Source of the DNA: Fibrobacteria bacterium
GTDB taxonomy: Bacteria > Fibrobacterota > Fibrobacteria > UBA11236 > JADFYW01
Length of the DNA: 64,000 nt
Direction of reading: 5' to 3'
Assembly: GCA_965261055.1 (NCBI GenBank)
Contig: OZ253440.1
Span: 625,564 to 689,563 of the forward strand
Positions 1-64,000 of the stretch are shown piece after piece. How positions within the stretch are numbered: position 1 is the stretch's first letter; every line of letters starts with the position of its first letter. The position numbers were made by a program, and so were the translations under genes. Below the pieces are notes generated by a model. It saw only the letters and a list, made by a program, of their open reading frames with translations, had not been told where the DNA came from and did not search any database.

Positions 1-506
1 CTATAATCTGGCTGCAATAATAACAATAAGAAAAATAAAATTGCAACGATAAGTAAATTCAACAAACCTTTTTTAAAGTTATCTTTAATTATATTCTTTT
101 CAGTTATTTTAAGGGAATAAAATAAAATAAAACCTAATTTCGCAAACTCAGAAGGTTGAATTCCAAAAATCCACCTTTTAGCTCCATTCAAACTCACAGA
201 ATTAGGTGCAACAAGTAAAACAAACAACAACAATAGAGAAAGAATACCAATTGGCCTTGAAAATTTATACCAAAACGAGAAGGGAATATAAAAAGTAATT
301 AAAAGACATATAAGACCTAGGATTATCTTTTGAAAATGAGATACAAAATAAAACAAGTCAGAAAGACCTTTAATTTGAGCATGATTTGCAGAAGAACTGT
401 ACATAAAAACTAATCCAAAAATTAATAATATAGAGACAGAAATCAAAATAAAACGATCCGAGTCTAAAAACTTTTTTACATAACTTTTTTTTAAAATTCT
501 ATTCAC
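1..506 (-). CDS. ftsW: SEDS-family lipid II flippase/peptidoglycan polymerase (FtsW/RodA-like), N-terminal part; gene continues beyond the window start
   Basis: Reverse-strand translation from a GTG at 506 gives VNRILKKSYVKKFLDSDRFILISVSILLIFGLVFMYSSS...GAKRWIFGIQPSEFAKLGFILF...LLLQPDY. The GA-RW-x-GxQPSE-AK and QPD motifs are diagnostic of FtsW/RodA. It lies 7 nt downstream of the murF stop. It is absent from the ORF track because it is truncated by the window edge. Confidence 0.7.
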   Translation of the reverse strand, partial: MNRILKKSYVKKFLDSDRFILISVSILLIFGLVFMYSSSANHAQIKGLSDLFYFVSHFQKIILGLICLLITFYIPFSFWYKFSRPIGILSLLLLFVLLVAPNSVSLNGAKRWIFGIQPSEFAKLGFILFYSLKITEKNIIKDNFKKGLLNLLIVAILFFLLLLLQPDY

Positions 507-513
507 TTTTACT

Positions 514-1917
514 TTAATTAAAATTTAATTTTTCTGCAAATTTCTCTAAACTAGGACTTCTAGAAGCCTTGACTAAAATCATATCTTCAAGATCCAATAA
601 ATCTTTAACCTTGGAAACAGCAGAATCAATTGTCTCATATTTGAATACACTACGCTTTGGCATTTTTTTTGAAATAGCTCCTAAACAATACTGTTCTACG
701 CTTTGGCTTTTACCTATACAAATTAAATAATCTATAGCCTGACTCGCAATATATTCTCCTACTTCAAAGTGTTTTTTTAAACACATTTCCCCCAATTCTT
801 CCATTGCTCCTAAAACAGCAAATTTTCGTCCTTTAATCTTAGACAAGGCTAAAATTTCTATAGATTTTTTCATAGAACTAGGGTTTGCGTTATAGCAATC
901 GTTTAAAATAGTAGCACCTTTTATTTTCAAAAGTTGATTTCGAATACCATCTGAAACAAAATCACTCAATGCTTTGGAAACTTGTTCTAAACTTAAATTT
1001 AATGCACTACACAAAGCAAAAACTAATAATTTATTTATAATTTGATGTTCACCAGATAGATTTGATTTAATAAAAAAATGATTTAAGTTAAAAGACGCTC
1101 TTTGAAAAGCATCATAAGAAATTGCTTTGACCTTAAAATTTTGATTTTGATTTTTCAAGCCTACAGAAATTATTTTAAAATCTTTTCGTTTAATTTTTCT
1201 TAAAAAAGAATCATCTCCATTAATAACCAAAGTTCCTTTAAAAAAGGGTAAAAAAGAAGTTTTTTCAAGGTAGACATTTTCCAGTGTTTTAAAAGACTCT
1301 AAATGACTCTCACCTATGTTGGTTAAAATAGCGAAATGAGGATTAATAGCATCAAATAAAGGCTTAATTTCTCCTGTATGGTTTGTTCCTATTTCAAAAA
1401 CGGCAATTTGATGTTGTTCTCTTAAACCCAATAAAGATTTTGAAACTCCAATTTTATTATTAAAACTAGCTGGTGTAGATAAAATAAAACCTTTTCCTAA
1501 CACTTCTTGAAGAGCAAAAGACAAGCAGTTTTTAACCGTAGTTTTACCATTAGAACCTGTTACTATAATTTTTTTACAATCAAATAAACTTTGGTACCAA
1601 TGAGCTAAGTCTAATAAACTTTGTTTAGAATCTTTAACAAAAAAGAAAGGCACTTCTAACAGCATTTCTTCTAAGCTTTCTTTTTTACTTTCACAAGCAA
1701 CAACTGCTCTAACTTCTTTTTTTTGGATTATCTTCTCAATATAATCATGTCCATCAAAGTTCTCACCTTGCAAAGCAAAAAAAATATCACCTTTTTTTAT
1801 TGTTCTAGAATCTGTTGAAAAAAGGATATGACTTTCTTTAAAAACAAAAGATTTCGAAGGCTTTCCCAGAACATTTTCTAAATCTAATTCTGAGATTAGC
1901 ATAAATTTTGATACCAT
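514..1917 (-). CDS. murF: UDP-N-acetylmuramoyl-tripeptide--D-alanyl-D-alanine ligase
   Basis: 467 aa with a Mur ligase P-loop (VTGSNGKTT) and Mur ligase middle and C-terminal domains. It sits in the dcw cluster after murE and overlaps the murE stop. Confidence 0.9.
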   Translation of the reverse strand: MVSKFMLISELDLENVLGKPSKSFVFKESHILFSTDSRTIKKGDIFFALQGENFDGHDYIEKIIQKKEVRAVVACESKKESLEEMLLEVPFFFVKDSKQSLLDLAHWYQSLFDCKKIIVTGSNGKTTVKNCLSFALQEVLGKGFILSTPASFNNKIGVSKSLLGLREQHQIAVFEIGTNHTGEIKPLFDAINPHFAILTNIGESHLESFKTLENVYLEKTSFLPFFKGTLVINGDDSFLRKIKRKDFKIISVGLKNQNQNFKVKAISYDAFQRASFNLNHFFIKSNLSGEHQIINKLLVFALCSALNLSLEQVSKALSDFVSDGIRNQLLKIKGATILNDCYNANPSSMKKSIEILALSKIKGRKFAVLGAMEELGEMCLKKHFEVGEYIASQAIDYLICIGKSQSVEQYCLGAISKKMPKRSVFKYETIDSAVSKVKDLLDLEDMILVKASRSPSLEKFAEKLNFN

Positions 1918-3350
1918 TTTATAGTCTCAACATCACTCAAATGCACTTTAGAATCACCTAATATTTGATAATCTTCATGACCTTTTCCAGCAATTAAAAT
2001 ACAATCACCCTTCTTAGACTCTTTCAAAGCTTTCAAAATACATTCTTTCCGATCTAAACAAATTTGAGTATTTGAATCTTGCTGTATTCCTTCTAAAATA
2101 TCATTCACTATTTCTTGGGGGTCTTCTAAACGAGGATTATCATTCGTAATAAAAATTAAATCACTCAATTCTTGGGCAACCTTCCCCATTAAACGTCTTT
2201 TTTGTTTCTCTCTATTTCCTCCACATCCAAATACACAAATAATACGTTTATAGTTTAATTCTTTTAAACTGATTAAAACCCTTTTTAAAGCGTCTGGGGT
2301 GTGAGCATAATCAACAATAGCTAAACGATTCTGATTTAGAAAAAATGGTTGTAAGCGACCAGATACAACAATAAACTCTATTGATTCATAAATTTTTTGA
2401 TAAGAAAAATTCAATGAAAACCCTAAAGTAATCACCGCCAATAAATTTTCTAACTGAACCTCTCCAATCAGTTTTGTTTTAAATAAATAATCTTTATTTT
2501 GATAACCTATCTTAAACTCCATTCCTTGGTTGTTCGTTTGATAAGATTTCAAAAAAACATCTACATTAGCTTGTTCTTTCTTAGAGAATGTCATCCATTT
2601 TTTAGGAACTTCCTCAATAAGCCTTTTTCCATATTCTTGATCAAAATTAACAATACCAATTCCATCTGACGCAAGATATTCCTCAAATAATTTTTTTTTA
2701 GCCCCATAATAACTTTCAAAATTTAAATGGTAATCTAAATGATCTTGAGATAAATTTGTAAAAATAGCTCTGTGATATAAAATGCCATCTACTCTTTTCT
2801 GCTCTAAAGCATGAGATGAAACTTCCATAATCAGGGAATCACAACCTTTTTCTACACCTTTCTTTAGCAAAGAAGCTAATTCAAATAAACCGGGCGTTGT
2901 TAATGAAGATTCTATTTTTTGTTTTCCTAAACTATATTGAATCGTACCAAGTTGAATGACTTTTTCCTCTTGAAGCAAAGATTTTATCAAATATGCAATT
3001 GTGGTCTTTCCATTTGTACCTGTAATACCACAACAAAACTTTAACTTTTTATAAGGATTGCCATAAAAAGAATACACAATACGACTCAAATTTTCTTCTA
3101 AAGTTGGTGCATAAATTATAGGAATACAAATATTGTCCCACCGTTCTAAAGGGATATTTGTTAAAATAGCATAAACTTCGTTATTTATTGCTTCTTGTAG
3201 ATATTTCTTGTCTATAGTATTTAAAACTAAAAACAAATCTCCCTTTTGAGATTTTTGAGAATGATTCGAAATACCCAAAAAAACTTTAGAACAATGTCCC
3301 TTGACTCCTAATAGACCAGAATTTTGTATAATTTCATCAAGAGATATCAT
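1896..3350 (-). CDS. murE: UDP-N-acetylmuramoyl-L-alanyl-D-glutamate--2,6-diaminopimelate (or L-Lys) ligase
   Basis: 484 aa with GITGTNGKTT, and a DNPR motif region (ITNDNPR) typical of MurE. It sits between ftsI and murF. Confidence 0.9.
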   Translation of the reverse strand: MISLDEIIQNSGLLGVKGHCSKVFLGISNHSQKSQKGDLFLVLNTIDKKYLQEAINNEVYAILTNIPLERWDNICIPIIYAPTLEENLSRIVYSFYGNPYKKLKFCCGITGTNGKTTIAYLIKSLLQEEKVIQLGTIQYSLGKQKIESSLTTPGLFELASLLKKGVEKGCDSLIMEVSSHALEQKRVDGILYHRAIFTNLSQDHLDYHLNFESYYGAKKKLFEEYLASDGIGIVNFDQEYGKRLIEEVPKKWMTFSKKEQANVDVFLKSYQTNNQGMEFKIGYQNKDYLFKTKLIGEVQLENLLAVITLGFSLNFSYQKIYESIEFIVVSGRLQPFFLNQNRLAIVDYAHTPDALKRVLISLKELNYKRIICVFGCGGNREKQKRRLMGKVAQELSDLIFITNDNPRLEDPQEIVNDILEGIQQDSNTQICLDRKECILKALKESKKGDCILIAGKGHEDYQILGDSKVHLSDVETIKWYQNLC

Positions 3351-5122
3351 TTTAAAAATAATTTGTACTGATGATTAGACGTTAAAACTATATTAGGTCT
3401 TGGCTCTTGAAACTGAACAACTCCATAACCTTGATAAGAAAAAGATCCTACCAAAGGCTTCATTTTTTGAATAGCTTCATTTAAAGTGAGCCCAACTAAA
3501 TTTGGCATCACTTTTGTTTCACTTTGTTCTAAAATATTTTTCCCTTTTTTAGAGGAGTAAAGTTTAACTTGAGCTAAATTAATAGATTTTTTAGTTTTTA
3601 GTTTTGTAACTAGAATTTTTTTTTCTTTTCTGTCTAGAGCATATTTAGGATCTTTTAGCATGCGATCCATAATCCTTTTAAAAACAGGTGCAGCTGATAA
3701 ACCTCCATACTTATGAGTTTTAGGTTCATTAATAATTACAATTCCAATATACTTAGGATTGTCTGCTGGAACCATTCCAATAAATGAAGAATTAAATTTT
3801 TCTTCAGAATAACGTCCTGTCATTGAATCTATTTTTTCAACAGTTCCTGTTTTACCCCCTATAGTATATTCAGAATTTCGAATACCTCTAGCTGTACCAT
3901 ATTGAACTACTCCTTCTAGTAATTTTCTAACCTTTGCTGCAGTTTTTTCCGTAATGACTCTACGAATATTGATTGGAAAATTCTTTTCTTCCATCTCATT
4001 TTTGTGATTAACATAAGCTTTAATAATTTGAGGTTGAATTAAAACCCCCCCATTAGCGATAACACTAGCTGCAGTTAACATTTGTAAAGGTGTTGTTCCT
4101 ATTTCTTGACCCCAAGAAATTGTCATTTTAGATCGCTTACTCCATTCACTTACTTCTTTTAAATTCCCTTTTTCTTCTGCTGGTAATGAAATTCCTGTTT
4201 TATTTCCAAACCCAAAAGAACGCAAGTAACGATAAAATCCTGTAGAAGAAAATCTATTTGCAAGTTTTACTATTACAATATTACTAGAATGAGCCATTGC
4301 TTCACTCAATGAAATTTTTTGATTCCTTTTTGTGTCTCTAACAACAATGCCATCAACAAAATACTGTCCGTCTTCAGCATCAAATTTTTCATCAAAATCA
4401 GTCCAATTTTCTTCCAAAGCAATTGCTACAGTAAAAATTTTCATCGTTGATCCTGGTTCATAAATTTTGGAGATGGCTTGATTTTTCCAATTTTTCATAT
4501 CTTCAGAACTTTTTCTATTTAAATGATAAAAAGGATAATTTGCTAATGATAGAATTTCTCCAGTATGAGGATCCATAATCATGGCTATTCCATCTAAAGC
4601 TTGTGTTCTATTGACCCCCCATTTCAAAGCCGATTCTGTAATTTCTTGAATATTTTTATCTAAAGTTGTAACCACATGCTTACCATTAACAGCTTTAGAC
4701 TCTTTGTCCTTTAAACTAGGTGAAAGTTTTCGAGATGCATTCAGCCTATAATACTTCCAACCATTAGTTCCTTTTAAAATTTGATCTTGGTGATACTCTA
4801 AACCAAATTGTCCTTGATTGTTATAGCCCGTTGTTCCTAAAACTTGGCTAGCTAAAGAATTGTATAAAGCAACTCTCTTTAATTTTTTCTTATTTGAATC
4901 TAAATCAATTTCAATTTTAGCATTCATAATCAAAGACTCTAAATTTCTATCCCAAATTTCACCTCTTTTTGGATAATCTACCTTTCGTTTAATAGATTGC
5001 CTTATAGATGCTGAAGAATAGTAATCCTGATTCATGACTTGAATACTGAACAAGCGAAAAACAATTCCAAATAAAAAAATGGAAAAACCTACATAAAACC
5101 ATATGATTCTTTTATTGATCAT
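3347..5122 (-). CDS. ftsI: Penicillin-binding protein 3-like peptidoglycan transpeptidase (class B PBP)
   Basis: 591 aa with an N-terminal TM anchor, an STMK (SxxK) active-site motif, SSN and KTGT. It is in the dcw cluster position between ftsL and murE. Confidence 0.9.
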   Translation of the reverse strand: MINKRIIWFYVGFSIFLFGIVFRLFSIQVMNQDYYSSASIRQSIKRKVDYPKRGEIWDRNLESLIMNAKIEIDLDSNKKKLKRVALYNSLASQVLGTTGYNNQGQFGLEYHQDQILKGTNGWKYYRLNASRKLSPSLKDKESKAVNGKHVVTTLDKNIQEITESALKWGVNRTQALDGIAMIMDPHTGEILSLANYPFYHLNRKSSEDMKNWKNQAISKIYEPGSTMKIFTVAIALEENWTDFDEKFDAEDGQYFVDGIVVRDTKRNQKISLSEAMAHSSNIVIVKLANRFSSTGFYRYLRSFGFGNKTGISLPAEEKGNLKEVSEWSKRSKMTISWGQEIGTTPLQMLTAASVIANGGVLIQPQIIKAYVNHKNEMEEKNFPINIRRVITEKTAAKVRKLLEGVVQYGTARGIRNSEYTIGGKTGTVEKIDSMTGRYSEEKFNSSFIGMVPADNPKYIGIVIINEPKTHKYGGLSAAPVFKRIMDRMLKDPKYALDRKEKKILVTKLKTKKSINLAQVKLYSSKKGKNILEQSETKVMPNLVGLTLNEAIQKMKPLVGSFSYQGYGVVQFQEPRPNIVLTSNHQYKLFLK

Positions 5123-5420
5123 GGTGAGTTAACGGATAAATAGGATATATTTTTTGATGATAAACTAAATTATATTTCTTAGAGATTTTTTCTAAACGGG
5201 TAAAGCTTTCTAACCCATTAATGCGTATTAACTGCTTTGTCATCTCATTTTTAGAAATTTCTAACTGTTTCTGTAGTTGTTCTTTCTCTTGACCAAGAAA
5301 TAAATAATTGTTTGTATTACTCACTTTAAGAAATAATGCTCCCATTAACAAACAAAATACAAGAATAAGTAAAGGATAACTTATTTTTCTTCTTACTTTT
5401 ATTTGTAACCGTGCTCTCAT
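5112..5420 (-). CDS. ftsL: Cell division protein FtsL-like (small bitopic coiled-coil protein)
   Basis: 102 aa with a single TM helix followed by a coiled-coil-like region. It sits in the canonical position between rsmH and ftsI, and its stop overlaps the ftsI start. Confidence 0.55.
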   Translation of the reverse strand: MRARLQIKVRRKISYPLLILVFCLLMGALFLKVSNTNNYLFLGQEKEQLQKQLEISKNEMTKQLIRINGLESFTRLEKISKKYNLVYHQKIYPIYPLTHHDQ

Positions 5421-6382
5421 CTTATTTTTTTCATAACCCTTAATTTCGCACTACGAGAACGAGAGTTAGACTGAACCTCCAAGGCCCTTGGAATTAATGG
5501 TTTCTTAATTATTTTTTTGAGTCTCTGTTGTTTACCTCCACACTGACAAATAGGGTATTCTGAAGGACAAATACAATCGTTTTCATATTTTTTAAAAAGA
5601 TGTTTAACCCAACGATCTTCAACAGAATGGAATGTAATCACACAAATCCTTCCACCAACAACTAATTTTTCAACGGCTGATTTCAAGTTTTTTTCAACTT
5701 CTTTTTTCTCTTGATTCACTTCAATACGTATTGCCTGAAAAACCTGAGATAATATTTTAGATTGGTTATAAATTCCTAAAGGATATATTTCTTGTAAAGC
5801 TTCCTTAATCACTGATACAGTTTGATTGAAAACAATTTTTTCCTTTAATACTCTCCCTATTTTTCGTCCTAAGGGAAAAGAAATATCTGAATTACTAAAA
5901 AAACTCTGAGCAATTTCTCTCTGTGTATGAGATTCAATATAATCTACAGCATTTATTTTACTCTCTTGATTCATCCTCATATCTAAAGGACTTTTACCAT
6001 GTTTATAGGAGAAACCTCTGTAAGGTTGATCAAATTGATGAGAACTCACTCCTAAATCCAATAGAATACCATCTAAACTTTCATTAGAACACAAATTTTC
6101 TAATTCTGAAAAACGTGTATGTACTATCTTAATTCTAGACTCATTTTTAAATATTTTTGTTGCTCGTTTAATTGCATCTAAGTCTTGATCTATTGATATC
6201 AAACTCCCTTTAGAGCTTAATTTTTCTAAAATGGCTGAAGAATGTCCTCCGCTCCCTAAAGTACCATCAAAATAAAACCCATCTTTATTTTTGATTAAAA
6301 ACTCTACAGATTCTTTGAGTAAAACTGGTTTATGATAATCAACATCAATTTGTTTCATAACTTTTATAAAATAACTGTTCAA
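5417..6382 (-). CDS. rsmH: 16S rRNA (cytosine1402-N4)-methyltransferase RsmH (MraW)
   Basis: 321 aa with a DGTLGSGGHS SAM-binding motif. It sits directly downstream of mraZ, as in dcw clusters. Confidence 0.9.
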   Translation of the reverse strand: MNSYFIKVMKQIDVDYHKPVLLKESVEFLIKNKDGFYFDGTLGSGGHSSAILEKLSSKGSLISIDQDLDAIKRATKIFKNESRIKIVHTRFSELENLCSNESLDGILLDLGVSSHQFDQPYRGFSYKHGKSPLDMRMNQESKINAVDYIESHTQREIAQSFFSNSDISFPLGRKIGRVLKEKIVFNQTVSVIKEALQEIYPLGIYNQSKILSQVFQAIRIEVNQEKKEVEKNLKSAVEKLVVGGRICVITFHSVEDRWVKHLFKKYENDCICPSEYPICQCGGKQQRLKKIIKKPLIPRALEVQSNSRSRSAKLRVMKKIR

Positions 6383-6803
6383 ACTCTACACTTTCTTCAG
6401 AAGATAAATGCATCATAGAATCATAAGCTTTAGGACTCCAAAGACGAATTCCTTTTCCATCCCCTGTGAAAATAACTTCCTTTTCAATTTTAGCATACTG
6501 TATTAATTCTTGTGAAAGTAAAATTCGATTCTGCCCATCTAAAACAGATAGCTTCGCCATTGAGGTTACTCTTAAAGCAAAGCGAGAGCCTTGTCGGTTC
6601 TGTTTAGAAATAAGGTTAAGATCTGATTCTAAATAGTCTTCCCATTCTTTCAGGGGTCTTAGAATAAGAGAATTGTCAGTAAATAAAGTCACTACAACTT
6701 GACTTCCTAGGTCATCCGACCATTGCTTCCTAAACTCTAAAGGCAAACTTGTTCTAAATTTCTGATCCACAGAAACTACTGCTTTTCCAATAAAACTACT
6801 CAT
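6345..6803 (-). CDS. mraZ: Transcriptional regulator MraZ
   Basis: 152 aa with duplicated MraZ/SpoVT-AbrB-like halves. It is the first gene of the dcw cluster. Confidence 0.85.
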   Translation of the reverse strand: MSSFIGKAVVSVDQKFRTSLPLEFRKQWSDDLGSQVVVTLFTDNSLILRPLKEWEDYLESDLNLISKQNRQGSRFALRVTSMAKLSVLDGQNRILLSQELIQYAKIEKEVIFTGDGKGIRLWSPKAYDSMMHLSSEESVEFEQLFYKSYETN

Positions 6804-6887
6804 TTATAAACCAAAATAACCCATAACAAACCATAATCTACCACTTTTAAACACAAAAATCAAGTAATATTGTATTTTAAATACAAA

Positions 6888-6914
6888 AAAAGCCTCTAAA
6901 TGAGGCTCTTCTTT
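6888..6914 (-). terminator. Rho-independent terminator downstream of 6932..7396 (hairpin AGCCTC-TAAAT-GAGGCT followed by a T-run on the minus strand)
   Basis: Inverted repeat agcctc/gaggct with a 5-nt loop, flanked by an A-run on the + strand (a T-run on the - strand). It is located between the upstream minus-strand gene and the mraZ promoter region. Confidence 0.5.
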
Positions 6915-6931
6915 TTAATAGTTTTGTTAAA

Positions 6932-7396
6932 CTAATGACTCGAAGCTCTTCTACCGTGCTTAATTCCACCTTCAGATGTTTTAGCAACATTTTGCTCTGT
7001 ACTTAAAGGTTGAATATTTTCACCAACAGCCTGTCGTGGTTTCCTTTGAGGTAAAGGAGTCTTTACTTTTTCCGGAGTCGCCACTATCGTCTTAGCCGAA
7101 GTAGCTGACGAAGTAGAGGCCGCTTTCGCTTGATTTCCACCAGCCAAGCGTGTACGCTGACGCGGTTGTCTATTTTCAAATTGATTTGAACTGGTATTAT
7201 TAGATTTAGATGCATTTAATCTATTTCTGTCTTTGTTATAAGGTTTTACTTGTTTATTCCAGTCCAATTTGCCCACAGCAGGTTGTTTTAATGTGTATTG
7301 AATTTTTTTCAAAGATTTTAATACGATCAAAATAAGGACAAACAAAGCTACGTTTAAAATAACAATGAGGGACAAAACAATATTGATGTCTTTCAT
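6932..7396 (-). CDS. Hypothetical membrane-anchored protein with a basic, low-complexity Ser/Thr/Lys/Arg/Gln-rich tail
   Basis: 154 aa with an N-terminal hydrophobic helix (IVLSLIVILNVALFVLILIVL) followed by a compositionally biased basic tail. No recognisable catalytic motif. Its own terminator lies downstream. Confidence 0.4.
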   Translation of the reverse strand: MKDINIVLSLIVILNVALFVLILIVLKSLKKIQYTLKQPAVGKLDWNKQVKPYNKDRNRLNASKSNNTSSNQFENRQPRQRTRLAGGNQAKAASTSSATSAKTIVATPEKVKTPLPQRKPRQAVGENIQPLSTEQNVAKTSEGGIKHGRRASSH

Positions 7397-7624
7397 AAAG
7401 TTCCTAGTTAATGGTTAATAATATAAGTTTTAACTTAACTCAAATCAAAACTAAAATACCCTTGATGGGTCGTACAAATGTACTTATTGCCATATTCTTT
7501 TGCAACATCCACCTACTGAATTTTATTTCTTTATATTTCTTTATTATAGGCTACAATTGACTACAATTTTAAATGTTCAGTCTGTTTTTCTTCTAAATTT
7601 GTACACATACATGCTTCTAAATAA

Positions 7625-7810
7625 ATGATAGTCATAAATATAAAAGACTTAACCAAAAAACAAGACCTTCTAAATGTTATTTCTGAATCAAGTAACAAAC
7701 CTATGTTTGTCTTTAAACATTCTACAATTTGCCCTATTTCTTTACATGCAGAAGATCAGTGGAGCAAGTTTCAAAATACAAATCCTCAAGTTAAAAAGAG
7801 TTTTTCCTAG
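7625..7810 (+). pseudogene. Truncated YtxJ/bacilliredoxin-like thioredoxin-fold protein (N-terminal 61 aa only)
   Basis: FVFKHSTICPIS matches the TxxC motif region of the YtxJ/DUF2847 family. The ORF stops after 61 aa with tandem TAG TAG. The continuation (7674..7949, other frame) does not restore the family's C-terminal region. Likely decayed. Confidence 0.35.
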
Positions 7811-7857
7811 TAGCAGTTTGCTAGTAGAAATAATTATCACTCATTCAATCTTACCAC

Positions 7858-8844
7858 TTACTCAAAAATTGGAATTCTACGTGATAAACCCTTACGCGTT
7901 GAAATCCATAACTCCCTATTATTTTCCTCTAGAACAGACAACACTCTAAAACCTAATATTCCATATTTGGTATTACTTGCATTCCAAAAAAAATGTTTTT
8001 GAGGTTTTAAAAAATGAATCAATCCTCTTCTCGTTCCGATCCAAACCCCTTTCTCTAAATTAGTTTCTATCACATTAACATAATGTTTCAAATAGTGTTC
8101 TTCCTTAAATTTTACCCATTTTTGGTTTGCGTAAAGCCCTACTCCATTTTGTGTACCAATCCATAACCTCCCTAAACGATCAAATTTTAAGGCTGTTACA
8201 AAAGGATGAGGTAAAGCATTATTTGTGTTTTCTAGAGTCCAAGCTTTAAAATTAAACCCATTAAATTCAAATAAACCAAGTTGTGTTCCAACCCAAACTT
8301 TTTCATTGGAATCAACAGCGATTGCTTTAATTTTAGTGTATCCTATTTGACCTATAATTTTAGATTCTGGATAACTATCCCAAAGAATACCATCCAAACG
8401 AGCGAAACCTTTTCCAGTTCCTATCCACTTAACTTTTCTGTCATAGATGACCAAAGATAAAATACGATTATCGGGAAGCTTTCCAAAAGTATTTTCTTCA
8501 GTAAATTTTTCCCAAACCCCAAAAGAATAACGGTTCAAACCACCCTCTGACCCAATCCATAAAACTCCAAAAGCATCCACCTCTATACAATTTATAGTAT
8601 CGCTTAAAAGCTGATATTGTGTATTTTCAACTGTAAAATTTCCCCAAGATTCTGCTTGAGTAAAAACAAAAAGTCCTTTATTCGTTCCAAACCAGCGATT
8701 TCCAGAAGAATCTAAAGCCATTGAATAAATTGTTGACTCACTAATTTTAGAATCAGAGAGAAGGAATGACTCCCATCGAAAGTCAATTCCACCCACAGCC
8801 AAGGAAGCTGTCAATAATAAATAAAGAAATAAGAGTTTCATCAT
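7858..8844 (-). CDS. Secreted 7-bladed beta-propeller protein (two-component-regulator-propeller-type repeats)
   Basis: 328 aa with a signal peptide (MMKLLFLYLLLTASLAVG). There are seven repeats of the W(I/F)GTxxGL motif (e.g. RWFGTNKGLFVF, LWIGSEGGLNRY, VWIGTRRGLIHF). There is no kinase or Y_Y_Y domain. Confidence 0.6.
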   Translation of the reverse strand: MMKLLFLYLLLTASLAVGGIDFRWESFLLSDSKISESTIYSMALDSSGNRWFGTNKGLFVFTQAESWGNFTVENTQYQLLSDTINCIEVDAFGVLWIGSEGGLNRYSFGVWEKFTEENTFGKLPDNRILSLVIYDRKVKWIGTGKGFARLDGILWDSYPESKIIGQIGYTKIKAIAVDSNEKVWVGTQLGLFEFNGFNFKAWTLENTNNALPHPFVTALKFDRLGRLWIGTQNGVGLYANQKWVKFKEEHYLKHYVNVIETNLEKGVWIGTRRGLIHFLKPQKHFFWNASNTKYGILGFRVLSVLEENNRELWISTRKGLSRRIPIFE

Positions 8845-8951
8845 TGTGTCTCACTTACCTAATACTAAAAGTCTTTTGTGTTTTTGCAGTATAAACATAT
8901 AAATAAACTAAAGATTTAATTAAATTTTACTTTCAATTAAACTCTAATAGT

Positions 8952-9839
8952 ATGACTGTAAAAATTGGTTTTCAAGGTGAAGTGGGAGCATATGGCGAAT
9001 ACATTTGTAAAAATTTATCTGATAATGCTAAAGTCTTTAGCTATCATTACTTTGAAGATGTTTTTAAAGCCCTACAAAAAAAAGAATTAAATCTTGGTGT
9101 CATTCCTATTGAGAACTCACTTGTAGGTAGTATCCACGAAAATTTTGATTTGTTACAAAAATATCATTTTAAAATTATTAGCGAACGCCTTCTAAAGATA
9201 CAACACACTCTTATGTGTCGCAAAAACTCTTCTTTTAAACAAATCAAAAAAGTCTATTCCCATCCTCAGGCTCTTTCACAGTGCAGTGATTTTTTCAAAG
9301 AAAATCCTCAACTTAAACAAAAAGTTTTTTATGACACAGCGGGAGCAGCTAAACATTTGATGGAAAAAAAAATGCAAGATGGAGCAGCTATCGCCAGTTC
9401 CTATGCAGCAAAGCAATATGACCTACAAATTCTAAACGATAAACTTGCCAACTTAACTCAAAATTTTACTCGTTTTCTTGTTGTCACTCACCAAAATCAA
9501 ATAGAAAATATAAACGAAAAAATTAACCTCATTCCCTCCAATCTAGAAGACCAAGATTATAAAACATCCATTGCTTTTAGTCCAAAAAAAGAAGAACAGG
9601 GTATCTTATTTAAACTATTAGAGATTTTTTCGAAACGCAATATTAATTTCTTAAGAATAGAATCTCGACCTATTCCTAAACAAACTTTTGAATACATTTT
9701 TTACTTAGACATACAAGGTCAATGTAAAAAATCACCCACTAATCCAATCCAAGAAGCATTAGATTTGTTACAAGAAAATTGTTCTCAGTTTCAAAATTAT
9801 GGTTCTTACCCTATTGGATCAAAAATCAAAATGGATTAA
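8952..9839 (+). CDS. pheA: Prephenate dehydratase (PDT domain + C-terminal ACT domain)
   Basis: 295 aa. It has a PDT catalytic region, and the conserved ESRP motif (LRIESRPIPK) lies in the ACT regulatory domain. Confidence 0.85.
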   Translation: MTVKIGFQGEVGAYGEYICKNLSDNAKVFSYHYFEDVFKALQKKELNLGVIPIENSLVGSIHENFDLLQKYHFKIISERLLKIQHTLMCRKNSSFKQIKKVYSHPQALSQCSDFFKENPQLKQKVFYDTAGAAKHLMEKKMQDGAAIASSYAAKQYDLQILNDKLANLTQNFTRFLVVTHQNQIENINEKINLIPSNLEDQDYKTSIAFSPKKEEQGILFKLLEIFSKRNINFLRIESRPIPKQTFEYIFYLDIQGQCKKSPTNPIQEALDLLQENCSQFQNYGSYPIGSKIKMD

Positions 9840-9844
9840 CCGAC

Positions 9845-10570
9845 ATGAATCAAAGAGTAGATAAACGCCAAAATAATCAACTAAGAGAAATTAAAATTAC
9901 TCCTAATTTTGTTTCATCAGCCGAAGCCTCTTATTTAATAGAAATAGGAAAAACTAGAGTTTTATGTAACGCTTCTGTTGAAAACAAAGTTCCTCGGTGG
10001 CTTCAAGGAAAAGGGAAAGGTTGGGTTACAGCCGAGTACAGTCTTTTACCTAGAAGTACTAAAGAAAGAGTTTCTCGCGAACGTGGCTCTATTTCTGGTC
10101 GTACCCAAGAAATTCAACGCCTTATTGGTCGTTGTTTAAGAGGTGTTTGTGATTTAAGTGCATTAGGAGAGCACAGTATTGTGATTGATTGTGATGTCAT
10201 TGAAGCCGATGGAGGAACACGTTGTGCCAGTATTGTTGGTGCTTTTCTAGCCCTAGCAAAAAGCCTACAAGACCTCAAAGAAACTAAAAAATTAGAAGCC
10301 CCTATTTTAAAACATTGGGTTTCAGCAATTAGCGTTGGTCTTCTTAAAAACACTCCGATTCTTGATCTTTGTTACATTGAAGACTCCTCAGCTGAAGTTG
10401 ATATGAATGTAATCATGACCGATGAAAAAACATTTGTTGAAGTTCAAGGAACAGGTGAAGAAAATACTTACAGCCGACAAGAACTAAACTTAATGTTAGA
10501 TTTTGCCGAAAAGGGCTGCTTAGAAATCATTGAGATTCAAAAAAGTATTTTAGGAAATATTCTACCTTAA
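9845..10570 (+). CDS. rph: Ribonuclease PH
   Basis: RNase PH family (MNQRVDKRQNNQLREIKITPNF...GGTRCASI...). The start is placed at the ATG at 9845, just after the pheA stop. The ORF-track extension to 9779 overlaps pheA and is unlikely. Confidence 0.9.
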   Translation: MNQRVDKRQNNQLREIKITPNFVSSAEASYLIEIGKTRVLCNASVENKVPRWLQGKGKGWVTAEYSLLPRSTKERVSRERGSISGRTQEIQRLIGRCLRGVCDLSALGEHSIVIDCDVIEADGGTRCASIVGAFLALAKSLQDLKETKKLEAPILKHWVSAISVGLLKNTPILDLCYIEDSSAEVDMNVIMTDEKTFVEVQGTGEENTYSRQELNLMLDFAEKGCLEIIEIQKSILGNILP

Positions 10571-10592
10571 AATAAAATTTATTTTAAAAAAC

Positions 10593-12134
10593 TTAACCTA
10601 AATAGTTTTTAATTTGATCTAATCCTCGGAACTGTAAAGCTTCCGAAAGATGTATCTTTTGAATTTTTTCTGAACCAGCTAAATCAGCAGTCGTTCTAGA
10701 AACTTTTAAAATTCGGTCATGCGAACGAGATGAAATATGATTTCTAGAAATATATAATTTTAAAAAATCTTTAGCGTCCTCTGTCAAAACACAAAACTGT
10801 CGTATTCCTCTAGAGCCTAAATGACCATTGAATAGATGACTCGGCAAACTTGAATAACGATTTTTTTGAATTCCCCAAGCCTTTTCTATTCTCAATTTTA
10901 TTTCTTCCGAACTCTCACCAAGCTTATGGGATAACAAATCTTCTGGTGGTAAGGGTGTAAGTTCCACCTGTAAATCAATACGATCTAATAACGGACCTGA
11001 AATTTTAGATAGATAATTTTTAACTTGATGTATAGGACAAGTACACGATTTATAAGGATCAATTAAAAAACCACAAGGGCAAGGGTTCATTGCTGCACCA
11101 AAAATAAAGCGAGACGGGTATTTTAAAGTCATTTGTGTTCTAGATATTGTAATTTCAAAATCTTCTAATGGTTGCCTTAAAACATTCAAATGATCCTTTC
11201 TAAATTCTCCTAACTCATCTAAAAACAAAACCCCATGATGAGCCAAACTCACTTCTCCTGGTTTTGGATAAGCCCCGCCTCCAACCAATGCAGATTGACT
11301 TATATTGTGATGTGGACTTCTAAAAGGTCTTTCTAGTAAAAGACTAGACCCCACAGGTAAAGCACCCGCAGAACTATGAATCATCGTCGCTTCCAAACTT
11401 TCCTCCAAACTCATTTCAGGAAATATTGTAGGAATTCGTTTTGCCATCATTGACTTTCCACAACCAGGACTCCCTATAAACAAAAAATGATGCGAACCAG
11501 CAACAGAAATTTCACAGGCTCTTCTCGCTAGAGACTGCCCCCTTACTTCTGAAAAATTAATTCCTTTAATATTAGTGTTGTCCCTACCCTTCTTTTCAAA
11601 GACAGGTTTTTCAACCTCTTTTCCTTTTAAATAAAGAATCAATTCTAAAATGTTCTTTACAGGAATGATATTAACATCCTTAATAATGTCAACTTCTTGA
11701 AAGTTTTCATAAGGTAAGTACACCTTTTTAATTTTATGTTTGTAAGCATACAAACAGGTTGCAAGGCATCCTTGAACAGGTCGAATTCCACCATCTAAAG
11801 AAAGCTCTCCTAAAACTAAAGTTGATTCCAACTCTTGATTTTGAATTTTAATTTGTTCAGAAGCGACCAACAATCCTAGAGCAATGGGGAGATCTAAAGA
11901 AGATCCCATTTTTTTCATGTAAGCAGGGGCTAAGTTGACCACCATCCTTTTGTTTGGTATTAAGAAATCTGAATTTCTCAAAGCCGAAAAAACACGATCT
12001 CTTGATTCTTTAACAGCACTATCACCAAGTCCAACAATATTAAAAGTTGGTAAACCGCTACAACAATCCACTTCAACAACAATAGGAAAAGCCTGTATCC
12101 CAATTACTGTAGAAGACTTTATTTTAGATAGCAT
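10593..12134 (-). CDS. comM: YifB/ComM family Mg-chelatase-like AAA+ ATPase
   Basis: 513 aa with an N-terminal Lon-protease-like ChlI domain and a Walker A motif GSPGCGKSM. Family-typical architecture. Confidence 0.85.
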   Translation of the reverse strand: MLSKIKSSTVIGIQAFPIVVEVDCCSGLPTFNIVGLGDSAVKESRDRVFSALRNSDFLIPNKRMVVNLAPAYMKKMGSSLDLPIALGLLVASEQIKIQNQELESTLVLGELSLDGGIRPVQGCLATCLYAYKHKIKKVYLPYENFQEVDIIKDVNIIPVKNILELILYLKGKEVEKPVFEKKGRDNTNIKGINFSEVRGQSLARRACEISVAGSHHFLFIGSPGCGKSMMAKRIPTIFPEMSLEESLEATMIHSSAGALPVGSSLLLERPFRSPHHNISQSALVGGGAYPKPGEVSLAHHGVLFLDELGEFRKDHLNVLRQPLEDFEITISRTQMTLKYPSRFIFGAAMNPCPCGFLIDPYKSCTCPIHQVKNYLSKISGPLLDRIDLQVELTPLPPEDLLSHKLGESSEEIKLRIEKAWGIQKNRYSSLPSHLFNGHLGSRGIRQFCVLTEDAKDFLKLYISRNHISSRSHDRILKVSRTTADLAGSEKIQKIHLSEALQFRGLDQIKNYLG

Positions 12135-12423
12135 TTTTAAACTCTGAATTTAAAAATTTATAACTTAAATATTGCTTCTTAACTTGCTCTAAAATTTTAG
12201 ATCTAGTGTTATGTGAAGACAACTGAACCGTTGGGAAAACAATTTTTTTAGATGGCCAAGATAAATAAAATCCATATTGACCATAAAAAAGTTGAATTCC
12301 TCCTAGTCTGATTTGCTGATTAAAAACAACTTCAACTTTAGCTTTAACTCTTGAAAGTGCTCCCATAATGGGAGTCACCTTTAAAGAGCTTATGTATAAA
12401 TTAGAATGTATATATAATTTCAT
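12124..12423 (-). CDS. Divergent SpoVG-like protein (paralog)
   Basis: 99 aa. The pattern KAKVEVVFNQQIRLGGIQLFYGQYGFYLSWPSKK parallels the SpoVG core (KAxxSITFDxxFVVHDIRVIEGxxGLFVAMPSxR). It lies in tandem with a clearer spoVG. Confidence 0.5.
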   Translation of the reverse strand: MKLYIHSNLYISSLKVTPIMGALSRVKAKVEVVFNQQIRLGGIQLFYGQYGFYLSWPSKKIVFPTVQLSSHNTRSKILEQVKKQYLSYKFLNSEFKNAI

Positions 12424-12445
12424 AATTTCCTTTTAAACAATTATT

Positions 12446-12754
12446 TTAAGATACTTTTGTTTCTTCTCTTTCTGTTACTTTCGTCATTGATAAATATTCA
12501 TCTAAAATTTCATCATTTAGATATTGTCTAACTTCAGATGTTGTTGGGATAACGATGTTGAAGTACTTTTTATCTTCTTTTCTAAACTCTTGAGGAAGAG
12601 AAACAAACAGACCATTTTTACCTTCTAAAATCCGTATGCCCGAAATGGATATTTCATCATTGAGCACAATTCTAGAAAAGGCTTTCAAAATATTTTTAGG
12701 ATCTTGATTCTTAATTTGGAAAATGTAAATTTCTGTTAATTTTAAGTTCGTCAT
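12446..12754 (-). CDS. spoVG: SpoVG family protein
   Basis: The start is placed at the ATG at 12754 (MTNLKLTEI...), preceded by AAAGGAGA. The core ILKAFSRIVLNDEISISGIRILEGKNGLFVSLPQEFRKEDKKYFNIVIPTTSEVRQYLNDEILDEY matches the SpoVG consensus. Confidence 0.75.
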   Translation of the reverse strand: MTNLKLTEIYIFQIKNQDPKNILKAFSRIVLNDEISISGIRILEGKNGLFVSLPQEFRKEDKKYFNIVIPTTSEVRQYLNDEILDEYLSMTKVTEREETKVS

Positions 12755-13152
12755 AGGATTCTCCTTTAAGTTAAATGAACGAATGTGAAAACTGTTAAAC
12801 ATCTCAACAACTTTCGAAATACTCTATAACAATAACTGTGCCAAATAACAAAAACCCGATTTAAAACCTCTTAAACGGAATTATCAAAATTTAATTTGCT
12901 TTTATCAGTGCAAAATGTGCAAAGATCTTGTGCAAAGAGTGAATTCTCCGCTTTCAACTCCGCTTCAGACAACAAATTGGTAGAGACTAGCTTTGGTTAA
13001 CAATACTGATAATAAAAATAAAGCTTTGAAAAAATGAATCCTCATGATTAAGCTGTAAGCTTTCCTAATCAGAAATAATTTCATAGGCTATATTTTTATA
13101 TCTTTACGGATTACATTTTAAGTAGCTATACCTTTTAACAGAGATTTTTTAA

Positions 13153-14721
13153 ATGGGTGAAGAACAAAAACAACAACTAGAACAGCAACTGTGGAATATT
13201 GCTGATACCCTTAGGGGAAAAATGAATGCCGATGAGTTTAGAGATTATATATTGGGTTTTATTTTCTTTAAGTATCTATCAGAAAAAATGCACCTATATG
13301 CCAATGAAGAATTACAAAACGACAATATTTTATATAAAGATATAAATGAAAATACTTTTGAGGGTAAAGAATATTTAAAAGCAATTAGCGAAGGATCATT
13401 AAGTAAATTGGGTTATTTTTTAAAGCCTTCAGAATTATTTTCTAATGTATCAGCTAAGGGAAATTCATTAGCAGGGGGCGATACATTTATTCTTCAAGAT
13501 TTAGCGACTATCCTTAAAAATATTGAACAAAGTACACTAGGAACTGAAAGCGAAGATGACTTTGGTAATTTATTTGAAGATTTAGACCTTACCTCAACGA
13601 AGCTAGGTAAAACAGATGAGCAAAGAAATGTTATTATTTCAAAGGTATTAGCTCATTTGGATAAGATAGATTTTCAGTTAGAAAACATTGAGCTTGATGT
13701 ATTAGGAGATGCTTATGAATACCTAATTTCACAATTTGCAAGCGGTGCAGGTAAAAAGGCAGGAGAGTTTTACACTCCTCAAGAAGTCTCTAAAATTTTA
13801 GCCAAAATAGTGACCACAGGAAAAAGTAAATTAAAAAATGTATATGATCCTACTTGTGGTTCAGGTTCTTTACTCTTGCGTGTTGCCAAAGAGGTTAAAG
13901 ATGTTTCGGCTTTTTATGGTCAGGAGATGAACCGAACGACTTACAATTTAGCACGAATGAATATGATACTTCATGATGTGCATTATAAGAAATTTGATAT
14001 AAAACAAGAAGATACTTTGGAGCGTCCTCAACATATTGATGAGCGTTTTGAAGCTATTGTCGCCAATCCTCCTTTTAGTGCCAAATGGAGTGCGAATCCT
14101 TTACATATGAGTGATGATCGTTTTAGCCAATATGGTAAATTAGCTCCCAAGAGTAAAGCCGATTATGCCTTTTTACAGCATATGATACATCAATTAGCAG
14201 AAAATGGTACTATGGGGATTGTATTGCCTCACGGGGCTTTGTTTAGAGGAGCCGCTGAAGGACATATAAGAAAGTATCTCATTGAGGATAGAAACTATTT
14301 AGATACGGTGATTGGTTTACCTGCTAATGTATTTTATGGAACAAGTATTCCTACTTGTATTTTGGTGTTTAAAAAGTGTAGAGAACACAGTGATAATATC
14401 TTATTCATTGATGCTTCTGGACATTATGAAAAAGTACAAACTCAAAATGTATTAAGAGAAAAACATATAGATAAAATTGTAAACACTTATCGAAATAGGA
14501 CGACCGAAGACAAGTATAGCTATGTGGTATCTATGGAGGAGGTGAAAGAAAATGATTACAACCTCAACATTCCGAGATATGTAGATACTTTTGAAGAAGA
14601 ACAGCCTATTGATTTGGAGGCAGTGAGTAATGAGTTGCAATCTTTAGAAAGTGATATTGTTAAGACCGATAAAACCATTGTAAATTTTTGTAAAGAACTC
14701 AATATTAAAACTCCGTTTTAA
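13153..14721 (+). CDS. hsdM: Type I restriction-modification system DNA N6-adenine methyltransferase subunit M
   Basis: 522 aa with an HsdM N-terminal domain, a SAM motif I DPTCGSGSLL and a catalytic motif IV ANPPFS. Confidence 0.95.
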   Translation: MGEEQKQQLEQQLWNIADTLRGKMNADEFRDYILGFIFFKYLSEKMHLYANEELQNDNILYKDINENTFEGKEYLKAISEGSLSKLGYFLKPSELFSNVSAKGNSLAGGDTFILQDLATILKNIEQSTLGTESEDDFGNLFEDLDLTSTKLGKTDEQRNVIISKVLAHLDKIDFQLENIELDVLGDAYEYLISQFASGAGKKAGEFYTPQEVSKILAKIVTTGKSKLKNVYDPTCGSGSLLLRVAKEVKDVSAFYGQEMNRTTYNLARMNMILHDVHYKKFDIKQEDTLERPQHIDERFEAIVANPPFSAKWSANPLHMSDDRFSQYGKLAPKSKADYAFLQHMIHQLAENGTMGIVLPHGALFRGAAEGHIRKYLIEDRNYLDTVIGLPANVFYGTSIPTCILVFKKCREHSDNILFIDASGHYEKVQTQNVLREKHIDKIVNTYRNRTTEDKYSYVVSMEEVKENDYNLNIPRYVDTFEEEQPIDLEAVSNELQSLESDIVKTDKTIVNFCKELNIKTPF

Positions 14722-15825
14722 ATGATGAATGTTAAGTATCATAACAATCAATTTCCACCTAAAATTCAGTTAGATGATGAAATTCATAAATTGATTAATC
14801 AAGCGAGAACAGAGTTAGGAAGATACGATGGTTTTTTATCTTCTATGGTTAATAGTCAAGTATTACTCTCTCCATTATTTACACAAGAAGCTGTTTTGTC
14901 TTCAAAAATAGAGGGGACACAGTCTACTTTAACTGAAGTTTTAGAATTTGAAGCTTATGAAGGAAAACAAAATATAACAGAAGCAAAAAGAAATGATATA
15001 AGAGAAGTTCTAAATTACCGTTATGCCTTAAATACTGCCGTTGAATTATTAAAAACCCTCCCTTTGTCTAAAAGAGTGTTTTTAGCTTGTCATAAAGAAC
15101 TAATGAAAAATGCTAGAGGGAAAAATAAAGTCCCTGACGAATATCGAAAAACGCCCGTATGGATTGGAGGGTCTTCTTTTGAATCTGCTCGGTTTATACC
15201 TATTGATGCTAATAAAATTCCTCAAGCAATGAGTGATTTTGAAAAATACCTCCATAATTCAGATGAGTATGATGATTTAATAAAAATAGCTATTTTACAT
15301 GCAGAATTTGAAGCGATTCATCCATTTTTAGACGGAAATGGAAGATTAGGAAGACTATTAATTCCTTTGTATTTATGGAAAAAAGATTTACTAAGCAGTC
15401 AATCATTTTATATGAGTACTTATTTTGAAAATGATCGAGATTCTTATTATGATGGATTATTAGATGTCTCTAAAAACGAGAATTGGTTAGATTGGTGTAA
15501 ATATTTTTTAAAAGGAGTTATTAGTCAATCTAAACAAAATTTAAATCGAGCAAGAAAAATCACACAACTTTATAATGATTTAAAAATCAAAATTCCTACA
15601 CTCACCAAATCTCAATATGGGATTACGGCATTAGACTTTATCTTTAAGGTTAATTATTTTAAGTCTACTACCTTTTATGAAAGGTCTAAAATTCCTAAAC
15701 CTACTGCAAGAAGATTATTAAAGACTTTAGTAGAAAAAGAAATTTTACAGTATACACCCGGCAGTGGTAGAATCCCTAATTTTTACATATTTAAACAATT
15801 GATAGATATGGCAGATGGAAAATAG
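14722..15825 (+). CDS. fic: Fic-family AMPylase (class II, with an N-terminal inhibitory helix)
   Basis: 367 aa with the canonical FIC motif HPFLDGNGRLGR (HxFx[D/E]GNGRxxR). An upstream SxxxEG inhibitory motif (SSKIEG) is present. The start codon abuts the hsdM stop (TAAATG). Confidence 0.9.
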   Translation: MMNVKYHNNQFPPKIQLDDEIHKLINQARTELGRYDGFLSSMVNSQVLLSPLFTQEAVLSSKIEGTQSTLTEVLEFEAYEGKQNITEAKRNDIREVLNYRYALNTAVELLKTLPLSKRVFLACHKELMKNARGKNKVPDEYRKTPVWIGGSSFESARFIPIDANKIPQAMSDFEKYLHNSDEYDDLIKIAILHAEFEAIHPFLDGNGRLGRLLIPLYLWKKDLLSSQSFYMSTYFENDRDSYYDGLLDVSKNENWLDWCKYFLKGVISQSKQNLNRARKITQLYNDLKIKIPTLTKSQYGITALDFIFKVNYFKSTTFYERSKIPKPTARRLLKTLVEKEILQYTPGSGRIPNFYIFKQLIDMADGK

Positions 15826-15903
15826 TTTTGTGGCTCACTTATGTAACACAAAATAGTTTGTGGCTCACTTATGTAACACAAAATAGTTTGTGGCTCACTT
15901 ATA
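15826..15903. repeat. Tandem direct repeat, ~30-bp unit x 2.6 (TTTGTGGCTCACTTATGTAACACAAAATAG), beginning at the fic stop codon and ending 6 nt before the hepT ATG
   Basis: Three head-to-tail copies are read directly (unit 1 has one extra T, and the third copy is truncated after ...CACTTATA). Each full unit contains the ATG-TAA start-stop pair. Confidence 0.9.
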
Positions 15904-15909
15904 GGAATT

Positions 15910-16326
15910 ATGAATGAAGAAAAATTAGATTTATCAGTTTTTGAAAAAGCAATAGTATCATTGAAAAGAGCATTAGATGAGTATCAAAAAGATGAACAGA
16001 ATGAGTTTATCCGTGATTCTTGTATTCAGCGGTTTGAATATTGTTATGAGTCCGCTAAAAAAATATTAATGAGACATTTTAAAAATACTGAAGATGATCC
16101 TACCAGCTTTGATGAGATGAAATTTGAGGAGATAATAAGATTAGGAGCTAAAAAAGCTTTGTTACGACATAGTTGGGATATATGGAATAATTATAGAGAA
16201 AACCGAAATAAAACTTTTCATAGCTATGATGAAACTATTGCCATAGAAATTGTGGAACAAATACCAAAATTTTATACCGAAGTAGACCATTTATTAGATA
16301 AACTCAAGGGATATTATGAAACTTGA
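15910..16326 (+). CDS. hepT: HepT-like HEPN-domain RNase toxin (type VII TA toxin family)
   Basis: 138 aa with the HEPN Rx4HxY motif (RNKTFHSY) near the C-terminus. Its stop overlaps the start of the downstream MNT ORF by 11 nt (ATGAAACTTGA). Confidence 0.85.
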   Translation: MNEEKLDLSVFEKAIVSLKRALDEYQKDEQNEFIRDSCIQRFEYCYESAKKILMRHFKNTEDDPTSFDEMKFEEIIRLGAKKALLRHSWDIWNNYRENRNKTFHSYDETIAIEIVEQIPKFYTEVDHLLDKLKGYYET

Positions 16327-17329
16327 TTTTGACATCAATAAAGAACAGTTTGCTATTGTTCAAAATGTTTTAGAACAACATTTGCCTGTAGATTGTAAAG
16401 TTTGGATATTTGGTAGTCGTGCCAAAAATACCGCTCAAGATTATTCTGATTTGGATTTAGCCTTAGAAGGCAAGGAAAAAATAGATAAAGCAATCATTTC
16501 ACAATTAAAAGAAGCATTTGAAGGTTCGCTATTACCTTATACAGTAGATATTTTAGATTTGAATGATATATCAAATGAATTTAAAACAATCATAGATCAA
16601 CAAAAAATCTTATTCTCAATAGAAGAAAATAAAGCAATATCTAAGTTGAGGTTTAAAAATGAGAACGGCAATGACTATCCCGATTGGCAAGAGAAAAAGT
16701 TGGGGGAGGTTTTTCATTCAAAGAAAGGTAGCGGTCTATCAAAAAAAAATATAGTTAGTGATGGAAAATATAAATGTATACTATATGGTACATTATTTAC
16801 AAAATATGATGAAATTATTGATGAGGTAATAGACAGTACAAATGAAGAAGGTAAGGTTAAATCTCAAATTGGAGATTTACTAGTTCCCACATCAACGACA
16901 ACAACAGGAATTGATTTGGCTAACTTTACAGCATTAAATAAAGAAGGGGTATTATTAAGTGGGGATATTACTATTTTAAAATTTAATAAAAAAGGTGATA
17001 ATGTTTATTGGGCATACTATTTAACACATTATAAGAAATATGAACTTGCAAGATATGCTCAGGGAACAACAATAGTACATATATATTTTTCTCATTTTAA
17101 AAAAACTCAAATTGAAGAGCCTTCTCTCCCCGAACAAAAAAAGATAGCGAACTTTCTTTGTTCTGTAGATGAAAAGATTGAGAAACTAACTAGGAAAAAA
17201 GAATTATTACAGGAATACAAGAAAGGTATTATGCAAAAAATCTTTTCTCAAGAATTACGCTTTAAAGATGAGAACAACAATCACTATCCCGATTGGGACG
17301 AGAAAAAGTTGGGGGGGGGTGTTGTTTGA
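16316..17329 (+). CDS. hsdS: MNT nucleotidyltransferase (HepT-cognate antitoxin domain) fused in-frame to HsdS N-terminal half (TRD1 + central conserved region); truncated by a frameshift at the G9 tract
   Basis: Residues 1-105 carry the minimal nucleotidyltransferase motif GSRAKNTAQDYSDLDLAL (GS..DxD). There is no stop before LRFKNENGNDYPDWQEKKLGEVF, the HsdS N-terminal conserved start. This is followed by TRD1 and the central conserved EQKKIANFLCSVDEKIEKL. The ORF ends DEKKLGGGVV* inside the duplicated N-conserved motif because of the G9 run. Confidence 0.85.
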   Translation: MKLDFDINKEQFAIVQNVLEQHLPVDCKVWIFGSRAKNTAQDYSDLDLALEGKEKIDKAIISQLKEAFEGSLLPYTVDILDLNDISNEFKTIIDQQKILFSIEENKAISKLRFKNENGNDYPDWQEKKLGEVFHSKKGSGLSKKNIVSDGKYKCILYGTLFTKYDEIIDEVIDSTNEEGKVKSQIGDLLVPTSTTTTGIDLANFTALNKEGVLLSGDITILKFNKKGDNVYWAYYLTHYKKYELARYAQGTTIVHIYFSHFKKTQIEEPSLPEQKKIANFLCSVDEKIEKLTRKKELLQEYKKGIMQKIFSQELRFKDENNNHYPDWDEKKLGGGVV

Positions 17330-17858
17330 ACATAAATTAAAGAGTACAGGAAAAGAAGAAGTTTATTCTGTTTCAGTACATAAAGGTTTAATTAATCAGA
17401 TAGAACATTTAGGCAGGAGCTTTTCTGCTAAAAATACTACCGATTATAGTCTTGTAAAGCCAAATGATATTGTTTATACTAAAAGTCCAACAGGTCAATT
17501 CGCTTATGGAATAATAAAACAAGCGAAAATTAATAAAGATGTAATAGTATCTCCTCTTTATGCTGTTTTTACTCCTGAATCAGAATATCTTGGATATATA
17601 TTTGACATATACTTTGAGTCAAAATATAATACTCATAATTATTTGCATTCTATTATTCAAAAGGGAGCAAAGAATACAATAAATATTACCAATACTACTT
17701 TTCTTTCAAAATCATTTAAACTTCCAATTGATTTCGCTGAACAAAAAAAGATAGCGAACTTCCTTTATTCTGTAGATGCCAAAATAGACTTGGTAAATAC
17801 CCAAAGAGAAAAAACAAAGGTTTTTAAAAAAGGACTTTTACAACAAATGTTTGTGTAA
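17268..17858 (+). CDS. hsdS: HsdS C-terminal half (TRD2 + C-terminal conserved region), in the +1 frame relative to the upstream part
   Basis: ...GGVLFEHKLKSTGKEEVYSV...(TRD2)...FAEQKKIANFLYSVDAKIDLV. The C-terminal conserved repeat duplicates the central one, as in canonical HsdS. The reading frame joins the upstream part if the G-tract is 8 rather than 9. Confidence 0.85.
   Translation: MRTTITIPIGTRKSWGGVLFEHKLKSTGKEEVYSVSVHKGLINQIEHLGRSFSAKNTTDYSLVKPNDIVYTKSPTGQFAYGIIKQAKINKDVIVSPLYAVFTPESEYLGYIFDIYFESKYNTHNYLHSIIQKGAKNTINITNTTFLSKSFKLPIDFAEQKKIANFLYSVDAKIDLVNTQREKTKVFKKGLLQQMFV
17311..17319 (+). repeat. Homopolymeric G9 tract inside hsdS at the TRD1/TRD2 boundary (candidate phase-variation switch)
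   Basis: Nine G are read directly at 17311-17319. The homologous site at the TRD1 start (16701-16708) is GGGGGAGG, an interrupted run. G8 would give KLGGVLFEH in frame with TRD2. Confidence 0.9.
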
Positions 17859-17868
17859 TTAATTATGA

Positions 17869-18924
17869 ATGCGGGAATTACGAATGATGAATGAAACAAA
17901 GAACAATAATTTTAATATACCAAGATGTGTAGATACTTTTAAAAAAGAAGCTGTAGACTTAGAAGCAGTGAGTAATGAGTTGACATTTATTGACCTATTT
18001 GCAGGAATAGGAGGTATAAAACTTGGTTTTGAAAATGCAGGTTTTCAATGTGTCTTTTCTAATGACTTTGATAAGAATTCAAAAATCACATTTGATATAA
18101 ATGTTGCTTTAGATAAGCAAATGATTCTTGGGGATATTCAAAAAATTTCTACAAACGAAATTCCTAATTTTGATATATTATGCGGAGGTTTTCCTTGTCA
18201 GCCATTTTCTGTTGCTGGCTATAGACAAGGATTTAATGATGAAAATGGCAGAGGAAATCTGTTTTTTGATATAGTAAGGATTTTGAAAAATAAAATGCCA
18301 AAAGCATTTTTATTAGAAAATGTAAAAAATCTAAAAACTCATGACAAAGGAAATACAATTAGCATCATTTACCATGAGCTACAAAAGCTAGGTTATAAAA
18401 TTACAAATAAAGTATTAAATACTATGGAATATGGTAATTTACCACAAAACAGAGAGAGAATTTATATTGTTGGTTTTTTAGAGAAAAAATCATTTAATAA
18501 TTTTGAATTTCCAAGCAAAATACCTCTGACAAAAACAATTCATGATTGCCTAGAGAATAAAGAAATTGATGATAAATATTATTACAATGATAAACCTATG
18601 TATGAAAAAATAAAAAATGATATTACTAAAAAAGATACGGTTTATCAATGGAGAAGACAGTATGTTAGAGAAAATAAAAATGGAGTTTGTCCTACATTGA
18701 CTGCAAATATGGGCACAGGAGGACATAATGTACCCTTGGTTCTGAATGGGAAAGGTATAAGAAAATTAACCCCTAGAGAATGTGCAAACTTTCAGGGCTT
18801 TCCCAAAAATTACAAATTTCCTTCTATTGCCGATTCACACCTATATAAACAATTTGGTAATTCTGTTTCTATTCCTGTAATTAATAGAATTGCTCAAAAT
18901 ATGAATTTAGCTTTAATGAAATAA
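17869..18924 (+). CDS. dcm: DNA (cytosine-5)-methyltransferase (Dcm-type, type II RM modification enzyme)
   Basis: 351 aa with motif I FAGIGG, motif IV GFPCQPFS, motif VI ENVKNL, and C-terminal QFGNSVSIPV (motif X). Confidence 0.9.
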   Translation: MRELRMMNETKNNNFNIPRCVDTFKKEAVDLEAVSNELTFIDLFAGIGGIKLGFENAGFQCVFSNDFDKNSKITFDINVALDKQMILGDIQKISTNEIPNFDILCGGFPCQPFSVAGYRQGFNDENGRGNLFFDIVRILKNKMPKAFLLENVKNLKTHDKGNTISIIYHELQKLGYKITNKVLNTMEYGNLPQNRERIYIVGFLEKKSFNNFEFPSKIPLTKTIHDCLENKEIDDKYYYNDKPMYEKIKNDITKKDTVYQWRRQYVRENKNGVCPTLTANMGTGGHNVPLVLNGKGIRKLTPRECANFQGFPKNYKFPSIADSHLYKQFGNSVSIPVINRIAQNMNLALMK

Positions 18925-18926
18925 TT

Positions 18927-20036
18927 GTGTTTTTTAATAATCAAATTGCTAAACAGAAGAAAAAATATCAATCTTTTTTAAAAATTGCTGGTTGTATATC
19001 TAATCTATTTTCTGATTCAAATATTCCCTATCTTTATTATAGAGTTGCAGAAAAAATATTTTGCCGTGCATTTGAAGCAGAAGATTTATCAAGAAGCGAT
19101 GTATCTGCTGATGCAAAGAAAAATGCTCTTGGAATAGGTTTAAAAACTTTCCTACAAGGTAATAATAAAAGTTTTCAAAAAATTGCAGAATTTAATAGCG
19201 ATAGATTATTATATGCGAATCTTGAATCAAAACAACTTGTTGCGAAAATATCAGAGTTGAGAAATAAGAGAATTGAATTTACTCGGAATACATACGAATT
19301 ACAAAATTCAATATACCATTGTATAATTAGAGATTTTGGGAAATTCAAAATCTTTGAAGAACCAATGGACAAAGTGGATATTCATAATATTCGTAATGTT
19401 AAATCCAATAAAAGTTCAATTACTTTTAATGATGAAAAAAATGAATATTCATTTTTACTTGCAAAAAGTACTCTTACAAAAAGATTTATTACGAAACCTA
19501 TTATTTATGAATTTGATGTTGAAATTCTTAAAGATCCATTACTTGAACTCAAAAATATTTTATATCAAAAAGATTTACTACTAGAAACAGAAAATAGAAT
19601 AAAGCAAACTATTTATTTACCTTTGTATGGTAGAGGTTCAACTGTATTTGAGAAAAGTGGACTAAATCAATGGAATGCAGGAGGAAGAGTAAGAGATCCA
19701 AATGAAGTTTATATTCCTATTCCAGCTGAAATTTATAAAAACTTTAAAGATTTTTTTCCCAATAGAGACACTCCATTTAATTTAAAACTTCCAAATGGAA
19801 AAATTATGCAATCTAAAATATGTCAAGATGGAGGTAAAGCTTTAATGTCTTATTCTAACAGAGAGCTTGGGCATTGGATTTTAAGAAGTATTTTAAAATT
19901 AAAAGAAGGAGAATTATTGACCTACGAAAAATTACAAGAAATAGGCATTGATTCAGTGAGTATTAATAAAATCAATAATTTAGAATTTGAGATAAATTTT
20001 ACAAAAATTGGTAGTTATGAAAAATTTATTAAATAA
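18927..20036 (+). CDS. Hypothetical protein; candidate cognate type II restriction endonuclease for the adjacent C5-MTase
   Basis: 369 aa, starting at GTG 2 nt after the dcm stop and co-directional. There is a possible PD-(D/E)xK-like segment EAEDLSRSDVSADAKK. No family is recognised with confidence. The position is classic for an R gene following M. Confidence 0.45.
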   Translation: MFFNNQIAKQKKKYQSFLKIAGCISNLFSDSNIPYLYYRVAEKIFCRAFEAEDLSRSDVSADAKKNALGIGLKTFLQGNNKSFQKIAEFNSDRLLYANLESKQLVAKISELRNKRIEFTRNTYELQNSIYHCIIRDFGKFKIFEEPMDKVDIHNIRNVKSNKSSITFNDEKNEYSFLLAKSTLTKRFITKPIIYEFDVEILKDPLLELKNILYQKDLLLETENRIKQTIYLPLYGRGSTVFEKSGLNQWNAGGRVRDPNEVYIPIPAEIYKNFKDFFPNRDTPFNLKLPNGKIMQSKICQDGGKALMSYSNRELGHWILRSILKLKEGELLTYEKLQEIGIDSVSINKINNLEFEINFTKIGSYEKFIK

Positions 20037-20133
20037 AATCAAAGTTTAATTGAAGACATTGAAGAATTGTTAAAATTAATAGGTAGTATTCAAAAAACAA
20101 TTCGTAATTCATAATTAACAATTCGTAATTAAA

Positions 20134-22980
20134 ATGACAACACAATCTGAACAAGCATTAGAAAATAATTTAATAGAGCAATTGCTTAAATTTGATAAAT
20201 ACAGTCGTATTAAAATCAAAGGCAAAGCTGACCTACGCGCAAATCTTAAAACACAATTAGAAAAACATAATCATGTTACTTTGTCTGATAAAGAATTTCA
20301 AAAAATTCTTCCTATCCTTAATACAGGAACCGTATTTGAAAGAGCCAAAATATTAAGAGGAATAAGACACCATATTATAAAGGATGATGGAAAGACATTT
20401 TATTTTGAATTCATCAATCAAACAGAATGGTGTAAAAATGAGTTTCAAGTTACCAATCAAGTAACTATAGAGGGTGAATATGAAAATCGTTATGATGTTA
20501 CCATTCTGATTAATGGCTTGCCATTAGTTCAAATAGAGCTTAAACGAAGAGGGTGTGAGATGGGAGAAGCACACAGGCAGATATTACGCTATAAAGATCA
20601 TTCCTTTGCTAGTGGGTCGGCTTTGTTTGAATATGTGCAGTTATTTATCATTAGCAATGGAGTAAATACCAAATATCTTGCTAATAATCGTAAAAGAGAT
20701 TTAAATTTTAAGCAAACCTTTTATTGGGCAGATGAGCAGAATAATAAAATAACCCATTTATCAGAATTTGCTAATGTATTTTTAGAGCCTTGTCATCTAT
20801 CCAAGATGATATGCAAATACATTGTACTTGCCAAAACAGATAAACTATTAATGGTATTGAGACCGTATCAATACTATGCTTGTGAAAAGCTCATAGATAG
20901 AGTTAAAAACACCGATAAGAACGGCTATATATGGCATACCACAGGTAGTGGTAAAACACTCACTTCTTTTAAGGCAAGTCAAATACTCATGCACATGCCC
21001 GAAGTACATAAAGTGGTGTTTGTAGTAGATAGAAGAGACTTGGATTATCAGACGACCAAAGAGTTCAATAATTTTTCTGAAGGTAGTGTAGATGGCACAG
21101 ACAACACCAAAGCTTTAGTAAAACAATTTGGTGATGATACTAAATTATTAGTTACTACTATTCAGAAATTAAATAATGCCATCGGCAGTCAGCGATATAC
21201 TTCTACAATGGAAACATTAAAAGATAAACGAATTGTTTTCATATTTGATGAATGCCACCGTTCCCAATTTGGGGAAACACATCAGCGTATCGTTAAATAC
21301 TTTAATAATCATCAAATGTTTGGTTTTACAGGAACACCAATATTTGCTGATAATGCTGTTAAGAATCAATTAGGTGAAAGAACAACAAAAGAGCTTTTTG
21401 GAGATTGCTTACATAAGTATGTTATCACAGATGCTATTCGTGATGAGAATGTGTTGAGTTTTTCTATTGAGTATGTAGGTAAATATACAGAAAAGAATAC
21501 AAGAAACTATATAGATATAGAAGTAGAAGCAATAGATGAGAGAGAGCTTTTTGATAATGAGGAACGCTTGAATAAAATCACAGATTATATCATTCACAAT
21601 CATGCAACTAAAACACATAGCAAACAATTCACAGCAATGTTTGCAGTTAGTGGCATTGCCACACTAATTAAGTATTATGAGCTTTTTAAAGCTAAAGAAA
21701 AAGAACACAAGTTAAAAGTTGCTACCATTTTTTCTTATTCTGCCAATGAAGAGAATGATGCTGTTGATGGTATCACATTTTTTAATGAAGAGGGTGCTAT
21801 TGAAGATACTCCAAACTCCAAACACAGTAGAGAAAAATTAGATGAGTTTATCGCTGATTACAATAAGATGTTTGGCACTAAGTTTTCTACAAAAGATAGT
21901 CAGTCCTATTACGACTATTATAATGAGATAGCTAAGCGTGTAAAGAATCGTGAAATTGATATTTTGATAGTAGTTAATATGTTTCTTACAGGTTTTGATA
22001 GTAAGCCATTAAACACGCTATATGTAGATAGAAATTTAAAACATCACGGATTAATACAAGCTTTTTCAAGAACTAACAGGATATTAAATAAGAACAAGTC
22101 TCACGGTAATATTGTATCGTTTAGAAACCTTAAGAAAGCGACAGATGAAGCGATTGCCTTATTTTCAAATAAAGATGCTAAAGAGACAATATTACTTAAA
22201 CCATATCAAAATTATTTAAGTGATTTTAATGAGGCTGTAGAGGAGTTAAAACAAATTGCTCCGACTGTAGATAGTGTCAATAATTTATTAACTGAAAGTG
22301 ACGAATTAAAGTTCGTTGAAGCATTTAGAAACTTAATGAGAATACAAAACAAACTTAGTTGTTTTGCTGATTTTTCATTTAAAGATTTACAGATGTCTGA
22401 ACAAGAATTTAAGGATTACAAGAGTAAATACTTAGATATATATGACAAAGTAAATCGCAATAATGATAAAGAAAAAGTATCTGTTTTAGACGATGTGGAT
22501 TTTGAATTAGAGCTTGTACATAAAGATGTTATTAATGTCGATTATATCATTCAGTTACTTTCTCAATTAGTTGAAGCTAAAGACAAAAACTATGAAAATC
22601 AAAAAAAACAAATCTTAGATACACTTTCAGGAGATCTTAATTTAAGAAGCAGAAAAGCATTAATTGAGCAATTTATAGAAGAAAATCTTGTAGGTATTGA
22701 AAATTCTCAAAATGTAGCCGATGAGTTTAAATCATATTGGGATAAGCAGAAAGAAAAAGCATTTAATGATTTATGTGATGAAGAGAGTTTAGATACAAGC
22801 CAAATAAAAGATATAGTAGAAGAATATTTATTTGCTAATCAAGTGCCTGATATGAGAGATAAAATAATGAAGTCTATGTTAAAAAAGGAGACGCTTTTAA
22901 TGCGTCAAAAAACTATCCCAAGAGTAAAAGATAAGATTATGAATTTTGTGAATACCTTTATTGAAGGTATGCCCGCTTGA
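20134..22980 (+). CDS. hsdR: Type I restriction enzyme endonuclease/translocase subunit R
   Basis: 948 aa with SF2 helicase motifs HTTGSGKTLTS (motif I) and DECHRSQ (motif II). It has HsdR N- and C-terminal domains and is the last gene of the co-directional RM array. Confidence 0.95.
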   Translation: MTTQSEQALENNLIEQLLKFDKYSRIKIKGKADLRANLKTQLEKHNHVTLSDKEFQKILPILNTGTVFERAKILRGIRHHIIKDDGKTFYFEFINQTEWCKNEFQVTNQVTIEGEYENRYDVTILINGLPLVQIELKRRGCEMGEAHRQILRYKDHSFASGSALFEYVQLFIISNGVNTKYLANNRKRDLNFKQTFYWADEQNNKITHLSEFANVFLEPCHLSKMICKYIVLAKTDKLLMVLRPYQYYACEKLIDRVKNTDKNGYIWHTTGSGKTLTSFKASQILMHMPEVHKVVFVVDRRDLDYQTTKEFNNFSEGSVDGTDNTKALVKQFGDDTKLLVTTIQKLNNAIGSQRYTSTMETLKDKRIVFIFDECHRSQFGETHQRIVKYFNNHQMFGFTGTPIFADNAVKNQLGERTTKELFGDCLHKYVITDAIRDENVLSFSIEYVGKYTEKNTRNYIDIEVEAIDERELFDNEERLNKITDYIIHNHATKTHSKQFTAMFAVSGIATLIKYYELFKAKEKEHKLKVATIFSYSANEENDAVDGITFFNEEGAIEDTPNSKHSREKLDEFIADYNKMFGTKFSTKDSQSYYDYYNEIAKRVKNREIDILIVVNMFLTGFDSKPLNTLYVDRNLKHHGLIQAFSRTNRILNKNKSHGNIVSFRNLKKATDEAIALFSNKDAKETILLKPYQNYLSDFNEAVEELKQIAPTVDSVNNLLTESDELKFVEAFRNLMRIQNKLSCFADFSFKDLQMSEQEFKDYKSKYLDIYDKVNRNNDKEKVSVLDDVDFELELVHKDVINVDYIIQLLSQLVEAKDKNYENQKKQILDTLSGDLNLRSRKALIEQFIEENLVGIENSQNVADEFKSYWDKQKEKAFNDLCDEESLDTSQIKDIVEEYLFANQVPDMRDKIMKSMLKKETLLMRQKTIPRVKDKIMNFVNTFIEGMPA

Positions 22981-23057
22981 TTTTTAGCAGTTTCATAAAC
23001 ACAATTTGACCTATTACGAAATCTTCCAACCGAGATGAGCAGACATAAAAAAAGCCA

Positions 23058-23092
23058 AGAAGTGAATCTTGGCTGATAAATTACTGACAATC
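23058..23092 (-). terminator. Rho-independent terminator (AGCCAAGA-TTCACTT-CTTGGCT followed by a T-run on the minus strand)
   Basis: Inverted repeat gccaaga/tcttggc with a T7 run after it on the minus strand. It is the second of two hairpins downstream of tRNA-Leu and between the convergent hsdR and tRNA genes. Confidence 0.45.
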
Positions 23093-23169
23093 TTACTGTA
23101 TTACCTTATAATCTAGCAACATTTAGACTCATTCTATATCTCCATTTTTAAGTGTTTTAATAAACAGGC

Positions 23170-23200
23170 ATAAAAAAAGCCTCTTACAAAATGTAAGAGG
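23170..23200 (-). terminator. Rho-independent terminator immediately 3' of tRNA-Leu (GCCTCTTAC-loop-GTAAGAGGC followed by a T-run on the minus strand)
   Basis: A 9-bp perfect stem gcctcttac/gtaagaggc, followed by TTTTTTTA on the minus strand. Confidence 0.55.
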
Positions 23201-23205
23201 CAAAT

Positions 23206-23290
23206 TGCGGACGGGCGGACTTGAACCGCCATGAGAAAATTTCTCACTAGCCCCTCAAGCTAACGTGTCTACCAATTTCACCACGACCGC
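23206..23290 (-). tRNA. tRNA-Leu (anticodon GAG), long variable arm, no encoded CCA
   Basis: The reverse complement is GCGGTCGTGGTGAAATTGGTAGACACGTTAGCTTGAGGGGCTAGTGAGAAATTTTCTCATGGCGGTTCAAGTCCGCCCGTCCGCA. It has a 3-bp D-stem, an anticodon loop TTGAGGG (anticodon GAG), a variable-arm hairpin GAGAAA/TTTCTC, and a T-arm GGCGG-TTCAAGT-CCGCC. There is one U5-U68 mismatch in the acceptor stem. Confidence 0.85.
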
Positions 23291-23311
23291 AAAAGTTGTT
23301 ATAAAAATCAA

Positions 23312-23707
23312 TTATTTTTTAGTTTTTTTAGAGCCTTCAAAATCACCTATTCCAGGTAATAATGTAGATTGATTTACTTTTAACTCTTCAGGTAAAACAC
23401 TAGAAAAATCTTCACTTGTTGCTTTAAGTTCTGATACACCACCGCCACCAGCTAAAGCATTTTTCTTTCCAGAAAGAACATTCAAACCTAAAATTAACAC
23501 AAAAAGACTAATAGCAACAAATTGAGTGATTTTAGTTAAAAATGAAGTTGCACCTTTTCCAGACAAAGCTGCACCAGAGCCCATTCCACCTAAAGCACCT
23601 GCTAAACCTCCACCTTTATCACTTTGTAATAAGATAAGACCTATTAAAAAAAAACAAAGCATAACATGAAAAATTAAAAGTAATGTGTAAATAAATTCAA
23701 TGCTCAT
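23312..23707 (-). CDS. secG: Preprotein translocase subunit SecG
   Basis: 131 aa with two TM helices and Gly-rich motifs (LLQSDKGGGLAGALGG...). It sits in the conserved position after tpiA. Confidence 0.85.
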   Translation of the reverse strand: MSIEFIYTLLLIFHVMLCFFLIGLILLQSDKGGGLAGALGGMGSGAALSGKGATSFLTKITQFVAISLFVLILGLNVLSGKKNALAGGGGVSELKATSEDFSSVLPEELKVNQSTLLPGIGDFEGSKKTKK

Positions 23708-23715
23708 ATAAATCC

Positions 23716-24468
23716 TTACGCGTTAATGATTCCTAGAAAATCTGTTGCAACTAAAGCCGCACCACCAATTAATCCTCCATCAATATCAGGTTGTGATAAT
23801 AAATTTTGAGCATTATTAGGCTTCATGCTACCTCCATATTGAATATGGATAAAATTTGCAACTTGTTCTGAATATTGTTTTTTAAACCATTGACGAATAA
23901 AAGCATGAACTTCTTGAGCTTGTTCATCACTCGCAACTTTTCCAGTTCCAATAGCCCAAACAGGTTCGTAAGCCACAACTGTATTGGCAACATCATCTGC
24001 AGAAAGATTTTCATAACAATCTTGTAATTGGGATTCAACAACTTGATTTGTTTTATCACCTTCTCTTTCTTCCAAAGTTTCACCCACGCAAACAATCGCT
24101 TTCAAATTCTCAGAAAGAACTTTTTTAACTTTTTGATTCACAATCTGATTTGTTTCATGAAAATAAATTCTTTGTTCAGAATGCCCTAAAATAACATACT
24201 CAACTCCAATTTCTTTCAACATAGAAACAGAAATTTTACCTGTGTAAGCTCCGTCATTTTCAAAGTGAACATCTTGAGCACCTAATTTAATATTAGAGCC
24301 TTTTACAATTTTAGAAACAGAATCTAACACCAAATAAGTAGGACAAATTATGATCTCAGCATTCTGGACAATTTTAGCTTGATTCACTAATTCAGTTGCT
24401 AACTGTTTAGATTCAGCTACTGTTTTGTTCATTTTCCAATTACCAGCGATCAGTCTTGTTCTTTGCAT
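23716..24468 (-). CDS. tpiA: Triose-phosphate isomerase
   Basis: 250 aa with the AGNWKMN N-terminal motif and catalytic GHSE. Follows pgk. Confidence 0.95.
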   Translation of the reverse strand: MQRTRLIAGNWKMNKTVAESKQLATELVNQAKIVQNAEIIICPTYLVLDSVSKIVKGSNIKLGAQDVHFENDGAYTGKISVSMLKEIGVEYVILGHSEQRIYFHETNQIVNQKVKKVLSENLKAIVCVGETLEEREGDKTNQVVESQLQDCYENLSADDVANTVVAYEPVWAIGTGKVASDEQAQEVHAFIRQWFKKQYSEQVANFIHIQYGGSMKPNNAQNLLSQPDIDGGLIGGAALVATDFLGIINA

Positions 24469-24476
24469 AATTTCCT

Positions 24477-25673
24477 TTAGTTTAATTCCTTTAAAGCCTC
24501 TACTCCAGGAAGTTTTTTACCTTCAAGGAACTCCAAAGAAGCTCCTCCCCCAGTAGAAACATGTGAGAGTTGATCGGCAACACCAGCTTGTTCAACAGCT
24601 GCTACAGAGTCTCCACCACCAACAATTGTGATAGCTCCTTTTTTTGTTGCGTCAACTAATCCGTCAGCAACTTTGAATGTTCCTTTAGAAGATTCTTCAA
24701 CTTCAAAAACACCCATAGGACCATTCCAAATGACTGTTTTAGCATCTTGAATCAAATCAAAATAGATTTGTTGTGTCTTTGGGCCAATATCAACACATTC
24801 TTTGTCTACAGGAATTTGTTGAATATCAACAATTTCTAATGGAGCCATTGTACGGTTTTTAAAATTAAATTCAGCCGTTGCTTGAGCATCAACAGGTAAA
24901 ACTATTTTTCCCTCTGCTTTTTTGAGTAAAGCACTCGCAACCTTTAAGCGTTCATCTTCACACAAAGATTTTCCTATTTCTAGACCTTGTGATTTCAAAA
25001 AAGTATAAGCCATTCCACCACCAATAATAAGATAATCAACTTTATCTAAAAGAACTTCTATAACTTCTATTTTATCTGTAATTTTTGCTCCACCTATAAT
25101 TGCAACAAAAGGTCTTTTAGGTTTTTTTAGAGAATCTCCCAAAAAATTTAACTCTTTTTTCATTAAGAACCCAATGCCTTTCTCTTCAAAAAATGATGCA
25201 ATTCCTGCCGTAGAAGCATGAGCTCGGTGAGCTGTACCAAAAGCATCATTAATATAAACAGTCGCTAATTTAGATAGACTTTGAGCAAAAGAAGTTTCAT
25301 TTTGTGTTTCTTCTGGATAAAAACGCAAATTTTCTAATAAAAGTACCTCTCCGAATTCCAAAGATTTAATAGTCTTTTCTGCTCCAATACCAATACAAGC
25401 TTGCACAGTTTTAACCGTTTGACCTAATAATTTAGATAAAGATTCAGCGATAGGAGTCATTCTCATAGACTCAACAACTTCCCCATTAGGACGACCTAAA
25501 TGAGACATAAGTACAATCTTAGCACCCTGCTTAACAAGGTATTGGATTGTAGGTAAAGACTCTCTTAGGCGCTTATCATTTTCAACTTGACCATTATTGA
25601 TAGGAACATTAAAATCTGTCCTAACAATAACTGTTTTTTTGTTTAAGCTTAAATCTTCTATCGTCTTAATCAT
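24477..25673 (-). CDS. pgk: Phosphoglycerate kinase
   Basis: 398 aa of full-length PGK architecture. Follows gap. Confidence 0.95.
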   Translation of the reverse strand: MIKTIEDLSLNKKTVIVRTDFNVPINNGQVENDKRLRESLPTIQYLVKQGAKIVLMSHLGRPNGEVVESMRMTPIAESLSKLLGQTVKTVQACIGIGAEKTIKSLEFGEVLLLENLRFYPEETQNETSFAQSLSKLATVYINDAFGTAHRAHASTAGIASFFEEKGIGFLMKKELNFLGDSLKKPKRPFVAIIGGAKITDKIEVIEVLLDKVDYLIIGGGMAYTFLKSQGLEIGKSLCEDERLKVASALLKKAEGKIVLPVDAQATAEFNFKNRTMAPLEIVDIQQIPVDKECVDIGPKTQQIYFDLIQDAKTVIWNGPMGVFEVEESSKGTFKVADGLVDATKKGAITIVGGGDSVAAVEQAGVADQLSHVSTGGGASLEFLEGKKLPGVEALKELN

Positions 25674-25674
25674 A

Positions 25675-26688
<1,014 letters not shown>

Positions 26689-26820
26689 CTAATAAGATAT
26701 TATTTCAATTTTTAGACGATAAATATACAAAAAAAATACTATGAAAACACAGCAATAAGATTATAGTCAAAAAATTCAAGTAGAATACAATTCATTTCTG
26801 TAATTTACTATTTTTAAACC

Positions 26821-28137
26821 ATGAAAATACTAATTCTAATATTCTCTTTTGTTTATCTCTCTGCAGGACAATTTGAAGATAAAATCTTAATCACTGTTGG
26901 AAACGAAATCATTCTTGAGTCAGACTTAGAAGTAGCCCTACTCCAAAATTCATCTATTCCCGAGTTTAATTCACTTAGTGAAGAACAAAAAAAATCTGCT
27001 ATATTAAATCAAATAGTTGATAGTAAAGTTCTTTATATAACTGCTCTAAAGGACACTTCAATTTTAGTTACTGAAACAGAAATAGAGACTGGAGTAAATT
27101 TTCGATTACAACAAATGTCACAACAAACAGGCGGTAGTATTAAGCAACTTGAAATAGCCTTACAACAGCAAGGCTTTTCACTAAACAATTTTAAAAAACA
27201 ATTACAAACACAAATTAAAGAACAAATTTTAACTCAGAAGCTACAGTCTAAATATTTATCTTCCTACAATCAAACTCTATCTTCAAAACAAATTGAAGAC
27301 TTTTTTTACCAATTTTCAAACCAAATCCCAGACCTTAAGAATAATGTCAACCTTTCTTTCATTGAAGTCTCTGTTAAACCAAACCCTAAAACTTTTCAAA
27401 AATCGTATCAACTTTGTGATTCTGTAATTCAGCTTCTCAATAAAAGTCATCTTCCATTTGAAGACTTAGCCTCTCAATTTTCTGACGACCCTAGTGGCGA
27501 AGATGGTGGAGATTTAGGTTTTATCAAAGCTGGCAGTATCGATCCTGCATACGAAGCACACGCATTCCGACTCGATATTGGAGAGATCACTAAAAAACCT
27601 GTGCTTACAAAATTTGGTTATCACATCATTAAAACAACAGATCGCCGAGATCGTGAAGTTCAAACTTCTCATATTTTATTTTTAGTAGAATCTACTGTGC
27701 AAGACGAAGAAAACACAAAACAAAAACTACTGAACTGGAAAAAACAAATAAATTCTAATCAAATCACTTTTGAAGAAGTTGCTAAGCGTTTTTCTGAAGA
27801 CAAAAAAACTAGGGCAAAAAATGGTCTTTTAGGTTGGTTTTCTTACGAGAACATCCCTCCTGAATACAAAAATATTGCTGATACTCTTGAAATCGGAAAG
27901 ATTAGCGATCCTATTTGGATTGATGAAAAGTTTTATCTTTTCAAAGTGAATGATAAAAGAGAAAACAGAAAACCTTCTCTTGAAGACGACTGGTTTCAAA
28001 TATCTCAACTTGCTCAACACTATTATGCCGAACATAATACTAAAAAAAAGATTCAAGAATGGAAAAAAGCAATTTATATAAAGAACAACTCCTCTGTTCC
28101 TCTTGAAAACGAACCTCTGATATTCAATAATCAATAA
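26821..28137 (+). CDS. SurA-like periplasmic chaperone / peptidyl-prolyl isomerase (PpiC-type parvulin domains)
   Basis: 438 aa with a signal peptide (MKILILIFSFVYLSAG), a SurA-N-like region and a parvulin domain (GGDLGF...GYHIIK), plus a second degenerate parvulin. Confidence 0.7.
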   Translation: MKILILIFSFVYLSAGQFEDKILITVGNEIILESDLEVALLQNSSIPEFNSLSEEQKKSAILNQIVDSKVLYITALKDTSILVTETEIETGVNFRLQQMSQQTGGSIKQLEIALQQQGFSLNNFKKQLQTQIKEQILTQKLQSKYLSSYNQTLSSKQIEDFFYQFSNQIPDLKNNVNLSFIEVSVKPNPKTFQKSYQLCDSVIQLLNKSHLPFEDLASQFSDDPSGEDGGDLGFIKAGSIDPAYEAHAFRLDIGEITKKPVLTKFGYHIIKTTDRRDREVQTSHILFLVESTVQDEENTKQKLLNWKKQINSNQITFEEVAKRFSEDKKTRAKNGLLGWFSYENIPPEYKNIADTLEIGKISDPIWIDEKFYLFKVNDKRENRKPSLEDDWFQISQLAQHYYAEHNTKKKIQEWKKAIYIKNNSSVPLENEPLIFNNQ

Positions 28138-28142
28138 AGCTT

Positions 28143-28823
28143 ATGATTATTCGTTTTAATCATGTTTATAAAAGTTATAAGAATACTAACTTTGCTTTGA
28201 ATAATATTCACCTTGAAATAAACAAAGGGGATTTTGTCTTCTTATTAGGAAAAAGTGGAGCTGGCAAAACAACCTTTCTAAAACACCTCTACATGGAAAA
28301 TGTTCCTGATCGCGGTGAAGTTGTCATAAGCCTTAGCAAAAATGTTGTTTACAACTCAAACAAAATAAAGTTCAAACAAATCCAACTTTTACGTCAAAAA
28401 ATAGGGATTATTTTTCAAGACTTCAAACTTTTTAACGATAGAAATGTCTTTGAAAACATTGCTTTTCCTCTTAAACTTCAATGGGGTGATCAAACAAAAA
28501 TCAAAAACCGTGTTTACGAGGTTTTATCTGAATATGGTTTATCACATAAAGCAAATCAATTCCCATATGAGCTCTCTGGAGGAGAACAACAGCGTATCGC
28601 TATCGCCAGAGCGATTGTAAATTACCCCTATCTCATTATTGCTGATGAACCCACTGGTAATCTTGACATGGCTAATTCTATAGAAGTTTTGAATATTTTT
28701 AAAAAAACTCATGCCAAAGGAACAACAATCGTCATGGCAACCCACGAACGACAACTCATCAAAAGCCTACCCTATCATGTCGTTGAGATTGATAAAGGCA
28801 AAGTTTTACACCAAAATTTCTAA
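28143..28823 (+). CDS. ftsE: ABC transporter ATP-binding protein, FtsE-like (cell-division ABC ATPase family); no adjacent permease gene
   Basis: 226 aa with Walker A GKSGAGKTT, an ABC signature LSGGEQQRIAIARA, and a Walker B IIADEPT. Its size and sequence are FtsE/LolD-like. The absence of ftsX downstream makes the assignment tentative. Confidence 0.65.
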   Translation: MIIRFNHVYKSYKNTNFALNNIHLEINKGDFVFLLGKSGAGKTTFLKHLYMENVPDRGEVVISLSKNVVYNSNKIKFKQIQLLRQKIGIIFQDFKLFNDRNVFENIAFPLKLQWGDQTKIKNRVYEVLSEYGLSHKANQFPYELSGGEQQRIAIARAIVNYPYLIIADEPTGNLDMANSIEVLNIFKKTHAKGTTIVMATHERQLIKSLPYHVVEIDKGKVLHQNF

Positions 28824-30994
28824 TGCAAAATCAAAGTGCTTTTCTTTCTAAGTTAAACCCTGTTCAACGACAAGCTTGTAAATCCATCAACGGACCTCAA
28901 CTTTTATTAGCTGGAGCCGGGAGCGGAAAAACAAGAGTCTTAACTTTTAAAATTGCTCACTTAATTGAGCACCATAATGTTGATTCTTCTCAAATTTTAG
29001 GTGTTACTTTTACAAATAAAGCAGCAAAAGAAATGAAGGAAAGAATCCATCAACTTTTGCCATCCTCTCACCCTTTACCCTGGATAGGAACTTTCCATTC
29101 AATCTGTCTAAAAATTTTAAAACGATATTCTCACCATATTGGCTTCACAAACCAATTTACAATCTACGATACCAGTGAACAAAAGAAGGTCATTAAACAA
29201 ATTTTAAAAGAACAAAATGAACCTCTAGGAATCAATACACCATCCCATATCAAAGAAGTTATTTCATACTATAAGAACAAAAATTTAACTCCTGAACAAG
29301 CTCAAAAACGCAAAGAAAATCAAGATGAGAAACATTTAAGAGAAATTTTCATTTATGACTGTTATCAAAAATTACTTCTTAAACAAAATTCAATGGATTT
29401 TGACGATTTAATTTTTAATACTGAAACATTATTAAAAAAAATTCCAGAAATACAAGAAGTTTACCAAAAATATTTCCAATATATTTTTATTGATGAATTT
29501 CAAGATACCAATAAATCTCAGTTTGATTTAATCTGTTTACTTTTAAACAAAAAAAAAAATATCACGGTAGTTGGAGATGAGGATCAAAGTATTTACAAAT
29601 GGAGGGGAGCAGATATTCAAAATATTTTATCTTTTCAAAAATACTTTCCTAATTCTAAAACAATCAAACTAGAACAAAATTACCGTAGTTCTAGTAACAT
29701 TCTAAATTTAGCGAATTCAGTCATTAAAAATAATACGGAACGATTAGGTAAAAAAAATTGGACAAACAATTCTGCTGGAGATTTAGTAGAATTAAAAGTC
29801 TGTCAAGATGAAACAGAAGAGGCTAACTGGGTCGCAAAGAAAATTTTGTCTTGCCAAGATTTTAAATCCATAGCTATTTTATACCGTACGAACGCTCAAT
29901 CTAGAACCCTTGAAGAACAACTCATCAAAAACAGGATTCCTTATGTTATTTTAAAAGGAACTAGATTCTACGAACGCAAAGAAATTAAAGACATACTCGC
30001 CTACCTTCAAATTTTAATCAACCCACAAGACGATAATAGCCTTAAAAGAATTATTAATACACCCAAAAGAACGATTGGTTTAAAAACAATAGAAGACCTA
30101 ACTTTAATAAGCCAACAGCAATCTATCTCACTCTACGAATGTTTACAGAGAATCAATGAATGGAGTTTTGGTAAAGCTACCCACAAAATTAATTCCTTTG
30201 TAAAGATGATTGAGTTTTTTAAACAAAAAGAGAAAGAAACTTCATTATCACAACTCATTGAACTTGTTATTACTCAATCTGGGTATGAAGAAATGCTCCA
30301 ACTATCCAAAGAACATGATATGTTAAGTCAATTAGACAATGTAAAAGAACTCGTCGCTTCTGCCGAAGATTTTTGTAACCAAATAGAAAATCCAACCTTA
30401 TCTTTATATCTGCAAGAACTATCCCTATTTTCTGATAATGATACTATATCAACTCAAGAAACCGTCTCTTTAATGACAGTTCATAGCTCCAAAGGTCTTG
30501 AATTTAATTTTGTATTCTTAACTGGGCTAGAAGAAGAATTATTTCCTCTAAGTTCAGATGAAATTGAAGAAGAACGACGCCTCTTTTATGTTGCGACAAC
30601 GCGTGCCGAAAAAAAGTTGTGTCTGACTTCCACACAATCTCGTAGAGTATGGGGTAACACCCAGTTTAAAAGACTCTCTAGGTTTATCAAAGAAATTGAT
30701 ACCCAATACCTAGAATATTCAGACCCTATAGAGTCTAAAAAAAATCAAGAATTCTTTTCTTTTTCTGGTTTAGAATACGATGAATCCTCTTATTTTCAAG
30801 ATCAAACATACGATGAATTTGAAACACAAGCTCCCTCATTTAAAAAGGGACAAAAAGTGTATCACCAACACTTTGGCAATGGTAAAATTACCCGTGTTGA
30901 CGGCACTGGAGAAATGGCAAAAGTTAGTGTTGATTTCCAAGGAACAACCAAAAGACTCGTTGTAAAATTTTCTAATTTATCTTTAGTTTATTAA
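28823..30994 (+). CDS. uvrD: ATP-dependent DNA helicase UvrD/PcrA family with a C-terminal extension
   Basis: 723 aa with Walker A AGAGSGKTRVL, a UvrD helicase N domain, and conserved C-domain motifs (TVHSSKGLEF, VATTRA). Its last ~150 codons are duplicated, in decayed form, at 33205-33660. Confidence 0.9.
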   Translation: MQNQSAFLSKLNPVQRQACKSINGPQLLLAGAGSGKTRVLTFKIAHLIEHHNVDSSQILGVTFTNKAAKEMKERIHQLLPSSHPLPWIGTFHSICLKILKRYSHHIGFTNQFTIYDTSEQKKVIKQILKEQNEPLGINTPSHIKEVISYYKNKNLTPEQAQKRKENQDEKHLREIFIYDCYQKLLLKQNSMDFDDLIFNTETLLKKIPEIQEVYQKYFQYIFIDEFQDTNKSQFDLICLLLNKKKNITVVGDEDQSIYKWRGADIQNILSFQKYFPNSKTIKLEQNYRSSSNILNLANSVIKNNTERLGKKNWTNNSAGDLVELKVCQDETEEANWVAKKILSCQDFKSIAILYRTNAQSRTLEEQLIKNRIPYVILKGTRFYERKEIKDILAYLQILINPQDDNSLKRIINTPKRTIGLKTIEDLTLISQQQSISLYECLQRINEWSFGKATHKINSFVKMIEFFKQKEKETSLSQLIELVITQSGYEEMLQLSKEHDMLSQLDNVKELVASAEDFCNQIENPTLSLYLQELSLFSDNDTISTQETVSLMTVHSSKGLEFNFVFLTGLEEELFPLSSDEIEEERRLFYVATTRAEKKLCLTSTQSRRVWGNTQFKRLSRFIKEIDTQYLEYSDPIESKKNQEFFSFSGLEYDESSYFQDQTYDEFETQAPSFKKGQKVYHQHFGNGKITRVDGTGEMAKVSVDFQGTTKRLVVKFSNLSLVY

Positions 30995-31088
30995 TTGTTT
31001 TACAAACAAAACGAATCAAATATAAGTTATTAAATTATTTGGGGTTTTTAAATTCTTAAATTGGGCAAATTAGAAGGCTAAAATATTA

Positions 31089-31960
31089 ATGAGTGAAAAG
31101 AAAGACTTTACATTTATAGACCTATTTTCAGGAATTGGTGGATTTTATATTGCCCTACATAATTTAGGAGGAAAGTGTGTCTTTGCATCCGAAATGGACA
31201 CACACGCAAGAAAAACATACGAGCACAATTTTAAAAAATTATCTCCAGAATTATTTAAAAATAACATGTTCAATGACGACATACTAAATGTAACTTCTTC
31301 CGATATTCCAGATTTTGATATTTTATGTGCAGGATTTCCTTGTCAAACTTTTAGCCAAGCAGATTTTAAAAGAGGATTTAATGACAATCATAATTCCGAA
31401 AGAGGTAATTTATTTTACAATATTGTAGATATTTTAGAAGAGAAAAAACCAAAAGCATTTTTTATTTAAAATGTAAGAGGCTTAATTAAACACAACAATG
31501 AAAATATATGTAAGTTAATTAGAAATATTTTGAAAAATGACTTAGAATATTCATTCTATTTCAAAATAGTAAAAGCATCTGATTATGGTTTACCACAATT
31601 AAGACCAAGAGTATTTATGATTGGTTTTAGAGATGAAGGGTTTATGAAAGGTTTTACTTTTCCTAAAAAGAAATCTCTAAAATATAATATGAGTGGTGTT
31701 TGGGATGGACAATGCAGTAGAGAAATTGGATATACTTTAAGAGTTGGAGGTAGGGGCTCAAAGATAGATGACAGAAGAAATTGGGATGCTTATTTGGTAA
31801 ATGGTAAAGTTAAACAATTAGGTCTCAAACAAAGAAAAAGAATGCAAGCCTGATAACTATGAGTTTCTAGTCAGTTAATACACAAGTAATAAAACAACTT
31901 GGAAATAGTATAGCAATAGATGCCATACAAGAAGTCACAAAACAAATGATAAATCACTTA
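31089..31960 (+). pseudogene. DNA (cytosine-5)-methyltransferase pseudogene (premature TAA in motif VI plus frame disruptions)
   Basis: Motif I FSGIGGF and motif IV GFPCQTFS are intact. The ORF ends ...KPKAFFI* where LENV is expected, and the next codons read NVRGL, so GAA became TAA in ENV. A downstream piece (31530..31853) carries motif VIII-like QLRPRVFMIGF. Motif X QLGNSIAIDAIQEV appears in a third frame near 31885-31930. Confidence 0.8.
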
Positions 31961-32990
31961 AAATCGATAAACACCTTGTCTTCAGATATGAAAAAAACCA
32001 AAAATAAAGAAGAATGGACTGAACTTTTAATATTTATAAAATTATTAACTGAACAAAAACTACAATTATCTGACAAAGACTTAAATCCTAAAAACAATTT
32101 TTTAACATTCAAAAAGTTACAACTCATAATTTAGATTTGGAATTTTTCATAATTGATAAAACTACTATTCAATTAAAAAATAAGACATCTAACGAATTAA
32201 AAAACATCCAAATATCAGATCTTTTAAATCAACAAGTTCTTAACGAGACTACAAATGCTATTATTGAAGGTAAAAAAAATTTACCATCCCCACTTTCGAT
32301 ATTGTACAAAAACATTTAGAATTTTCAACAGTAAAAGGTGGGACAAGTTCTCAAAAAGCTGATATAATCTTAGATATTCAAAATATAGAAATTGACACAA
32401 AAATGAGAGGTTTGGAATTAAATCGTATTTAGGAAGTAAACCCACTTTATTAAATGCTTCTGGAAATACTAATTTTATTTTTGAGGTTAGTGGCATTGAG
32501 TGTAAATATCTAGATAAAATCAACGGAATTGACACAAAAACTAAACTAAAAGATAGAATACAGTTTATAGAAGAATTAGGCGGGATATTAAAGTACATTG
32601 GTGCTTAAAAAGAAACAATAAATTATAATCTAAAAATGACCGATAGTTTAATGCCAAATATTATTAGAGAACTGCTTCTAAGTTTTTATAAAAAAGAATT
32701 TCTAAACTCATAAAAATAGTTAATAACATTGATGCTGTAGGTACATTGAATTCTCAAATTAATTACGGAAATAAAAAAGTTTAGAAATAAAAATTAAAAA
32801 ATTGTTAGTCAATATTCTTTTAGGTTTTTTAGCTGGCACAAAATGGAATGGAGATTACGAATCTAATGGAACAATCATAATGAAAAAATCAAGAGATATT
32901 CTTGGGTTTCATATTATTGATTTTAAAAATCTAAAAGACTATTTATTTGAAAACATTAAATTAGACACTCCTTCTTCTACTTGAGTTTGG
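31946..32990 (+). pseudogene. Putative type II restriction endonuclease remnants (fragmented across all three frames), partner of the decayed C5-MTase
   Basis: Consecutive short ORFs and inter-ORF translations (e.g. FSTVKGGTSSQKADIILDIQNIEIDTKMRGLELNRI*, SKPTLLNASGNTNFIFEVSGIECKYLDKINGIDTKTKL...) read as one protein interrupted by stops and frameshifts. The total span of ~1 kb is appropriate for a REase. The family is not securely identified. Confidence 0.3.
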
Positions 32991-33204
32991 AAAAAACTAT
33001 AAAGAGAAAATAGGAAATTGTATTTTAAATTAAATTTACAACTAAGATTCTAATACCAGTGACTAAGTATATAAAAATAGCGGAATGAAATAAGCACTAA
33101 AACAAATTAAGAATAATTTAAGCATGAAGCAAGTAGAATTTTACTACAACCCGAATTTACATACCACCAAATACGGGAAGCCAGAGAAAGTTTTAAAAAG
33201 GTTT

Positions 33205-33660
33205 AACATTTGAACAGATAAAATTGAAAAGAACGACTCCTCTTTTATGTTGCAACAACACATGCCTAAAAAGTTGTGTCTAACTTCCGCACAATCTCAT
33301 AGAGTATGAGGTAACCCAGTTAAAAGAGTCTCTAGATTTATCAAAGAAATTGACACCCAATAACCTGGATATTTAGACTCTATAGAATCTGAAAAAAGTC
33401 AAGAATCCTTTTCTTTTTTTGATTCAAAATACGATGAATTCTCTTATTTTCAAGATCAAACATACGATGAATTTAAAACACAAACTCCCTCATTTAAAAA
33501 GGGACAAAAAGTGCATCACTAACACTTTGACAATAGTAAAATTACCCGTGTTGACGGCACTGAAGAAATGACAACGATTAGTACAATTTCCAAGGAACAA
33601 CTAAAAGACTCGTTGTAAAATTTTCTAATTTATCTTTAATTTATTAGATACTTCTCATAC
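33205..33660 (+). pseudogene. Decayed duplicate of the uvrD 3' end (~455 bp, roughly 85-90% identical to 30553-31010, with stops and indels)
   Basis: Direct alignment by eye of 33233-33655 with 30567-30994 (e.g. CTCTTTTATGTTGC(A/G)ACAAC, GTTGTGTCT(A/G)ACTTCC, ACCCGTGTTGACGGCACTG(A/G)AGAAATG, TCGTTGTAAAATTTTCTAATTTATCTTTA). The translation contains several stops (HRV*GN, KVHH*HF). Confidence 0.85.
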
Positions 33661-33849
33661 ACTCAAGATTTTATTACACTCTGTGTTCACAACAGTTTTT
33701 ATCCAAGCTTTAAAGTCAATAATTGTTCAGATAAATCATAAGCTTTCAGCTTTGCAGTTAATTGCGATTTTTTATTTTTAATTCGTAATTTCATTTCTAA
33801 ATTTGAAATACTATCCTTTAATTTGATATTTGATAAAAGAGCTTCATAA

Positions 33850-34646
33850 ACTGTATTCCTATTAATTTCTTTTCACCTATATGATAAAAATGTTCTTTTG
33901 TCTCAACGTAATAATCTTTCCAAATTGGGAATACATAATCATTAGTCCGATATTTATTACTTAGCCAAATTGACAGAATAAATTTACAATTTGAATTTAC
34001 TAGATCTTGGTTTAAAACAATTTCCTCTTCTTCTGACCAACTATCAAAATAATCTACATACCTACAATGTATGGAGGATCTGAATAAACTAAATCCGAAT
34101 TATTTAATTCAGATAATGTTTCATTAAAGTTTTGGTGTTTAAATTCACAATCGTCTTGCTCAATAATTTTAGAAATATTTTTCACTTGATTGAATATTTT
34201 AGTAACCAATACTTGAGTAAAAAATTTAGTTTTTGCAAAAGGAACATTGTAACCTCCTTTTTATTAAACTGCATCATACCGTTAAAGCAAGAACGACTTA
34301 GAAATAAAAAGTCCAAAGTATTCTCTGTATCATTAAATCTATTTCTTATAGTATAATAGTATTCGCCTTCTGTCTCTAGTAATTATTCTCCTTCTTCATT
34401 TAGAAATTGTCTAACTTGACTACTTGAAATTTCTTTATTTTGTAATACTTTATAAAAATTTATCAGATGAGGATTACTATCACAAAGAAGAACTTTTTTA
34501 GGCAGTACATTAAATGCAACTACACCAGTCCCCATAAAAGGCTCAACCCAAAGGTCAAATTCAATTTCTTTTACATTTAAAGAAATCCATTTTACAAGTT
34601 TGGTTTTAATACCTTGGGATTTTATTGATGGAACAAAAATTTTCAT
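33850..34646 (-). pseudogene. Dam-like (D12 class) N6-adenine DNA methyltransferase, fragmented
   Basis: The N-terminal fragment 34383..34646 (87 aa) has motif [14 protein letters not shown] (Dam: EPFxGxGxV). A catalytic motif IV DPPY is found on the same strand ~450 bp downstream (SDPPYIV, around 34066-34083) but out of frame with the N-terminal piece. Stops and frameshifts lie between them. Confidence 0.55.
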
Positions 34647-34854
34647 TTCTTATTTTTTATTTTGACTTAACTGGATTAATTTTATCTAACTCCTATCCCT
34701 TTGAATTCAAGAAATTCAGTCAGTTTTGTTAATTTTTTAAGATGACCTGTTTGCTTTGAATTGGGAAGCTTTAAAACACCTTGATTAATCCAATATTCAT
34801 CAAATATTTTTTCTCCAAAATTTTTGAATACTCCATCTCCTTTTAGAATATCTT

Positions 34855-35130
34855 CTATGTATTGGATCTTTCTATGTTTGCAGTATTGCCACTACCTCCT
34901 TTATCACTTGATATTTTCCATTTTTCTTCTGTAAAGAAAACTAAGTCTTTTATTACTGAAGTAATTTTATCTAATTCATTTAATTCTAATTTTTTAGTTT
35001 CATCTATTTTAACTGATAATCTCCTTGAATATAAAATTCCCAAACAGATGCGAAAAGTATACTCAACATAAGGGAATTGAATATTTTTAGCACTTATTTT
35101 AATTCTAAAATACTCCCCTATATAAACCAA
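34855..35130 (-). CDS. Hypothetical protein (91 aa), no recognisable domain
   Basis: The only support is the ORF, inside the decayed accessory region. It may itself be a gene fragment. Confidence 0.2.
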   Translation of the reverse strand: MVYIGEYFRIKISAKNIQFPYVEYTFRICLGILYSRRLSVKIDETKKLELNELDKITSVIKDLVFFTEEKWKISSDKGGSGNTANIERSNT

Positions 35131-35590
35131 GGGTTAAACCATTACAAAATCCATCGTAGTCATCTAAACGATATATTGTTTATCTCTACTGCAAATTTTA
35201 CTTTAGGATTTTTCTTATTTACAAAAGATAAATCTAGATATCAATTTTGCATTTTAGCAAAAATAATTTCGTATCAATTTTGATCTGCAAATTCCTAAAA
35301 TTTCGGAAAAAGTTGTATCTCCAATATTTTTGATATTATTTTAGTATTAGAAGATATAGTATAAATACTTTTTTCAACATCAATAAACCCTTTAACTTTC
35401 TAATCTCCAATTTTATCAGAAACATATTCTGTTAATTCCTTGGAAAATTCTATTAATTTCTTTAAAAACTCTTTTTTATACACTCATTTGCACACTATAA
35501 CGGAATTATTCTTAAGTTATAAATTATTCATTCTCATAGTTACCATTTTAAAGCTACTAACTGAAATATAAATACCAACATTTGTTTATA

Positions 35591-36190
35591 CTAAGCTTTA
35601 ATAAACAATAGTTTAGATAATACAGAAAAATGTTTTTGAGCTAATTCAAAAAGACCAAACATTAAACCAGAAAAGACTAAATTACCTAATAAAATTCCTT
35701 TTAGAAATGGTAAAGCTAAAACATAACATTTTACAAAGCCTGCAATGTCTTTTGTAAACGATAGCCCTGTAGTAAAATCTAAGCCACCAAACCATACACC
35801 GAAATCAGAAATAACCCAATGCACTAAAGACGCTCCTAAAGCAGAAATGAAAATACTTTTAAACGATACTTTTTTTATAAAAGAACCGATAACAACAGCA
35901 AAAGCAAAAGCAACATAAGTCCAAATCCAACCTTGATAAAGGAGACCTGTACTATACTTTGGGAAAAAAGCATGCATAATCACTAAATCGCTGATAAATA
36001 AAGCCATTAATGGGAATATAAAAGATTTTAGTTTACTAGAAAAATAACATCCTCCAAAAAGAGCCATAGCACCAATCGGTGTAAAGTTTTCTATAGGTAA
36101 ACTTATTTGAGAAACAAACAATCTCCAACAAGCAACAAAAAAAATAAAGGCAATAAGAACTAAAGTACGAAGATGGAGTGTTTTTTTCAT
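35591..36190 (-). CDS. Polytopic integral membrane protein (5-6 TM), function unknown (possibly a small-solute/ECF-S-component-like transporter)
   Basis: 199 aa, strongly hydrophobic with multiple predicted TM helices and no soluble domain. Confidence 0.45.
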   Translation of the reverse strand: MKKTLHLRTLVLIAFIFFVACWRLFVSQISLPIENFTPIGAMALFGGCYFSSKLKSFIFPLMALFISDLVIMHAFFPKYSTGLLYQGWIWTYVAFAFAVVIGSFIKKVSFKSIFISALGASLVHWVISDFGVWFGGLDFTTGLSFTKDIAGFVKCYVLALPFLKGILLGNLVFSGLMFGLFELAQKHFSVLSKLLFIKA

Positions 36191-36420
36191 TTTAACCTTT
36201 TTTATCTATAGAAAGATAGAAGAACTAAAATAATTTATCAAGACTTATCTATTGAACAATTACCCTAGATGAAAACAACTCGCATATTATTTTCAAGACC
36301 TTAATATTCTATTACTCTACCTCAAAAGTAAAAAGAAAACTTCCTATAAATGTTATAGACTATTTTTCTATTTTATTATTTAATATTCATTCCTATAAAA
36401 TTTAGCTAACTATCCTCATT

Positions 36421-39400
36421 ATGCCTAAACGACAAGACCTTAAAAGTATTATGATTATTGGAAGCGGACCTATTGTTATCGGTCAAGCTTGTGAATTTGA
36501 CTATTCTGGAACTCAAGCTTGTAAAGTACTCAAGGAAGAGGGTTATCGTATCATTTTAGTAAACTCTAATCCAGCAACTATTATGACAGATCCAGAAACA
36601 GCTGATGCATGTTATATAGAAGCTCTAACACAAGATGTGTGTGCAAAAATTATTGAAAAAGAAAAACCAGATGCATTACTTCCAACCCTAGGGGGACAAA
36701 CTGGTTTAAACATTGCTATCGAGCTTTCTGAACATGGTGTTTTAAAGAAATTCAATGTTGAACTTTTGGGAGCAAATCTCAAAACAATACAAAAAGCTGA
36801 ATCACGCGATTTATTTCGCAATGCCATGAACAAAATTGGATTAAAATCAGCTCCTTCATATATTGCTCGTACAATGGAAGAAGCGATTGCTAGTAAAGAA
36901 AAATTAGACTTACCAGTCATCATCCGTCCTGCATTCACTATGGGTGGTATCGGAAGCGGTTTAGCCTTTAACGACAAGCAATTTGAAACGATTGTAAAAA
37001 GCGGTTTGCAACATAGCCCTGTCAACGAAATTTTGATTGAAACCTCTATCTTAGGTTGGAAAGAATACGAAATGGAAGTCATTCGTGACCGTAAAGATAA
37101 TGTTGTCATTGTTTGTTCTATTGAAAATTTAGATGCTTTAGGCATTCATACTGGAGATTCTATTACTGTGGCTCCATCTCAAACTCTCACAGATAAAGAA
37201 TATCAATACATGAGAAATGCTTCCATCGCTGTTGTTAGAGAAATTGGTGTTGAAACTGGTGGTGCAAATGTTCAATTTGCTGTCAATCCAAAAAATGGAG
37301 AGCTCGTTATTATTGAAATGAACCCTAGAGTCTCTCGCTCCTCCGCCCTAGCCTCTAAAGCAACAGGCTTCCCAATTGCTAAAATTGCAGCTCAACTTTC
37401 TGTTGGTTATACTTTAGATGAACTTCTAAACGATATTACCAAAGAAACTTCAGCTTGCTTTGAACCCTCTATTGACTATGTTGTAACTAAAATCCCTCGT
37501 TTTACCTTTGAAAAATTCCCTCAGTCCTCTTCTGTTTTAGGTTCTCAGATGAAATCTGTAGGTGAAGCAATGGCAATCGGTAGAACCTTTAAAGAATCTC
37601 TGCAAAAAGCAATGCGTTCTTTAGAAATAGGCTACCCTGGTTTAAGTACCGAATATAATCCTATTACTGATGAAAATCTTTTGACGAATTTAAATTATAA
37701 AGCTCCAGGTATTAACCGACTAATTTCAGCAAAACGAGCTTTAGAATTGGGTTGGAGTCTTAACAAAGTTTTCGAAATATCAAAAATTGACCTTTGGGTT
37801 TTAAATCATATCTTAGAACTTGTTCAATTTGAAAATCAGAATCTAGTCAATAAAAATCTTTCTCAAATTTCAAAAGAAACTTTACTCGAAAGTAAACAAA
37901 AAGGTTACAGTGATAAGCAACTTTCAGATATTCTAAACTGTAAAGAAGACGCTGTATATAAAACGAGAAAAGAATTTAATATTATATCTTCTTTTAAAAC
38001 AGTTGATACTTGTGCTGGTGAATTTCAAGCTTATACACCCTACCATTATTCATCTTACGATGGGCAAAATGAATCTGTCCGATCTTCTAAACCTAAAGTC
38101 ATTATCATTGGGAGTGGTCCTAACCGTATTGGACAAGGAATAGAATTTGATTATTGTTGTGTACATGCTTCGTATGCTCTACAAGAAGAAAACTACGAAT
38201 CAATTATCGTTAATTCTAATCCAGAAACAGTTAGTACTGATTACGATACTTCTGACAAACTCTATTTTGAGCCACTTAACTTTGAAGAAATTATAAGAAT
38301 TGTAGAACAAGAGAAACCAGATGGTGTTATCGTTCAATTTGGTGGACAAACTCCACTTAAACTCGCTCAAATTCTTAAAAACAATGGTGTTCCTATCATT
38401 GGCACAAGTCCAGAGTCTATTGAATTGACTGAAAACCGCAAGCTTTTTTCAAAACTTGCGAACGAAATCGGTTTAAAACAACCTGAACATGGTCTTGCAA
38501 CAAACATTGAAGAAGCTTTAGAAGTGACTCAAAATATAGGATTTCCTATACTGCTTCGACCATCTTTCGTCTTGGGAGGACGTGCAATGATGATTTTACA
38601 CAACTCTAGAGACCTAAAACACTATATGTTGTCAGCTGTTCAAGCTTCTGAAAAACGTCCTGTTTTAATTGACAAATTTCTTAACGGAGCTACTGAAATA
38701 GATGTAGATGCTATCAGTGATGGAAAAAAAGTTGTTATTGCTGGCATTATGCAACACATTGAAGAAGCTGGTATCCATTCGGGAGATTCTGCATGTGTTA
38801 TTCCTCCTTATCAAATTAAAGAATCCATGATTGCACTCATTAAAGATTCTACCACAAAACTTGCTAAGAAGCTCCATGTAATTGGTCTGATGAATGTCCA
38901 GTATGCAATTTTAAAAAATGACCTCTATATCATTGAAGCAAATCCTAGAGCTAGTCGCACAATTCCTTTTGTTAGTAAAGCCATTGGCGTTCCATTAGCT
39001 AAACTTGCGACAAAGGTAATGTTAGGTAAAACTTTAGAGCAATTAAACTTTACCAAAAGCATTACAACCTCTTACAGTTGTGTTAAAGAATCCGTTTTTC
39101 CTTTCATTAAATTTCATAATGTAGATACCTTACTTTCTCCAGAAATGAAATCTACAGGTGAAGTTATGGGCATCGATCACAATTGGGAAATAGCTTTTGC
39201 AAAATCTCAAATTGCTTCTGGAAATAATTTACAAACCTCTGGTAAAATCTTCTTATCCGTTAATGATTTTGACAAAGAGCAACTCATTCCAATTGCAAGT
39301 AACTTACATAAAATGGATTTTTTACTCTATGCTACATCAGGTACTGCTGAAATGCTTAAAAAACACGATATCAATTGTAAATCTATTAATAAAATTCACG

Positions 39401-39645
39401 AAGGATCTCCACATATTGCTGACATCATTGAAACAGAAGATATAAGCTTACTTATTAATTCTCCTTTAAATCAAGCCAGTAATATAGACGATAGTATTAT
39501 CCGTAAAAAGGCTATCCTTAAACAAATACCTTATACAACAACGATTGCAGCAGCAAAAGCGGTTGTAAAAGCTCTTGAACAAATGCAAAATAAAGACCTA
39601 ACTGTTCAATCTCTACAAGAATACCACCGTATCATTCATACTTAA
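36421..39645 (+). CDS. carB: Carbamoyl-phosphate synthase large subunit
   Basis: 1074 aa with two ATP-grasp modules and an MGS-like C-terminal domain. The N-terminal [24 protein letters not shown] matches the CarB hallmark. Confidence 0.95.
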
Positions 39646-39660
39646 AAATATGTAATTTTA

Positions 39661-41517
39661 ATGCAATATTTGGTTTTGTATACTTCCCGTTATTTAGCCT
39701 TTATTCTCATTATTTGCTATTTTTCGAGTTGCACAAGCCGTTACCGTACTTATTTTAATACGTATTATAATGCTAATAAGTTCTTCAATAAGGCTTTGTC
39801 TAAAAAGAAATCTCGTTTAAAGCAGAACCCTTTAGACTTAGTTAAAGTAACGGCAAACGAAAAAGAACTTTTCGAGAAAGCTGTTCAAAAATCTTCTAAA
39901 GTCCTCAAGCTTTATTCTAAAAATGATCAAACTTATATTTCAAAATCTTTAATAATTTTAATTGAATCTAGCTATCATTTAAATAATTGTGAAAAGGTTA
40001 TTCAACATTATCAAAAATTAAACCAATTCTTTCCTAACCAAAAAAATCAAGAATTAAGTCAATTATATTATTTAGAATGTTCCTTATTAGAAAATTCAAA
40101 TATCTTAAACAAAGATAGATTCCTAGCTAAGGCTAAAGAAATTAAAAACCAAAAATTAAAAATTTCCATTCTTCAAAAAATAGCTCACCTTGAAGAAAAA
40201 GAAAAAGAATTTAAAAAATCCATTCAAATTTATCAACGAATATACTCAAATAAATCAGCAACCCCCATCCAAAAAAATTTATTCTTACTAAAGCAAGCAC
40301 ACCTATATACTCATTTAAATTATTGGAAACAAACTTCTAACATCTTAAAATCAATCAATACAAAATTATTAAATCCTGATAAAAAATTTGAATTCTACAA
40401 ACTTCATCTTCATTCTATAAAAGAAATACAGTCTCAAAAAGAAGCTATCAAAAATTTACAACAAACAATTAAAAAGAAACTATTTAAAAACAAAGAAGAC
40501 GAACTTCTATTTTTACTTTCAAACTGGCTTGTAGATATTAATCAAATCAGTTCAGCCTACCAACAATGGATCAAAATCGTTAACTTAAATTTAAATAACC
40601 AAAATGAATGGAAAGCAAAATCTTTATACAAACTTATCCAGTATTACTATTACCACGAAAACAATGAATCTAAAAGAAGTAAAATCCTACAACAATGTCG
40701 CATATCTAAACAAAAATTTAAAGTTTTAAAACGGTGTTTAGAATTTTCAAAAATTGTACGTATGATTACTAGGTTACATAAAAACAATTTAACGATTAGT
40801 GACTCTATTCAAAATGAAAATAATTTTTCTATTTCTGAAACATTTTTATTCGACCTTAATCAAATTGATAGCTCAATAATCTATCTGAATAAATTAATTT
40901 CTAAACCGATATCTACAAATCTAAGAGACAAAGCTTTATTTAACCTAGCTAATATTTATGAAAATTTTAAAAAAAATATTCCTCAAAGTAAAAAAATTTA
41001 CCTACAACTTTTAAAAGAGTATCCAAATAGTGCTTATGCTCCTGCCTCTCAACGAAAGGCTGATAATAGAATTAATAACCCTAACCGTGAACAAAAAGCA
41101 AAGATCTTATATCGAAAATCCGAATTAGAACCCAAAAAAGCGATTACTATTTTAGAAAAACTTCTAAAACTTTACCCTACAACAACCATTGCAGTACAAG
41201 CAGAATTCAAACTCTCTTACCTTTACGAAAAAAAATACTCCGAAACTCGGAATAAAAAATATCTCTACTTAGCTAGAAAAAAATTTCACAAAATAGCTTA
41301 TTCCAAAACTCACCCCTATGATTCTATTGCTAAAGAAAAAATCTCTGTATTAAATTTGTCTAAAAAGGATTCTGTCTTTTCAAAAACGGAACTTCAAAAT
41401 CCTAATGTCAGTGAATTTTTCCGTAATATCTATAATAACAGTGAATATTACGAAAAAGACTACAAACAACCCCTACAAGAAGAGGAAGAAGAGGAAATAG
41501 AACCTAATTTTCAATAA
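39661..41517 (+). CDS. TPR-repeat lipoprotein (probable), acidic C-terminus
   Basis: 618 aa. The N-terminal hydrophobic segment ends in a Cys (LIICYFSSC), a lipobox-like feature. The remainder is low-complexity helical-repeat sequence with a TPR-like periodicity. It ends QEEEEEEIEPNFQ. Confidence 0.5.
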   Translation: MQYLVLYTSRYLAFILIICYFSSCTSRYRTYFNTYYNANKFFNKALSKKKSRLKQNPLDLVKVTANEKELFEKAVQKSSKVLKLYSKNDQTYISKSLIILIESSYHLNNCEKVIQHYQKLNQFFPNQKNQELSQLYYLECSLLENSNILNKDRFLAKAKEIKNQKLKISILQKIAHLEEKEKEFKKSIQIYQRIYSNKSATPIQKNLFLLKQAHLYTHLNYWKQTSNILKSINTKLLNPDKKFEFYKLHLHSIKEIQSQKEAIKNLQQTIKKKLFKNKEDELLFLLSNWLVDINQISSAYQQWIKIVNLNLNNQNEWKAKSLYKLIQYYYYHENNESKRSKILQQCRISKQKFKVLKRCLEFSKIVRMITRLHKNNLTISDSIQNENNFSISETFLFDLNQIDSSIIYLNKLISKPISTNLRDKALFNLANIYENFKKNIPQSKKIYLQLLKEYPNSAYAPASQRKADNRINNPNREQKAKILYRKSELEPKKAITILEKLLKLYPTTTIAVQAEFKLSYLYEKKYSETRNKKYLYLARKKFHKIAYSKTHPYDSIAKEKISVLNLSKKDSVFSKTELQNPNVSEFFRNIYNNSEYYEKDYKQPLQEEEEEEIEPNFQ

Positions 41518-41536
41518 TTTTTACTTTTTAGAAAAA

Positions 41537-42577
41537 TTAAGGAGCTGGATTTGATATTTTTTGATGGACTGAATCAATCTCTTCTAATATAGCTGGACTT
41601 AAATCAATATTTATACTTTCAATATTTTCTTGCAATTGAACTAAATTAGTCGCTCCAACTAAATTACTGATACAAAAAGGCTGTTGATTAATAAAAGCTA
41701 AGGCCATTTGAGAAGGTACTAAGTTATACTTTTGAGAAATTTTAATATATTCATTTGTAGCGGACATAGATTGATTAGAATTATAACGTAAAAAATGGTT
41801 CTTAAATATCTCTAAACGGGAACCTCTAGGCTTTTGCCCTTTTAAATATTTCCCCGAAAGAACACCAAATGCCAAAGGAGAATAGGCCAAAAGTCCAATA
41901 TTCTCATTATAGCTAAATTCAGCTAAAGCTATTTCATAAACACGATTTAACAAATTATAAGGATTTTGAATAGAAACAGGCAAAGAAAAACCATTCTCTC
42001 TAGCTATATTAATGTATTGCATTACACCCCAAGGTGTCTCATTAGACAAACCATAACATCTAATTTTACCCAACTTTTGAAATTCATTTAATACAGTTAA
42101 AGTTTCCAAAAACGGAATCGAATCAACCTCCTTTATAGGCACTACAAAATTCATTTTTCCAAAATTATTTACAGGGCGACTTGGCCAATGTATTTGATAT
42201 AAATCAATATAATCCGTTTTCAAACGCTTCAAACTATTCTCAAGAGCTTGAAATAGATTCTTACGATTAAGATTATTTTGACCTCTAATCCATCCACCAA
42301 GAAAAGGACCCGCAACTTTTGTTGCTAGAACAACCTTGTCCCTTTGATTCGTCTTCTCAAACCAATCACCAATAATACTTTCTGTTCTTGTGTAAGTTTC
42401 TTCTTTAGGAGGTACTGGATAAAGCTCAGCTGTATCCCAAAAGGAAACACCTCTTTCTAAAGAAAAGTCCATTTGTTCAAAAGCCTCAGAAGGAGTATTT
42501 TGCTCTCCCCAAGTCATCGTTCCTAAACCTATTTGACTAATTTTAATATTAGCCTTTTCTAACAAATTATACTTCAT
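41537..42577 (-). CDS. Aldo/keto reductase family oxidoreductase (Tas-like)
   Basis: 346 aa. AKR family features include the SNETPWG / active-site-region motifs, the LDLYQIHWP segment, and the (alpha/beta)8 pattern. Confidence 0.85.
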   Translation of the reverse strand: MKYNLLEKANIKISQIGLGTMTWGEQNTPSEAFEQMDFSLERGVSFWDTAELYPVPPKEETYTRTESIIGDWFEKTNQRDKVVLATKVAGPFLGGWIRGQNNLNRKNLFQALENSLKRLKTDYIDLYQIHWPSRPVNNFGKMNFVVPIKEVDSIPFLETLTVLNEFQKLGKIRCYGLSNETPWGVMQYINIARENGFSLPVSIQNPYNLLNRVYEIALAEFSYNENIGLLAYSPLAFGVLSGKYLKGQKPRGSRLEIFKNHFLRYNSNQSMSATNEYIKISQKYNLVPSQMALAFINQQPFCISNLVGATNLVQLQENIESINIDLSPAILEEIDSVHQKISNPAP

Positions 42578-42595
42578 CTCTTTAATAATCTAAAG

Positions 42596-44284
42596 TTAAT
42601 CAGTAACACAACCTTGAGAAGCAGATTGAACAGAACGAATATATTTTAATAAAATACCTTGCTTCACTTTATAATCTGGTTCAATCCATTGTTCACGACG
42701 CACATTTAATAATTCATCAGAAAGATCTACATCAATAATTCGTTTTTCAATATCAATCGAAATTGTATCACCATCCTTTATTAAGGCTATAGGACCACCA
42801 ACTTGAGCTTCTGGGGAGATGTGCCCAATAATAAAGCCATGTGATCCACCTGAAAAACGACCATCTGTAAGTAAAGCAACATCATTTCCTAAACCAGATC
42901 CCATAATTGCAGATGTTGGAGTTAACATCTCTGGCATTCCAGGACCACCTTTAGGACCTTCATAGCGTATTACAATAACATGCCCTTTTTTAATTTTACT
43001 TTCCTCCAAAGCCTCCAACATGCTTTCCTCACTATTAAAACAGATTGCAGATCCTTTAAAAAACAATCCTTCTTTTCCTGTGATTTTAGCAACAGAACCC
43101 TCTGGAGCTATATTTCCATATAATATTTGTAAATGCCCTGTCTTTTTAATTGGAGTATCAAGAGGCTGGATAATTTTTTGTCCTTCTTTTAAATCAGGCA
43201 ATCCTTCCAAATTTTCTTGTATCGTTTTTCCAGTAACAGTTAAGCAATCACCATGTATCAGTCCATGTTTCATTAGGTACTTCATTACCGCAGGAACACC
43301 TCCAACTTGATGCAAATCTTCCATCATATAGCACCCACTTGGCTTTAAATCGGCAATGAAAGGAACTTTGTTACTTATCGCTTGGAAGTCTTCTATTCTT
43401 AATTTTACTTCAGCCGCTTTTGCCATAGCCAACAGATGTAGAACTGCATTTGTGGAACCACCTAAAGCAACAATCATTACCATTGCATTTTCAAATGCTT
43501 TTATAGTCATAATTTGACGTGGAGTAATATTTTTTTCAAGTAAAAGACGAATCGTCATTCCCGCTTGTAAACATTCCGTAATTTTTTGAGGATCTTCTGC
43601 AGGTACAGAAGAACTATAAGGTAAGGACATTCCAAGTGCTTCAATAGCCGAGGCCATCGTATTAGCTGTATACATCCCTCCACAAGACCCTGCTCCTGGA
43701 CATGATTTTTCAATAATAGACTGCCTTTGCTCCTCAGTAATTGCAGAGGACAAATAACTTCCATAACTTTGAAAAGCAGATACAACATCTAATGGTTCAT
43801 TATCATCAGAGCAACCTGCTTTAATTGTTCCGCCATAAACCATTAAAGAAGGACGATTCACTCTTGCCATAGCCATAATAGACCCTGGCATATTTTTATC
43901 ACAACCTGGAATACAAATATTAGCATCATACCATTGTGCATTCATTACGATTTCAATAGAATCAGCAATAACATCACGAGAAGGTAATGAATAACTCATT
44001 CCATTTGTACCCATAGAGATTCCGTCACTAACTCCTATTGTATTAAAACGCATAGCAACTAAATCAGACTCTTCAACCCCTTGTTTAACTTTTTCAGACA
44101 GATCATTAAGATGCATATTACATGGATTTCCTTCGTACCACATACTCGCAATTCCGACCTGTGCTTTTTTCATATCTTGAGGAGTTAATCCTGTTGCAAA
44201 AAGCATAGCTTGGGATCCACCTTGAGATTTAGGTTGAGTAATACAAGAACTAAATTTATTGATAGAATTTTGATTGTTTTTCAT
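42596..44284 (-). CDS. ilvD: Dihydroxy-acid dehydratase
   Basis: 562 aa. The ILVD/EDD family is indicated by the Fe-S cluster motif CDKNMPG and the C-terminal SGGSHG region. Confidence 0.95.
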
Positions 44285-44355
44285 AGCACAGTAATGTACA
44301 AAAATATACTTTTGTTATATACAAAAAATCAACTGTCTCTAAGACTTTCACCCAT

Positions 44356-45441
44356 ATGCGATCTATTTTAAAAATCAACTCTAAAGCTCTTGAATATAAT
44401 TTTAATTCTATTCGAAAATATATTGGAAACAAATTAATCATGGTTGTTCTAAAGGCAAATGCTTATGGTTTAGGACTGAAACAACTCGCTCAATATTATC
44501 AAAAAATTGGAGCTCACCGTATCGGAATTGCAGAGGTTCAAGAAGCAGAAAACCTACAGAACTTAAACATTCCTATTCAAATTTTAGGAAGCCTAACCTT
44601 AGATGAAATAGAAAAAGCTGTTACATATAATTTAGTGCTTCCTATCACTGATTTAAAAATGGCTCAACAAATTTCTCAAGAAGCTAAAAAACAAAAGAAA
44701 ACAATCCGCGTTCACTTTTTAATTGATACGGGGATGGGTCAATTAGGAATTTATTATAAAAGTGCCGACAATATTATAAAACAATGTCTCTTATTAGATA
44801 ATTTAAAATTTGAAGGTATTTATACTCATTTTTCCAGTGCAAATGAATCCAATAACCCTAAAACACTCTTACAAATACAACGCTTTCAAAAAATCTTAAA
44901 CTCCATTCCTTTTCAATTTTATTTAGTTCATTCTGCAAACTCTGATGCTATAAATAACTTTAAAACTTCTTATGATAATATCGTCCGCATCGGTATAAAT
45001 CTTTATGGTGTTTATGACCAAAGCGTAAATCAAACCGTTCCTCTAAAACCCACATTGTCTTTAGAGTCCCAACTGATTGCAAAGCGAACCTTACCAAAAG
45101 GAGCCACAATTGGATACGGAGAAACCTATACTCTAAAAAAAGAAACCACTGTAGGAACAATTCCTTTGGGTTATGCCGATGGTATTCCCCTTGCTTCTAG
45201 TAATAAAGGTTTTGTTTTAATTGAAGGTTTTAAATGTTCTATTTTAGGTCAAGTATCTATGGACTACATTGTTGTAGATTTAACACCCAATTCCAATTTT
45301 AAAATAGGAACACTTGTTATCTTAATTGGAACTTCTAAAACACAAAAAATTTCTATCGAAGATTGGGTCAAAATCAAAAACACACACCCCTACGAAATCA
45401 TTTGTAGCTTAGGTGCTAGAATCAAAAGAATTTTTTATTAA
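44356..45441 (+). CDS. alr: Alanine racemase
   Basis: 361 aa with the PLP-Lys motif VLKANAYGLG, and an Alr C-terminal beta domain. Confidence 0.85.
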   Translation: MRSILKINSKALEYNFNSIRKYIGNKLIMVVLKANAYGLGLKQLAQYYQKIGAHRIGIAEVQEAENLQNLNIPIQILGSLTLDEIEKAVTYNLVLPITDLKMAQQISQEAKKQKKTIRVHFLIDTGMGQLGIYYKSADNIIKQCLLLDNLKFEGIYTHFSSANESNNPKTLLQIQRFQKILNSIPFQFYLVHSANSDAINNFKTSYDNIVRIGINLYGVYDQSVNQTVPLKPTLSLESQLIAKRTLPKGATIGYGETYTLKKETTVGTIPLGYADGIPLASSNKGFVLIEGFKCSILGQVSMDYIVVDLTPNSNFKIGTLVILIGTSKTQKISIEDWVKIKNTHPYEIICSLGARIKRIFY

Positions 45442-47237
45442 AAAGCTTGGGAAGCATCTAAAATAAAACGACTTTGGCTAAAGTCTAAACCTGAAAGATC
45501 AGATTCAACAGCATAATCTAATCTTAAATGAAAAATGAAAAATGGTATTCTAAGTCCTATTCCAACATCAGTAGCGTTAACTCTTTTGGAAAATAAAGCA
45601 ACCTCCCAAATACTAGCAATATCCACAAATGAAACAAGCTGGAGATTCCTTATAACTTTAGGAAAATTTTTAAATCTGTAAAATACTTTAACTCGAGGCT
45701 CTAAAGACCACAACCCATAAGCCGCTTGAATATTATCAAAACAAAATCCAGTAGACTTTTCAATACTAGGGCAAATTCTCTGAGTTTCACTACTTCGTAT
45801 ACTATTATTTCCTCCTAGAAAGAATCTCCTTGAATTATCTTCTCCATTCTGAAAAAACAGTCCACCATCTAGTCGTGTTGCTAAAACAATCCAAGATGAG
45901 AAAGAAAAATAAAAAGAATTTTTGGTTTCTAACCAATTATGGCGACTCGATTCAATATTAATATTGTTTTTAGAATCAATTAGACTTCCTCCGTTTCCAT
46001 AAATGAGTGTTAAATTAGATCCTTTTGTTCGATTTCGAAAAACATTAGTATTAAATAAATTAAAAGAAAATAAAAAATTAGCGTTAAATACTGAATTATC
46101 TTGAGCTTCAATTCTTTGTTTAGCAACTAATTCTAAAGTTGAAGAAGTTCTGTAATTTTTTCTAGACAAAGCTAAAGTCGTTTTAAAATTTAAAATAAAA
46201 GGAGAGATTTGATTTATTCTATTCTGCCTCCAAACAACTAAAAAACGATTATTCCAAATGACTCTAGATCCTAAGAAAAGAGGGTCAGTAAAACTTAAAA
46301 AAGCCCTTTGAGTAAAGTGTGCAACGCGAGCACCTATATTACCTTGGTAAAATCTTTCAAAAAAATTGGTATAATCAATGCGTGATTTTATACCAGCCCC
46401 TTCTTCTGTATTCCAAAAAATACCTGTGGAAAATCTCCCTGGAATATGTTCCACTAAATGTAATGCAACAAATAGTTTTTGGTTAGGAAGTATAGAATCT
46501 TTAATATTAACTGAAACGAAATTTTTACTTGAACGCAACTTACTTGTAAAATCTTCATATGTATTTGATTTTATAACATCGCCTTTTTTAAGCCCAAATA
46601 AATTTCTAAGATAACTTTCACTCGTTTTCCCTTTTTTATTTTCTCCCTCCCTTTTCAAAGTGATCTTTAATGTATCAAAAATAAACAAAACTCCTAAGTC
46701 AACAATAAAATTGACTTCAACAACACCTAAACTATCTTCAGCTCTTATTTCTTTAGACATTTTCAAGTTTAAATAACCCTTAGATTTGTAAAAATTTTCA
46801 ATTGTTTTTAAATCTTCTATCAAGTCCTTTTCAATAAAAGGAGATTTTTTTTGAAGTTGTAGTTGATTGACATTTATTTTGTCCAAAACCAACCCACTAT
46901 CAGCACGACTGTATTTAATATTGATGTTATCTAGAAAATACCTCTTATTTTCTTGAACTTTAATTTGCACTTTATCGCTATTATGAGACACCGAAAATAC
47001 AACTTCAAAAAAACCCATTTTTCTGTATTCATAAACTAAATAATCTCTAAGAATAATTTGATTTTTTGGTTTTAGGAAATCAATTTCAGAGTTATCAAAA
47101 AAATCCTCAACCATATCCTCTATTTTGGAATCGGAATAAAAGATATTCCCTTCCGTTTTTATTATTAAAGAATAACTTAAAGAAGTAAAGTAAAATACCA
47201 TAAATAAAACTAAAAGATAACGACTCATAATCCCCAA
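45438..47237 (-). CDS. Omp85-family outer-membrane protein (TamA/BamA-like; POTRA + 16-strand barrel), C-terminal Phe
   Basis: 599 aa with a signal peptide and POTRA-like N-terminal region. It has a bacterial-surface-antigen barrel with the GIGLRIPFFIFHLRLDYAV motif and terminal ...DASQAF. It overlaps the upstream TamB-like gene by 13 nt. Confidence 0.65.
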   Translation of the reverse strand: MGIMSRYLLVLFMVFYFTSLSYSLIIKTEGNIFYSDSKIEDMVEDFFDNSEIDFLKPKNQIILRDYLVYEYRKMGFFEVVFSVSHNSDKVQIKVQENKRYFLDNINIKYSRADSGLVLDKINVNQLQLQKKSPFIEKDLIEDLKTIENFYKSKGYLNLKMSKEIRAEDSLGVVEVNFIVDLGVLFIFDTLKITLKREGENKKGKTSESYLRNLFGLKKGDVIKSNTYEDFTSKLRSSKNFVSVNIKDSILPNQKLFVALHLVEHIPGRFSTGIFWNTEEGAGIKSRIDYTNFFERFYQGNIGARVAHFTQRAFLSFTDPLFLGSRVIWNNRFLVVWRQNRINQISPFILNFKTTLALSRKNYRTSSTLELVAKQRIEAQDNSVFNANFLFSFNLFNTNVFRNRTKGSNLTLIYGNGGSLIDSKNNINIESSRHNWLETKNSFYFSFSSWIVLATRLDGGLFFQNGEDNSRRFFLGGNNSIRSSETQRICPSIEKSTGFCFDNIQAAYGLWSLEPRVKVFYRFKNFPKVIRNLQLVSFVDIASIWEVALFSKRVNATDVGIGLRIPFFIFHLRLDYAVESDLSGLDFSQSRFILDASQAF

Positions 47238-50200
47238 AAATCATAATAATATTCAACTCCAACTTCAAATTCAACTTCTTGATTTAATTCATTTAAATCA
47301 TTACCTTGAAAACTAGATAAACTCTTAACTTTGGAGTTAAACTGTATTTTTTTTCTATCTTCTCTACCATTAGTTTTATTAATCATCCGATTTAAAAATT
47401 TTGGACTATAAATTGCACTAACTTCACCATCCAAAGCAGAAATACTCTCAAAAAAGGGTGTCATTCTTCCTATAGCTTCTAAATAAAATCCCGCTTGAAA
47501 AAGATCAGGTGTTTTACAACCTAAAGAAAAAAAATCTAATTCCGAAATATCTCCATCTAAGTTATGGTTCGTCGTATCAGCATTAGAATTAATACCAACT
47601 AAAACATCTAAACCTGAAAATGAGCAATGTTGTATCGGTTTAAAAGCTTTTTTACTTAAATAATTTATTAAACGGTTTGATAAGTCTGTTTCTATAACAT
47701 CCCAAACCAAGGCCATAGAGTTTGATTGTTCTTGGAAACAACCATCGGTAATAGAACTTAACGCGGAAATTGAATTCACCTCTTGTTTTAAATCTTCTCC
47801 ACAATTTCCACTATAAGTAGGCTCTATCTGGTCAAAATCACCTTCAATCGTCCATGAAATATCACATGTTTCTATCTGCTTTACCTGACAATCAACAGCA
47901 ACACTCTTACTAGCAATTCCAAAAATATTTCCTTTTTCAAAAGCCTGCCTATCCCAATTTAATTCTAACTGATTTAACTCCAATTCTTTGTTTACAATAA
48001 ACAAACTACTTTCTCTACCAGTAACTCCTCCAGTTAAAATTGGTTTCGGATAAAACCCTTCTACAAGAAACTGACCATTAAATGCCGTCTTTAAAAGATC
48101 ACTTTTGAAATGATTGTTTCTTCCCTCTATTAAAATTTTTAGGTCAAGGATTAAACTCCCATTGAAAACATCAAAATTAGTTTCTTTTTTTTCACCAAAT
48201 TTTAAGTTATCTAAAACACCTGAAGAACTCTTATTCTTAACTAGAAATGTATTAATATTTTCAAATCTAATCGTACCCGAAATTTGCTTATCTTTCCTAA
48301 AATCACCATTATTAAATAAAGGAAAAAAGAAATGAATATTAAAATCTTTCACATCAGACTCTCCCAAAATATCATTGTGAGACCAATTAAGAACACCTTT
48401 AGAGCCTAGAAGATGAATAAAAAGATTATCTTCTTCAATCATTAATTCGCCTTGAAATTTATCTGAAAATATTATTTTATGATTCTGATTTATTTCATAA
48501 ACATCAAAATTTTCACCTTGGAATTCCAACTCTACACTATTTTGATTCCAATTGTAATAACCTAAACCAAATATTTTTTGATTTTGTTGATTCTGTATTT
48601 CAATAGCATCTAATACTAATTTTTCATCCAAACCCAAAAAACCTTTCACTTTAAGTCTACCAAGCTCTTTTTTAAAATAGGTGAAGTTAAAAGGCGTTTT
48701 ATTAATTTTAAAACTTAAATTACTATCAATCAAAATCTTAAGGCTGTCAGAAATAGAAATAGAATCTAAACTCCCTCCTAGAAAATAAGGTATCGCTCCT
48801 TTTCCATTAAAAAAACCATTAAAACTCCGGTTATTCTGTTGATTAGTCAATAACCCCTTAATACTTAATTCCATATTAGAGCCTAAAGAAAACAAAATGT
48901 CAGCATCATAACCTAATACATTTTCTTTTATTTTAGATTTTAAAGTAATCTTTTCAAAATTTAACACACCCAAAGAAAAATGACCCAAAATTTTTGTTAT
49001 GTCTTTTTCTTCTTTTATTGTTAACTCATCTAACACAAAAACACGATTTTTTTCTGGCTCCAAATTTCTTTTAATCCCTATGTTTCCTTTTATCCCTGTG
49101 TTTTTATCATAACTTATATTCCCATTAATGCGATAAGCAATAAATTGATTAGGAAAAAACGGAGTAAACCATTTCTTAATCTCAAATTGTTTAGACTTAA
49201 TTTCAACTGTCTGTAAATATTTCCAATCAAAAAGATGATACCATATGTTAAAATAATTAAGACGTACCACACTATCATTTAGCATCGTTATTCTAAAGTC
49301 TAGATAATCATGCTCTCTATAAAGCTTAAAACCAGTTTCTAAACTAGTGAGGTCCCATTTAGAGTTCATTTTAAAATTATATAAAAAGTCCTTTTTTAAA
49401 AACCTACCTGTTTGGAGAACAACACCTTTTTGCTCTTCAAAATTCCAAATAAACTCTTCAAACTTCAAACTACCTTGAAAAGAACTCACTAACTTTGAAA
49501 GAGGTAGCCTTTCTATTTTTTTAATTTCTCCATCTACTTCAAGTAGATTCCAATTAGGCATAGTTATATTAATTTTTCCATACAAAGGATGTGTAAATAG
49601 AAAATCTAAACCTTCTCTATCTTTCCAATAAATAGAGCCTGTAAAATCCCAAATGGTTTTCTGGTTTCCTGTAATTTTAATGTCAGAAAACACTAGAGAA
49701 TCTTCGTAAATTTGCAATTTTATTCCTACAGAATCAGATTGTACATCATAAAAAACAACATTTTTCACTTGAGCTACAATGGAAAGATGCTCATCTACCA
49801 ACTCAGCTTCTCCTATTAAAGTATCATAATAAAATTCACCTTCAGTCCATTCCCTTCCCCAAGATTCAGTTTCAGAAAATACTCCATCAAATTTTAATGA
49901 TATTTTTTTTCTCCAGTTTAAGTTTCCCTTGAACCAAGATTCATCCTCTGTAATAAAATTAAATTCTAAACCATCTTTTGTTAAAAAGCTATTCTTAATT
50001 TCAAAATTTAATGGTAATAAATCAGACTCCGTAATTAACCAATAAATATGGTTTGATTTAAAGTAAACATTTAACCTTATACTATCTAAATCATTTTGTA
50101 AACTTTTTAAATTCATCCATGGTTTTTTAGAGCCTTTTACAAAAAAATTAATCTTTTCTTGACTTTCTCCTTCTATATCTATAGCTAGTTTAGCTTTTTC

Positions 50201-51082
50201 TGGCCTAATTTTAAAATCAACATTGACTGTTAATGGCGTTAAATGAATACCTATTTTAGATTTTGAGGAACCATTATTAAGAATTTTTACTTTAGATACT
50301 AAATCTAAAAGCCATTGCCCATTCCACTTTAACAAAAACTCACTTTTTAAATTATTTACTAGCATTAAACCTAAATCAAACTTGCCTCCAGTTATTTCTC
50401 CAGTTATTTCCACTTTATCTTTCTCTAAAGATTTAATTTTAACAGCTAAGCTTGCTTGCTCACCCGCTATTGAACTATAATTGATGTTTAACTGATTATT
50501 ATTTAAACGATAAAAAACAAACTTAGACAAATCATAATTATTAAACTGACTAATCTTAATACTAATCGTATTTTTAGAAGGATTATTAAACTTAATATTT
50601 TTTATTTTTACTTGACTCTCATTATTTTCAGCATAATCAAGATAATCAATATTAGCACTTAACAAAATTGGAAAATTAAATGATTTAAATATCTCTAGAT
50701 ACTTGATTGGAGTTTCAGATTTTTTTTGCTCCTCTACACTTGCTGAATCTTTATCAATTATATTATTTATAAAAAGACTATCTACATCAATATTAAAAAG
50801 GTTGTTTTCTACTCCTATATACGAAAACAAATCTAAATTAATCTCAAAGTTTTTAATCTGGACAGACAGAGAATCTTTTTTAAACCTAAGTTCATTTACT
50901 TCAAAACCAAAAGGTACTTTCCAAGACAAATTTTGAGATGATATTTCAAATTCATTAAAATTAATTCCCAATTTTAATTTTGCATCTAAAACTTGCAAAA
51001 AAACAACACCCCCCATCAGGAGTACGGCAAAAATAAAACTTGCAAAGTAAAAAAATTTCTTCTTTTGAATTTTTACTTTCAC
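47225..51082 (-). CDS. TamB/AsmA-like translocation and assembly module protein (N-terminal membrane anchor, long beta-rich body, DUF490-like C-terminus)
   Basis: 1285 aa with an N-terminal TM helix (FYFASFIFAVLLMGGVVFLQVL). It is very large, Asn/Lys-rich and beta-rich, with a C-terminal ...EFEVGVEYYYDFWGL. It is adjacent to, and overlapping, the Omp85 gene. Confidence 0.55.
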   Translation of the reverse strand: MKVKIQKKKFFYFASFIFAVLLMGGVVFLQVLDAKLKLGINFNEFEISSQNLSWKVPFGFEVNELRFKKDSLSVQIKNFEINLDLFSYIGVENNLFNIDVDSLFINNIIDKDSASVEEQKKSETPIKYLEIFKSFNFPILLSANIDYLDYAENNESQVKIKNIKFNNPSKNTISIKISQFNNYDLSKFVFYRLNNNQLNINYSSIAGEQASLAVKIKSLEKDKVEITGEITGGKFDLGLMLVNNLKSEFLLKWNGQWLLDLVSKVKILNNGSSKSKIGIHLTPLTVNVDFKIRPEKAKLAIDIEGESQEKINFFVKGSKKPWMNLKSLQNDLDSIRLNVYFKSNHIYWLITESDLLPLNFEIKNSFLTKDGLEFNFITEDESWFKGNLNWRKKISLKFDGVFSETESWGREWTEGEFYYDTLIGEAELVDEHLSIVAQVKNVVFYDVQSDSVGIKLQIYEDSLVFSDIKITGNQKTIWDFTGSIYWKDREGLDFLFTHPLYGKINITMPNWNLLEVDGEIKKIERLPLSKLVSSFQGSLKFEEFIWNFEEQKGVVLQTGRFLKKDFLYNFKMNSKWDLTSLETGFKLYREHDYLDFRITMLNDSVVRLNYFNIWYHLFDWKYLQTVEIKSKQFEIKKWFTPFFPNQFIAYRINGNISYDKNTGIKGNIGIKRNLEPEKNRVFVLDELTIKEEKDITKILGHFSLGVLNFEKITLKSKIKENVLGYDADILFSLGSNMELSIKGLLTNQQNNRSFNGFFNGKGAIPYFLGGSLDSISISDSLKILIDSNLSFKINKTPFNFTYFKKELGRLKVKGFLGLDEKLVLDAIEIQNQQNQKIFGLGYYNWNQNSVELEFQGENFDVYEINQNHKIIFSDKFQGELMIEEDNLFIHLLGSKGVLNWSHNDILGESDVKDFNIHFFFPLFNNGDFRKDKQISGTIRFENINTFLVKNKSSSGVLDNLKFGEKKETNFDVFNGSLILDLKILIEGRNNHFKSDLLKTAFNGQFLVEGFYPKPILTGGVTGRESSLFIVNKELELNQLELNWDRQAFEKGNIFGIASKSVAVDCQVKQIETCDISWTIEGDFDQIEPTYSGNCGEDLKQEVNSISALSSITDGCFQEQSNSMALVWDVIETDLSNRLINYLSKKAFKPIQHCSFSGLDVLVGINSNADTTNHNLDGDISELDFFSLGCKTPDLFQAGFYLEAIGRMTPFFESISALDGEVSAIYSPKFLNRMINKTNGREDRKKIQFNSKVKSLSSFQGNDLNELNQEVEFEVGVEYYYDFWGL

Positions 51083-51115
51083 CTTAATTTATAACAAAAA
51101 ATTGAATTTCTAGAA

Positions 51116-52183
51116 TTAAATTTCAAATTTCTGCATGACTTCTACTAATCTGTGAATACCGTCTAAAGGCATTGCATTATAAATAGACGCTCTAAAACCT
51201 CCTGTAGATCGATGACCTTTTATTCCACCAATTCCATTTTTTGTTACAAAATCGATAAAATTAGCTTCTTTTTCTTTGTTTTTTAAAGTAAAAGTAACAT
51301 TCATTTGAGATCTATTTTCCAATGCTACATTATTTTCAAATAAAGGATTTGAGTCTATTTCTTTATAAAGAAGTTTAGCTTTTTCAATATTTATTTTTTC
51401 AATACTATTAACTCCTCCTTGAGATTTTAGCCATTTCAATGTCTCCAAAACAACATAAATTGAAAATACAGGAGGTGTATTTAACATTGACTCACTTTTA
51501 ATATGTAAACGATAATCCAAAATTGCTGGAATAGGACGTGTTGTTTTCCCTAAAATAGATTCTTTTACAATTACAATCGTTACTCCAGCAGTACCCATAT
51601 TTTTCTGAGCCCCTGCATAGATTAAATCAAAATCTTTTACAGCTATTTTACGACTAAAAATATCAGAAGACATATCTGCAATTAGAGGAACTCCCACCTT
51701 AGGAAATTTATGATACTGGGTACCGTAAATTGTATTATTAGTAGTAATATGTACATAACGAGCATCCTTAGGAATAGATAAATTTTTAGGAATAAATGTA
51801 AAACCTTTTTCTTTAGAAGATCCTATTTCAACAGATTGTGAAATTATTTGAGCTTCTTTAATCGCTTTTTGAGACCAAACACCAGTATTTACATAAGCAC
51901 CAACTTCATCTTGATTTAACAAATTAAAAGGTATCATACAAAATTGTTGACTCGCTCCACCCTGTAAAAAAATAACTTGATATCCTTCTGGAATCTCTAA
52001 TTGATCTTTTATTAACTCTGTAGCTTCACTTACCATATTAATTATGGGCTTACTTCGATGTGACATTTCTAAAATAGACAAAGAACTTAAATCATATTCT
52101 AGACAGACCTGAGAGGCTTTTTGGAAAACTTCCAAAGGTAAAATTGCTGGACCAGCACTAAAATTAAATATTTTTGATTTCAT
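51116..52183 (-). CDS. serC: Phosphoserine aminotransferase
   Basis: 355 aa of aminotransferase class V fold, with a PLP Lys region (...AGAQKNMGTAG...). Confidence 0.9.
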   Translation of the reverse strand: MKSKIFNFSAGPAILPLEVFQKASQVCLEYDLSSLSILEMSHRSKPIINMVSEATELIKDQLEIPEGYQVIFLQGGASQQFCMIPFNLLNQDEVGAYVNTGVWSQKAIKEAQIISQSVEIGSSKEKGFTFIPKNLSIPKDARYVHITTNNTIYGTQYHKFPKVGVPLIADMSSDIFSRKIAVKDFDLIYAGAQKNMGTAGVTIVIVKESILGKTTRPIPAILDYRLHIKSESMLNTPPVFSIYVVLETLKWLKSQGGVNSIEKINIEKAKLLYKEIDSNPLFENNVALENRSQMNVTFTLKNKEKEANFIDFVTKNGIGGIKGHRSTGGFRASIYNAMPLDGIHRLVEVMQKFEI

Positions 52184-52200
52184 TTTACTCTCACTTTTGA

Positions 52201-52605
52201 CTAAGAATTAGCCTTTGATAATTGATAACTTACTTTAGCAGTAGTAAAAATTCCACCCCTTGCATTGAACACACCTTGCACAAACATTTGAATTGGATTG
52301 CATGACTGAACACAATCATTCAAAACACGATTGACTACATGTTCATGAAAAATTCCAACATCTCTAAAATTCAATAAATATTCTTTAAAGCTTTTAAGCT
52401 CTAAACATTGTTCTTTCGGAACATACTCTATAATCAGAGTGGCAAAATCAGGAAGACCTGTCTTAGGACATACACATGTAAATTCAGGTATAGAAATTGT
52501 AATTAAAGATTTGCTGTACGGGTATTGAAACTCCCAAGACTCTATTTTTGGAGTTTCTAAATGAACTACATTAGCTTGTAAACCTTCATATTTCCCTTCT
52601 ACCAC
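52201..52605 (-). CDS. queF: NADPH-dependent 7-cyano-7-deazaguanine reductase (unimodular type I QueF)
   Basis: 134 aa with the QueF catalytic Cys motif EFTCVCPKTGLPDF and a conserved E(78)/H motif region (GIFHEH). Confidence 0.85.
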   Translation of the reverse strand: MVEGKYEGLQANVVHLETPKIESWEFQYPYSKSLITISIPEFTCVCPKTGLPDFATLIIEYVPKEQCLELKSFKEYLLNFRDVGIFHEHVVNRVLNDCVQSCNPIQMFVQGVFNARGGIFTTAKVSYQLSKANS

Positions 52606-52657
52606 AAAAACCTCTTTCTAGCCAAAAATAGAAAAAGCTCTTATCTGTTCCAATCAA

Positions 52658-53911
52658 TTAAAGCTGTTCTAAAGAGAAAAAAGCTTGTTCTCCTGTCTCC
52701 ATATTTTTAACTTCATATTGATTTTTTTTAGCCCGCTCTTCAGAGTAAAAAATAACTTTTTTAGCCCCACTATATTCAGCTAAACTCATCTGTTTTCTTA
52801 ATTTTCGATCAAGTAAAACATGAGAGACAGACAACTTTTTAAAACGTAGCCGTTGAGCTAGCAGAAATAAGCTACTATCTATTTTATCTAAACCAACAAT
52901 ATAATAATCTAAAGTTTTAGTAATAGGTCTAAACAACTTTCTATCGCTTAATAAATCAGAAAGGACAACATCTCCCATACCAAAGCCAACACCATTTATT
53001 TCTTGTTTACCCAGCTGACCACAAAGATTTTGGTAACGACCACCACCAGCAATAGCCCTCATTGATTTTTTCGTGTCAAAAACCTCAAAAACAATACCTG
53101 TATAATAAGCTAAACCTCGAACTACAGATAAATCTAAGTGGATATAGCTACCCAAACCTATCTCGTTAAAAGTTTTAGTAATCTCTTTTAAATCAAATAA
53201 CTGTTCTTCTACAATCTTAGAAAAAACACTTAAATCATCTACTGTTTTACAGTCAAAAAATTTCTCTACCTTCTCTAACTGTTTTTCTGTTAAACCTACT
53301 TTTAAAAATTCTTTATTAAAATCATTTATAGATAGCTTTGTTTTTTTATCTAAAATACTATATATTTTCTGATGCAATTCTTGTGGTATGATTAGTTCTT
53401 CAAATAAAGCTTCAAACAAACGACGATCTGATATCCCTATTTTAAAATCACTTTGTGAAAGTCCAAACCAACGTAACAGATCAATCACAGACATTAACAA
53501 ATCTATTTCAGCCCAAACGGAATCGCAACCAATAATGTCCATATTTAGCTGATAAAATTCCCTCAATCGTCCTTTTTGAGCCCTTTCATAGCGTTGTAAT
53601 CTCGGAATTGAAAACCAACGCAAAGGTAATTTAAGACTTGACACCTTATACGCAACCATTCTTGCTAAAGTTGGCGTCATTTCTGGTCTTAATGCGAGAT
53701 CTCTATTGCCTTTATCTTTAAAACTATAAAGTTGAGATACTATCTCTTCCCCAGATTTTAAGGTATAAAGATCTAAATTTTCAAAGGAAGGAGATTCATA
53801 TTCCTCGTAACCATACGAACATGCACTTTGCTTCCAACCTTCAAAGATATAATTCTGAATGGCCATATCCTGTGGATAAAAATCCCGAGTACCTTTAGGT
53901 GCCTGTATCAT
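52658..53911 (-). CDS. hisS: Histidine--tRNA ligase
   Basis: 417 aa of class II aaRS, with motifs 1-3 (RPEMTP..., GGGRY...) and a C-terminal anticodon-binding domain. Confidence 0.9.
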   Translation of the reverse strand: MIQAPKGTRDFYPQDMAIQNYIFEGWKQSACSYGYEEYESPSFENLDLYTLKSGEEIVSQLYSFKDKGNRDLALRPEMTPTLARMVAYKVSSLKLPLRWFSIPRLQRYERAQKGRLREFYQLNMDIIGCDSVWAEIDLLMSVIDLLRWFGLSQSDFKIGISDRRLFEALFEELIIPQELHQKIYSILDKKTKLSINDFNKEFLKVGLTEKQLEKVEKFFDCKTVDDLSVFSKIVEEQLFDLKEITKTFNEIGLGSYIHLDLSVVRGLAYYTGIVFEVFDTKKSMRAIAGGGRYQNLCGQLGKQEINGVGFGMGDVVLSDLLSDRKLFRPITKTLDYYIVGLDKIDSSLFLLAQRLRFKKLSVSHVLLDRKLRKQMSLAEYSGAKKVIFYSEERAKKNQYEVKNMETGEQAFFSLEQL

Positions 53912-53949
53912 CTAATCGCTACCTCTTAATACTTATTTCATTAAGTAAT

Positions 53950-56538
53950 TTAATTCTTACGATTGTGCCACCATAAAACAAACGGAGAAGCAACTCCCAC
54001 AGAAGAATATGTACCAACGACAACACCTATAATCATCGCAATTGCAAAATTACAAACAGCATCTCCCCCAAATATAGCTAGGAAAACAACAACGATTAAT
54101 GTTGTGAATGTTGTAATAATCGTTCTTGATAAAGATTGATTTATAGAATCATTAATTTGAACGATATACTTTTGCTTCCCAGAAAGATCTGTGTTTTCTC
54201 GAATACGGTCAAAAATAACAATTGTATCATTTAGAGAGTAACCTACTATAGTTAGACAAGCCGCAACAAAAATCAAAGATATTTCAAAATCTAATAAACC
54301 AAAAATGGCCCAAGTAACTAAAATATCATGAAACAAAGCAACAACAGCAGCTAGACCAAAACCTAAACCATTACGACCAAAACGAACCCAAATATAAATA
54401 ATAATCAAAACTAAAGCCATCAAGAAAGACTTCAAGGCACTCCATTGTAAACCTTTACCAATTCGAGGTCCTACAAAATCTTGACCCACTATTTTAGCTT
54501 GAGAACCTAATGCTTCTTGAATTTTTTCTGCTAAAATTCTTTCTTTAGAATTAAGAGTAATTAAGGCTTTTTGTTCACCTTGAGATCCTATAGAGCGAAC
54601 AACCGCTTCTATTCCTTTTTCCCTCAAATTTTGAGATATTTCTTTTCTATCAATATCTTGTTCAAAAACAACTTCATAAACTTGTCCACCTTTGAAATCA
54701 ACACCCCAATTAAATCCACCTTTCACAAAGATAATGTATACAAAACTCACTGCAATAAATGTAATAGAAATAAAAACAAATACCTTTGTTTTAGACATCC
54801 AAGTAAATTTAGGTTGACGCAAAAATTTAGGACCCTTTCCTATAGACAAAGTATTTACATTCAATTTATTTAAAATCAATTCAAATACTAAACGCGTCAC
54901 AACTAAAGATGTGAACATAGATGCCCCTATTCCTAGCATCAGTGTCAAACCAAAACCTCGAATAGGCCCTGATCCTATATTGTACAAGACAAGTGCAGTT
55001 CCAAATGTTGTTATATTAGAATCAAAAATTGTAGAGAAAGCTTTTTTATAACCAAATTCCAAAGCATTACGAACAGATCTACCCTGAGCTAATTCTTCTC
55101 GAATTCTTTCAAAGATAATCACATTAGAATCCACAGCCATCCCAATAGTTAGAATAATACCAGCAATTCCTGGCAAAGTCAGAGTAGCATGGAACATACT
55201 AAGCAAAGCACCAACAATTAACAAATTAAAAACTAAGGCAAGGTTAGCAACTAGACCAGAACCAAAATAGTATAACAGCATAAAAACAACAACAAGAACG
55301 AAAGCCCATATTGCTGCAGTTAAACCTTTTGAAATATTTTCAGATCCTAAAGATGGACCAACCGAACGAAGCTCTACAATGTCCATTTTAGTCGGTAGAG
55401 AACCAGCTCTTAAAGTTGTCGCTAGCAACTTAGCTTCTTTAAAATCAGATAAACCTGTAATAGAAGCCCGCCCTTGAGTAATTTTACCTTGTATCTCAGG
55501 AGCTGAATAAACGACTGAATCTAAAACAATTGCTAAACGACGACCAATATTCGCACCAGTTATACGACTAAACTCTTTTGAACCTTTACCCTTAAAAGTA
55601 AGGCTTACATCAATTTGACCCGTTGAATTACGTCCAGGACCAGCATCAGAAATATATTTACCACTCATTTCCGCTCTACTTTTTAAGTAAAAAAGAGGTT
55701 TAATTTTATCACCTGTTTGTAGAATAGAAGTTACCTTTCCCCAAAGAATTTGATAACGCTTAGGAATCAATTTTTTAATTTCAGGACGCGATAATATCTG
55801 TTGCACTTTATATTCATTTTTAAGGTTTACACCGACTGTTCCGTTTGGTAAACCAACCAACAATGACCCAAAAGGACGCTTTTTAAATTCATCCAAAGTT
55901 TCTTTCGTATTCGCTTCAGTACCAGTCTCTTGAGACTTATTATCTATTCCAAATAAATCTTCAATTTGCGAATCTTCCTTCTTTTTAGATTTGTTTACTG
56001 CAATCTTGCCCTTTTTCTTGTTTTTACTAGATGTTTTTTCCATTTTTAAAAAATTGTCAATGCGATCTAAAAGAGTTTTAAATTCTGAAACCTCACTCAA
56101 AAGTTTAAACTCCAATAAAGCCGTTGCTCCAATCAAGCGACGAGCCTCCTCGGCATTAACTCCAGCTAATTCAGCAACAATACGGTTAGAACCCGATTTC
56201 CGAATAATAGGTTCGCTAAGTCCAAATTGGTCAACACGATTACGGATAATTTCCAAAGAGCGATCGAGTAAATCACTACTTTCACCTGCATCTAGAGATT
56301 TGCTATTATCAACCTCTACAATCATGTGTGTACCACCTGATAAATCTAAACCTAATGCCATTGCTTTGCTTGCAATTTCAGGGTTTTCTTTCTTAAAGAT
56401 CGTACGTCTTTGTTCATTAAGAGATTTATCATGATCTTGAGGAACAGATAAAACTTGAATTGTAGGGATCAGTGTATAAACAGACAAAGCTAAAATACCC
56501 AAGACAATAAGTGTTTTAAAACCATATTTTTTCTTCAT
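53950..56538 (-). CDS. secDF: Protein translocase subunit SecDF (fused SecD-SecF)
   Basis: 862 aa in a single ORF. There are two 6-TM modules, each with a large periplasmic loop, and SecD/SecF conserved TM motifs (e.g. GMAVDSNVIIFERIRE..., DTIVIFDRIREN...). Confidence 0.9.
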   Translation of the reverse strand: MKKKYGFKTLIVLGILALSVYTLIPTIQVLSVPQDHDKSLNEQRRTIFKKENPEIASKAMALGLDLSGGTHMIVEVDNSKSLDAGESSDLLDRSLEIIRNRVDQFGLSEPIIRKSGSNRIVAELAGVNAEEARRLIGATALLEFKLLSEVSEFKTLLDRIDNFLKMEKTSSKNKKKGKIAVNKSKKKEDSQIEDLFGIDNKSQETGTEANTKETLDEFKKRPFGSLLVGLPNGTVGVNLKNEYKVQQILSRPEIKKLIPKRYQILWGKVTSILQTGDKIKPLFYLKSRAEMSGKYISDAGPGRNSTGQIDVSLTFKGKGSKEFSRITGANIGRRLAIVLDSVVYSAPEIQGKITQGRASITGLSDFKEAKLLATTLRAGSLPTKMDIVELRSVGPSLGSENISKGLTAAIWAFVLVVVFMLLYYFGSGLVANLALVFNLLIVGALLSMFHATLTLPGIAGIILTIGMAVDSNVIIFERIREELAQGRSVRNALEFGYKKAFSTIFDSNITTFGTALVLYNIGSGPIRGFGLTLMLGIGASMFTSLVVTRLVFELILNKLNVNTLSIGKGPKFLRQPKFTWMSKTKVFVFISITFIAVSFVYIIFVKGGFNWGVDFKGGQVYEVVFEQDIDRKEISQNLREKGIEAVVRSIGSQGEQKALITLNSKERILAEKIQEALGSQAKIVGQDFVGPRIGKGLQWSALKSFLMALVLIIIYIWVRFGRNGLGFGLAAVVALFHDILVTWAIFGLLDFEISLIFVAACLTIVGYSLNDTIVIFDRIRENTDLSGKQKYIVQINDSINQSLSRTIITTFTTLIVVVFLAIFGGDAVCNFAIAMIIGVVVGTYSSVGVASPFVLWWHNRKN

Positions 56539-56568
56539 TTAAATACCTTTTCAAAAAATAAAATAAGT

Positions 56569-56645
56569 TGGGGTGAAAGATGGGACTTGAACCCACGACC
56601 AGCGATACCACAAACCGCTACTCTACCAACTGAGCTACATCCACC
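56569..56645 (-). tRNA. tRNA-His (anticodon GUG) with encoded G-1 and 3' CCA
   Basis: The reverse complement is G-GTGGATG-TA-GCTC-AGTTGGTA-GAGT-A-GCGGT-TTGTGGT-ATCGC-TGGTC-GTGGG-TTCAAGT-CCCAT-CTTTCAC-C-CCA. The anticodon loop is TTGTGGT (GTG). The extra 5' G pairs with C73, which is diagnostic of tRNA-His. There is one U6-U67 mismatch. Confidence 0.85.
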
Positions 56646-56781
56646 ACAATACAGAACTCAAATTAGCTTTGCTAGAGCATCTTGACAAGGGAAAAATATT
56701 TCTATTAACAAAAATAAACTTTTTAACTTATTTCACAAAAACTTTCTACCTAACTTTCTACCTAAGAATCATTAAATCTAT

Positions 56782-56816
56782 TGACACACATGTTTGGTAT
56801 ACGTAGATTGTTCTTG
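56782..56816 (+). promoter_or_regulatory. Sigma70-like promoter candidate for groES-groEL (TTGACA - 17 bp - TAGATT)
   Basis: A perfect -35 hexamer TTGACA at 56782-56787, a 17-bp spacer, then TAGATT. It lies ~75 bp upstream of the groES ATG. No CIRCE inverted repeat is present. Confidence 0.35.
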
Positions 56817-56892
56817 ATTTTTGATTAGGCTTTCTTAATTCATTAATTTAAAAATCAAAAACAAGTTTAATACTTAATCATATAGGAGTAAA

Positions 56893-57180
56893 ATGATGAT
56901 AAAACCTTTAGCTGATCGCATTGTAATTGAGGCACTTGATGCTGAACAAAAAACTGCCAGTGGACTTTATATTCCAGAAACTGCTCAAGAAAAGCCTCAA
57001 AAGGGCAAGATTATTTCTGTTGGTATAGGTCGCATGTCCGAATCTGGTCAGATTATTAAAATGGAAGTTACCAAAGGTGATACAGTCCTTTATGGGAAAT
57101 ATTCTGGTACTGAAGTTTCTGAAGGGAATAAAACTTATCTAATTGTCAAAGAAAGTGACATTCTAGCAATTATCTCTTAA
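56893..57180 (+). CDS. groES: Co-chaperonin GroES
   Basis: 95 aa ([13 protein letters not shown]...[14 protein letters not shown]...). It lies immediately upstream of groEL. Confidence 0.95.
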
Positions 57181-57245
57181 CTGATTTATTTAAAACTTTA
57201 ACATATAAAACTTTAACATATTTTTACAAAAAGGAAATTAATCTT

Positions 57246-58892
57246 ATGTCTAAACAAATTATTTTTGACAACCAAGCTCGTGCTGCTCTAAAGAAAGGTG
57301 TTGATACACTTACAAATGCAGTTAAAGTTACATTAGGTCCTAAAGGTCGAAATGTCGTTATTTCTAAAAGCTTCGGTTCTCCAGCTATTACAAAAGACGG
57401 AGTTTCAGTTGCTAAGGAGATTGAACTTGAAGATCCCTATGAGAACATGGGTGCTCAAATGCTAAAAGAAGTCGCTTCAAAAACCTCTGATGTGGCTGGT
57501 GACGGAACAACAACAGCTACAGTTTTAGCTCAAGCAATTTATACTGAAGGACTAAAAAATGTCACTGCAGGTGCAAGCCCAATTGAATTAAAAAGAGGTA
57601 TTGATTTAGCAGCTTCTAAAGCTGTTGAATCCATCAAAAATGCAGCTAAAAAAGTTAAAAACAATAGTGAGATATCGCAGGTTGCAACTATTTCTGCTAA
57701 TAACGATGAAGAAATTGGAAGACAAATTGCTGAAGCTATGGAAAAGGTAGGCAAAGATGGTGTTATTACCGTAGAAGAAGCTAGAGGTACTCAAACAGAG
57801 GTTCATACTGTTGAGGGTATGCAATTCGATCGTGGTTACTTATCTCCTTATTTCGTAACGAATACTGAAAAAATGGAAACACATTTAGACAATCCATTTA
57901 TTCTACTTTATGATAAAAAAATTAGTTCAATGAAGGATCTTCTACCTGTTTTAGAAAAGACAACACAATCTGGTCGTGGTCTTATCATTATTGCTGAAGA
58001 CATTGATGGTGAAGCTCTTGCAACTCTTGTTGTAAATAAACTGCGTGGTACTCTTAAAATTTGTGCAGTCAAAGCCCCTGGTTTTGGCGACCGTCGCAAA
58101 GCAATGTTAGAAGACATAGCTATCCTGATTGGTGCTAAAGTTATTTCCGAAGAAACTGGTTTGAAGCTTGAAAGCACTGAAGTGACAGACTTAGGTAGTG
58201 CTAAATCTGTTGTTGTTGACAAAGAAAATACAACTATTGTTGAGGGATCTGGAAAATCAATAGAAATAAAAAGTCGTGTTTCTCAAATTAAAAGGCAAAT
58301 AGATGAAACTACATCTGACTATGATAAAGAAAAACTTCAAGAAAGACTTGCTAAACTTGCAGGTGGTGTGGCTGTTATACAAGTAGGTGCAGCAACAGAA
58401 GCTGAAATGAAAGAGAAAAAGGATCGTGTTGATGATGCTTTAGCCGCAACTCGTGCCGCTGTAGAAAGTGGAATTGTTGCTGGTGGTGGTGTCGCAGCAA
58501 TTCGTGCTGCAAACTCTCTTGAAAAATTCACTTTAGAAGGTGATCAACAAATTGGAATTGATATCGTTAGAAAAGCTTTAGAAGCTCCTTTAAGACAGAT
58601 TGTCGCTAATTCTGGTGAAGAACCTCCCGTCATTGTTGATGAAGTTAAAAAGGGAAAAGATGATTATGGCTACAATGCCCGTACTGGAAAGTATACAAAA
58701 CTTATTAGTGCTGGAGTCATTGATCCTGCCAAAGTGACGATGACCGCAATTACAAATGCAGCATCCATTTCTGGATTGTTATTAACAACAGACTGTTTAA
58801 TTGCCGATAAAAAAGAAGATAAACCAGCTACTGTTGCTCCAGATATGAGTGGTATGGGTGGCGGTATGGGTGGTATGGGTGGAATGATGTAA
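57246..58892 (+). CDS. groEL: Chaperonin GroEL (Hsp60)
   Basis: 548 aa with AAVEEGIVAGGG and [11 protein letters not shown] motifs and a C-terminal GGM repeat tail ([12 protein letters not shown]). Confidence 0.97.
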
Positions 58893-58915
58893 TTGACCCT
58901 ACTCTCCGATTCTTT

Positions 58916-58950
58916 TAAAAAGCCTTTTCTTTATTGAAAAGGCTTTTTTC
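58916..58950 (+). terminator. Rho-independent terminator after groEL (AAAAGCCTTTTC-TTTATTG-AAAAGGCTTTT followed by TTCTC)
   Basis: A perfect 10-12 bp inverted repeat (agccttttc / gaaaaggct) followed by a T-run, 24 nt after the groEL stop. Confidence 0.65.
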
Positions 58951-59047
58951 TCTAGCATAAGTAAAATTTTACCCAAGTATTATAATAAATCAATGTTATA
59001 TTATTTTTGCTCTCTAAAAAATTTTGAGCAATAAAATAAACTTTCAG

Positions 59048-59248
59048 CTAATTCCTTAGCAAATTTCCATTTTGCTTTTCGGCATAAAAAATCGACATAG
59101 CATTTAAAATTCTAGGGTTTTGAGGTTCTTTTTCTATTCCCAATAACAAATGTTTTTCAGCATTTTCCAAATCACCTTTACTTTGATAAACTAATAATAA
59201 GTTATAGAGCATCTTTAAATCATAAGTCAAAAAATAAGCTTGTTTCAA
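59048..59248 (-). pseudogene. Short TPR-like fragment (66 aa), probably a gene remnant
   Basis: YNLLLVYQSKGDLENAEKHLLLGIEKEPQNPRILNAMSIFYAEKQ looks like one to two TPR units. It is isolated, with no upstream or downstream continuation, inside a 2 kb non-coding stretch. Confidence 0.3.
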
Positions 59249-60964
59249 GTGAAAATAGAGTTATCCCAATCTTTCTTTTGAGTATAAAACAATCCTAAAA
59301 AAACCAACCTTCAAAATACAAAGGTGTTAATTACATCACTTCTTTCAAATAAAAAAATTGCAAAATCTAGTTTCCTTTGGCTTAAATAAATATGTACTAA
59401 ACTAATTTTGGAAAATTTGGAAAAATCAAAAGCACTATCTAATTTAAAGATTTTAGATAGTAATGTTTAGCTGAGTCTTTTTTATTTTAAGTTTGATAAT
59501 ATGCTCCATATTAATTAACCCATTAGGAGCATCTTGATGCTCCATAAGATAATCTACAAATTCTTTTTTCTTGCTTTAAAAACAAATCTCTTTGTCTTTT
59601 AGATAATGTAGTTTGAATTATTGAGTTGATATATTTAGCAGCTTGAATTCAAACCAAACGAATAAAATCTACTAACAAAGAAGTCAATAAAGATTTGTTT
59701 TTTACAGAGGAATTCAAACTAGGTCAACATAACAAACTAGCAAAGCAAATAAAAGAGCCTTTATTCTGTGTAAACACTTAACACAATATTATTTAATTCT
59801 AAAGTATATTTGAACCGAAATTTGAGATAATGTGATGTCCTAATAAATGGAGTAATTAGGATATCTTAATTAAATCAATCATACTAGCTTGGTTCTTTTT
59901 GTTCATTCTATTTTTTAAAAATTATACAAAACTTCTCTCATAAAATGTCTCTCCATTACAGTTTTTTGTTTCTGAAGAATACCAATTTTTAAATTGTTTA
60001 CTTGCTCATTGGTAATCTTTACTTTTGTGACATTGTATACAAACATGATTCCAAGTTTATCTCCCTTTCTTCCAATGATACCAATCTGTTTCGGATACTA
60101 CTTGATCAATGATTAATGAGTACCATTGCTTTTTTTGATTGCCCCAAGCTATTGTTAAATTTTATAGTCTTCCTTTTTAAAATTCAATTAAATATTGTTG
60201 TAACGGATAATCTCCAAAAATATATTTTACTTCAAAAAATCAGCAGGAAAAGTATCTCTTTGTAATTTAGTCCAAAATTTTTGTAATTTAATCCAAAAAG
60301 CAGAATTTTAAAAAAAGTATATACTACTACATCGTGATTAGTATAAACTGTACTATCAAATTAGCTATCACCGTACTTGAATTAGCAACTTCCATAGAAC
60401 TTTTTATAACCAAATTCAAAACCATTCTTTATATTCCTTTTTATGGCATTCTTGACAGGAAATAATTTATTTTTTAATAAACTCTATTATATCTACAGAA
60501 CAATCTCAACAAAGATTTTCTACCATTTCATGGTGTATAGTATATATTTCTAATTTTAATTTATAAATTCAAACAAATTATACCTTAGCCTACGATTTTC
60601 CTAGCTATCTAGATTACTTTAAAATAGGTTACAAATCATATAATAAATAATACTACTCGTACCTTTCCCTACTATTAAGTTTAAGCTTTTCTAATATTGG
60701 TTAATGAATTAAGCTATAAGCCAAACTTCTTATTTCTTATCTCGGAGTATCATTCGGTTTGTTCTATAGGTGTTCTTAATAATTCTATAATTAAACATAT
60801 AGTTTTAAAAAACATCTTACTCAAGAGATTTACTTTTTATACTACTTCTTTAATCAAAACAGTTTACTTGTTAAAAAATGAATCATCTAACATTAGTCTC
60901 ATTTTACTAGCTTGATAAACTAAAATCATACATTTATCTAAAGCATCTTCTAATAAATGTTAGT

Positions 60965-62950
60965 TTATTTTTCGTAATACTTTTTGACAAAATAACTGCT
61001 TCTTGGATTAAAAAGCTTCATACGATATAGTACCAAAAATTTAAAAACCAACCAAAAAATAAGCCATACACTATTAGAAAAATTTCTTTCATTCCATTTT
61101 CGAGCAGAAACTTGTATTTTCCCTACCTGAGATAAATACAACCCTTCTCTTTTGATTTCCAAAGACAAGAAAACATCTTCCATTAAAGGCATTTTTCTAG
61201 AAAGTCTTCTTGCAAATGATGTTCGAATAAATTGAACTTGATCACCAAAAGAAATGTTTAAAAATCTAGATCTAAAAAGATTTAAGTACTCTATTATTTT
61301 TAATTTCCATTTAGGAAGTGTAAAATCCCTTTTAAACTGCATTTGATGAGCACCTCCAATACTGTCAGGAAATTGGTTCATACTTTTAATAATATTTTTA
61401 AAAATAGTTTCCGATACTTTACAATCAACATGTACTATAACACAAACATCTCCAGTAGCTTTTTGAAGGCCCTCATAAATTTGAAACCCTCTTCCTTTTT
61501 TGGACGAAACAAACCAAACACCCATTCTCTTTAAAATTTCTAAAGTTTGGTCAGTGGAACCACCATCCACAACTAACAAATTATATTCAATATTTTTAAG
61601 CTCTGACCGTAAGTATAAGATTTGCTCTTCTATCATTCTCTCTTCATTATAGGAAGGGATAATCACTGTTAATTTCTTAATCTGTGGATAACTCACTTTT
61701 AAAGAATAATTTCTTCGTCCTTGTAAAATTTTAATCACCACAGAAATCAAAAATGGTAACCAAATCACATAAACAGACCAAGAATACTCAGACCATATGT
61801 TTTCTTGAACATTTCTTTGATACAATGGTAGTAAACCAATAAAACAACTCAAATTTAACGCCAATAAAGGCCAATATGGGATCAAAACTAATAAAGGCAT
61901 AGGCAATAATAAATACCAAGGATGTACTGTAGGCGAAACAAAGACAAACAATAGAAGAACCCATAATATATTGCGTTCAATTCGAGGTTCTATCAATAAA
62001 AAACAAATGCTTAAAAATATTGTGATCAAGAAACCAACCCAAAATGTAAAATTCCCTGCTAAAGGAAAAACTAATGTATAAAATAGACTATTAAAATTTA
62101 AATTTGAAAATTGTTTTAAAGACTGCAATAAATCTTGGTTAGGCTCATAAAAAACAAACCAAAGGGCTAATGGTAAAATACAAAAAACAATCCGATACCA
62201 ATTTTTACTGTTAAAAAAGATTGGTATTAATAACAGCAGCCAATATTTAATCATTATTCCTAGACCTAGGAATAAAAACAAAAAATTAAAGCGTTTTTTA
62301 CAATAAAAAAACAGAATCCAAATTAAGAAATGTACTTGTAAAACATCTAAATGTATTTCACCAATAAAAAATACGAGTGTAGATGGGTTTAAAGCGTAAA
62401 AAACTATAGAAGAAGTTCTCAGACGCAAATAGAGTAATATTTTCCATAGTAAGAACACAGATAATACATCAATCAGAATAAAAAACCAACGCAGAAACTC
62501 AGGAGATGGATATGAGAATGCAAATACCTTGAAAACTAATAAAGAAAGCGGCGGATAAATTGCTGTATAATCTTTATGATTAATTCCTTCCCAAATCGCA
62601 TCTCGATATTTAATAAGAGAAGAATCATCTGGTGAAACAAAATAAGGGCTAAGACCTTCAATCTGCATCTTTCCTTCCCAAGCATAACGATAAAAATCAT
62701 CACTCACTGGATAATGCAAAAATAAAATACGTCCGAACAATGTTAATCCGAAAAAAAACCACCCTATTTTCTTAAATAAAGGAAAACAAAAGTAAAGAAA
62801 AATCATTCCTATGAAACTGAAGCAGTAACCTATAATTTGCCAAATCAAATTTTGACCCAATTCTCCAGTAAAGCGTAAACAGAATATTCCAAAAATCCAT
62901 AACAATAAAGCTACAATTAAAAAAAAGTAATTTAAAAATCTAGACTTCAA
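60965..62950 (-). CDS. Fusion protein: polytopic membrane domain (~440 aa, >=10 TM) + C-terminal family-2 glycosyltransferase domain
   Basis: 661 aa. The C-terminal 220 aa have a GT2 signature (IIPSYNEERMIEEQI...LLVVDGGSTDQT...VIVHVDCK). The N-terminal domain is highly hydrophobic with many TM helices. It overlaps the downstream DUF2064-type gene by 4 nt. Confidence 0.7.
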   Translation of the reverse strand: MKSRFLNYFFLIVALLLWIFGIFCLRFTGELGQNLIWQIIGYCFSFIGMIFLYFCFPLFKKIGWFFFGLTLFGRILFLHYPVSDDFYRYAWEGKMQIEGLSPYFVSPDDSSLIKYRDAIWEGINHKDYTAIYPPLSLLVFKVFAFSYPSPEFLRWFFILIDVLSVFLLWKILLYLRLRTSSIVFYALNPSTLVFFIGEIHLDVLQVHFLIWILFFYCKKRFNFLFLFLGLGIMIKYWLLLLIPIFFNSKNWYRIVFCILPLALWFVFYEPNQDLLQSLKQFSNLNFNSLFYTLVFPLAGNFTFWVGFLITIFLSICFLLIEPRIERNILWVLLLFVFVSPTVHPWYLLLPMPLLVLIPYWPLLALNLSCFIGLLPLYQRNVQENIWSEYSWSVYVIWLPFLISVVIKILQGRRNYSLKVSYPQIKKLTVIIPSYNEERMIEEQILYLRSELKNIEYNLLVVDGGSTDQTLEILKRMGVWFVSSKKGRGFQIYEGLQKATGDVCVIVHVDCKVSETIFKNIIKSMNQFPDSIGGAHQMQFKRDFTLPKWKLKIIEYLNLFRSRFLNISFGDQVQFIRTSFARRLSRKMPLMEDVFLSLEIKREGLYLSQVGKIQVSARKWNERNFSNSVWLIFWLVFKFLVLYRMKLFNPRSSYFVKKYYEK

Positions 62951-63561
62951 GAGACATTCCGATGTAAAAATTGTTTGAAATCTTCTTCTGTATCAATATC
63001 AAACCAAGTTGGTAAACAAAGATAAGATAATTGATTTTTCTTTAGACATTCTAAAGTTTCAGTAAAGACTTTTTCACTTCCCCATGAAATATTTTCAAAA
63101 ACTTGCGGTAAAAATTGACTTAAACCTAACATATAATATCCACCATCTTCTGTTCCGCCAACAACAACAGATTTTCCTTGAGACAGTGCTGAAAAACCTT
63201 CAATCAAAAAAGATAAAGGCATATCAGGACTATCTCCACCTATAACAATATATTGATCTTTAGGATTTTTTCTAAAACAGAACTCAAAGCCTTGTTTAAG
63301 TTTATCTCCCAAAGATCCTCCTAGCTGAGGATGATAAGATTTATCTTCACCGAAAATAGATGTCAAAATAGAACAAGAATTTGATGTAGAATCGAAAAAA
63401 ATTTGTACCTCACAATTTAAAGTAGCAACCCTTTCTTCTATCATTTTTAAAAAATCACAATAAATTTGATAAGCTTTATTATCTCCCAATGTTTTAGCTA
63501 AACGCGTTTTAACCCGACCTTTCTGAGGCTCTTTTAAAAAAATGAGTAAAGTATGACTCAC
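62947..63561 (-). CDS. DUF2064/TIGR04282-type nucleotidyltransferase-fold protein (MobA-like; usual partner of a GT2 enzyme)
   Basis: 204 aa (LIFLKEPQKGRVKTRLAKTLGDNKAYQIY...VIGGDSPDMP...). The family characteristically co-occurs with a GT2 glycosyltransferase, here the overlapping upstream gene. Confidence 0.65.
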   Translation of the reverse strand: MSHTLLIFLKEPQKGRVKTRLAKTLGDNKAYQIYCDFLKMIEERVATLNCEVQIFFDSTSNSCSILTSIFGEDKSYHPQLGGSLGDKLKQGFEFCFRKNPKDQYIVIGGDSPDMPLSFLIEGFSALSQGKSVVVGGTEDGGYYMLGLSQFLPQVFENISWGSEKVFTETLECLKKNQLSYLCLPTWFDIDTEEDFKQFLHRNVS

Positions 63562-63591
63562 AAATGATCTAATATAAAATTTGAAATAAAA

Positions 63592-64000
63592 CTAAATTTT
63601 TTCGTTTATTTCTTCCGTAGTATCTAAAACACCATCTGTTTCACTCTTAACTGTAGCATTCTCCCGATTAAATGATTCTATTTCAGAAGAATCAATCTCA
63701 GATATATCTGAAAAAACATCTGCATCAGCAACAACGTCGTCTTTACCCAATCGTATTACAATATTACCCTGTGTACTTCTACCAATTAAAGAAATTTCAC
63801 TCATATGAGTTTTTATTAAAATTCCTTTACGAGTTAAAATTATAAGCTCATCTTTTTCTAATACAGATGCTATAAAAATTGCTTTACCATTCTTTTCCGT
63901 AAGATTAATATTACGAACACCTTTACCACCTCGATTAGTAATACGGTATTCTTCTATACGCGTTTTTTTACCATAACCTTTGTCAGTTAAAGTTAAAACC
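63592..64000 (-). CDS. gyrA: DNA gyrase subunit A, C-terminal end (gene continues beyond the window end)
   Basis: The minus-strand translation reads ...LTDKGYGKKTRIEEYRITNRGGKGVRNINLTEKNGKAIFIASVLEKDELIILTRKGILIKTHMSEISLIGRSTQGNIVIRLGKDDVVADADVFSDISEIDSSEIES...*. This is the GyrA C-terminal beta-pinwheel blade (GYGKRT..EYR.Q.RGGKG) plus an acidic tail typical of GyrA rather than ParC. Confidence 0.8.
   Translation of the reverse strand, partial: VLTLTDKGYGKKTRIEEYRITNRGGKGVRNINLTEKNGKAIFIASVLEKDELIILTRKGILIKTHMSEISLIGRSTQGNIVIRLGKDDVVADADVFSDISEIDSSEIESFNRENATVKSETDGVLDTTEEINEKI

What the first reader, a model, noticed from the sequence alone, without database searches (positions are those of the whole stretch)
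17268..17329. G9 homopolymeric tract inside hsdS at the TRD boundary: a candidate phase-variable specificity switch (phasevarion)
hsdS is split into two overlapping frames exactly at a run of nine G (17311-17319). The run lies inside the duplicated conserved motif that starts each target-recognition domain (TRD1: AAG TTG GGG GAG GTT TTT = KLGEVF; TRD2: AAGTT-G9-TGTTGTTTGAA). With G8 the reading frame gives KLGGVLFEHK and continues through TRD2 to a full-length HsdS. With G9, as sequenced, translation ends DEKKLGGGVV*. That leaves an MNT-TRD1-central-region half-HsdS, and half-HsdS proteins are known to work as homodimers with a symmetric specificity. The homologous site in TRD1 is interrupted (GGGGGAGG). 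The uninterrupted run at TRD2 therefore looks like a selected slippage-prone contingency locus. Poly-G switching of type I hsdS genes is documented in Neisseria and Helicobacter.
Basis: partly seen in the sequence, partly recalled or inferred. Interest (0 to 1): 0.85.

Follow-up and report, generated by a model that had tools for sequence, protein, structure and literature searches.

The report
Poly-G frameshift splitting a restriction specificity gene
A run of nine G's splits the DNA-specificity gene of a type I restriction system in two, as in a known switch in the gonorrhoea bacterium, but nothing shows this copy toggles rather than being broken or mis-sequenced.

Summary
A G9 run at 17311-17319 is the only G/C run of 8 or more in the window. 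It splits hsdS into a 337-aa ORF (16316-17329) and an overlapping 196-aa ORF (17268-17858). G8 or G11 restores one 513/514-aa reading frame.

The anatomy matches the NgoAV switch of Neisseria gonorrhoeae: a poly-G tract between the two target-recognition domains, leaving a complete TRD1 plus central-helix half-subunit. SSRs in hsdS are already catalogued in 7.8% of REBASE hsdS genes. This is therefore a new member of a known kind.

The claim of a selected contingency locus is not supported:
- 0 of 118 relatives have Gly at this site, and the closest relatives read TTG GGA GAA GTT.
- One other species carries G8 here, in frame.
- No second genome of this lineage exists to show length variation.
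- Two multi-lesion R-M pseudogene clusters lie 14 kb away.

The downstream half still shows purifying selection, and no other gene in the window is broken at a homopolymer. Switch, recent inactivation and consensus error all remain open.

The more novel item is a side observation. HsdS is fused to the MNT antitoxin of a HEPN-MNT pair, and this architecture is widespread.

The parts
13153..14721 (+). hsdM (522 aa), intact type I N6-adenine methyltransferase subunit
   Evidence: Pfam N6_Mtase 3.7e-114 and HsdM_N. It has the same length as the HsdM in related loci L024 and L025.
14722..15825 (+). Fic/DOC-family protein (367 aa) inserted between hsdM and the rest of the operon
   Evidence: Pfam Fic_N 1.8e-25 and Fic 8.6e-18.
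15910..16326 (+). HEPN toxin-like gene (138 aa, HI0074/NTase_sub_bind family) with an R-x4-H-x-Y motif (RNKTFHSY). Its stop overlaps the start of the next gene.
   Evidence: Pfam PF08780 4.4e-29. The motif was read from the translation. A HEPN gene sits at the same position in L026 and L027.
16316..17329 (+). ORF A, 337 aa, as sequenced. It contains the MNT nucleotidyltransferase (aa 1-104, GS-x10-DxD motif), a short linker, HsdS TRD1 (about aa 120-268), the central conserved helix CR1 (aa 271-310) and the RFKDENNNHYPDWDEKKLGGGVV tail. This is the half-HsdS.
   Evidence: Pfam Polbeta and Methylase_S. The AF2 model has mean pLDDT 85.7. Foldseek matches the MNT to 1NO5 (45% identity, TM 0.88) and the TRD plus helix to HsdS structures 1YF2, 1YDX, 5YBB, 3OKG and 7BST.
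16702..16709 (+). Interrupted G5-A-GG at the TRD1 start (TTG GGG GAG GTT = LGEV), the paralogous counterpart of the G9 site
17261..17330 (+). Second copy of the 70-nt intragenic direct repeat (first copy 16652-16721, 83% identical). It encodes FKDENNNHYPDWDEKKLG and contains the tract.
   Evidence: the repeat finder family D2
17311..17319 (+). G9 homopolymer, the frameshift site. G8 or G11 gives the full-length gene.
17268..17858 (+). ORF B (196 aa): TRD2 plus the distal conserved helix CR2, out of frame with ORF A. It has no internal stop and is 82-83% identical to TRD2 of L024 and L025.
   Evidence: Pfam Methylase_S. dN/dS is 0.15-0.20 against relatives, and 0.15 between the relatives themselves.
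17869..18924 (+). C5 cytosine DNA methyltransferase (351 aa). Its first ~38 codons (17914-17993) are a duplicated remnant of the hsdM 3' end.
   Evidence: Pfam DNA_methylase 5.7e-94. Repeat families D3 and D5. tblastn of hsdM aa 461-499 against 17887-17994.
18927..20036 (+). NgoFVII-like type II restriction endonuclease (369 aa), partner of the C5 methyltransferase
   Evidence: Pfam RE_NgoFVII_C 2.1e-14
20134..22980 (+). hsdR (948 aa), intact, with an EcoR124_C C-terminal domain (type IC-like)
   Evidence: Pfam HSDR_N, SWI2_SNF2, T1R_D3-like and EcoR124_C 3.1e-67

Best explanation
The G9 is most likely a real +1 slippage mutation in a recently arisen, intrinsically unstable G tract. It splits a type IC-like hsdS gene into an NgoAV-style hsdS1/hsdS2 pair.

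Shown:
- The as-sequenced allele encodes a structurally complete half-subunit: MNT domain, TRD1, 40-residue central helix.
- It also leaves an intact but out-of-frame TRD2-CR2.
- Loss of one G, or gain of two, restores a 513/514-aa two-TRD HsdS.
- hsdM and hsdR are intact.

Inferred by analogy with NgoAV, truncated type IC HsdS proteins and H. pylori JHP0785:
- Two half-subunits pair through their central helices and, with two HsdM, methylate and restrict a palindromic bipartite site specified twice by TRD1.
- The G8 allele would recognise an asymmetric TRD1/TRD2 site.
- Replication slippage at the tract toggles between the two states.

The tract looks like an accident of the G-rich Leu-Gly-Glu codons at the TRD boundary. 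One A>G change from the paralogous TTGGGGGAGGT gives G8, and +1 then gives G9. It does not look like an anciently selected contingency locus.
For: - Tract, frames and rescue by G8/G11.
- The junction reads KLG[G]VLFEHKLKSTGKEEV, collinear with relatives that read KLGEVLFEHKLKSTGKEEV.
- The truncation falls after the complete central helix: alignment to 1YF2, AF2 model with pLDDT 85.7 and helix 271-310, Foldseek matches to HsdS structures.
- CR1 and CR2 are paralogous (119-nt repeat, 71% identical), so CR1-CR1 pairing is plausible.
- TRD2-CR2 has no stop codon, and its dN/dS of 0.15-0.20 equals that between intact relatives. The lesion is therefore recent, or the downstream half is still in use.
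- An indel test on every homopolymer in the window rescued only this gene. The two other flags are adjacent genes: 5417-6382, upstream of the penicillin-binding-protein gene, and the pair 23716-24468 (triosephosphate isomerase) / 24477-25673. The assembly is therefore not riddled with homopolymer errors.
- GG at this position is tolerated in apparently intact genes: Roseivirga G8 in frame and P0009 LGGI.
- Precedent and rates: NgoAV (PMC9577141). G9 meets the REBASE-survey criterion, and tracts of nine are cited there as varying at about 10^-3 (PMC7383803).
Against: - There are no read-level or strain-level data. Every protein of the window, including GroEL, is a singleton at 90% identity on one 1.6-Mb contig.
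- The tract is not conserved: 0 of 118 relatives have Gly here, and only one other G8 turned up in the collection scans.
- Glu/Asp at this residue is 86% conserved, so even the G8 allele may be suboptimal.
- Two neighbouring R-M systems are multi-lesion pseudogenes.
- Not every half-HsdS homodimerises. H. pylori JHP1422 did not yield the expected palindromic motif (PMC3936762).
- The mismatch-repair status of the organism is unknown, because only 64 kb is available.
Confidence: 0.45

Rival explanations
1. Plain inactivation. The G9 is real, but it is a dead-end loss-of-function frameshift. The half-HsdS is inactive or not assembled, the type I system is off, and the locus is at the first step of the decay already visible in other R-M systems of this genome. 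Any reversion is incidental and not used by the organism.
For: - Two type II R-M systems 14 kb away are multi-lesion pseudogenes. One is a C5-MTase with a TAA replacing the Glu of the ENV motif, plus HpaII-like REase scraps at 31.0-33.0 kb. The other is D12-MTase and EcoRV-like scraps at 34.0-35.2 kb.
- The tract is unique to this lineage.
- The G8 state already replaces a residue that is acidic in 86% of relatives.
- The locus is a mosaic with an hsdM-tail remnant, which shows past rearrangement.
Against: - There is only one lesion in the whole 10-kb type I locus. hsdM, hsdR, HEPN, Fic, dcm and the REase are all intact.
- TRD2-CR2 has no stops, and its dN/dS is as low as in intact relatives.
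- The truncation leaves exactly the unit shown to be active in NgoAV (PMC9577141).
Confidence: 0.3
2. Consensus or assembly homopolymer error. The true sequence is G8 and hsdS is an ordinary intact 513-aa MNT::HsdS gene.
For: - A single-base correction gives a perfect full-length gene with a purifying-selection signature.
- Long G runs are a classic failure point for several sequencing chemistries.
- The one other metagenomic hsdS hit with G8 (L002) lies in a contig full of frameshifts, which shows how such artefacts look.
- In a mixed population the assembler reports only the modal length.
Against: - None of the roughly 95 A/T runs of 7 or more in the window breaks a gene.
- The pseudogenes present carry substitutions and multiple lesions, not homopolymer indels.
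- The same 337-aa product is recorded from both the NCBI and ENA copies, though these are probably the same assembly.
Confidence: 0.2
3. Split but complete. Both halves are translated, ORF B from the ATG at 17268 or from the GTG/TTG at 17319-17324 by re-initiation next to the ORF A stop. They reassemble non-covalently into a normal two-TRD specificity unit, so the frameshift changes little.
For: - ORF B is intact and has an in-frame ATG.
- Possible start codons lie within 10 nt of the ORF A stop.
- From my own recollection, not checked here: reconstitution of wild-type specificity by co-expressed HsdS halves was reported for the type IC enzyme EcoDXXI.
Against: - In NgoAV, hsdS2 gives no active protein (PMC9577141).
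- ORF B would lack the conserved RFK..YPDW..KKL segment or carry 14 out-of-frame residues.
- No recognisable translation signal was tested or found. The promoter scan was at chance level.
Confidence: 0.05

Closest known systems
NgoAV type I R-M system of Neisseria gonorrhoeae FA1090 (hsdS1/hsdS2 split by a poly-G tract)
   Same: - A poly-G tract lies at the 3' end of the first half of hsdS, between the two TRDs.
- The frameshifted allele gives an N-terminal half-HsdS: 208 of 410 aa there, and TRD1 plus CR1 here.
- Deleting one G fuses the two ORFs into a two-TRD HsdS with a different specificity: GCAN8TGC versus GCAN7STCA (PMC9577141).
- My recollection that NgoAV is a type IC system, matching the EcoR124_C-type HsdR here, is not checked.
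   Different: - NgoAV has documented tract polymorphism: 6-9 G across 92 strains, with experimentally shown specificities and a regulon. Here there is a single genome and no experiment.
- The tract here is G9, against a modal G7 there.
- HsdS here carries an N-terminal MNT domain.
- The operon here is interrupted by Fic, HEPN and a type II R-M pair.
- The host is an uncultured-looking deep FCB-group lineage (GroEL at most 76% identical to anything), not a host-adapted pathogen.
SSR-containing hsdS genes catalogued in REBASE (Atack et al. 2020, FASEB J, PMC7383803), e.g. the Salmonella enterica serovar India G[12] hsdS and the Mannheimia haemolytica G[n] hsdS
   Same: A mononucleotide tract of at least 9, located between the two TRD coding regions, predicted to toggle between a full-length and a truncated HsdS. 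The survey found this in 1838 of 23,558 hsdS genes (7.8%), always between the TRDs.
   Different: The best-supported catalogue entries show tract-length ranges across strains. This one cannot be compared with any other strain, and its orthologous site in relatives is not a repeat.
Natural and engineered single-TRD (half) HsdS proteins, e.g. H. pylori JHP0785. From recollection, truncated EcoDXXI and EcoR124I HsdS.
   Same: A single TRD plus one conserved helix dimerises and specifies a palindromic bipartite site. JHP0785 gives RTAYN5RTAY (PMC3936762).
   Different: Those proteins are stable alleles or laboratory deletions, not SSR-driven. The same paper shows that a half-site palindrome was not obtained for JHP1422, so activity of a half-subunit cannot be assumed.
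PrrC-EcoprrI and RloC: HEPN-type RNase toxins embedded in type I R-M operons (analogy for the HEPN + MNT::HsdS context only)
   Same: A HEPN-family toxin gene sits inside a type I (type IC-like) R-M operon, often together with Fic/Doc-like genes (Table 1 of PMC3710099). This suggests a toxin held in check by the R-M complex.
   Different: PrrC is an ABC-ATPase-HEPN anticodon nuclease that binds EcoprrI non-covalently. Here the toxin is a small HI0074-type HEPN, and its MNT antitoxin partner is covalently fused to HsdS. No functional link was tested.

Membership tests
Type I R-M specificity subunit (HsdS, Pfam PF01420) | Two target-recognition domains separated and followed by conserved helical regions | tested here: met
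   Methylase_S hits on both ORFs. The G8 reconstruction aligns over both halves of M. jannaschii HsdS 1YF2. CR1/CR2 and the linker repeats are present. The AF2 model and Foldseek agree.
Type I R-M specificity subunit (HsdS, Pfam PF01420) | Encoded with hsdM and hsdR in one locus | tested here: met
   hsdM at 13153-14721 and hsdR at 20134-22980, both full length.
Type IC (EcoR124I-like) family | HsdR with the EcoR124-type C-terminal domain. Subunit complementation with type IC enzymes. | tested here: inconclusive
   EcoR124_C domain 3.1e-67 in HsdR, and a Foldseek hit to EcoR124I HsdS 7BST. Complementation and antibody cross-reaction, which define the families, cannot be tested in silico.
SSR-driven phase-variable hsdS (NgoAV type) | Homopolymer or SSR of mutable length (at least 9 for mononucleotides in the REBASE survey) located between the TRDs | tested here: met
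   G9 at 17311-17319, at the first residues of TRD2. Criterion from PMC7383803.
SSR-driven phase-variable hsdS (NgoAV type) | One tract length gives a full-length two-TRD HsdS, and another gives a truncated TRD1-only HsdS that retains the central helix | tested here: met
   In-silico G6-G12 series. Helix 271-310 is retained in the 337-aa product.
SSR-driven phase-variable hsdS (NgoAV type) | Tract length differs among strains, isolates or reads of the same gene | not testable with these tools
   Both ORFs and all other window proteins are singleton clusters from one contig. The genome is absent from the contig look-up and from the collection scans.
SSR-driven phase-variable hsdS (NgoAV type) | The repeat is a conserved feature of the orthologous gene, as evidence of selection for mutability | tested here: not met
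   0 of 118 relatives have Gly at this residue. L024 and L025 read TTG GGA GAA GTT. The pattern scan found only Roseivirga (G8, in frame) and one poor-quality contig. The DNA pattern covers only about 21% of such sites by amino-acid context.
SSR-driven phase-variable hsdS (NgoAV type) | Both protein forms give active methyltransferases with different specificities | not testable with these tools
   This needs a methylome or heterologous expression.
Phasevarion (phase-variable regulon) | Switching of the methyltransferase changes expression of a set of genes | not testable with these tools
   No expression or methylation data are available. This is conjecture only.
HEPN-MNT (type VII) toxin-antitoxin pair | An MNT with the GS-x(9-13)-D-x-D motif, next to and overlapping a HEPN gene with R-x4-H(-x-Y) | tested here: met
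   - MNT motif GSRAKNTAQDYSDLD and HEPN motif RNKTFHSY were read from the translations.
- Pfam PF18765/PF01909 and PF08780.
- The MNT fold matches HI0073 (1NO5, 45% identity) and MntA antitoxins.
- The genes overlap at 16316-16326.
- Toxicity and AMPylation were not tested.

The most novel reading that the evidence does not exclude
The hsdS gene belongs to a widespread, apparently undescribed architecture. The MNT antitoxin of a HEPN-MNT toxin-antitoxin pair is covalently fused to the N-terminus of the type I specificity subunit, with the HEPN RNase gene overlapping just upstream.

If the fusion couples the two systems, the integrity or occupancy of the methyltransferase/restriction complex would control a HEPN RNase. 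That would be a PrrC-like abortive-infection backup, triggered for example by phage anti-restriction proteins. The G-tract switch would then operate on an MNT-tethered subunit, and both the half and the full form keep the antitoxin.

The recurrence of the architecture is shown. The coupling is inference.
Probability: 0.25. Interest if true: 0.7.

Novelty: new member of a known kind. Interest (0 to 1): 0.3.

Why it matters
If the tract does toggle, one base of slippage would re-target both methylation and restriction of a type I system. That would be in a free-living or uncultured FCB-group lineage, far from the host-adapted pathogens where such switches have been studied. It would extend the reach of SSR-driven specificity switching, although the mechanism is already known (NgoAV) and catalogued at scale in REBASE.

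The practical value of the present analysis is mainly negative. The tract is a lineage-specific accident of G-rich codons, not a conserved contingency locus, and it cannot yet be distinguished from inactivation or a consensus error.

The wider return is the context. Type I operons here act as landing pads for other defence genes (Fic, HEPN-MNT, a type II R-M pair). The MNT::HsdS fusion is common enough to deserve its own study.

Tried and rejected
1. Strain-level tract variation. Exact look-ups of ORF A, ORF B, HsdM, HsdR, GroEL and others gave singleton clusters only. The look-up of encoding contigs had no record for ORF A or HsdM.
2. Recurrence of the tract. The DNA pattern TGG-NNN-GAR-AAR-ARR-YTG8 found one hit in genome contigs, Roseivirga with G8 in frame. 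It found 22 hits in metagenome contigs, of which 20 are not hsdS, one is a frameshift-riddled hsdS contig and none is the window's organism. The pattern samples only about 21% of such sites.
3. Truncated MNT::HsdS representatives (P0269, P0279, P0295, P0301, P0397, P0326). They end in out-of-frame junk from breaks inside the conserved helix, not at a G tract, so there is no recurrent truncation at the TRD2 boundary.
4. Recombinational hsdS switching (shufflon). No second hsdS copy or fragment exists in the window. Rejected.
5. Programmed ribosomal frameshifting. Restoring the frame from G9 needs +1. The 0-frame stop lies three codons beyond the tract, not adjacent, and -1 slippage on G GGG GGG leads to the dead-end GGCCLNIN* frame. 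Rejected as a designed signal. Low-level transcriptional or translational slippage cannot be excluded.
6. The promoter/terminator scan was at chance level (58 found against 57 expected). Rfam found only two tRNAs.
7. Alignment A2 (ORF A against standalone HsdS) mis-paired the MNT with TRD1 of relatives and was not used for modelling. A3, made of fusion proteins, was used instead.
8. The organism could not be named. The best GroEL match is 76% to a Fibrobacteria MAG, with about 70% to Cytophagales.
9. Literature searches for a described MNT-HsdS fusion found none in the held library.
Full report
**Observation**

The window has 30.8% GC. It contains exactly one G or C run of 8 or more: G9 at 17311-17319. 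In dinucleotide-preserving shuffles a G9 appears 0.03 times per window, or roughly 0.75 times per 1.6-Mb genome. The run is therefore unusual but not statistically overwhelming by itself.

The run splits hsdS into two ORFs:
- ORF A, 16316-17329, 337 aa, ending ...DEKKLGGGVV*.
- ORF B, 17268-17858, 196 aa.

Editing the tract in silico shows that G8 and G11 give one ORF of 513/514 aa. All other lengths from 6 to 12 terminate within 3-7 codons.

The site lies in a 70-nt intragenic direct repeat, 16652-16721 versus 17261-17330, 83% identical. This repeat precedes each target-recognition domain. The first copy carries the interrupted G5AGG (TTG GGG GAG GTT).

**What the locus is**

Pfam assigns the following genes:

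| Coordinates | Gene |
|---|---|
| 13153-14721 | hsdM |
| 14722-15825 | Fic-family gene |
| 15910-16326 | HEPN gene of the HI0074/NTase_sub_bind family |
| 16316-17329 | ORF A, with an N-terminal MNT nucleotidyltransferase and a Methylase_S domain |
| 17268-17858 | ORF B (Methylase_S) |
| 17869-18924 | C5 cytosine methyltransferase |
| 18927-20036 | NgoFVII-like endonuclease |
| 20134-22980 | hsdR with an EcoR124_C domain |

This is a type IC-like type I operon into which other defence genes have been inserted. No other hsdS copy exists in the window, so recombinational switching is excluded.

All proteins of the window, including GroEL, SecDF and CarB, are singletons at 90% identity and come from one 1,596,744-bp contig. 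The best GroEL match is 76% to a Fibrobacteria MAG, with about 70% to Cytophagales. The host is a deep FCB-group lineage with no sequenced close relative.

**Anatomy of the two products**

The G8 reconstruction aligns to both halves of the M. jannaschii HsdS structure 1YF2. The tract falls at the first residues of TRD2, after the central helix.

An AlphaFold2 model of ORF A was built on an alignment of 36 fusion proteins and has mean pLDDT 85.7. It shows:
- an MNT domain (aa 1-100, pLDDT above 90),
- a disordered linker (aa 105-109),
- a TRD,
- an uninterrupted helix at aa 271-310.

Foldseek matches the MNT to HI0073 (1NO5, 45% identity, TM 0.88) and to MntA antitoxins. It matches the TRD plus helix to HsdS structures 1YF2, 1YDX, 5YBB, 3OKG and 7BST. 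The truncated product is thus a complete half-subunit. ORF B is an uninterrupted TRD2 plus distal helix.

**Origin of the tract**

Relatives that share TRD2 at 75-83% identity read KLGEVLFEHKLKSTGKEEV, or LEEV, LNEV or LGDV, at the junction. The G8 allele reads KLGGVLFEHK....

Among 118 relatives the residue replaced by Gly is Glu in 67 and Asp in 35, and never Gly. At the TRD1 site Gly occurs once in 86.

The two closest relatives with DNA available read TTG GGA GAA GTT (L024, L025). The window's own TRD1 copy reads TTG GGG GAG GTT. G8 is therefore one A>G change from the paralogous copy, or three from the orthologous codons, and G9 is a further +1.

GGG is only 11% of Gly codons and TTG only 16% of Leu codons in the window's housekeeping genes. 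The G-richness is thus mildly against the compositional grain. It is shared by the uninterrupted and the interrupted site, however, so it is not evidence of selection for a repeat.

A scan for G8 or longer in the context W-x-E-K-[KR]-L gave:
- one hit in 185,579 species genomes, the Roseivirga echinicomitans hsdS with G8 in frame and TRD2 open;
- 22 hits in JGI metagenomes, of which only one is hsdS, and that lies in a contig full of frameshifts.

The pattern covers about a fifth of such sites. The tract is sporadic, not a conserved feature of the family.

**Is the lesion real, recent or reversible?**

An indel test on every homopolymer of the window rescued only this gene. Two other flags are simply adjacent genes. 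About 95 A/T runs of 7 or more leave their genes intact. The assembly does not suffer from general homopolymer errors, though a single miscalled G9 cannot be excluded.

TRD2-CR2 has dN/dS 0.15-0.20 against L024 and L025, the same as those two against each other at 0.15. The downstream half has not drifted as a pseudogene. The frameshift is therefore recent, or reversible, or absent from the real DNA.

Against an adaptive reading, the window also holds two type II R-M systems that are multi-lesion pseudogenes:
- a C5 methyltransferase with a TAA in place of the Glu of the ENV motif, plus HpaII-like endonuclease scraps (31.0-33.0 kb);
- D12 methyltransferase and EcoRV-like scraps (34.0-35.2 kb).

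R-M decay is clearly ongoing in this genome.

**Comparison with what is known**

NgoAV of N. gonorrhoeae is an exact mechanistic precedent. Its features are (PMC9577141):
- a poly-G tract at the 3' end of hsdS1,
- a 208-aa half HsdS recognising GCAN8TGC,
- deletion of one G fuses hsdS1 and hsdS2 and changes the site to GCAN7STCA,
- 6-9 G across 92 strains.

A REBASE survey found SSRs passing a threshold of 9 or more for mononucleotides in 7.8% of 23,558 hsdS genes, always between the TRDs. It cites rates of about 10^-3 for tracts of nine (PMC7383803).

A natural single-TRD HsdS that recognises a palindrome is documented in H. pylori (JHP0785). In the same study another half-site palindrome was not obtained (JHP1422). 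The homopolymer-driven specificity switch shown there concerns a Type IIG enzyme, not hsdS (PMC3936762).

On the membership test for an NgoAV-type switch, the structural criteria are met. The conservation criterion is not met. The polymorphism and activity criteria cannot be tested here.

**Verdict**

The most likely single account, at 0.45, is a real +1 slip in a recently and accidentally formed, intrinsically mutable G tract. This produces an NgoAV-like hsdS1/hsdS2 arrangement that can in principle toggle between a palindromic and an asymmetric specificity.

The rivals are:
- plain inactivation (0.30),
- consensus error (0.20),
- reassembly of separately translated halves (0.05).

This is a new member of a known kind, with interest about 0.3.

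**Side finding: the MNT::HsdS fusion**

ORF A is an in-frame fusion of an MNT antitoxin-type nucleotidyltransferase to HsdS, and the HEPN gene overlaps its start.

- The same hsdM - HEPN - MNT::HsdS - hsdR order occurs in two unrelated contigs whose proteins are only 34-35% identical to the window's.
- A phmmer search with the first 137 residues against 1.84 billion cluster representatives returned 89 proteins of 400 aa or more among the best 149.
- 10 of 10 of these that were tested carry MNT plus Methylase_S.
- The junction, FP(L) followed by a short linker and then PKLRF, is conserved in 36 of them.
- The MNT (GS-x10-DxD) and HEPN (R-x4-H-x-Y) motifs are intact.
- I found no description of this fusion in the searchable literature.

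By analogy with PrrC-EcoprrI, this may tether a toxin-antitoxin switch to the type I complex. That is untested inference.

Noticed in passing
window 15910-17329; L026 2225-4193; L027 7586-9512: HsdS is fused in frame to the MNT antitoxin of a HEPN-MNT pair, and the HEPN gene overlaps upstream. The architecture is widespread. 89 of the best 149 MNT cluster representatives are 400 aa or longer, 10 of 10 tested are MNT plus Methylase_S, and the junction is conserved in 36 sequences. No description was found in the searchable literature.
   Followed up: partly
L027 9536-13129: In one related locus a second HEPN gene is followed by an MNT fused to the HSDR_N nuclease domain (413 aa). The rest of hsdR follows as a separate 640-aa ORF. 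MNT fusion is therefore not limited to the S subunit.
   Followed up: no
window 31000-35200: An R-M graveyard of two type II systems reduced to multi-lesion pseudogenes. The first is a C5-MTase (31089-31853, with a TAA replacing the Glu of the ENV motif at 31467-31469) with HpaII-like REase scraps. The second, on the minus strand, is D12 N6A-MTase scraps with an EcoRV-like REase scrap.
   Followed up: partly
window 17914-17993 versus 14566-14648: The first ~38 codons of the C5 methyltransferase ORF are a diverged duplicate (73-83% nt identity) of the hsdM 3' end, fused in frame to methyltransferase motif I (..NIPRCVDTFKKEAVDLEAVSNELTFIDLFAGIGG). This is a recombination scar showing that the locus is a mosaic.
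   Followed up: partly
window 15819-15902: A near-perfect 30-bp tandem repeat, 2.8 copies, with unit AAAATAGTTTGTGGCTCACTTATGTAACAC. It fills the gap between the fic stop and the HEPN start. Its function is unknown; it may be an insertion junction or a regulatory site.
   Followed up: no
L001 411-435 (Roseivirga echinicomitans KMM 6058, NZ_LRDB01000014.1): This is the only clean G8-or-longer tract found at the homologous site in the genome and metagenome scans. It is a G8, in frame (WEEKRLGGVIEFF), at the TRD2 start of an apparently intact hsdS next to hsdM. It shows that the pre-frameshift state exists elsewhere.
   Followed up: partly
window 16640-16720: The N-terminal HsdS segment of the window protein (KLRFKNENGNDYPDWQEKKLGEVF) is of the central-linker type (RFKDxNGNxYPDW), not the usual N-terminal type (PKLRFxEFxGxW). 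The same holds in P0117, P0252, P0254 and others. This suggests TRD cassettes moved together with their upstream linker.
   Followed up: no
window 17602-17630: A perfect 12/12 sigma-70 consensus (TTGACA, 17 nt, TATAAT) lies inside the TRD2 coding region, about 240 nt upstream of the C5 methyltransferase gene. It may be a promoter for the inserted type II pair. Overall promoter-like counts are at chance level, and the host's promoter type is unknown.
   Followed up: no
window 4045-4051: The only other G/C run of 7 or more is a C7 on the + strand, which is G7 on the coding strand of the 591-aa penicillin-binding-protein gene (3347-5122, minus strand). It is in frame.
   Followed up: no
whole window: Every protein tested, including GroEL, SecDF, CarB, UvrD and PBP, is a singleton at 90% identity from one 1,596,744-bp contig. 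The best GroEL match is 76% to a Fibrobacteria MAG. The genome represents a deep, otherwise unsampled FCB-group lineage with a small, AT-rich genome.
   Followed up: partly

Follow-up and report, generated by a model that had tools for sequence, protein, structure and literature searches.

A HpaII-type restriction-modification (RM) unit probably entered the end of uvrD by a single recombination event that duplicated 439 bp of its target, in the window analysed here (the whole stretch of 64 kb, from a genome of 1.6 Mb). The order along the DNA is uvrD, the HpaII-type pair, a 432-bp relic of uvrD and an EcoRV-type pair, and both pairs are dead Type II systems; we infer the polarity of the insertion and the order in which the two RM units arrived. 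The repeat of the uvrD end was proposed in the initial annotation and is real, lying far beyond chance (blastn E 2e-156), and part of what was first read there about the interval holds, while the extent of the insertion and the content of its right-hand part have to be revised.

The uvrD/pcrA helicase gene (28823–30994, + strand) is intact and encodes 723 aa, with full-length Pfam coverage of UvrD-helicase, UvrD_C and PcrA_UvrD_tudor that includes the C-terminal Tudor domain; it is both the left flank of the island and the target of the duplication. Copy 1 of the repeat (30555–30993, +) is the functional last 146 codons of this gene, beginning shortly ahead of helicase motif VI and running through to the stop codon, and copy 2 (33215–33646, +) is the decaying relic of the same 3' end. 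The two copies, 439 and 432 bp long, align over 440 columns. Of these, 390 match and 9 are gap columns, which fall into 7 indels; with gaps left aside, identity is 90.5%, where 85–90% had first been estimated. The left homology edge is abrupt at 30555/33215, rather than at 30553/33205 as first placed, and upstream of copy 2 lies RM pseudogene and not helicase sequence. The joint of spacer to uvrD relic at 33214/33215 is abrupt and presumably illegitimate. On the right, homology stops at the uvrD stop codon; a further common 3' flank of about 15 bp had been proposed, and only 8 of those 15 positions match, which is not significant. No CCGG or GATATC occurs near the junctions at 30555, 30994, 33215 and 33646, and a terminator and promoter scan of the junctions gave counts at background level. 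An assembly artefact is ruled out, as the copies differ at 41 positions in addition to the 7 indels.

Copy 2 is a neutrally decaying relic. It carries two in-frame stops (W610* and Q682*) as well as frameshifts, and it has lost arginines of motif VI through R586L and R594H. Substitutions between the copies are spread evenly across codon positions (15:15:11), and of 37 differing codons 7 are synonymous and 30 nonsynonymous, where the neutral expectation is 21% synonymous, and omega is about 1; decay alone predicts about 12.7 synonymous differences, and the 7 observed are no excess. Copy 1 retains the outgroup state at 16 of the 20 sites that could be polarised with an outgroup and copy 2 at 4, copy 2 thus being derived at 16 of 20. 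Changes from G/C to A/T number 27 against 11 in the opposite direction, showing a drift of copy 2 towards A+T, and transitions outnumber transversions 36 to 5. The divergence of the relic is about 0.07 substitutions per site. The neutral pattern, the stops and the derived states bear out the first description of copy 2 as a displaced, decaying duplicate; because there is no synonymous excess and omega is about 1, the copies were near-identical at the time of the event. The density of lesions was also tried as a clock for whether the relic predates the inactivation of the RM genes, and it was rejected: p = 0.14 when lesions are counted like for like, with p = 0.0006 obtained solely when nucleotide-level lesions of the relic are set against frame-level lesions of the genes.

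The same observations bear on the idea that copy 2 is what survives, as a 3' end only, of an ancient tandem helicase paralogue. Its sole support is that a second uvrD-like segment exists. Neutral divergence at 90% nucleotide identity points to an origin much too recent for such a paralogue, the left edge at 30555/33215 is abrupt with an RM pseudogene upstream, and a single uvrD, with no relic or second helicase, is found in all five relatives compared (L081, L082, L146, L147 and L148; 46–64% UvrD identity), where a tandem paralogue predicts a second intact helicase gene. This explanation is refuted for practical purposes.

Between the copies lies one complete RM pair. After a spacer of 94 bp (30995–31088), which runs from the uvrD stop to the methylase start, has no family match and marks where the homology to copy 2 ends, a C5-cytosine DNA methylase pseudogene (31089–31987, +) is interrupted by an in-frame stop at 31467–31469 and a frameshift near 31830–31870. 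Two fragments in the same frame cover PF00145 positions 1–108 and 110–182, collinear with P0122, and the reconstructed protein matches TIGR00675 dcm (E 2e-59). It was considered as a recent paralogue of the live C5 methylase at 17.9 kb and rejected, as protein identity is just 40–45%. It is followed directly by a HpaII-family restriction endonuclease pseudogene (31988–33053, +) with at least 5 frameshifts and 3 in-frame stops, whose fragments are collinear with PF09561 (positions 1–36, 95–135, 137–207, 212–241 and 267–334 of 359); its intact homologue P0121 is 66% identical over 99% coverage, and tblastn extends to residue 369 at 33050. The endonuclease remnants first noticed beside the C5-methylase pseudogene are therefore those of a HpaII-family enzyme, covering PF09561 1–334. 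The closest HpaII-family homologues are methylase–endonuclease fusions, and the two genes here were possibly once one fused open reading frame. A second spacer of 161 bp (33054–33214) has no assigned gene, and a search of it for a Vsr-like or other gene gave no family match. Meanwhile, CCGG occurs 5 times where 28.9 ± 4.8 are expected (ratio 0.19), which would fit past activity of a HpaII-type enzyme; the signal is not specific, because GCGC, ACGT and GGCC are depleted likewise.

To the right of the relic, beyond a spacer of 174 bp (33647–33820) between its stop codon and the end of a convergent gene, lies a Dam-family N6-adenine methylase pseudogene of the D12 class, M.EcoRV-like (33821–34649, − strand), with 1 in-frame stop and at least 2 frameshifts. 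It covers PF02086 positions 2–74, 83–129 and 128–186; its reconstruction matches TIGR00571 dam (E 6e-50, profile positions 2–240 of 267) as well as DpnM and Dam in the PDB (E 6e-14). Upstream of it, on the same strand, is an EcoRV-family restriction endonuclease pseudogene (34685–35483, −) with at least 5 lesions, whose fragments match PF09233 positions 10–43, 63–84, 103–185 and 187–244 of 244 and EcoRV itself in the PDB (E 4e-10), and in which the catalytic D-I-K position reads E-I-N. The right-hand 1.9 kb had been described as a Dam-like methylase accompanied by ORFans; the methylase stands, and because the supposed ORFans are fragments of an EcoRV-family endonuclease, this part is a second complete but dead RM pair. 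GATATC is not depleted. Both pairs have the composition of known Type IIP systems, HpaII (CCGG) and EcoRV (GATATC): the endonuclease families are the same (RE_HpaII and Endonuc-EcoRV), and each endonuclease adjoins the methylase class expected, C5 in the first case and Dam/D12 in the second. Unlike in those systems, all four genes are inactivated, and the specificities would follow from family membership; in addition, the EcoRV genes of E. coli are divergent, whereas the EcoRV-type genes here are co-oriented. The two units are similarly decayed and similar in G+C (0.26).

No match to an integrase, transposase or excisionase was found in any frame or fragment of the island, and there is none in the flanks, in agreement with the initial annotation. 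The flanking genes, five on each side, are housekeeping genes, including surA, ftsE, uvrD, an intact DUF6580 gene (35591–36190, −; PF20221 E 1e-48), an intact carB (36421–39645, +; Pfam CPSase domains), a TPR protein gene and an aldo-keto reductase gene. The interval had been read as one of dead RM genes, and it indeed consists of four pseudogenes collinear with their families; four stretches have no assignment (94, 161, 174 and 107 bp), of which 94 + 161 = 255 bp lie between the repeats, and this collinear packing leaves no space in which a recombinase could fit. It is likely that nothing in the region except uvrD is functional today, and annotation of 31.0–35.6 kb should accordingly name four pseudogenes and a uvrD fragment, not orphan genes.

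An integrative element carrying its own uvrD 3' end could also have supplied a replacement end, displacing the native one as copy 2 and later losing its integrase by deletion. The topology, with the functional end on the left and the displaced end to the right of the cargo, is that of integration into a gene 3' end, as in known elements that restore the 3' end of a tRNA or other gene and likewise leave an intact end at the left junction and a displaced one at the right. The present case departs from those elements: nothing here matches an integrase, excisionase or transposase, and just 255 bp are left over between the repeats; site-specific cores are much shorter than a 439-bp "att"; and a foreign end should differ mainly synonymously, whereas only 7 of 37 differing codons do so and the divergence is neutral. 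This origin, raised in the initial annotation, is very improbable.

The insertion of RM units with long target duplication, by comparison, describes most of what is seen. It has been reported, by Furuta, Abe & Kobayashi (2010, NAR 38:2428, PMC2853133), that such units are recognised by homologues of both R and M inside an insert shorter than 20 kb, a flanking direct repeat longer than 30 bp that is of low copy number, the lack of any other mobile element, and a comparison genome with a single repeat copy and no insert (an empty site); the phenomenon is also cited to an earlier study (2000, Gene 259:99). Here, M and R homologues both lie within the repeat-bracketed sequence, the copies are separated by 2,221 bp (30994–33214) and the repeat-plus-insert unit measures 2.66 kb, the repeats exceed 30 bp, and no mobility gene is present. 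As to copy number, the uvrD-end repeat has exactly two copies within the 64-kb window of the 1.6-Mb genome. The HpaII-type unit is thus bracketed, while the rest of the 5-kb region (30553–35590) that had been taken for a single repeat-bounded insertion lies outside the repeats; the match to this mode of insertion stands for the unit and fails for the 5-kb extent. Like the published cases, the unit is a complete Type II R+M pair (about 2.2 kb) flanked by target-derived direct repeats of about 440 bp without integrase, transposase or other mobile element. For instance, Type IIP units of H. pylori are flanked by direct repeats of 397–423 bp (PMC2853133), and the H. influenzae cases share with this one a repeat that extends over the 3' end of a housekeeping gene. 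The differences are that the repeats are 90% identical, as against 94–100% in the published cases, and because of this the event here is much older; that both RM genes are dead; and that the right repeat edge coincides with a stop codon.

No mechanism has been established in published work for insertion with long target duplication. The most likely route here would be homologous recombination with the 3' end of uvrD as its anchor, for which no dedicated recombinase would be needed. A donor fragment comprising a uvrD 3' end and the RM genes would have come from a near-identical cell carrying this RM unit in the slot after uvrD, and would have been circularised and integrated Campbell-style, or else been linear, with a single illegitimate joint at 33214/33215 finishing the event. 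The copy left joined to the body of uvrD would keep the gene whole, and the other, severed from its 5' part, would be stranded between the newly arrived HpaII-type unit and the older EcoRV-type unit. On this account, the homology breaks off precisely at the stop codon of uvrD because two alleles of a variable slot diverged from there. Afterwards the relic decayed neutrally towards A+T, and stops and frameshifts inactivated both RM pairs. This homology-anchored version is one of several routes to the same end product.

The order of arrival may also have been the reverse, with uvrD and the HpaII-type unit resident and a near-identical donor bringing the uvrD 3' end, the EcoRV-type unit and the right flank; the joints would then be homologous on the right (the DUF6580/carB side) and illegitimate on the left at 33214/33215, the relic would be a hitch-hiking donor fragment and not a duplication of the recipient, and two alleles of one slot would have been stacked in tandem. 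The final structure would be the same, each RM unit having its own junction from a uvrD stop codon to RM; the two copies started out near-identical, as a conspecific donor requires; and the two units share their degree of decay and their G+C of 0.26. The present data do not separate this order from the preferred one, and it needs a right flank common to donor and recipient, while by the published definition it is the repeat-bracketed, HpaII-type unit that is the insert. We regard the reverse order as rather unlikely.

Comparison with other genomes places the island at a site of changing gene order. The nearest UvrD found is 64% identical (L081), followed by 53% in L082; a scan of species genomes for a closer relative gave a best UvrD match of 44% among the matches listed, in metagenomes scanned with the C-terminus of UvrD identity reached about 53% at best, along a conserved stretch, and an identical-protein lookup with the UvrD of the window and P0001 returned no record. 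In all five relatives examined uvrD is not adjacent to carB, and the right-hand flank differs in each from that of the window: the right-hand neighbour of uvrD is a different one in each of the three closest genomes, and three more distant genomes keep gatC-kdsB-pyrG next to uvrD. By this comparison, the ancestral neighbour of uvrD is gatC (in gatC-kdsB-pyrG) and not carB, the uvrD/carB adjacency is derived, and the island sits on a synteny breakpoint at the uvrD 3' flank. Relics of gatC, kdsB and pyrG were sought after either uvrD copy and none was found.

Given the position of the island on such a breakpoint, the duplication could instead stem from a more complex rearrangement. The duplication would then be a by-product of breakage and repair at the uvrD end while the uvrD–gatC synteny broke, and the RM genes, not mobile themselves, would have gathered at a junction that is non-essential and permissive, or else have caused the breaks. 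The shifting neighbours of uvrD in the three closest genomes agree with this, and it has been reported for 'Candidatus Endomicrobium trichonymphae' Rs-D17 that dead RM systems coincide with synteny breaks and that in one case a duplicated flanking region rescued a gene (Zheng et al. 2015, MBE 33:721, PMC4760077). The likeness to Rs-D17 extends to a small genome and mostly pseudogenised Type II RM pairs at synteny breaks with no transposons or prophage, but Rs-D17 belongs to another phylum, and in the window the genes outside the RM units are intact and densely packed, with no general erosion. Random rearrangement, moreover, does not predict that a repeat brackets exactly one complete M+R pair with less than 260 bp of other DNA, or that its copies are direct and just 2.66 kb apart. 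A by-product of this kind is quite improbable, and insertion of the HpaII-type unit with target duplication remains the preferred reading.

In a separate part of the window a second, older relic is seen, about 100 nt of the hsdM 3' end before the live C5 methylase (E 4e-12), with a topology that repeats the uvrD-relic arrangement.

The significance of the case is modest: it is an old example of a known mode of RM insertion in a poorly sampled lineage, ordinary but clean. With it, a phenomenon recorded chiefly in Helicobacter, Haemophilus, Neisseria and a few others reaches a deep lineage of the FCB group close to Fibrobacterota, absent from the phyla that the survey lists (PMC2853133); recombinase-free RM insertion with a target duplication of hundreds of bp may therefore be general and not confined to a few naturally competent pathogens. 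The relic is also a datable neutral marker from which the mutation spectrum of this lineage can be read directly. That both RM pairs were inactivated once they had arrived, and that the junction is a synteny break, is relevant to the debate on how RM systems contribute to rearrangement of genomes. A bolder possibility, to be held only tentatively, is that RM cassettes of this lineage spread and stack without mobile machinery, using the conserved 3' end of the upstream housekeeping gene as a portable homology arm. It is similarly speculative that this would proceed through uptake of fragments made of a gene end plus RM and homology-anchored recombination, each event leaving a relic end and the series eventually a synteny break. 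If this were true, the uvrD and hsdM relics within 64 kb and the variable neighbours of uvrD would mark genome-wide rearrangement driven by RM systems, in a mode analogous to the one suggested for Endomicrobium, except that here the direct-repeat scars survive.

The uvrD/pcrA gene (28823-30994, + strand) is intact: its 723-aa helicase product matches Pfam domains at full length, among them the C-terminal Tudor domain. The last 146 codons of the gene (30555-30993, copy 1) are present again at 33215-33646 (copy 2). The repeat search recovered the duplication as four blocks in register, and the local alignment, 440 columns long with 390 matches and 7 indels, is 90.5% identical when gapped columns are set aside (blastn E 2e-156; just two copies within the window), so that the duplicated uvrD terminus described in the initial annotation is borne out with minor coordinate corrections. 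The left edge of the repeat is sharp at 30555/33215, immediately ahead of helicase motif VI (EEERRLFYVATTRA), and on the right the repeat ends with the stop codon (TAA in copy 1, TAG in copy 2); since just 8 of the 15 nt that follow are the same in both copies, the inclusion of about 15 bp of shared 3′ flank in the repeat is not supported.

Stop-to-stop fragments from all six frames of the 31.0-35.6 kb region were scanned against Pfam, and they represent four pseudogenes that occupy the region collinearly. The first is a C5-cytosine methylase pseudogene (31089-31987, +), with PF00145 positions 1-108 and 110-182 on two same-frame pieces split by a stop at 31467 and with a frameshift ahead of motif X; it is followed by an HpaII-family endonuclease pseudogene (31988-33053, +), whose successive fragments match PF09561 positions 1-36, 95-135, 137-207, 212-241, and 267-334 of 359. 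Once reconstructed, this endonuclease aligns across 99% of its length, at 66% identity, with an intact 369-aa 'HpaII family restriction endonuclease', the last residue of which falls at 33050 in tblastn; the C5-methylase pseudogene and endonuclease remnants noted earlier between the copies are thereby confirmed and the latter assigned to the HpaII family. Beyond copy 2 lie an EcoRV-family endonuclease pseudogene (35483-34685, −; PF09233 positions 10-244 of 244 in four pieces; PDB EcoRV, E 4e-10) and a Dam-family methylase pseudogene (34649-33821, −; PF02086; TIGR00571, E 6e-50, profile positions 2-240 of 267; DpnM and Dam structures). The fragmented Dam-like methylase had been recognised correctly, whereas the supposed ORFans paired with it are fragments of this EcoRV-type endonuclease. 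G+C is 0.26 in both RM units versus 0.31 for the window. The remaining DNA, four spacers measuring 94, 161, 174, and 107 bp, has no space for a recombinase remnant, in agreement with the earlier statement that no integrase or transposase is present. Many intact HpaII-family homologues (P0122, P0126, P0188; loci L144, L145) combine the endonuclease and a (partial) C5-methylase domain in a single ORF, such as the 540-aa M-R fusion of Bernardetia (L145), which stands alone between rny and rpe; in the window, a single frame without stops (31871-32131) contains both methylase motif X and the N-terminus of the endonuclease. In view of these fusions and this common frame, the HpaII-type unit may descend from a single-chain M-R fusion.

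Copy 2 is a neutral relic of uvrD and not an imported functional orthologue. Substitutions between the copies are even across codon positions (15:15:11), the ratio of transitions to transversions is 36:5, and relative to copy 1, copy 2 has A/T in place of G/C at 27 sites and G/C in place of A/T at 11. The 37 codons that differ comprise 7 synonymous and 30 nonsynonymous changes, which against a neutral expectation of 21% synonymous gives an omega of ~1; with uvrD from the two nearest relatives as the reference for polarisation, the outgroup state is kept at 16 of 20 informative sites by copy 1 and at 4 of 20 by copy 2. Copy 2 also carries two premature stops (W610* and Q682*) and the motif VI lesions R586L and R594H, and its initial description as a displaced, decaying duplicate holds. 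Decay of ~0.07 substitutions per site predicts ~13 synonymous differences, and with 7 observed nothing indicates divergence between the copies before the event. An integrase-borne element bringing a replacement uvrD 3′ end, the alternative first proposed, is very unlikely, given the spacer sizes, the even codon-position spread, and the neutral omega with no synonymous excess. Six of the seven indels in copy 2 make three frame-restoring pairs (−1/−2, −2/−1, +1/−1), followed by a lone −1; the chance of such pairing is roughly 1 in 27, and it could reflect an alignment artefact, multi-nucleotide events, or a short spell of selection on frame. The per-site G/C to A/T rate estimated from the relic is ~4.5 times the reverse rate, and by our own arithmetic this bias puts the mutational equilibrium G+C near 18%, well under the 31% of the window.

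The window comes from a 1.6-Mb contig. Its GroEL is closest to those of Fibrobacterota MAGs (74-76%) and next to those of Cytophagales (about 70%), a position that makes the host a poorly sampled member of the FCB group. The two UvrD proteins nearest to that of the window share 64% and 53% identity with it, and none closer than 64% was found among the matches listed from species-genome, protein, and metagenome collections. Upstream of uvrD the order gap-pgk-tpi-secG / surA-ftsE-uvrD is conserved; downstream, uvrD is followed in the 64% relative by an unknown ORF, a radical-SAM gene, and murB and in the 53% relative (L082) by a sub-threshold IS1595-like ORF and then ksgA, and three relatives at 46-51% have uvrD-gatC-kdsB-pyrG-comEA-pilM in common, with gatC starting 43-108 bp past uvrD. 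These differing neighbours mark the uvrD 3′ flank as a synteny breakpoint in the clade, and the uvrD/carB adjacency is, judged from gene order, derived; relics of gatC, kdsB, and pyrG were not found in the window. In L082, the 208-aa ORF directly after uvrD (12232-12858) matches an ISXO2/IS1595-type transposase at 20.4 bits (cut-off 27), a further hint that this flank is a landing or breakage site in the clade. Because the locus sits on a breakpoint, the duplication could be a by-product of rearrangement, an explanation to which we assign a quite low probability. None of the five relatives examined has a second uvrD-like segment, and the intact second helicase envisaged in the initial annotation is likewise missing from them, which makes a tandem helicase paralogue next to inconceivable.

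The locus is laid out as uvrD ending in the 439-bp gene end, the HpaII-type M-R unit, the second gene end, the reversed EcoRV-type M-R unit, DUF6580, and carB. Insertion with long target duplication was first described by Nobusato et al. (2000), and it has been reported that the H. pylori repeats measure 397-423 bp (PMC2853133), compared with 439 bp here. As in that class, R and M lie inside the insert, the insert is under 20 kb, the repeat exceeds 30 bp, and no other mobile element is present; the proposed match to mobile RM insertion is upheld in these respects, and the reading as a whole is partly supported. The uvrD locus is probably a clean but old, fully decayed example of this known RM-linked insertion, situated on a synteny breakpoint. 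The literature offers double-strand breakage and an insertion/amplification/release cycle, with no fixed mechanism beyond these (PMC2853133). Here, a 'uvrD-end + RM' fragment would have come from a near-identical cell having an HpaII-type RM in the slot after uvrD, would have recombined via the homologous gene end (Campbell-style if circularised), and would have required a single illegitimate joint at 33214/33215. Such a homology-anchored model would explain why homology ends at the stop codon, why the copies were near-identical at origin, and why uvrD is intact. In the mirror image, the EcoRV-type unit and the relic came second via right-hand homology; the final product would be identical, and we regard this order of arrival as unlikely.

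A second gene-end relic is found in the apparently intact composite defence island (13153-23291), which adjoins tRNA-Leu (23205-23291, −) and contains hsdM (13153-14721), a Fic/DOC protein (14722-15825), a HEPN-like NTase_sub_bind protein (15910-16326), a Pol-beta-type nucleotidyltransferase fused in one ORF to an HsdS target-recognition domain (16316-17329), a second half-HsdS ORF (17268-17858), an intact C5 methylase (17869-18924), an NgoFVII-like endonuclease (18927-20036), and hsdR (20134-22980). In outline, the island is a Type I operon enclosing both a Type II pair and one resembling a toxin-antitoxin system; the 64% relative has no such island, and psd comes after secG there. The hsdM 3′ region (14550-14648) matches 17898-17993 at about 77-79% identity with one 3-nt gap (blastn E 4e-12; local score 43 vs 13.3 ± 1.8 in shuffles), and the ~40-aa N-terminal extension of the live C5 methylase comes from this region, 3.3 kb upstream, fused in frame. 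The topology is that of the uvrD locus: gene end, cargo, relic gene end, next RM unit. Two such relics in one window raise the possibility of a recurrent lineage-wide process; that homology-arm-mediated stacking of RM cassettes drives synteny loss is doubtful. A perfect tandem duplication of a partly palindromic 30-nt unit (TTTGTGGCTCACTTATGTAACACAAAATAG x2) lies at 15827-15886, between fic and the HEPN-like gene, and could represent an operator or the product of recent slippage.

CCGG occurs 5 times in the window versus 28.9 ± 4.8 in dinucleotide-preserving shuffles, and under a maximal-order Markov model GCGC (observed/expected 0.08), CCGG (0.19), ACGT (0.32), GGCC (0.46), and TCGA (0.48) are all depleted, with non-palindromic G/C-only 4-mers at 0.9-1.4; no depletion of GATATC was found in the window. 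Avoidance of 4-bp palindromes is the classical fossil trace left when a genome has long been exposed to multiple Type II systems, and the CCGG depletion is compatible with past activity of the dead HpaII-type unit but not specific to it. After groEL, 2 kb (58893-60964) lack any ORF of at least 120 aa and hold short fragments only, including a TPR-like piece (59051-59260, −), and may be another decayed gene; two small SpoVG-like ORFs (12136-12823) and groES (56878-57177) are intact, and decay is therefore not general in the window. The host lineage would be a new one for RM-linked insertion with long target duplication, and the uvrD relic supplies a neutral mutation spectrum for this lineage.
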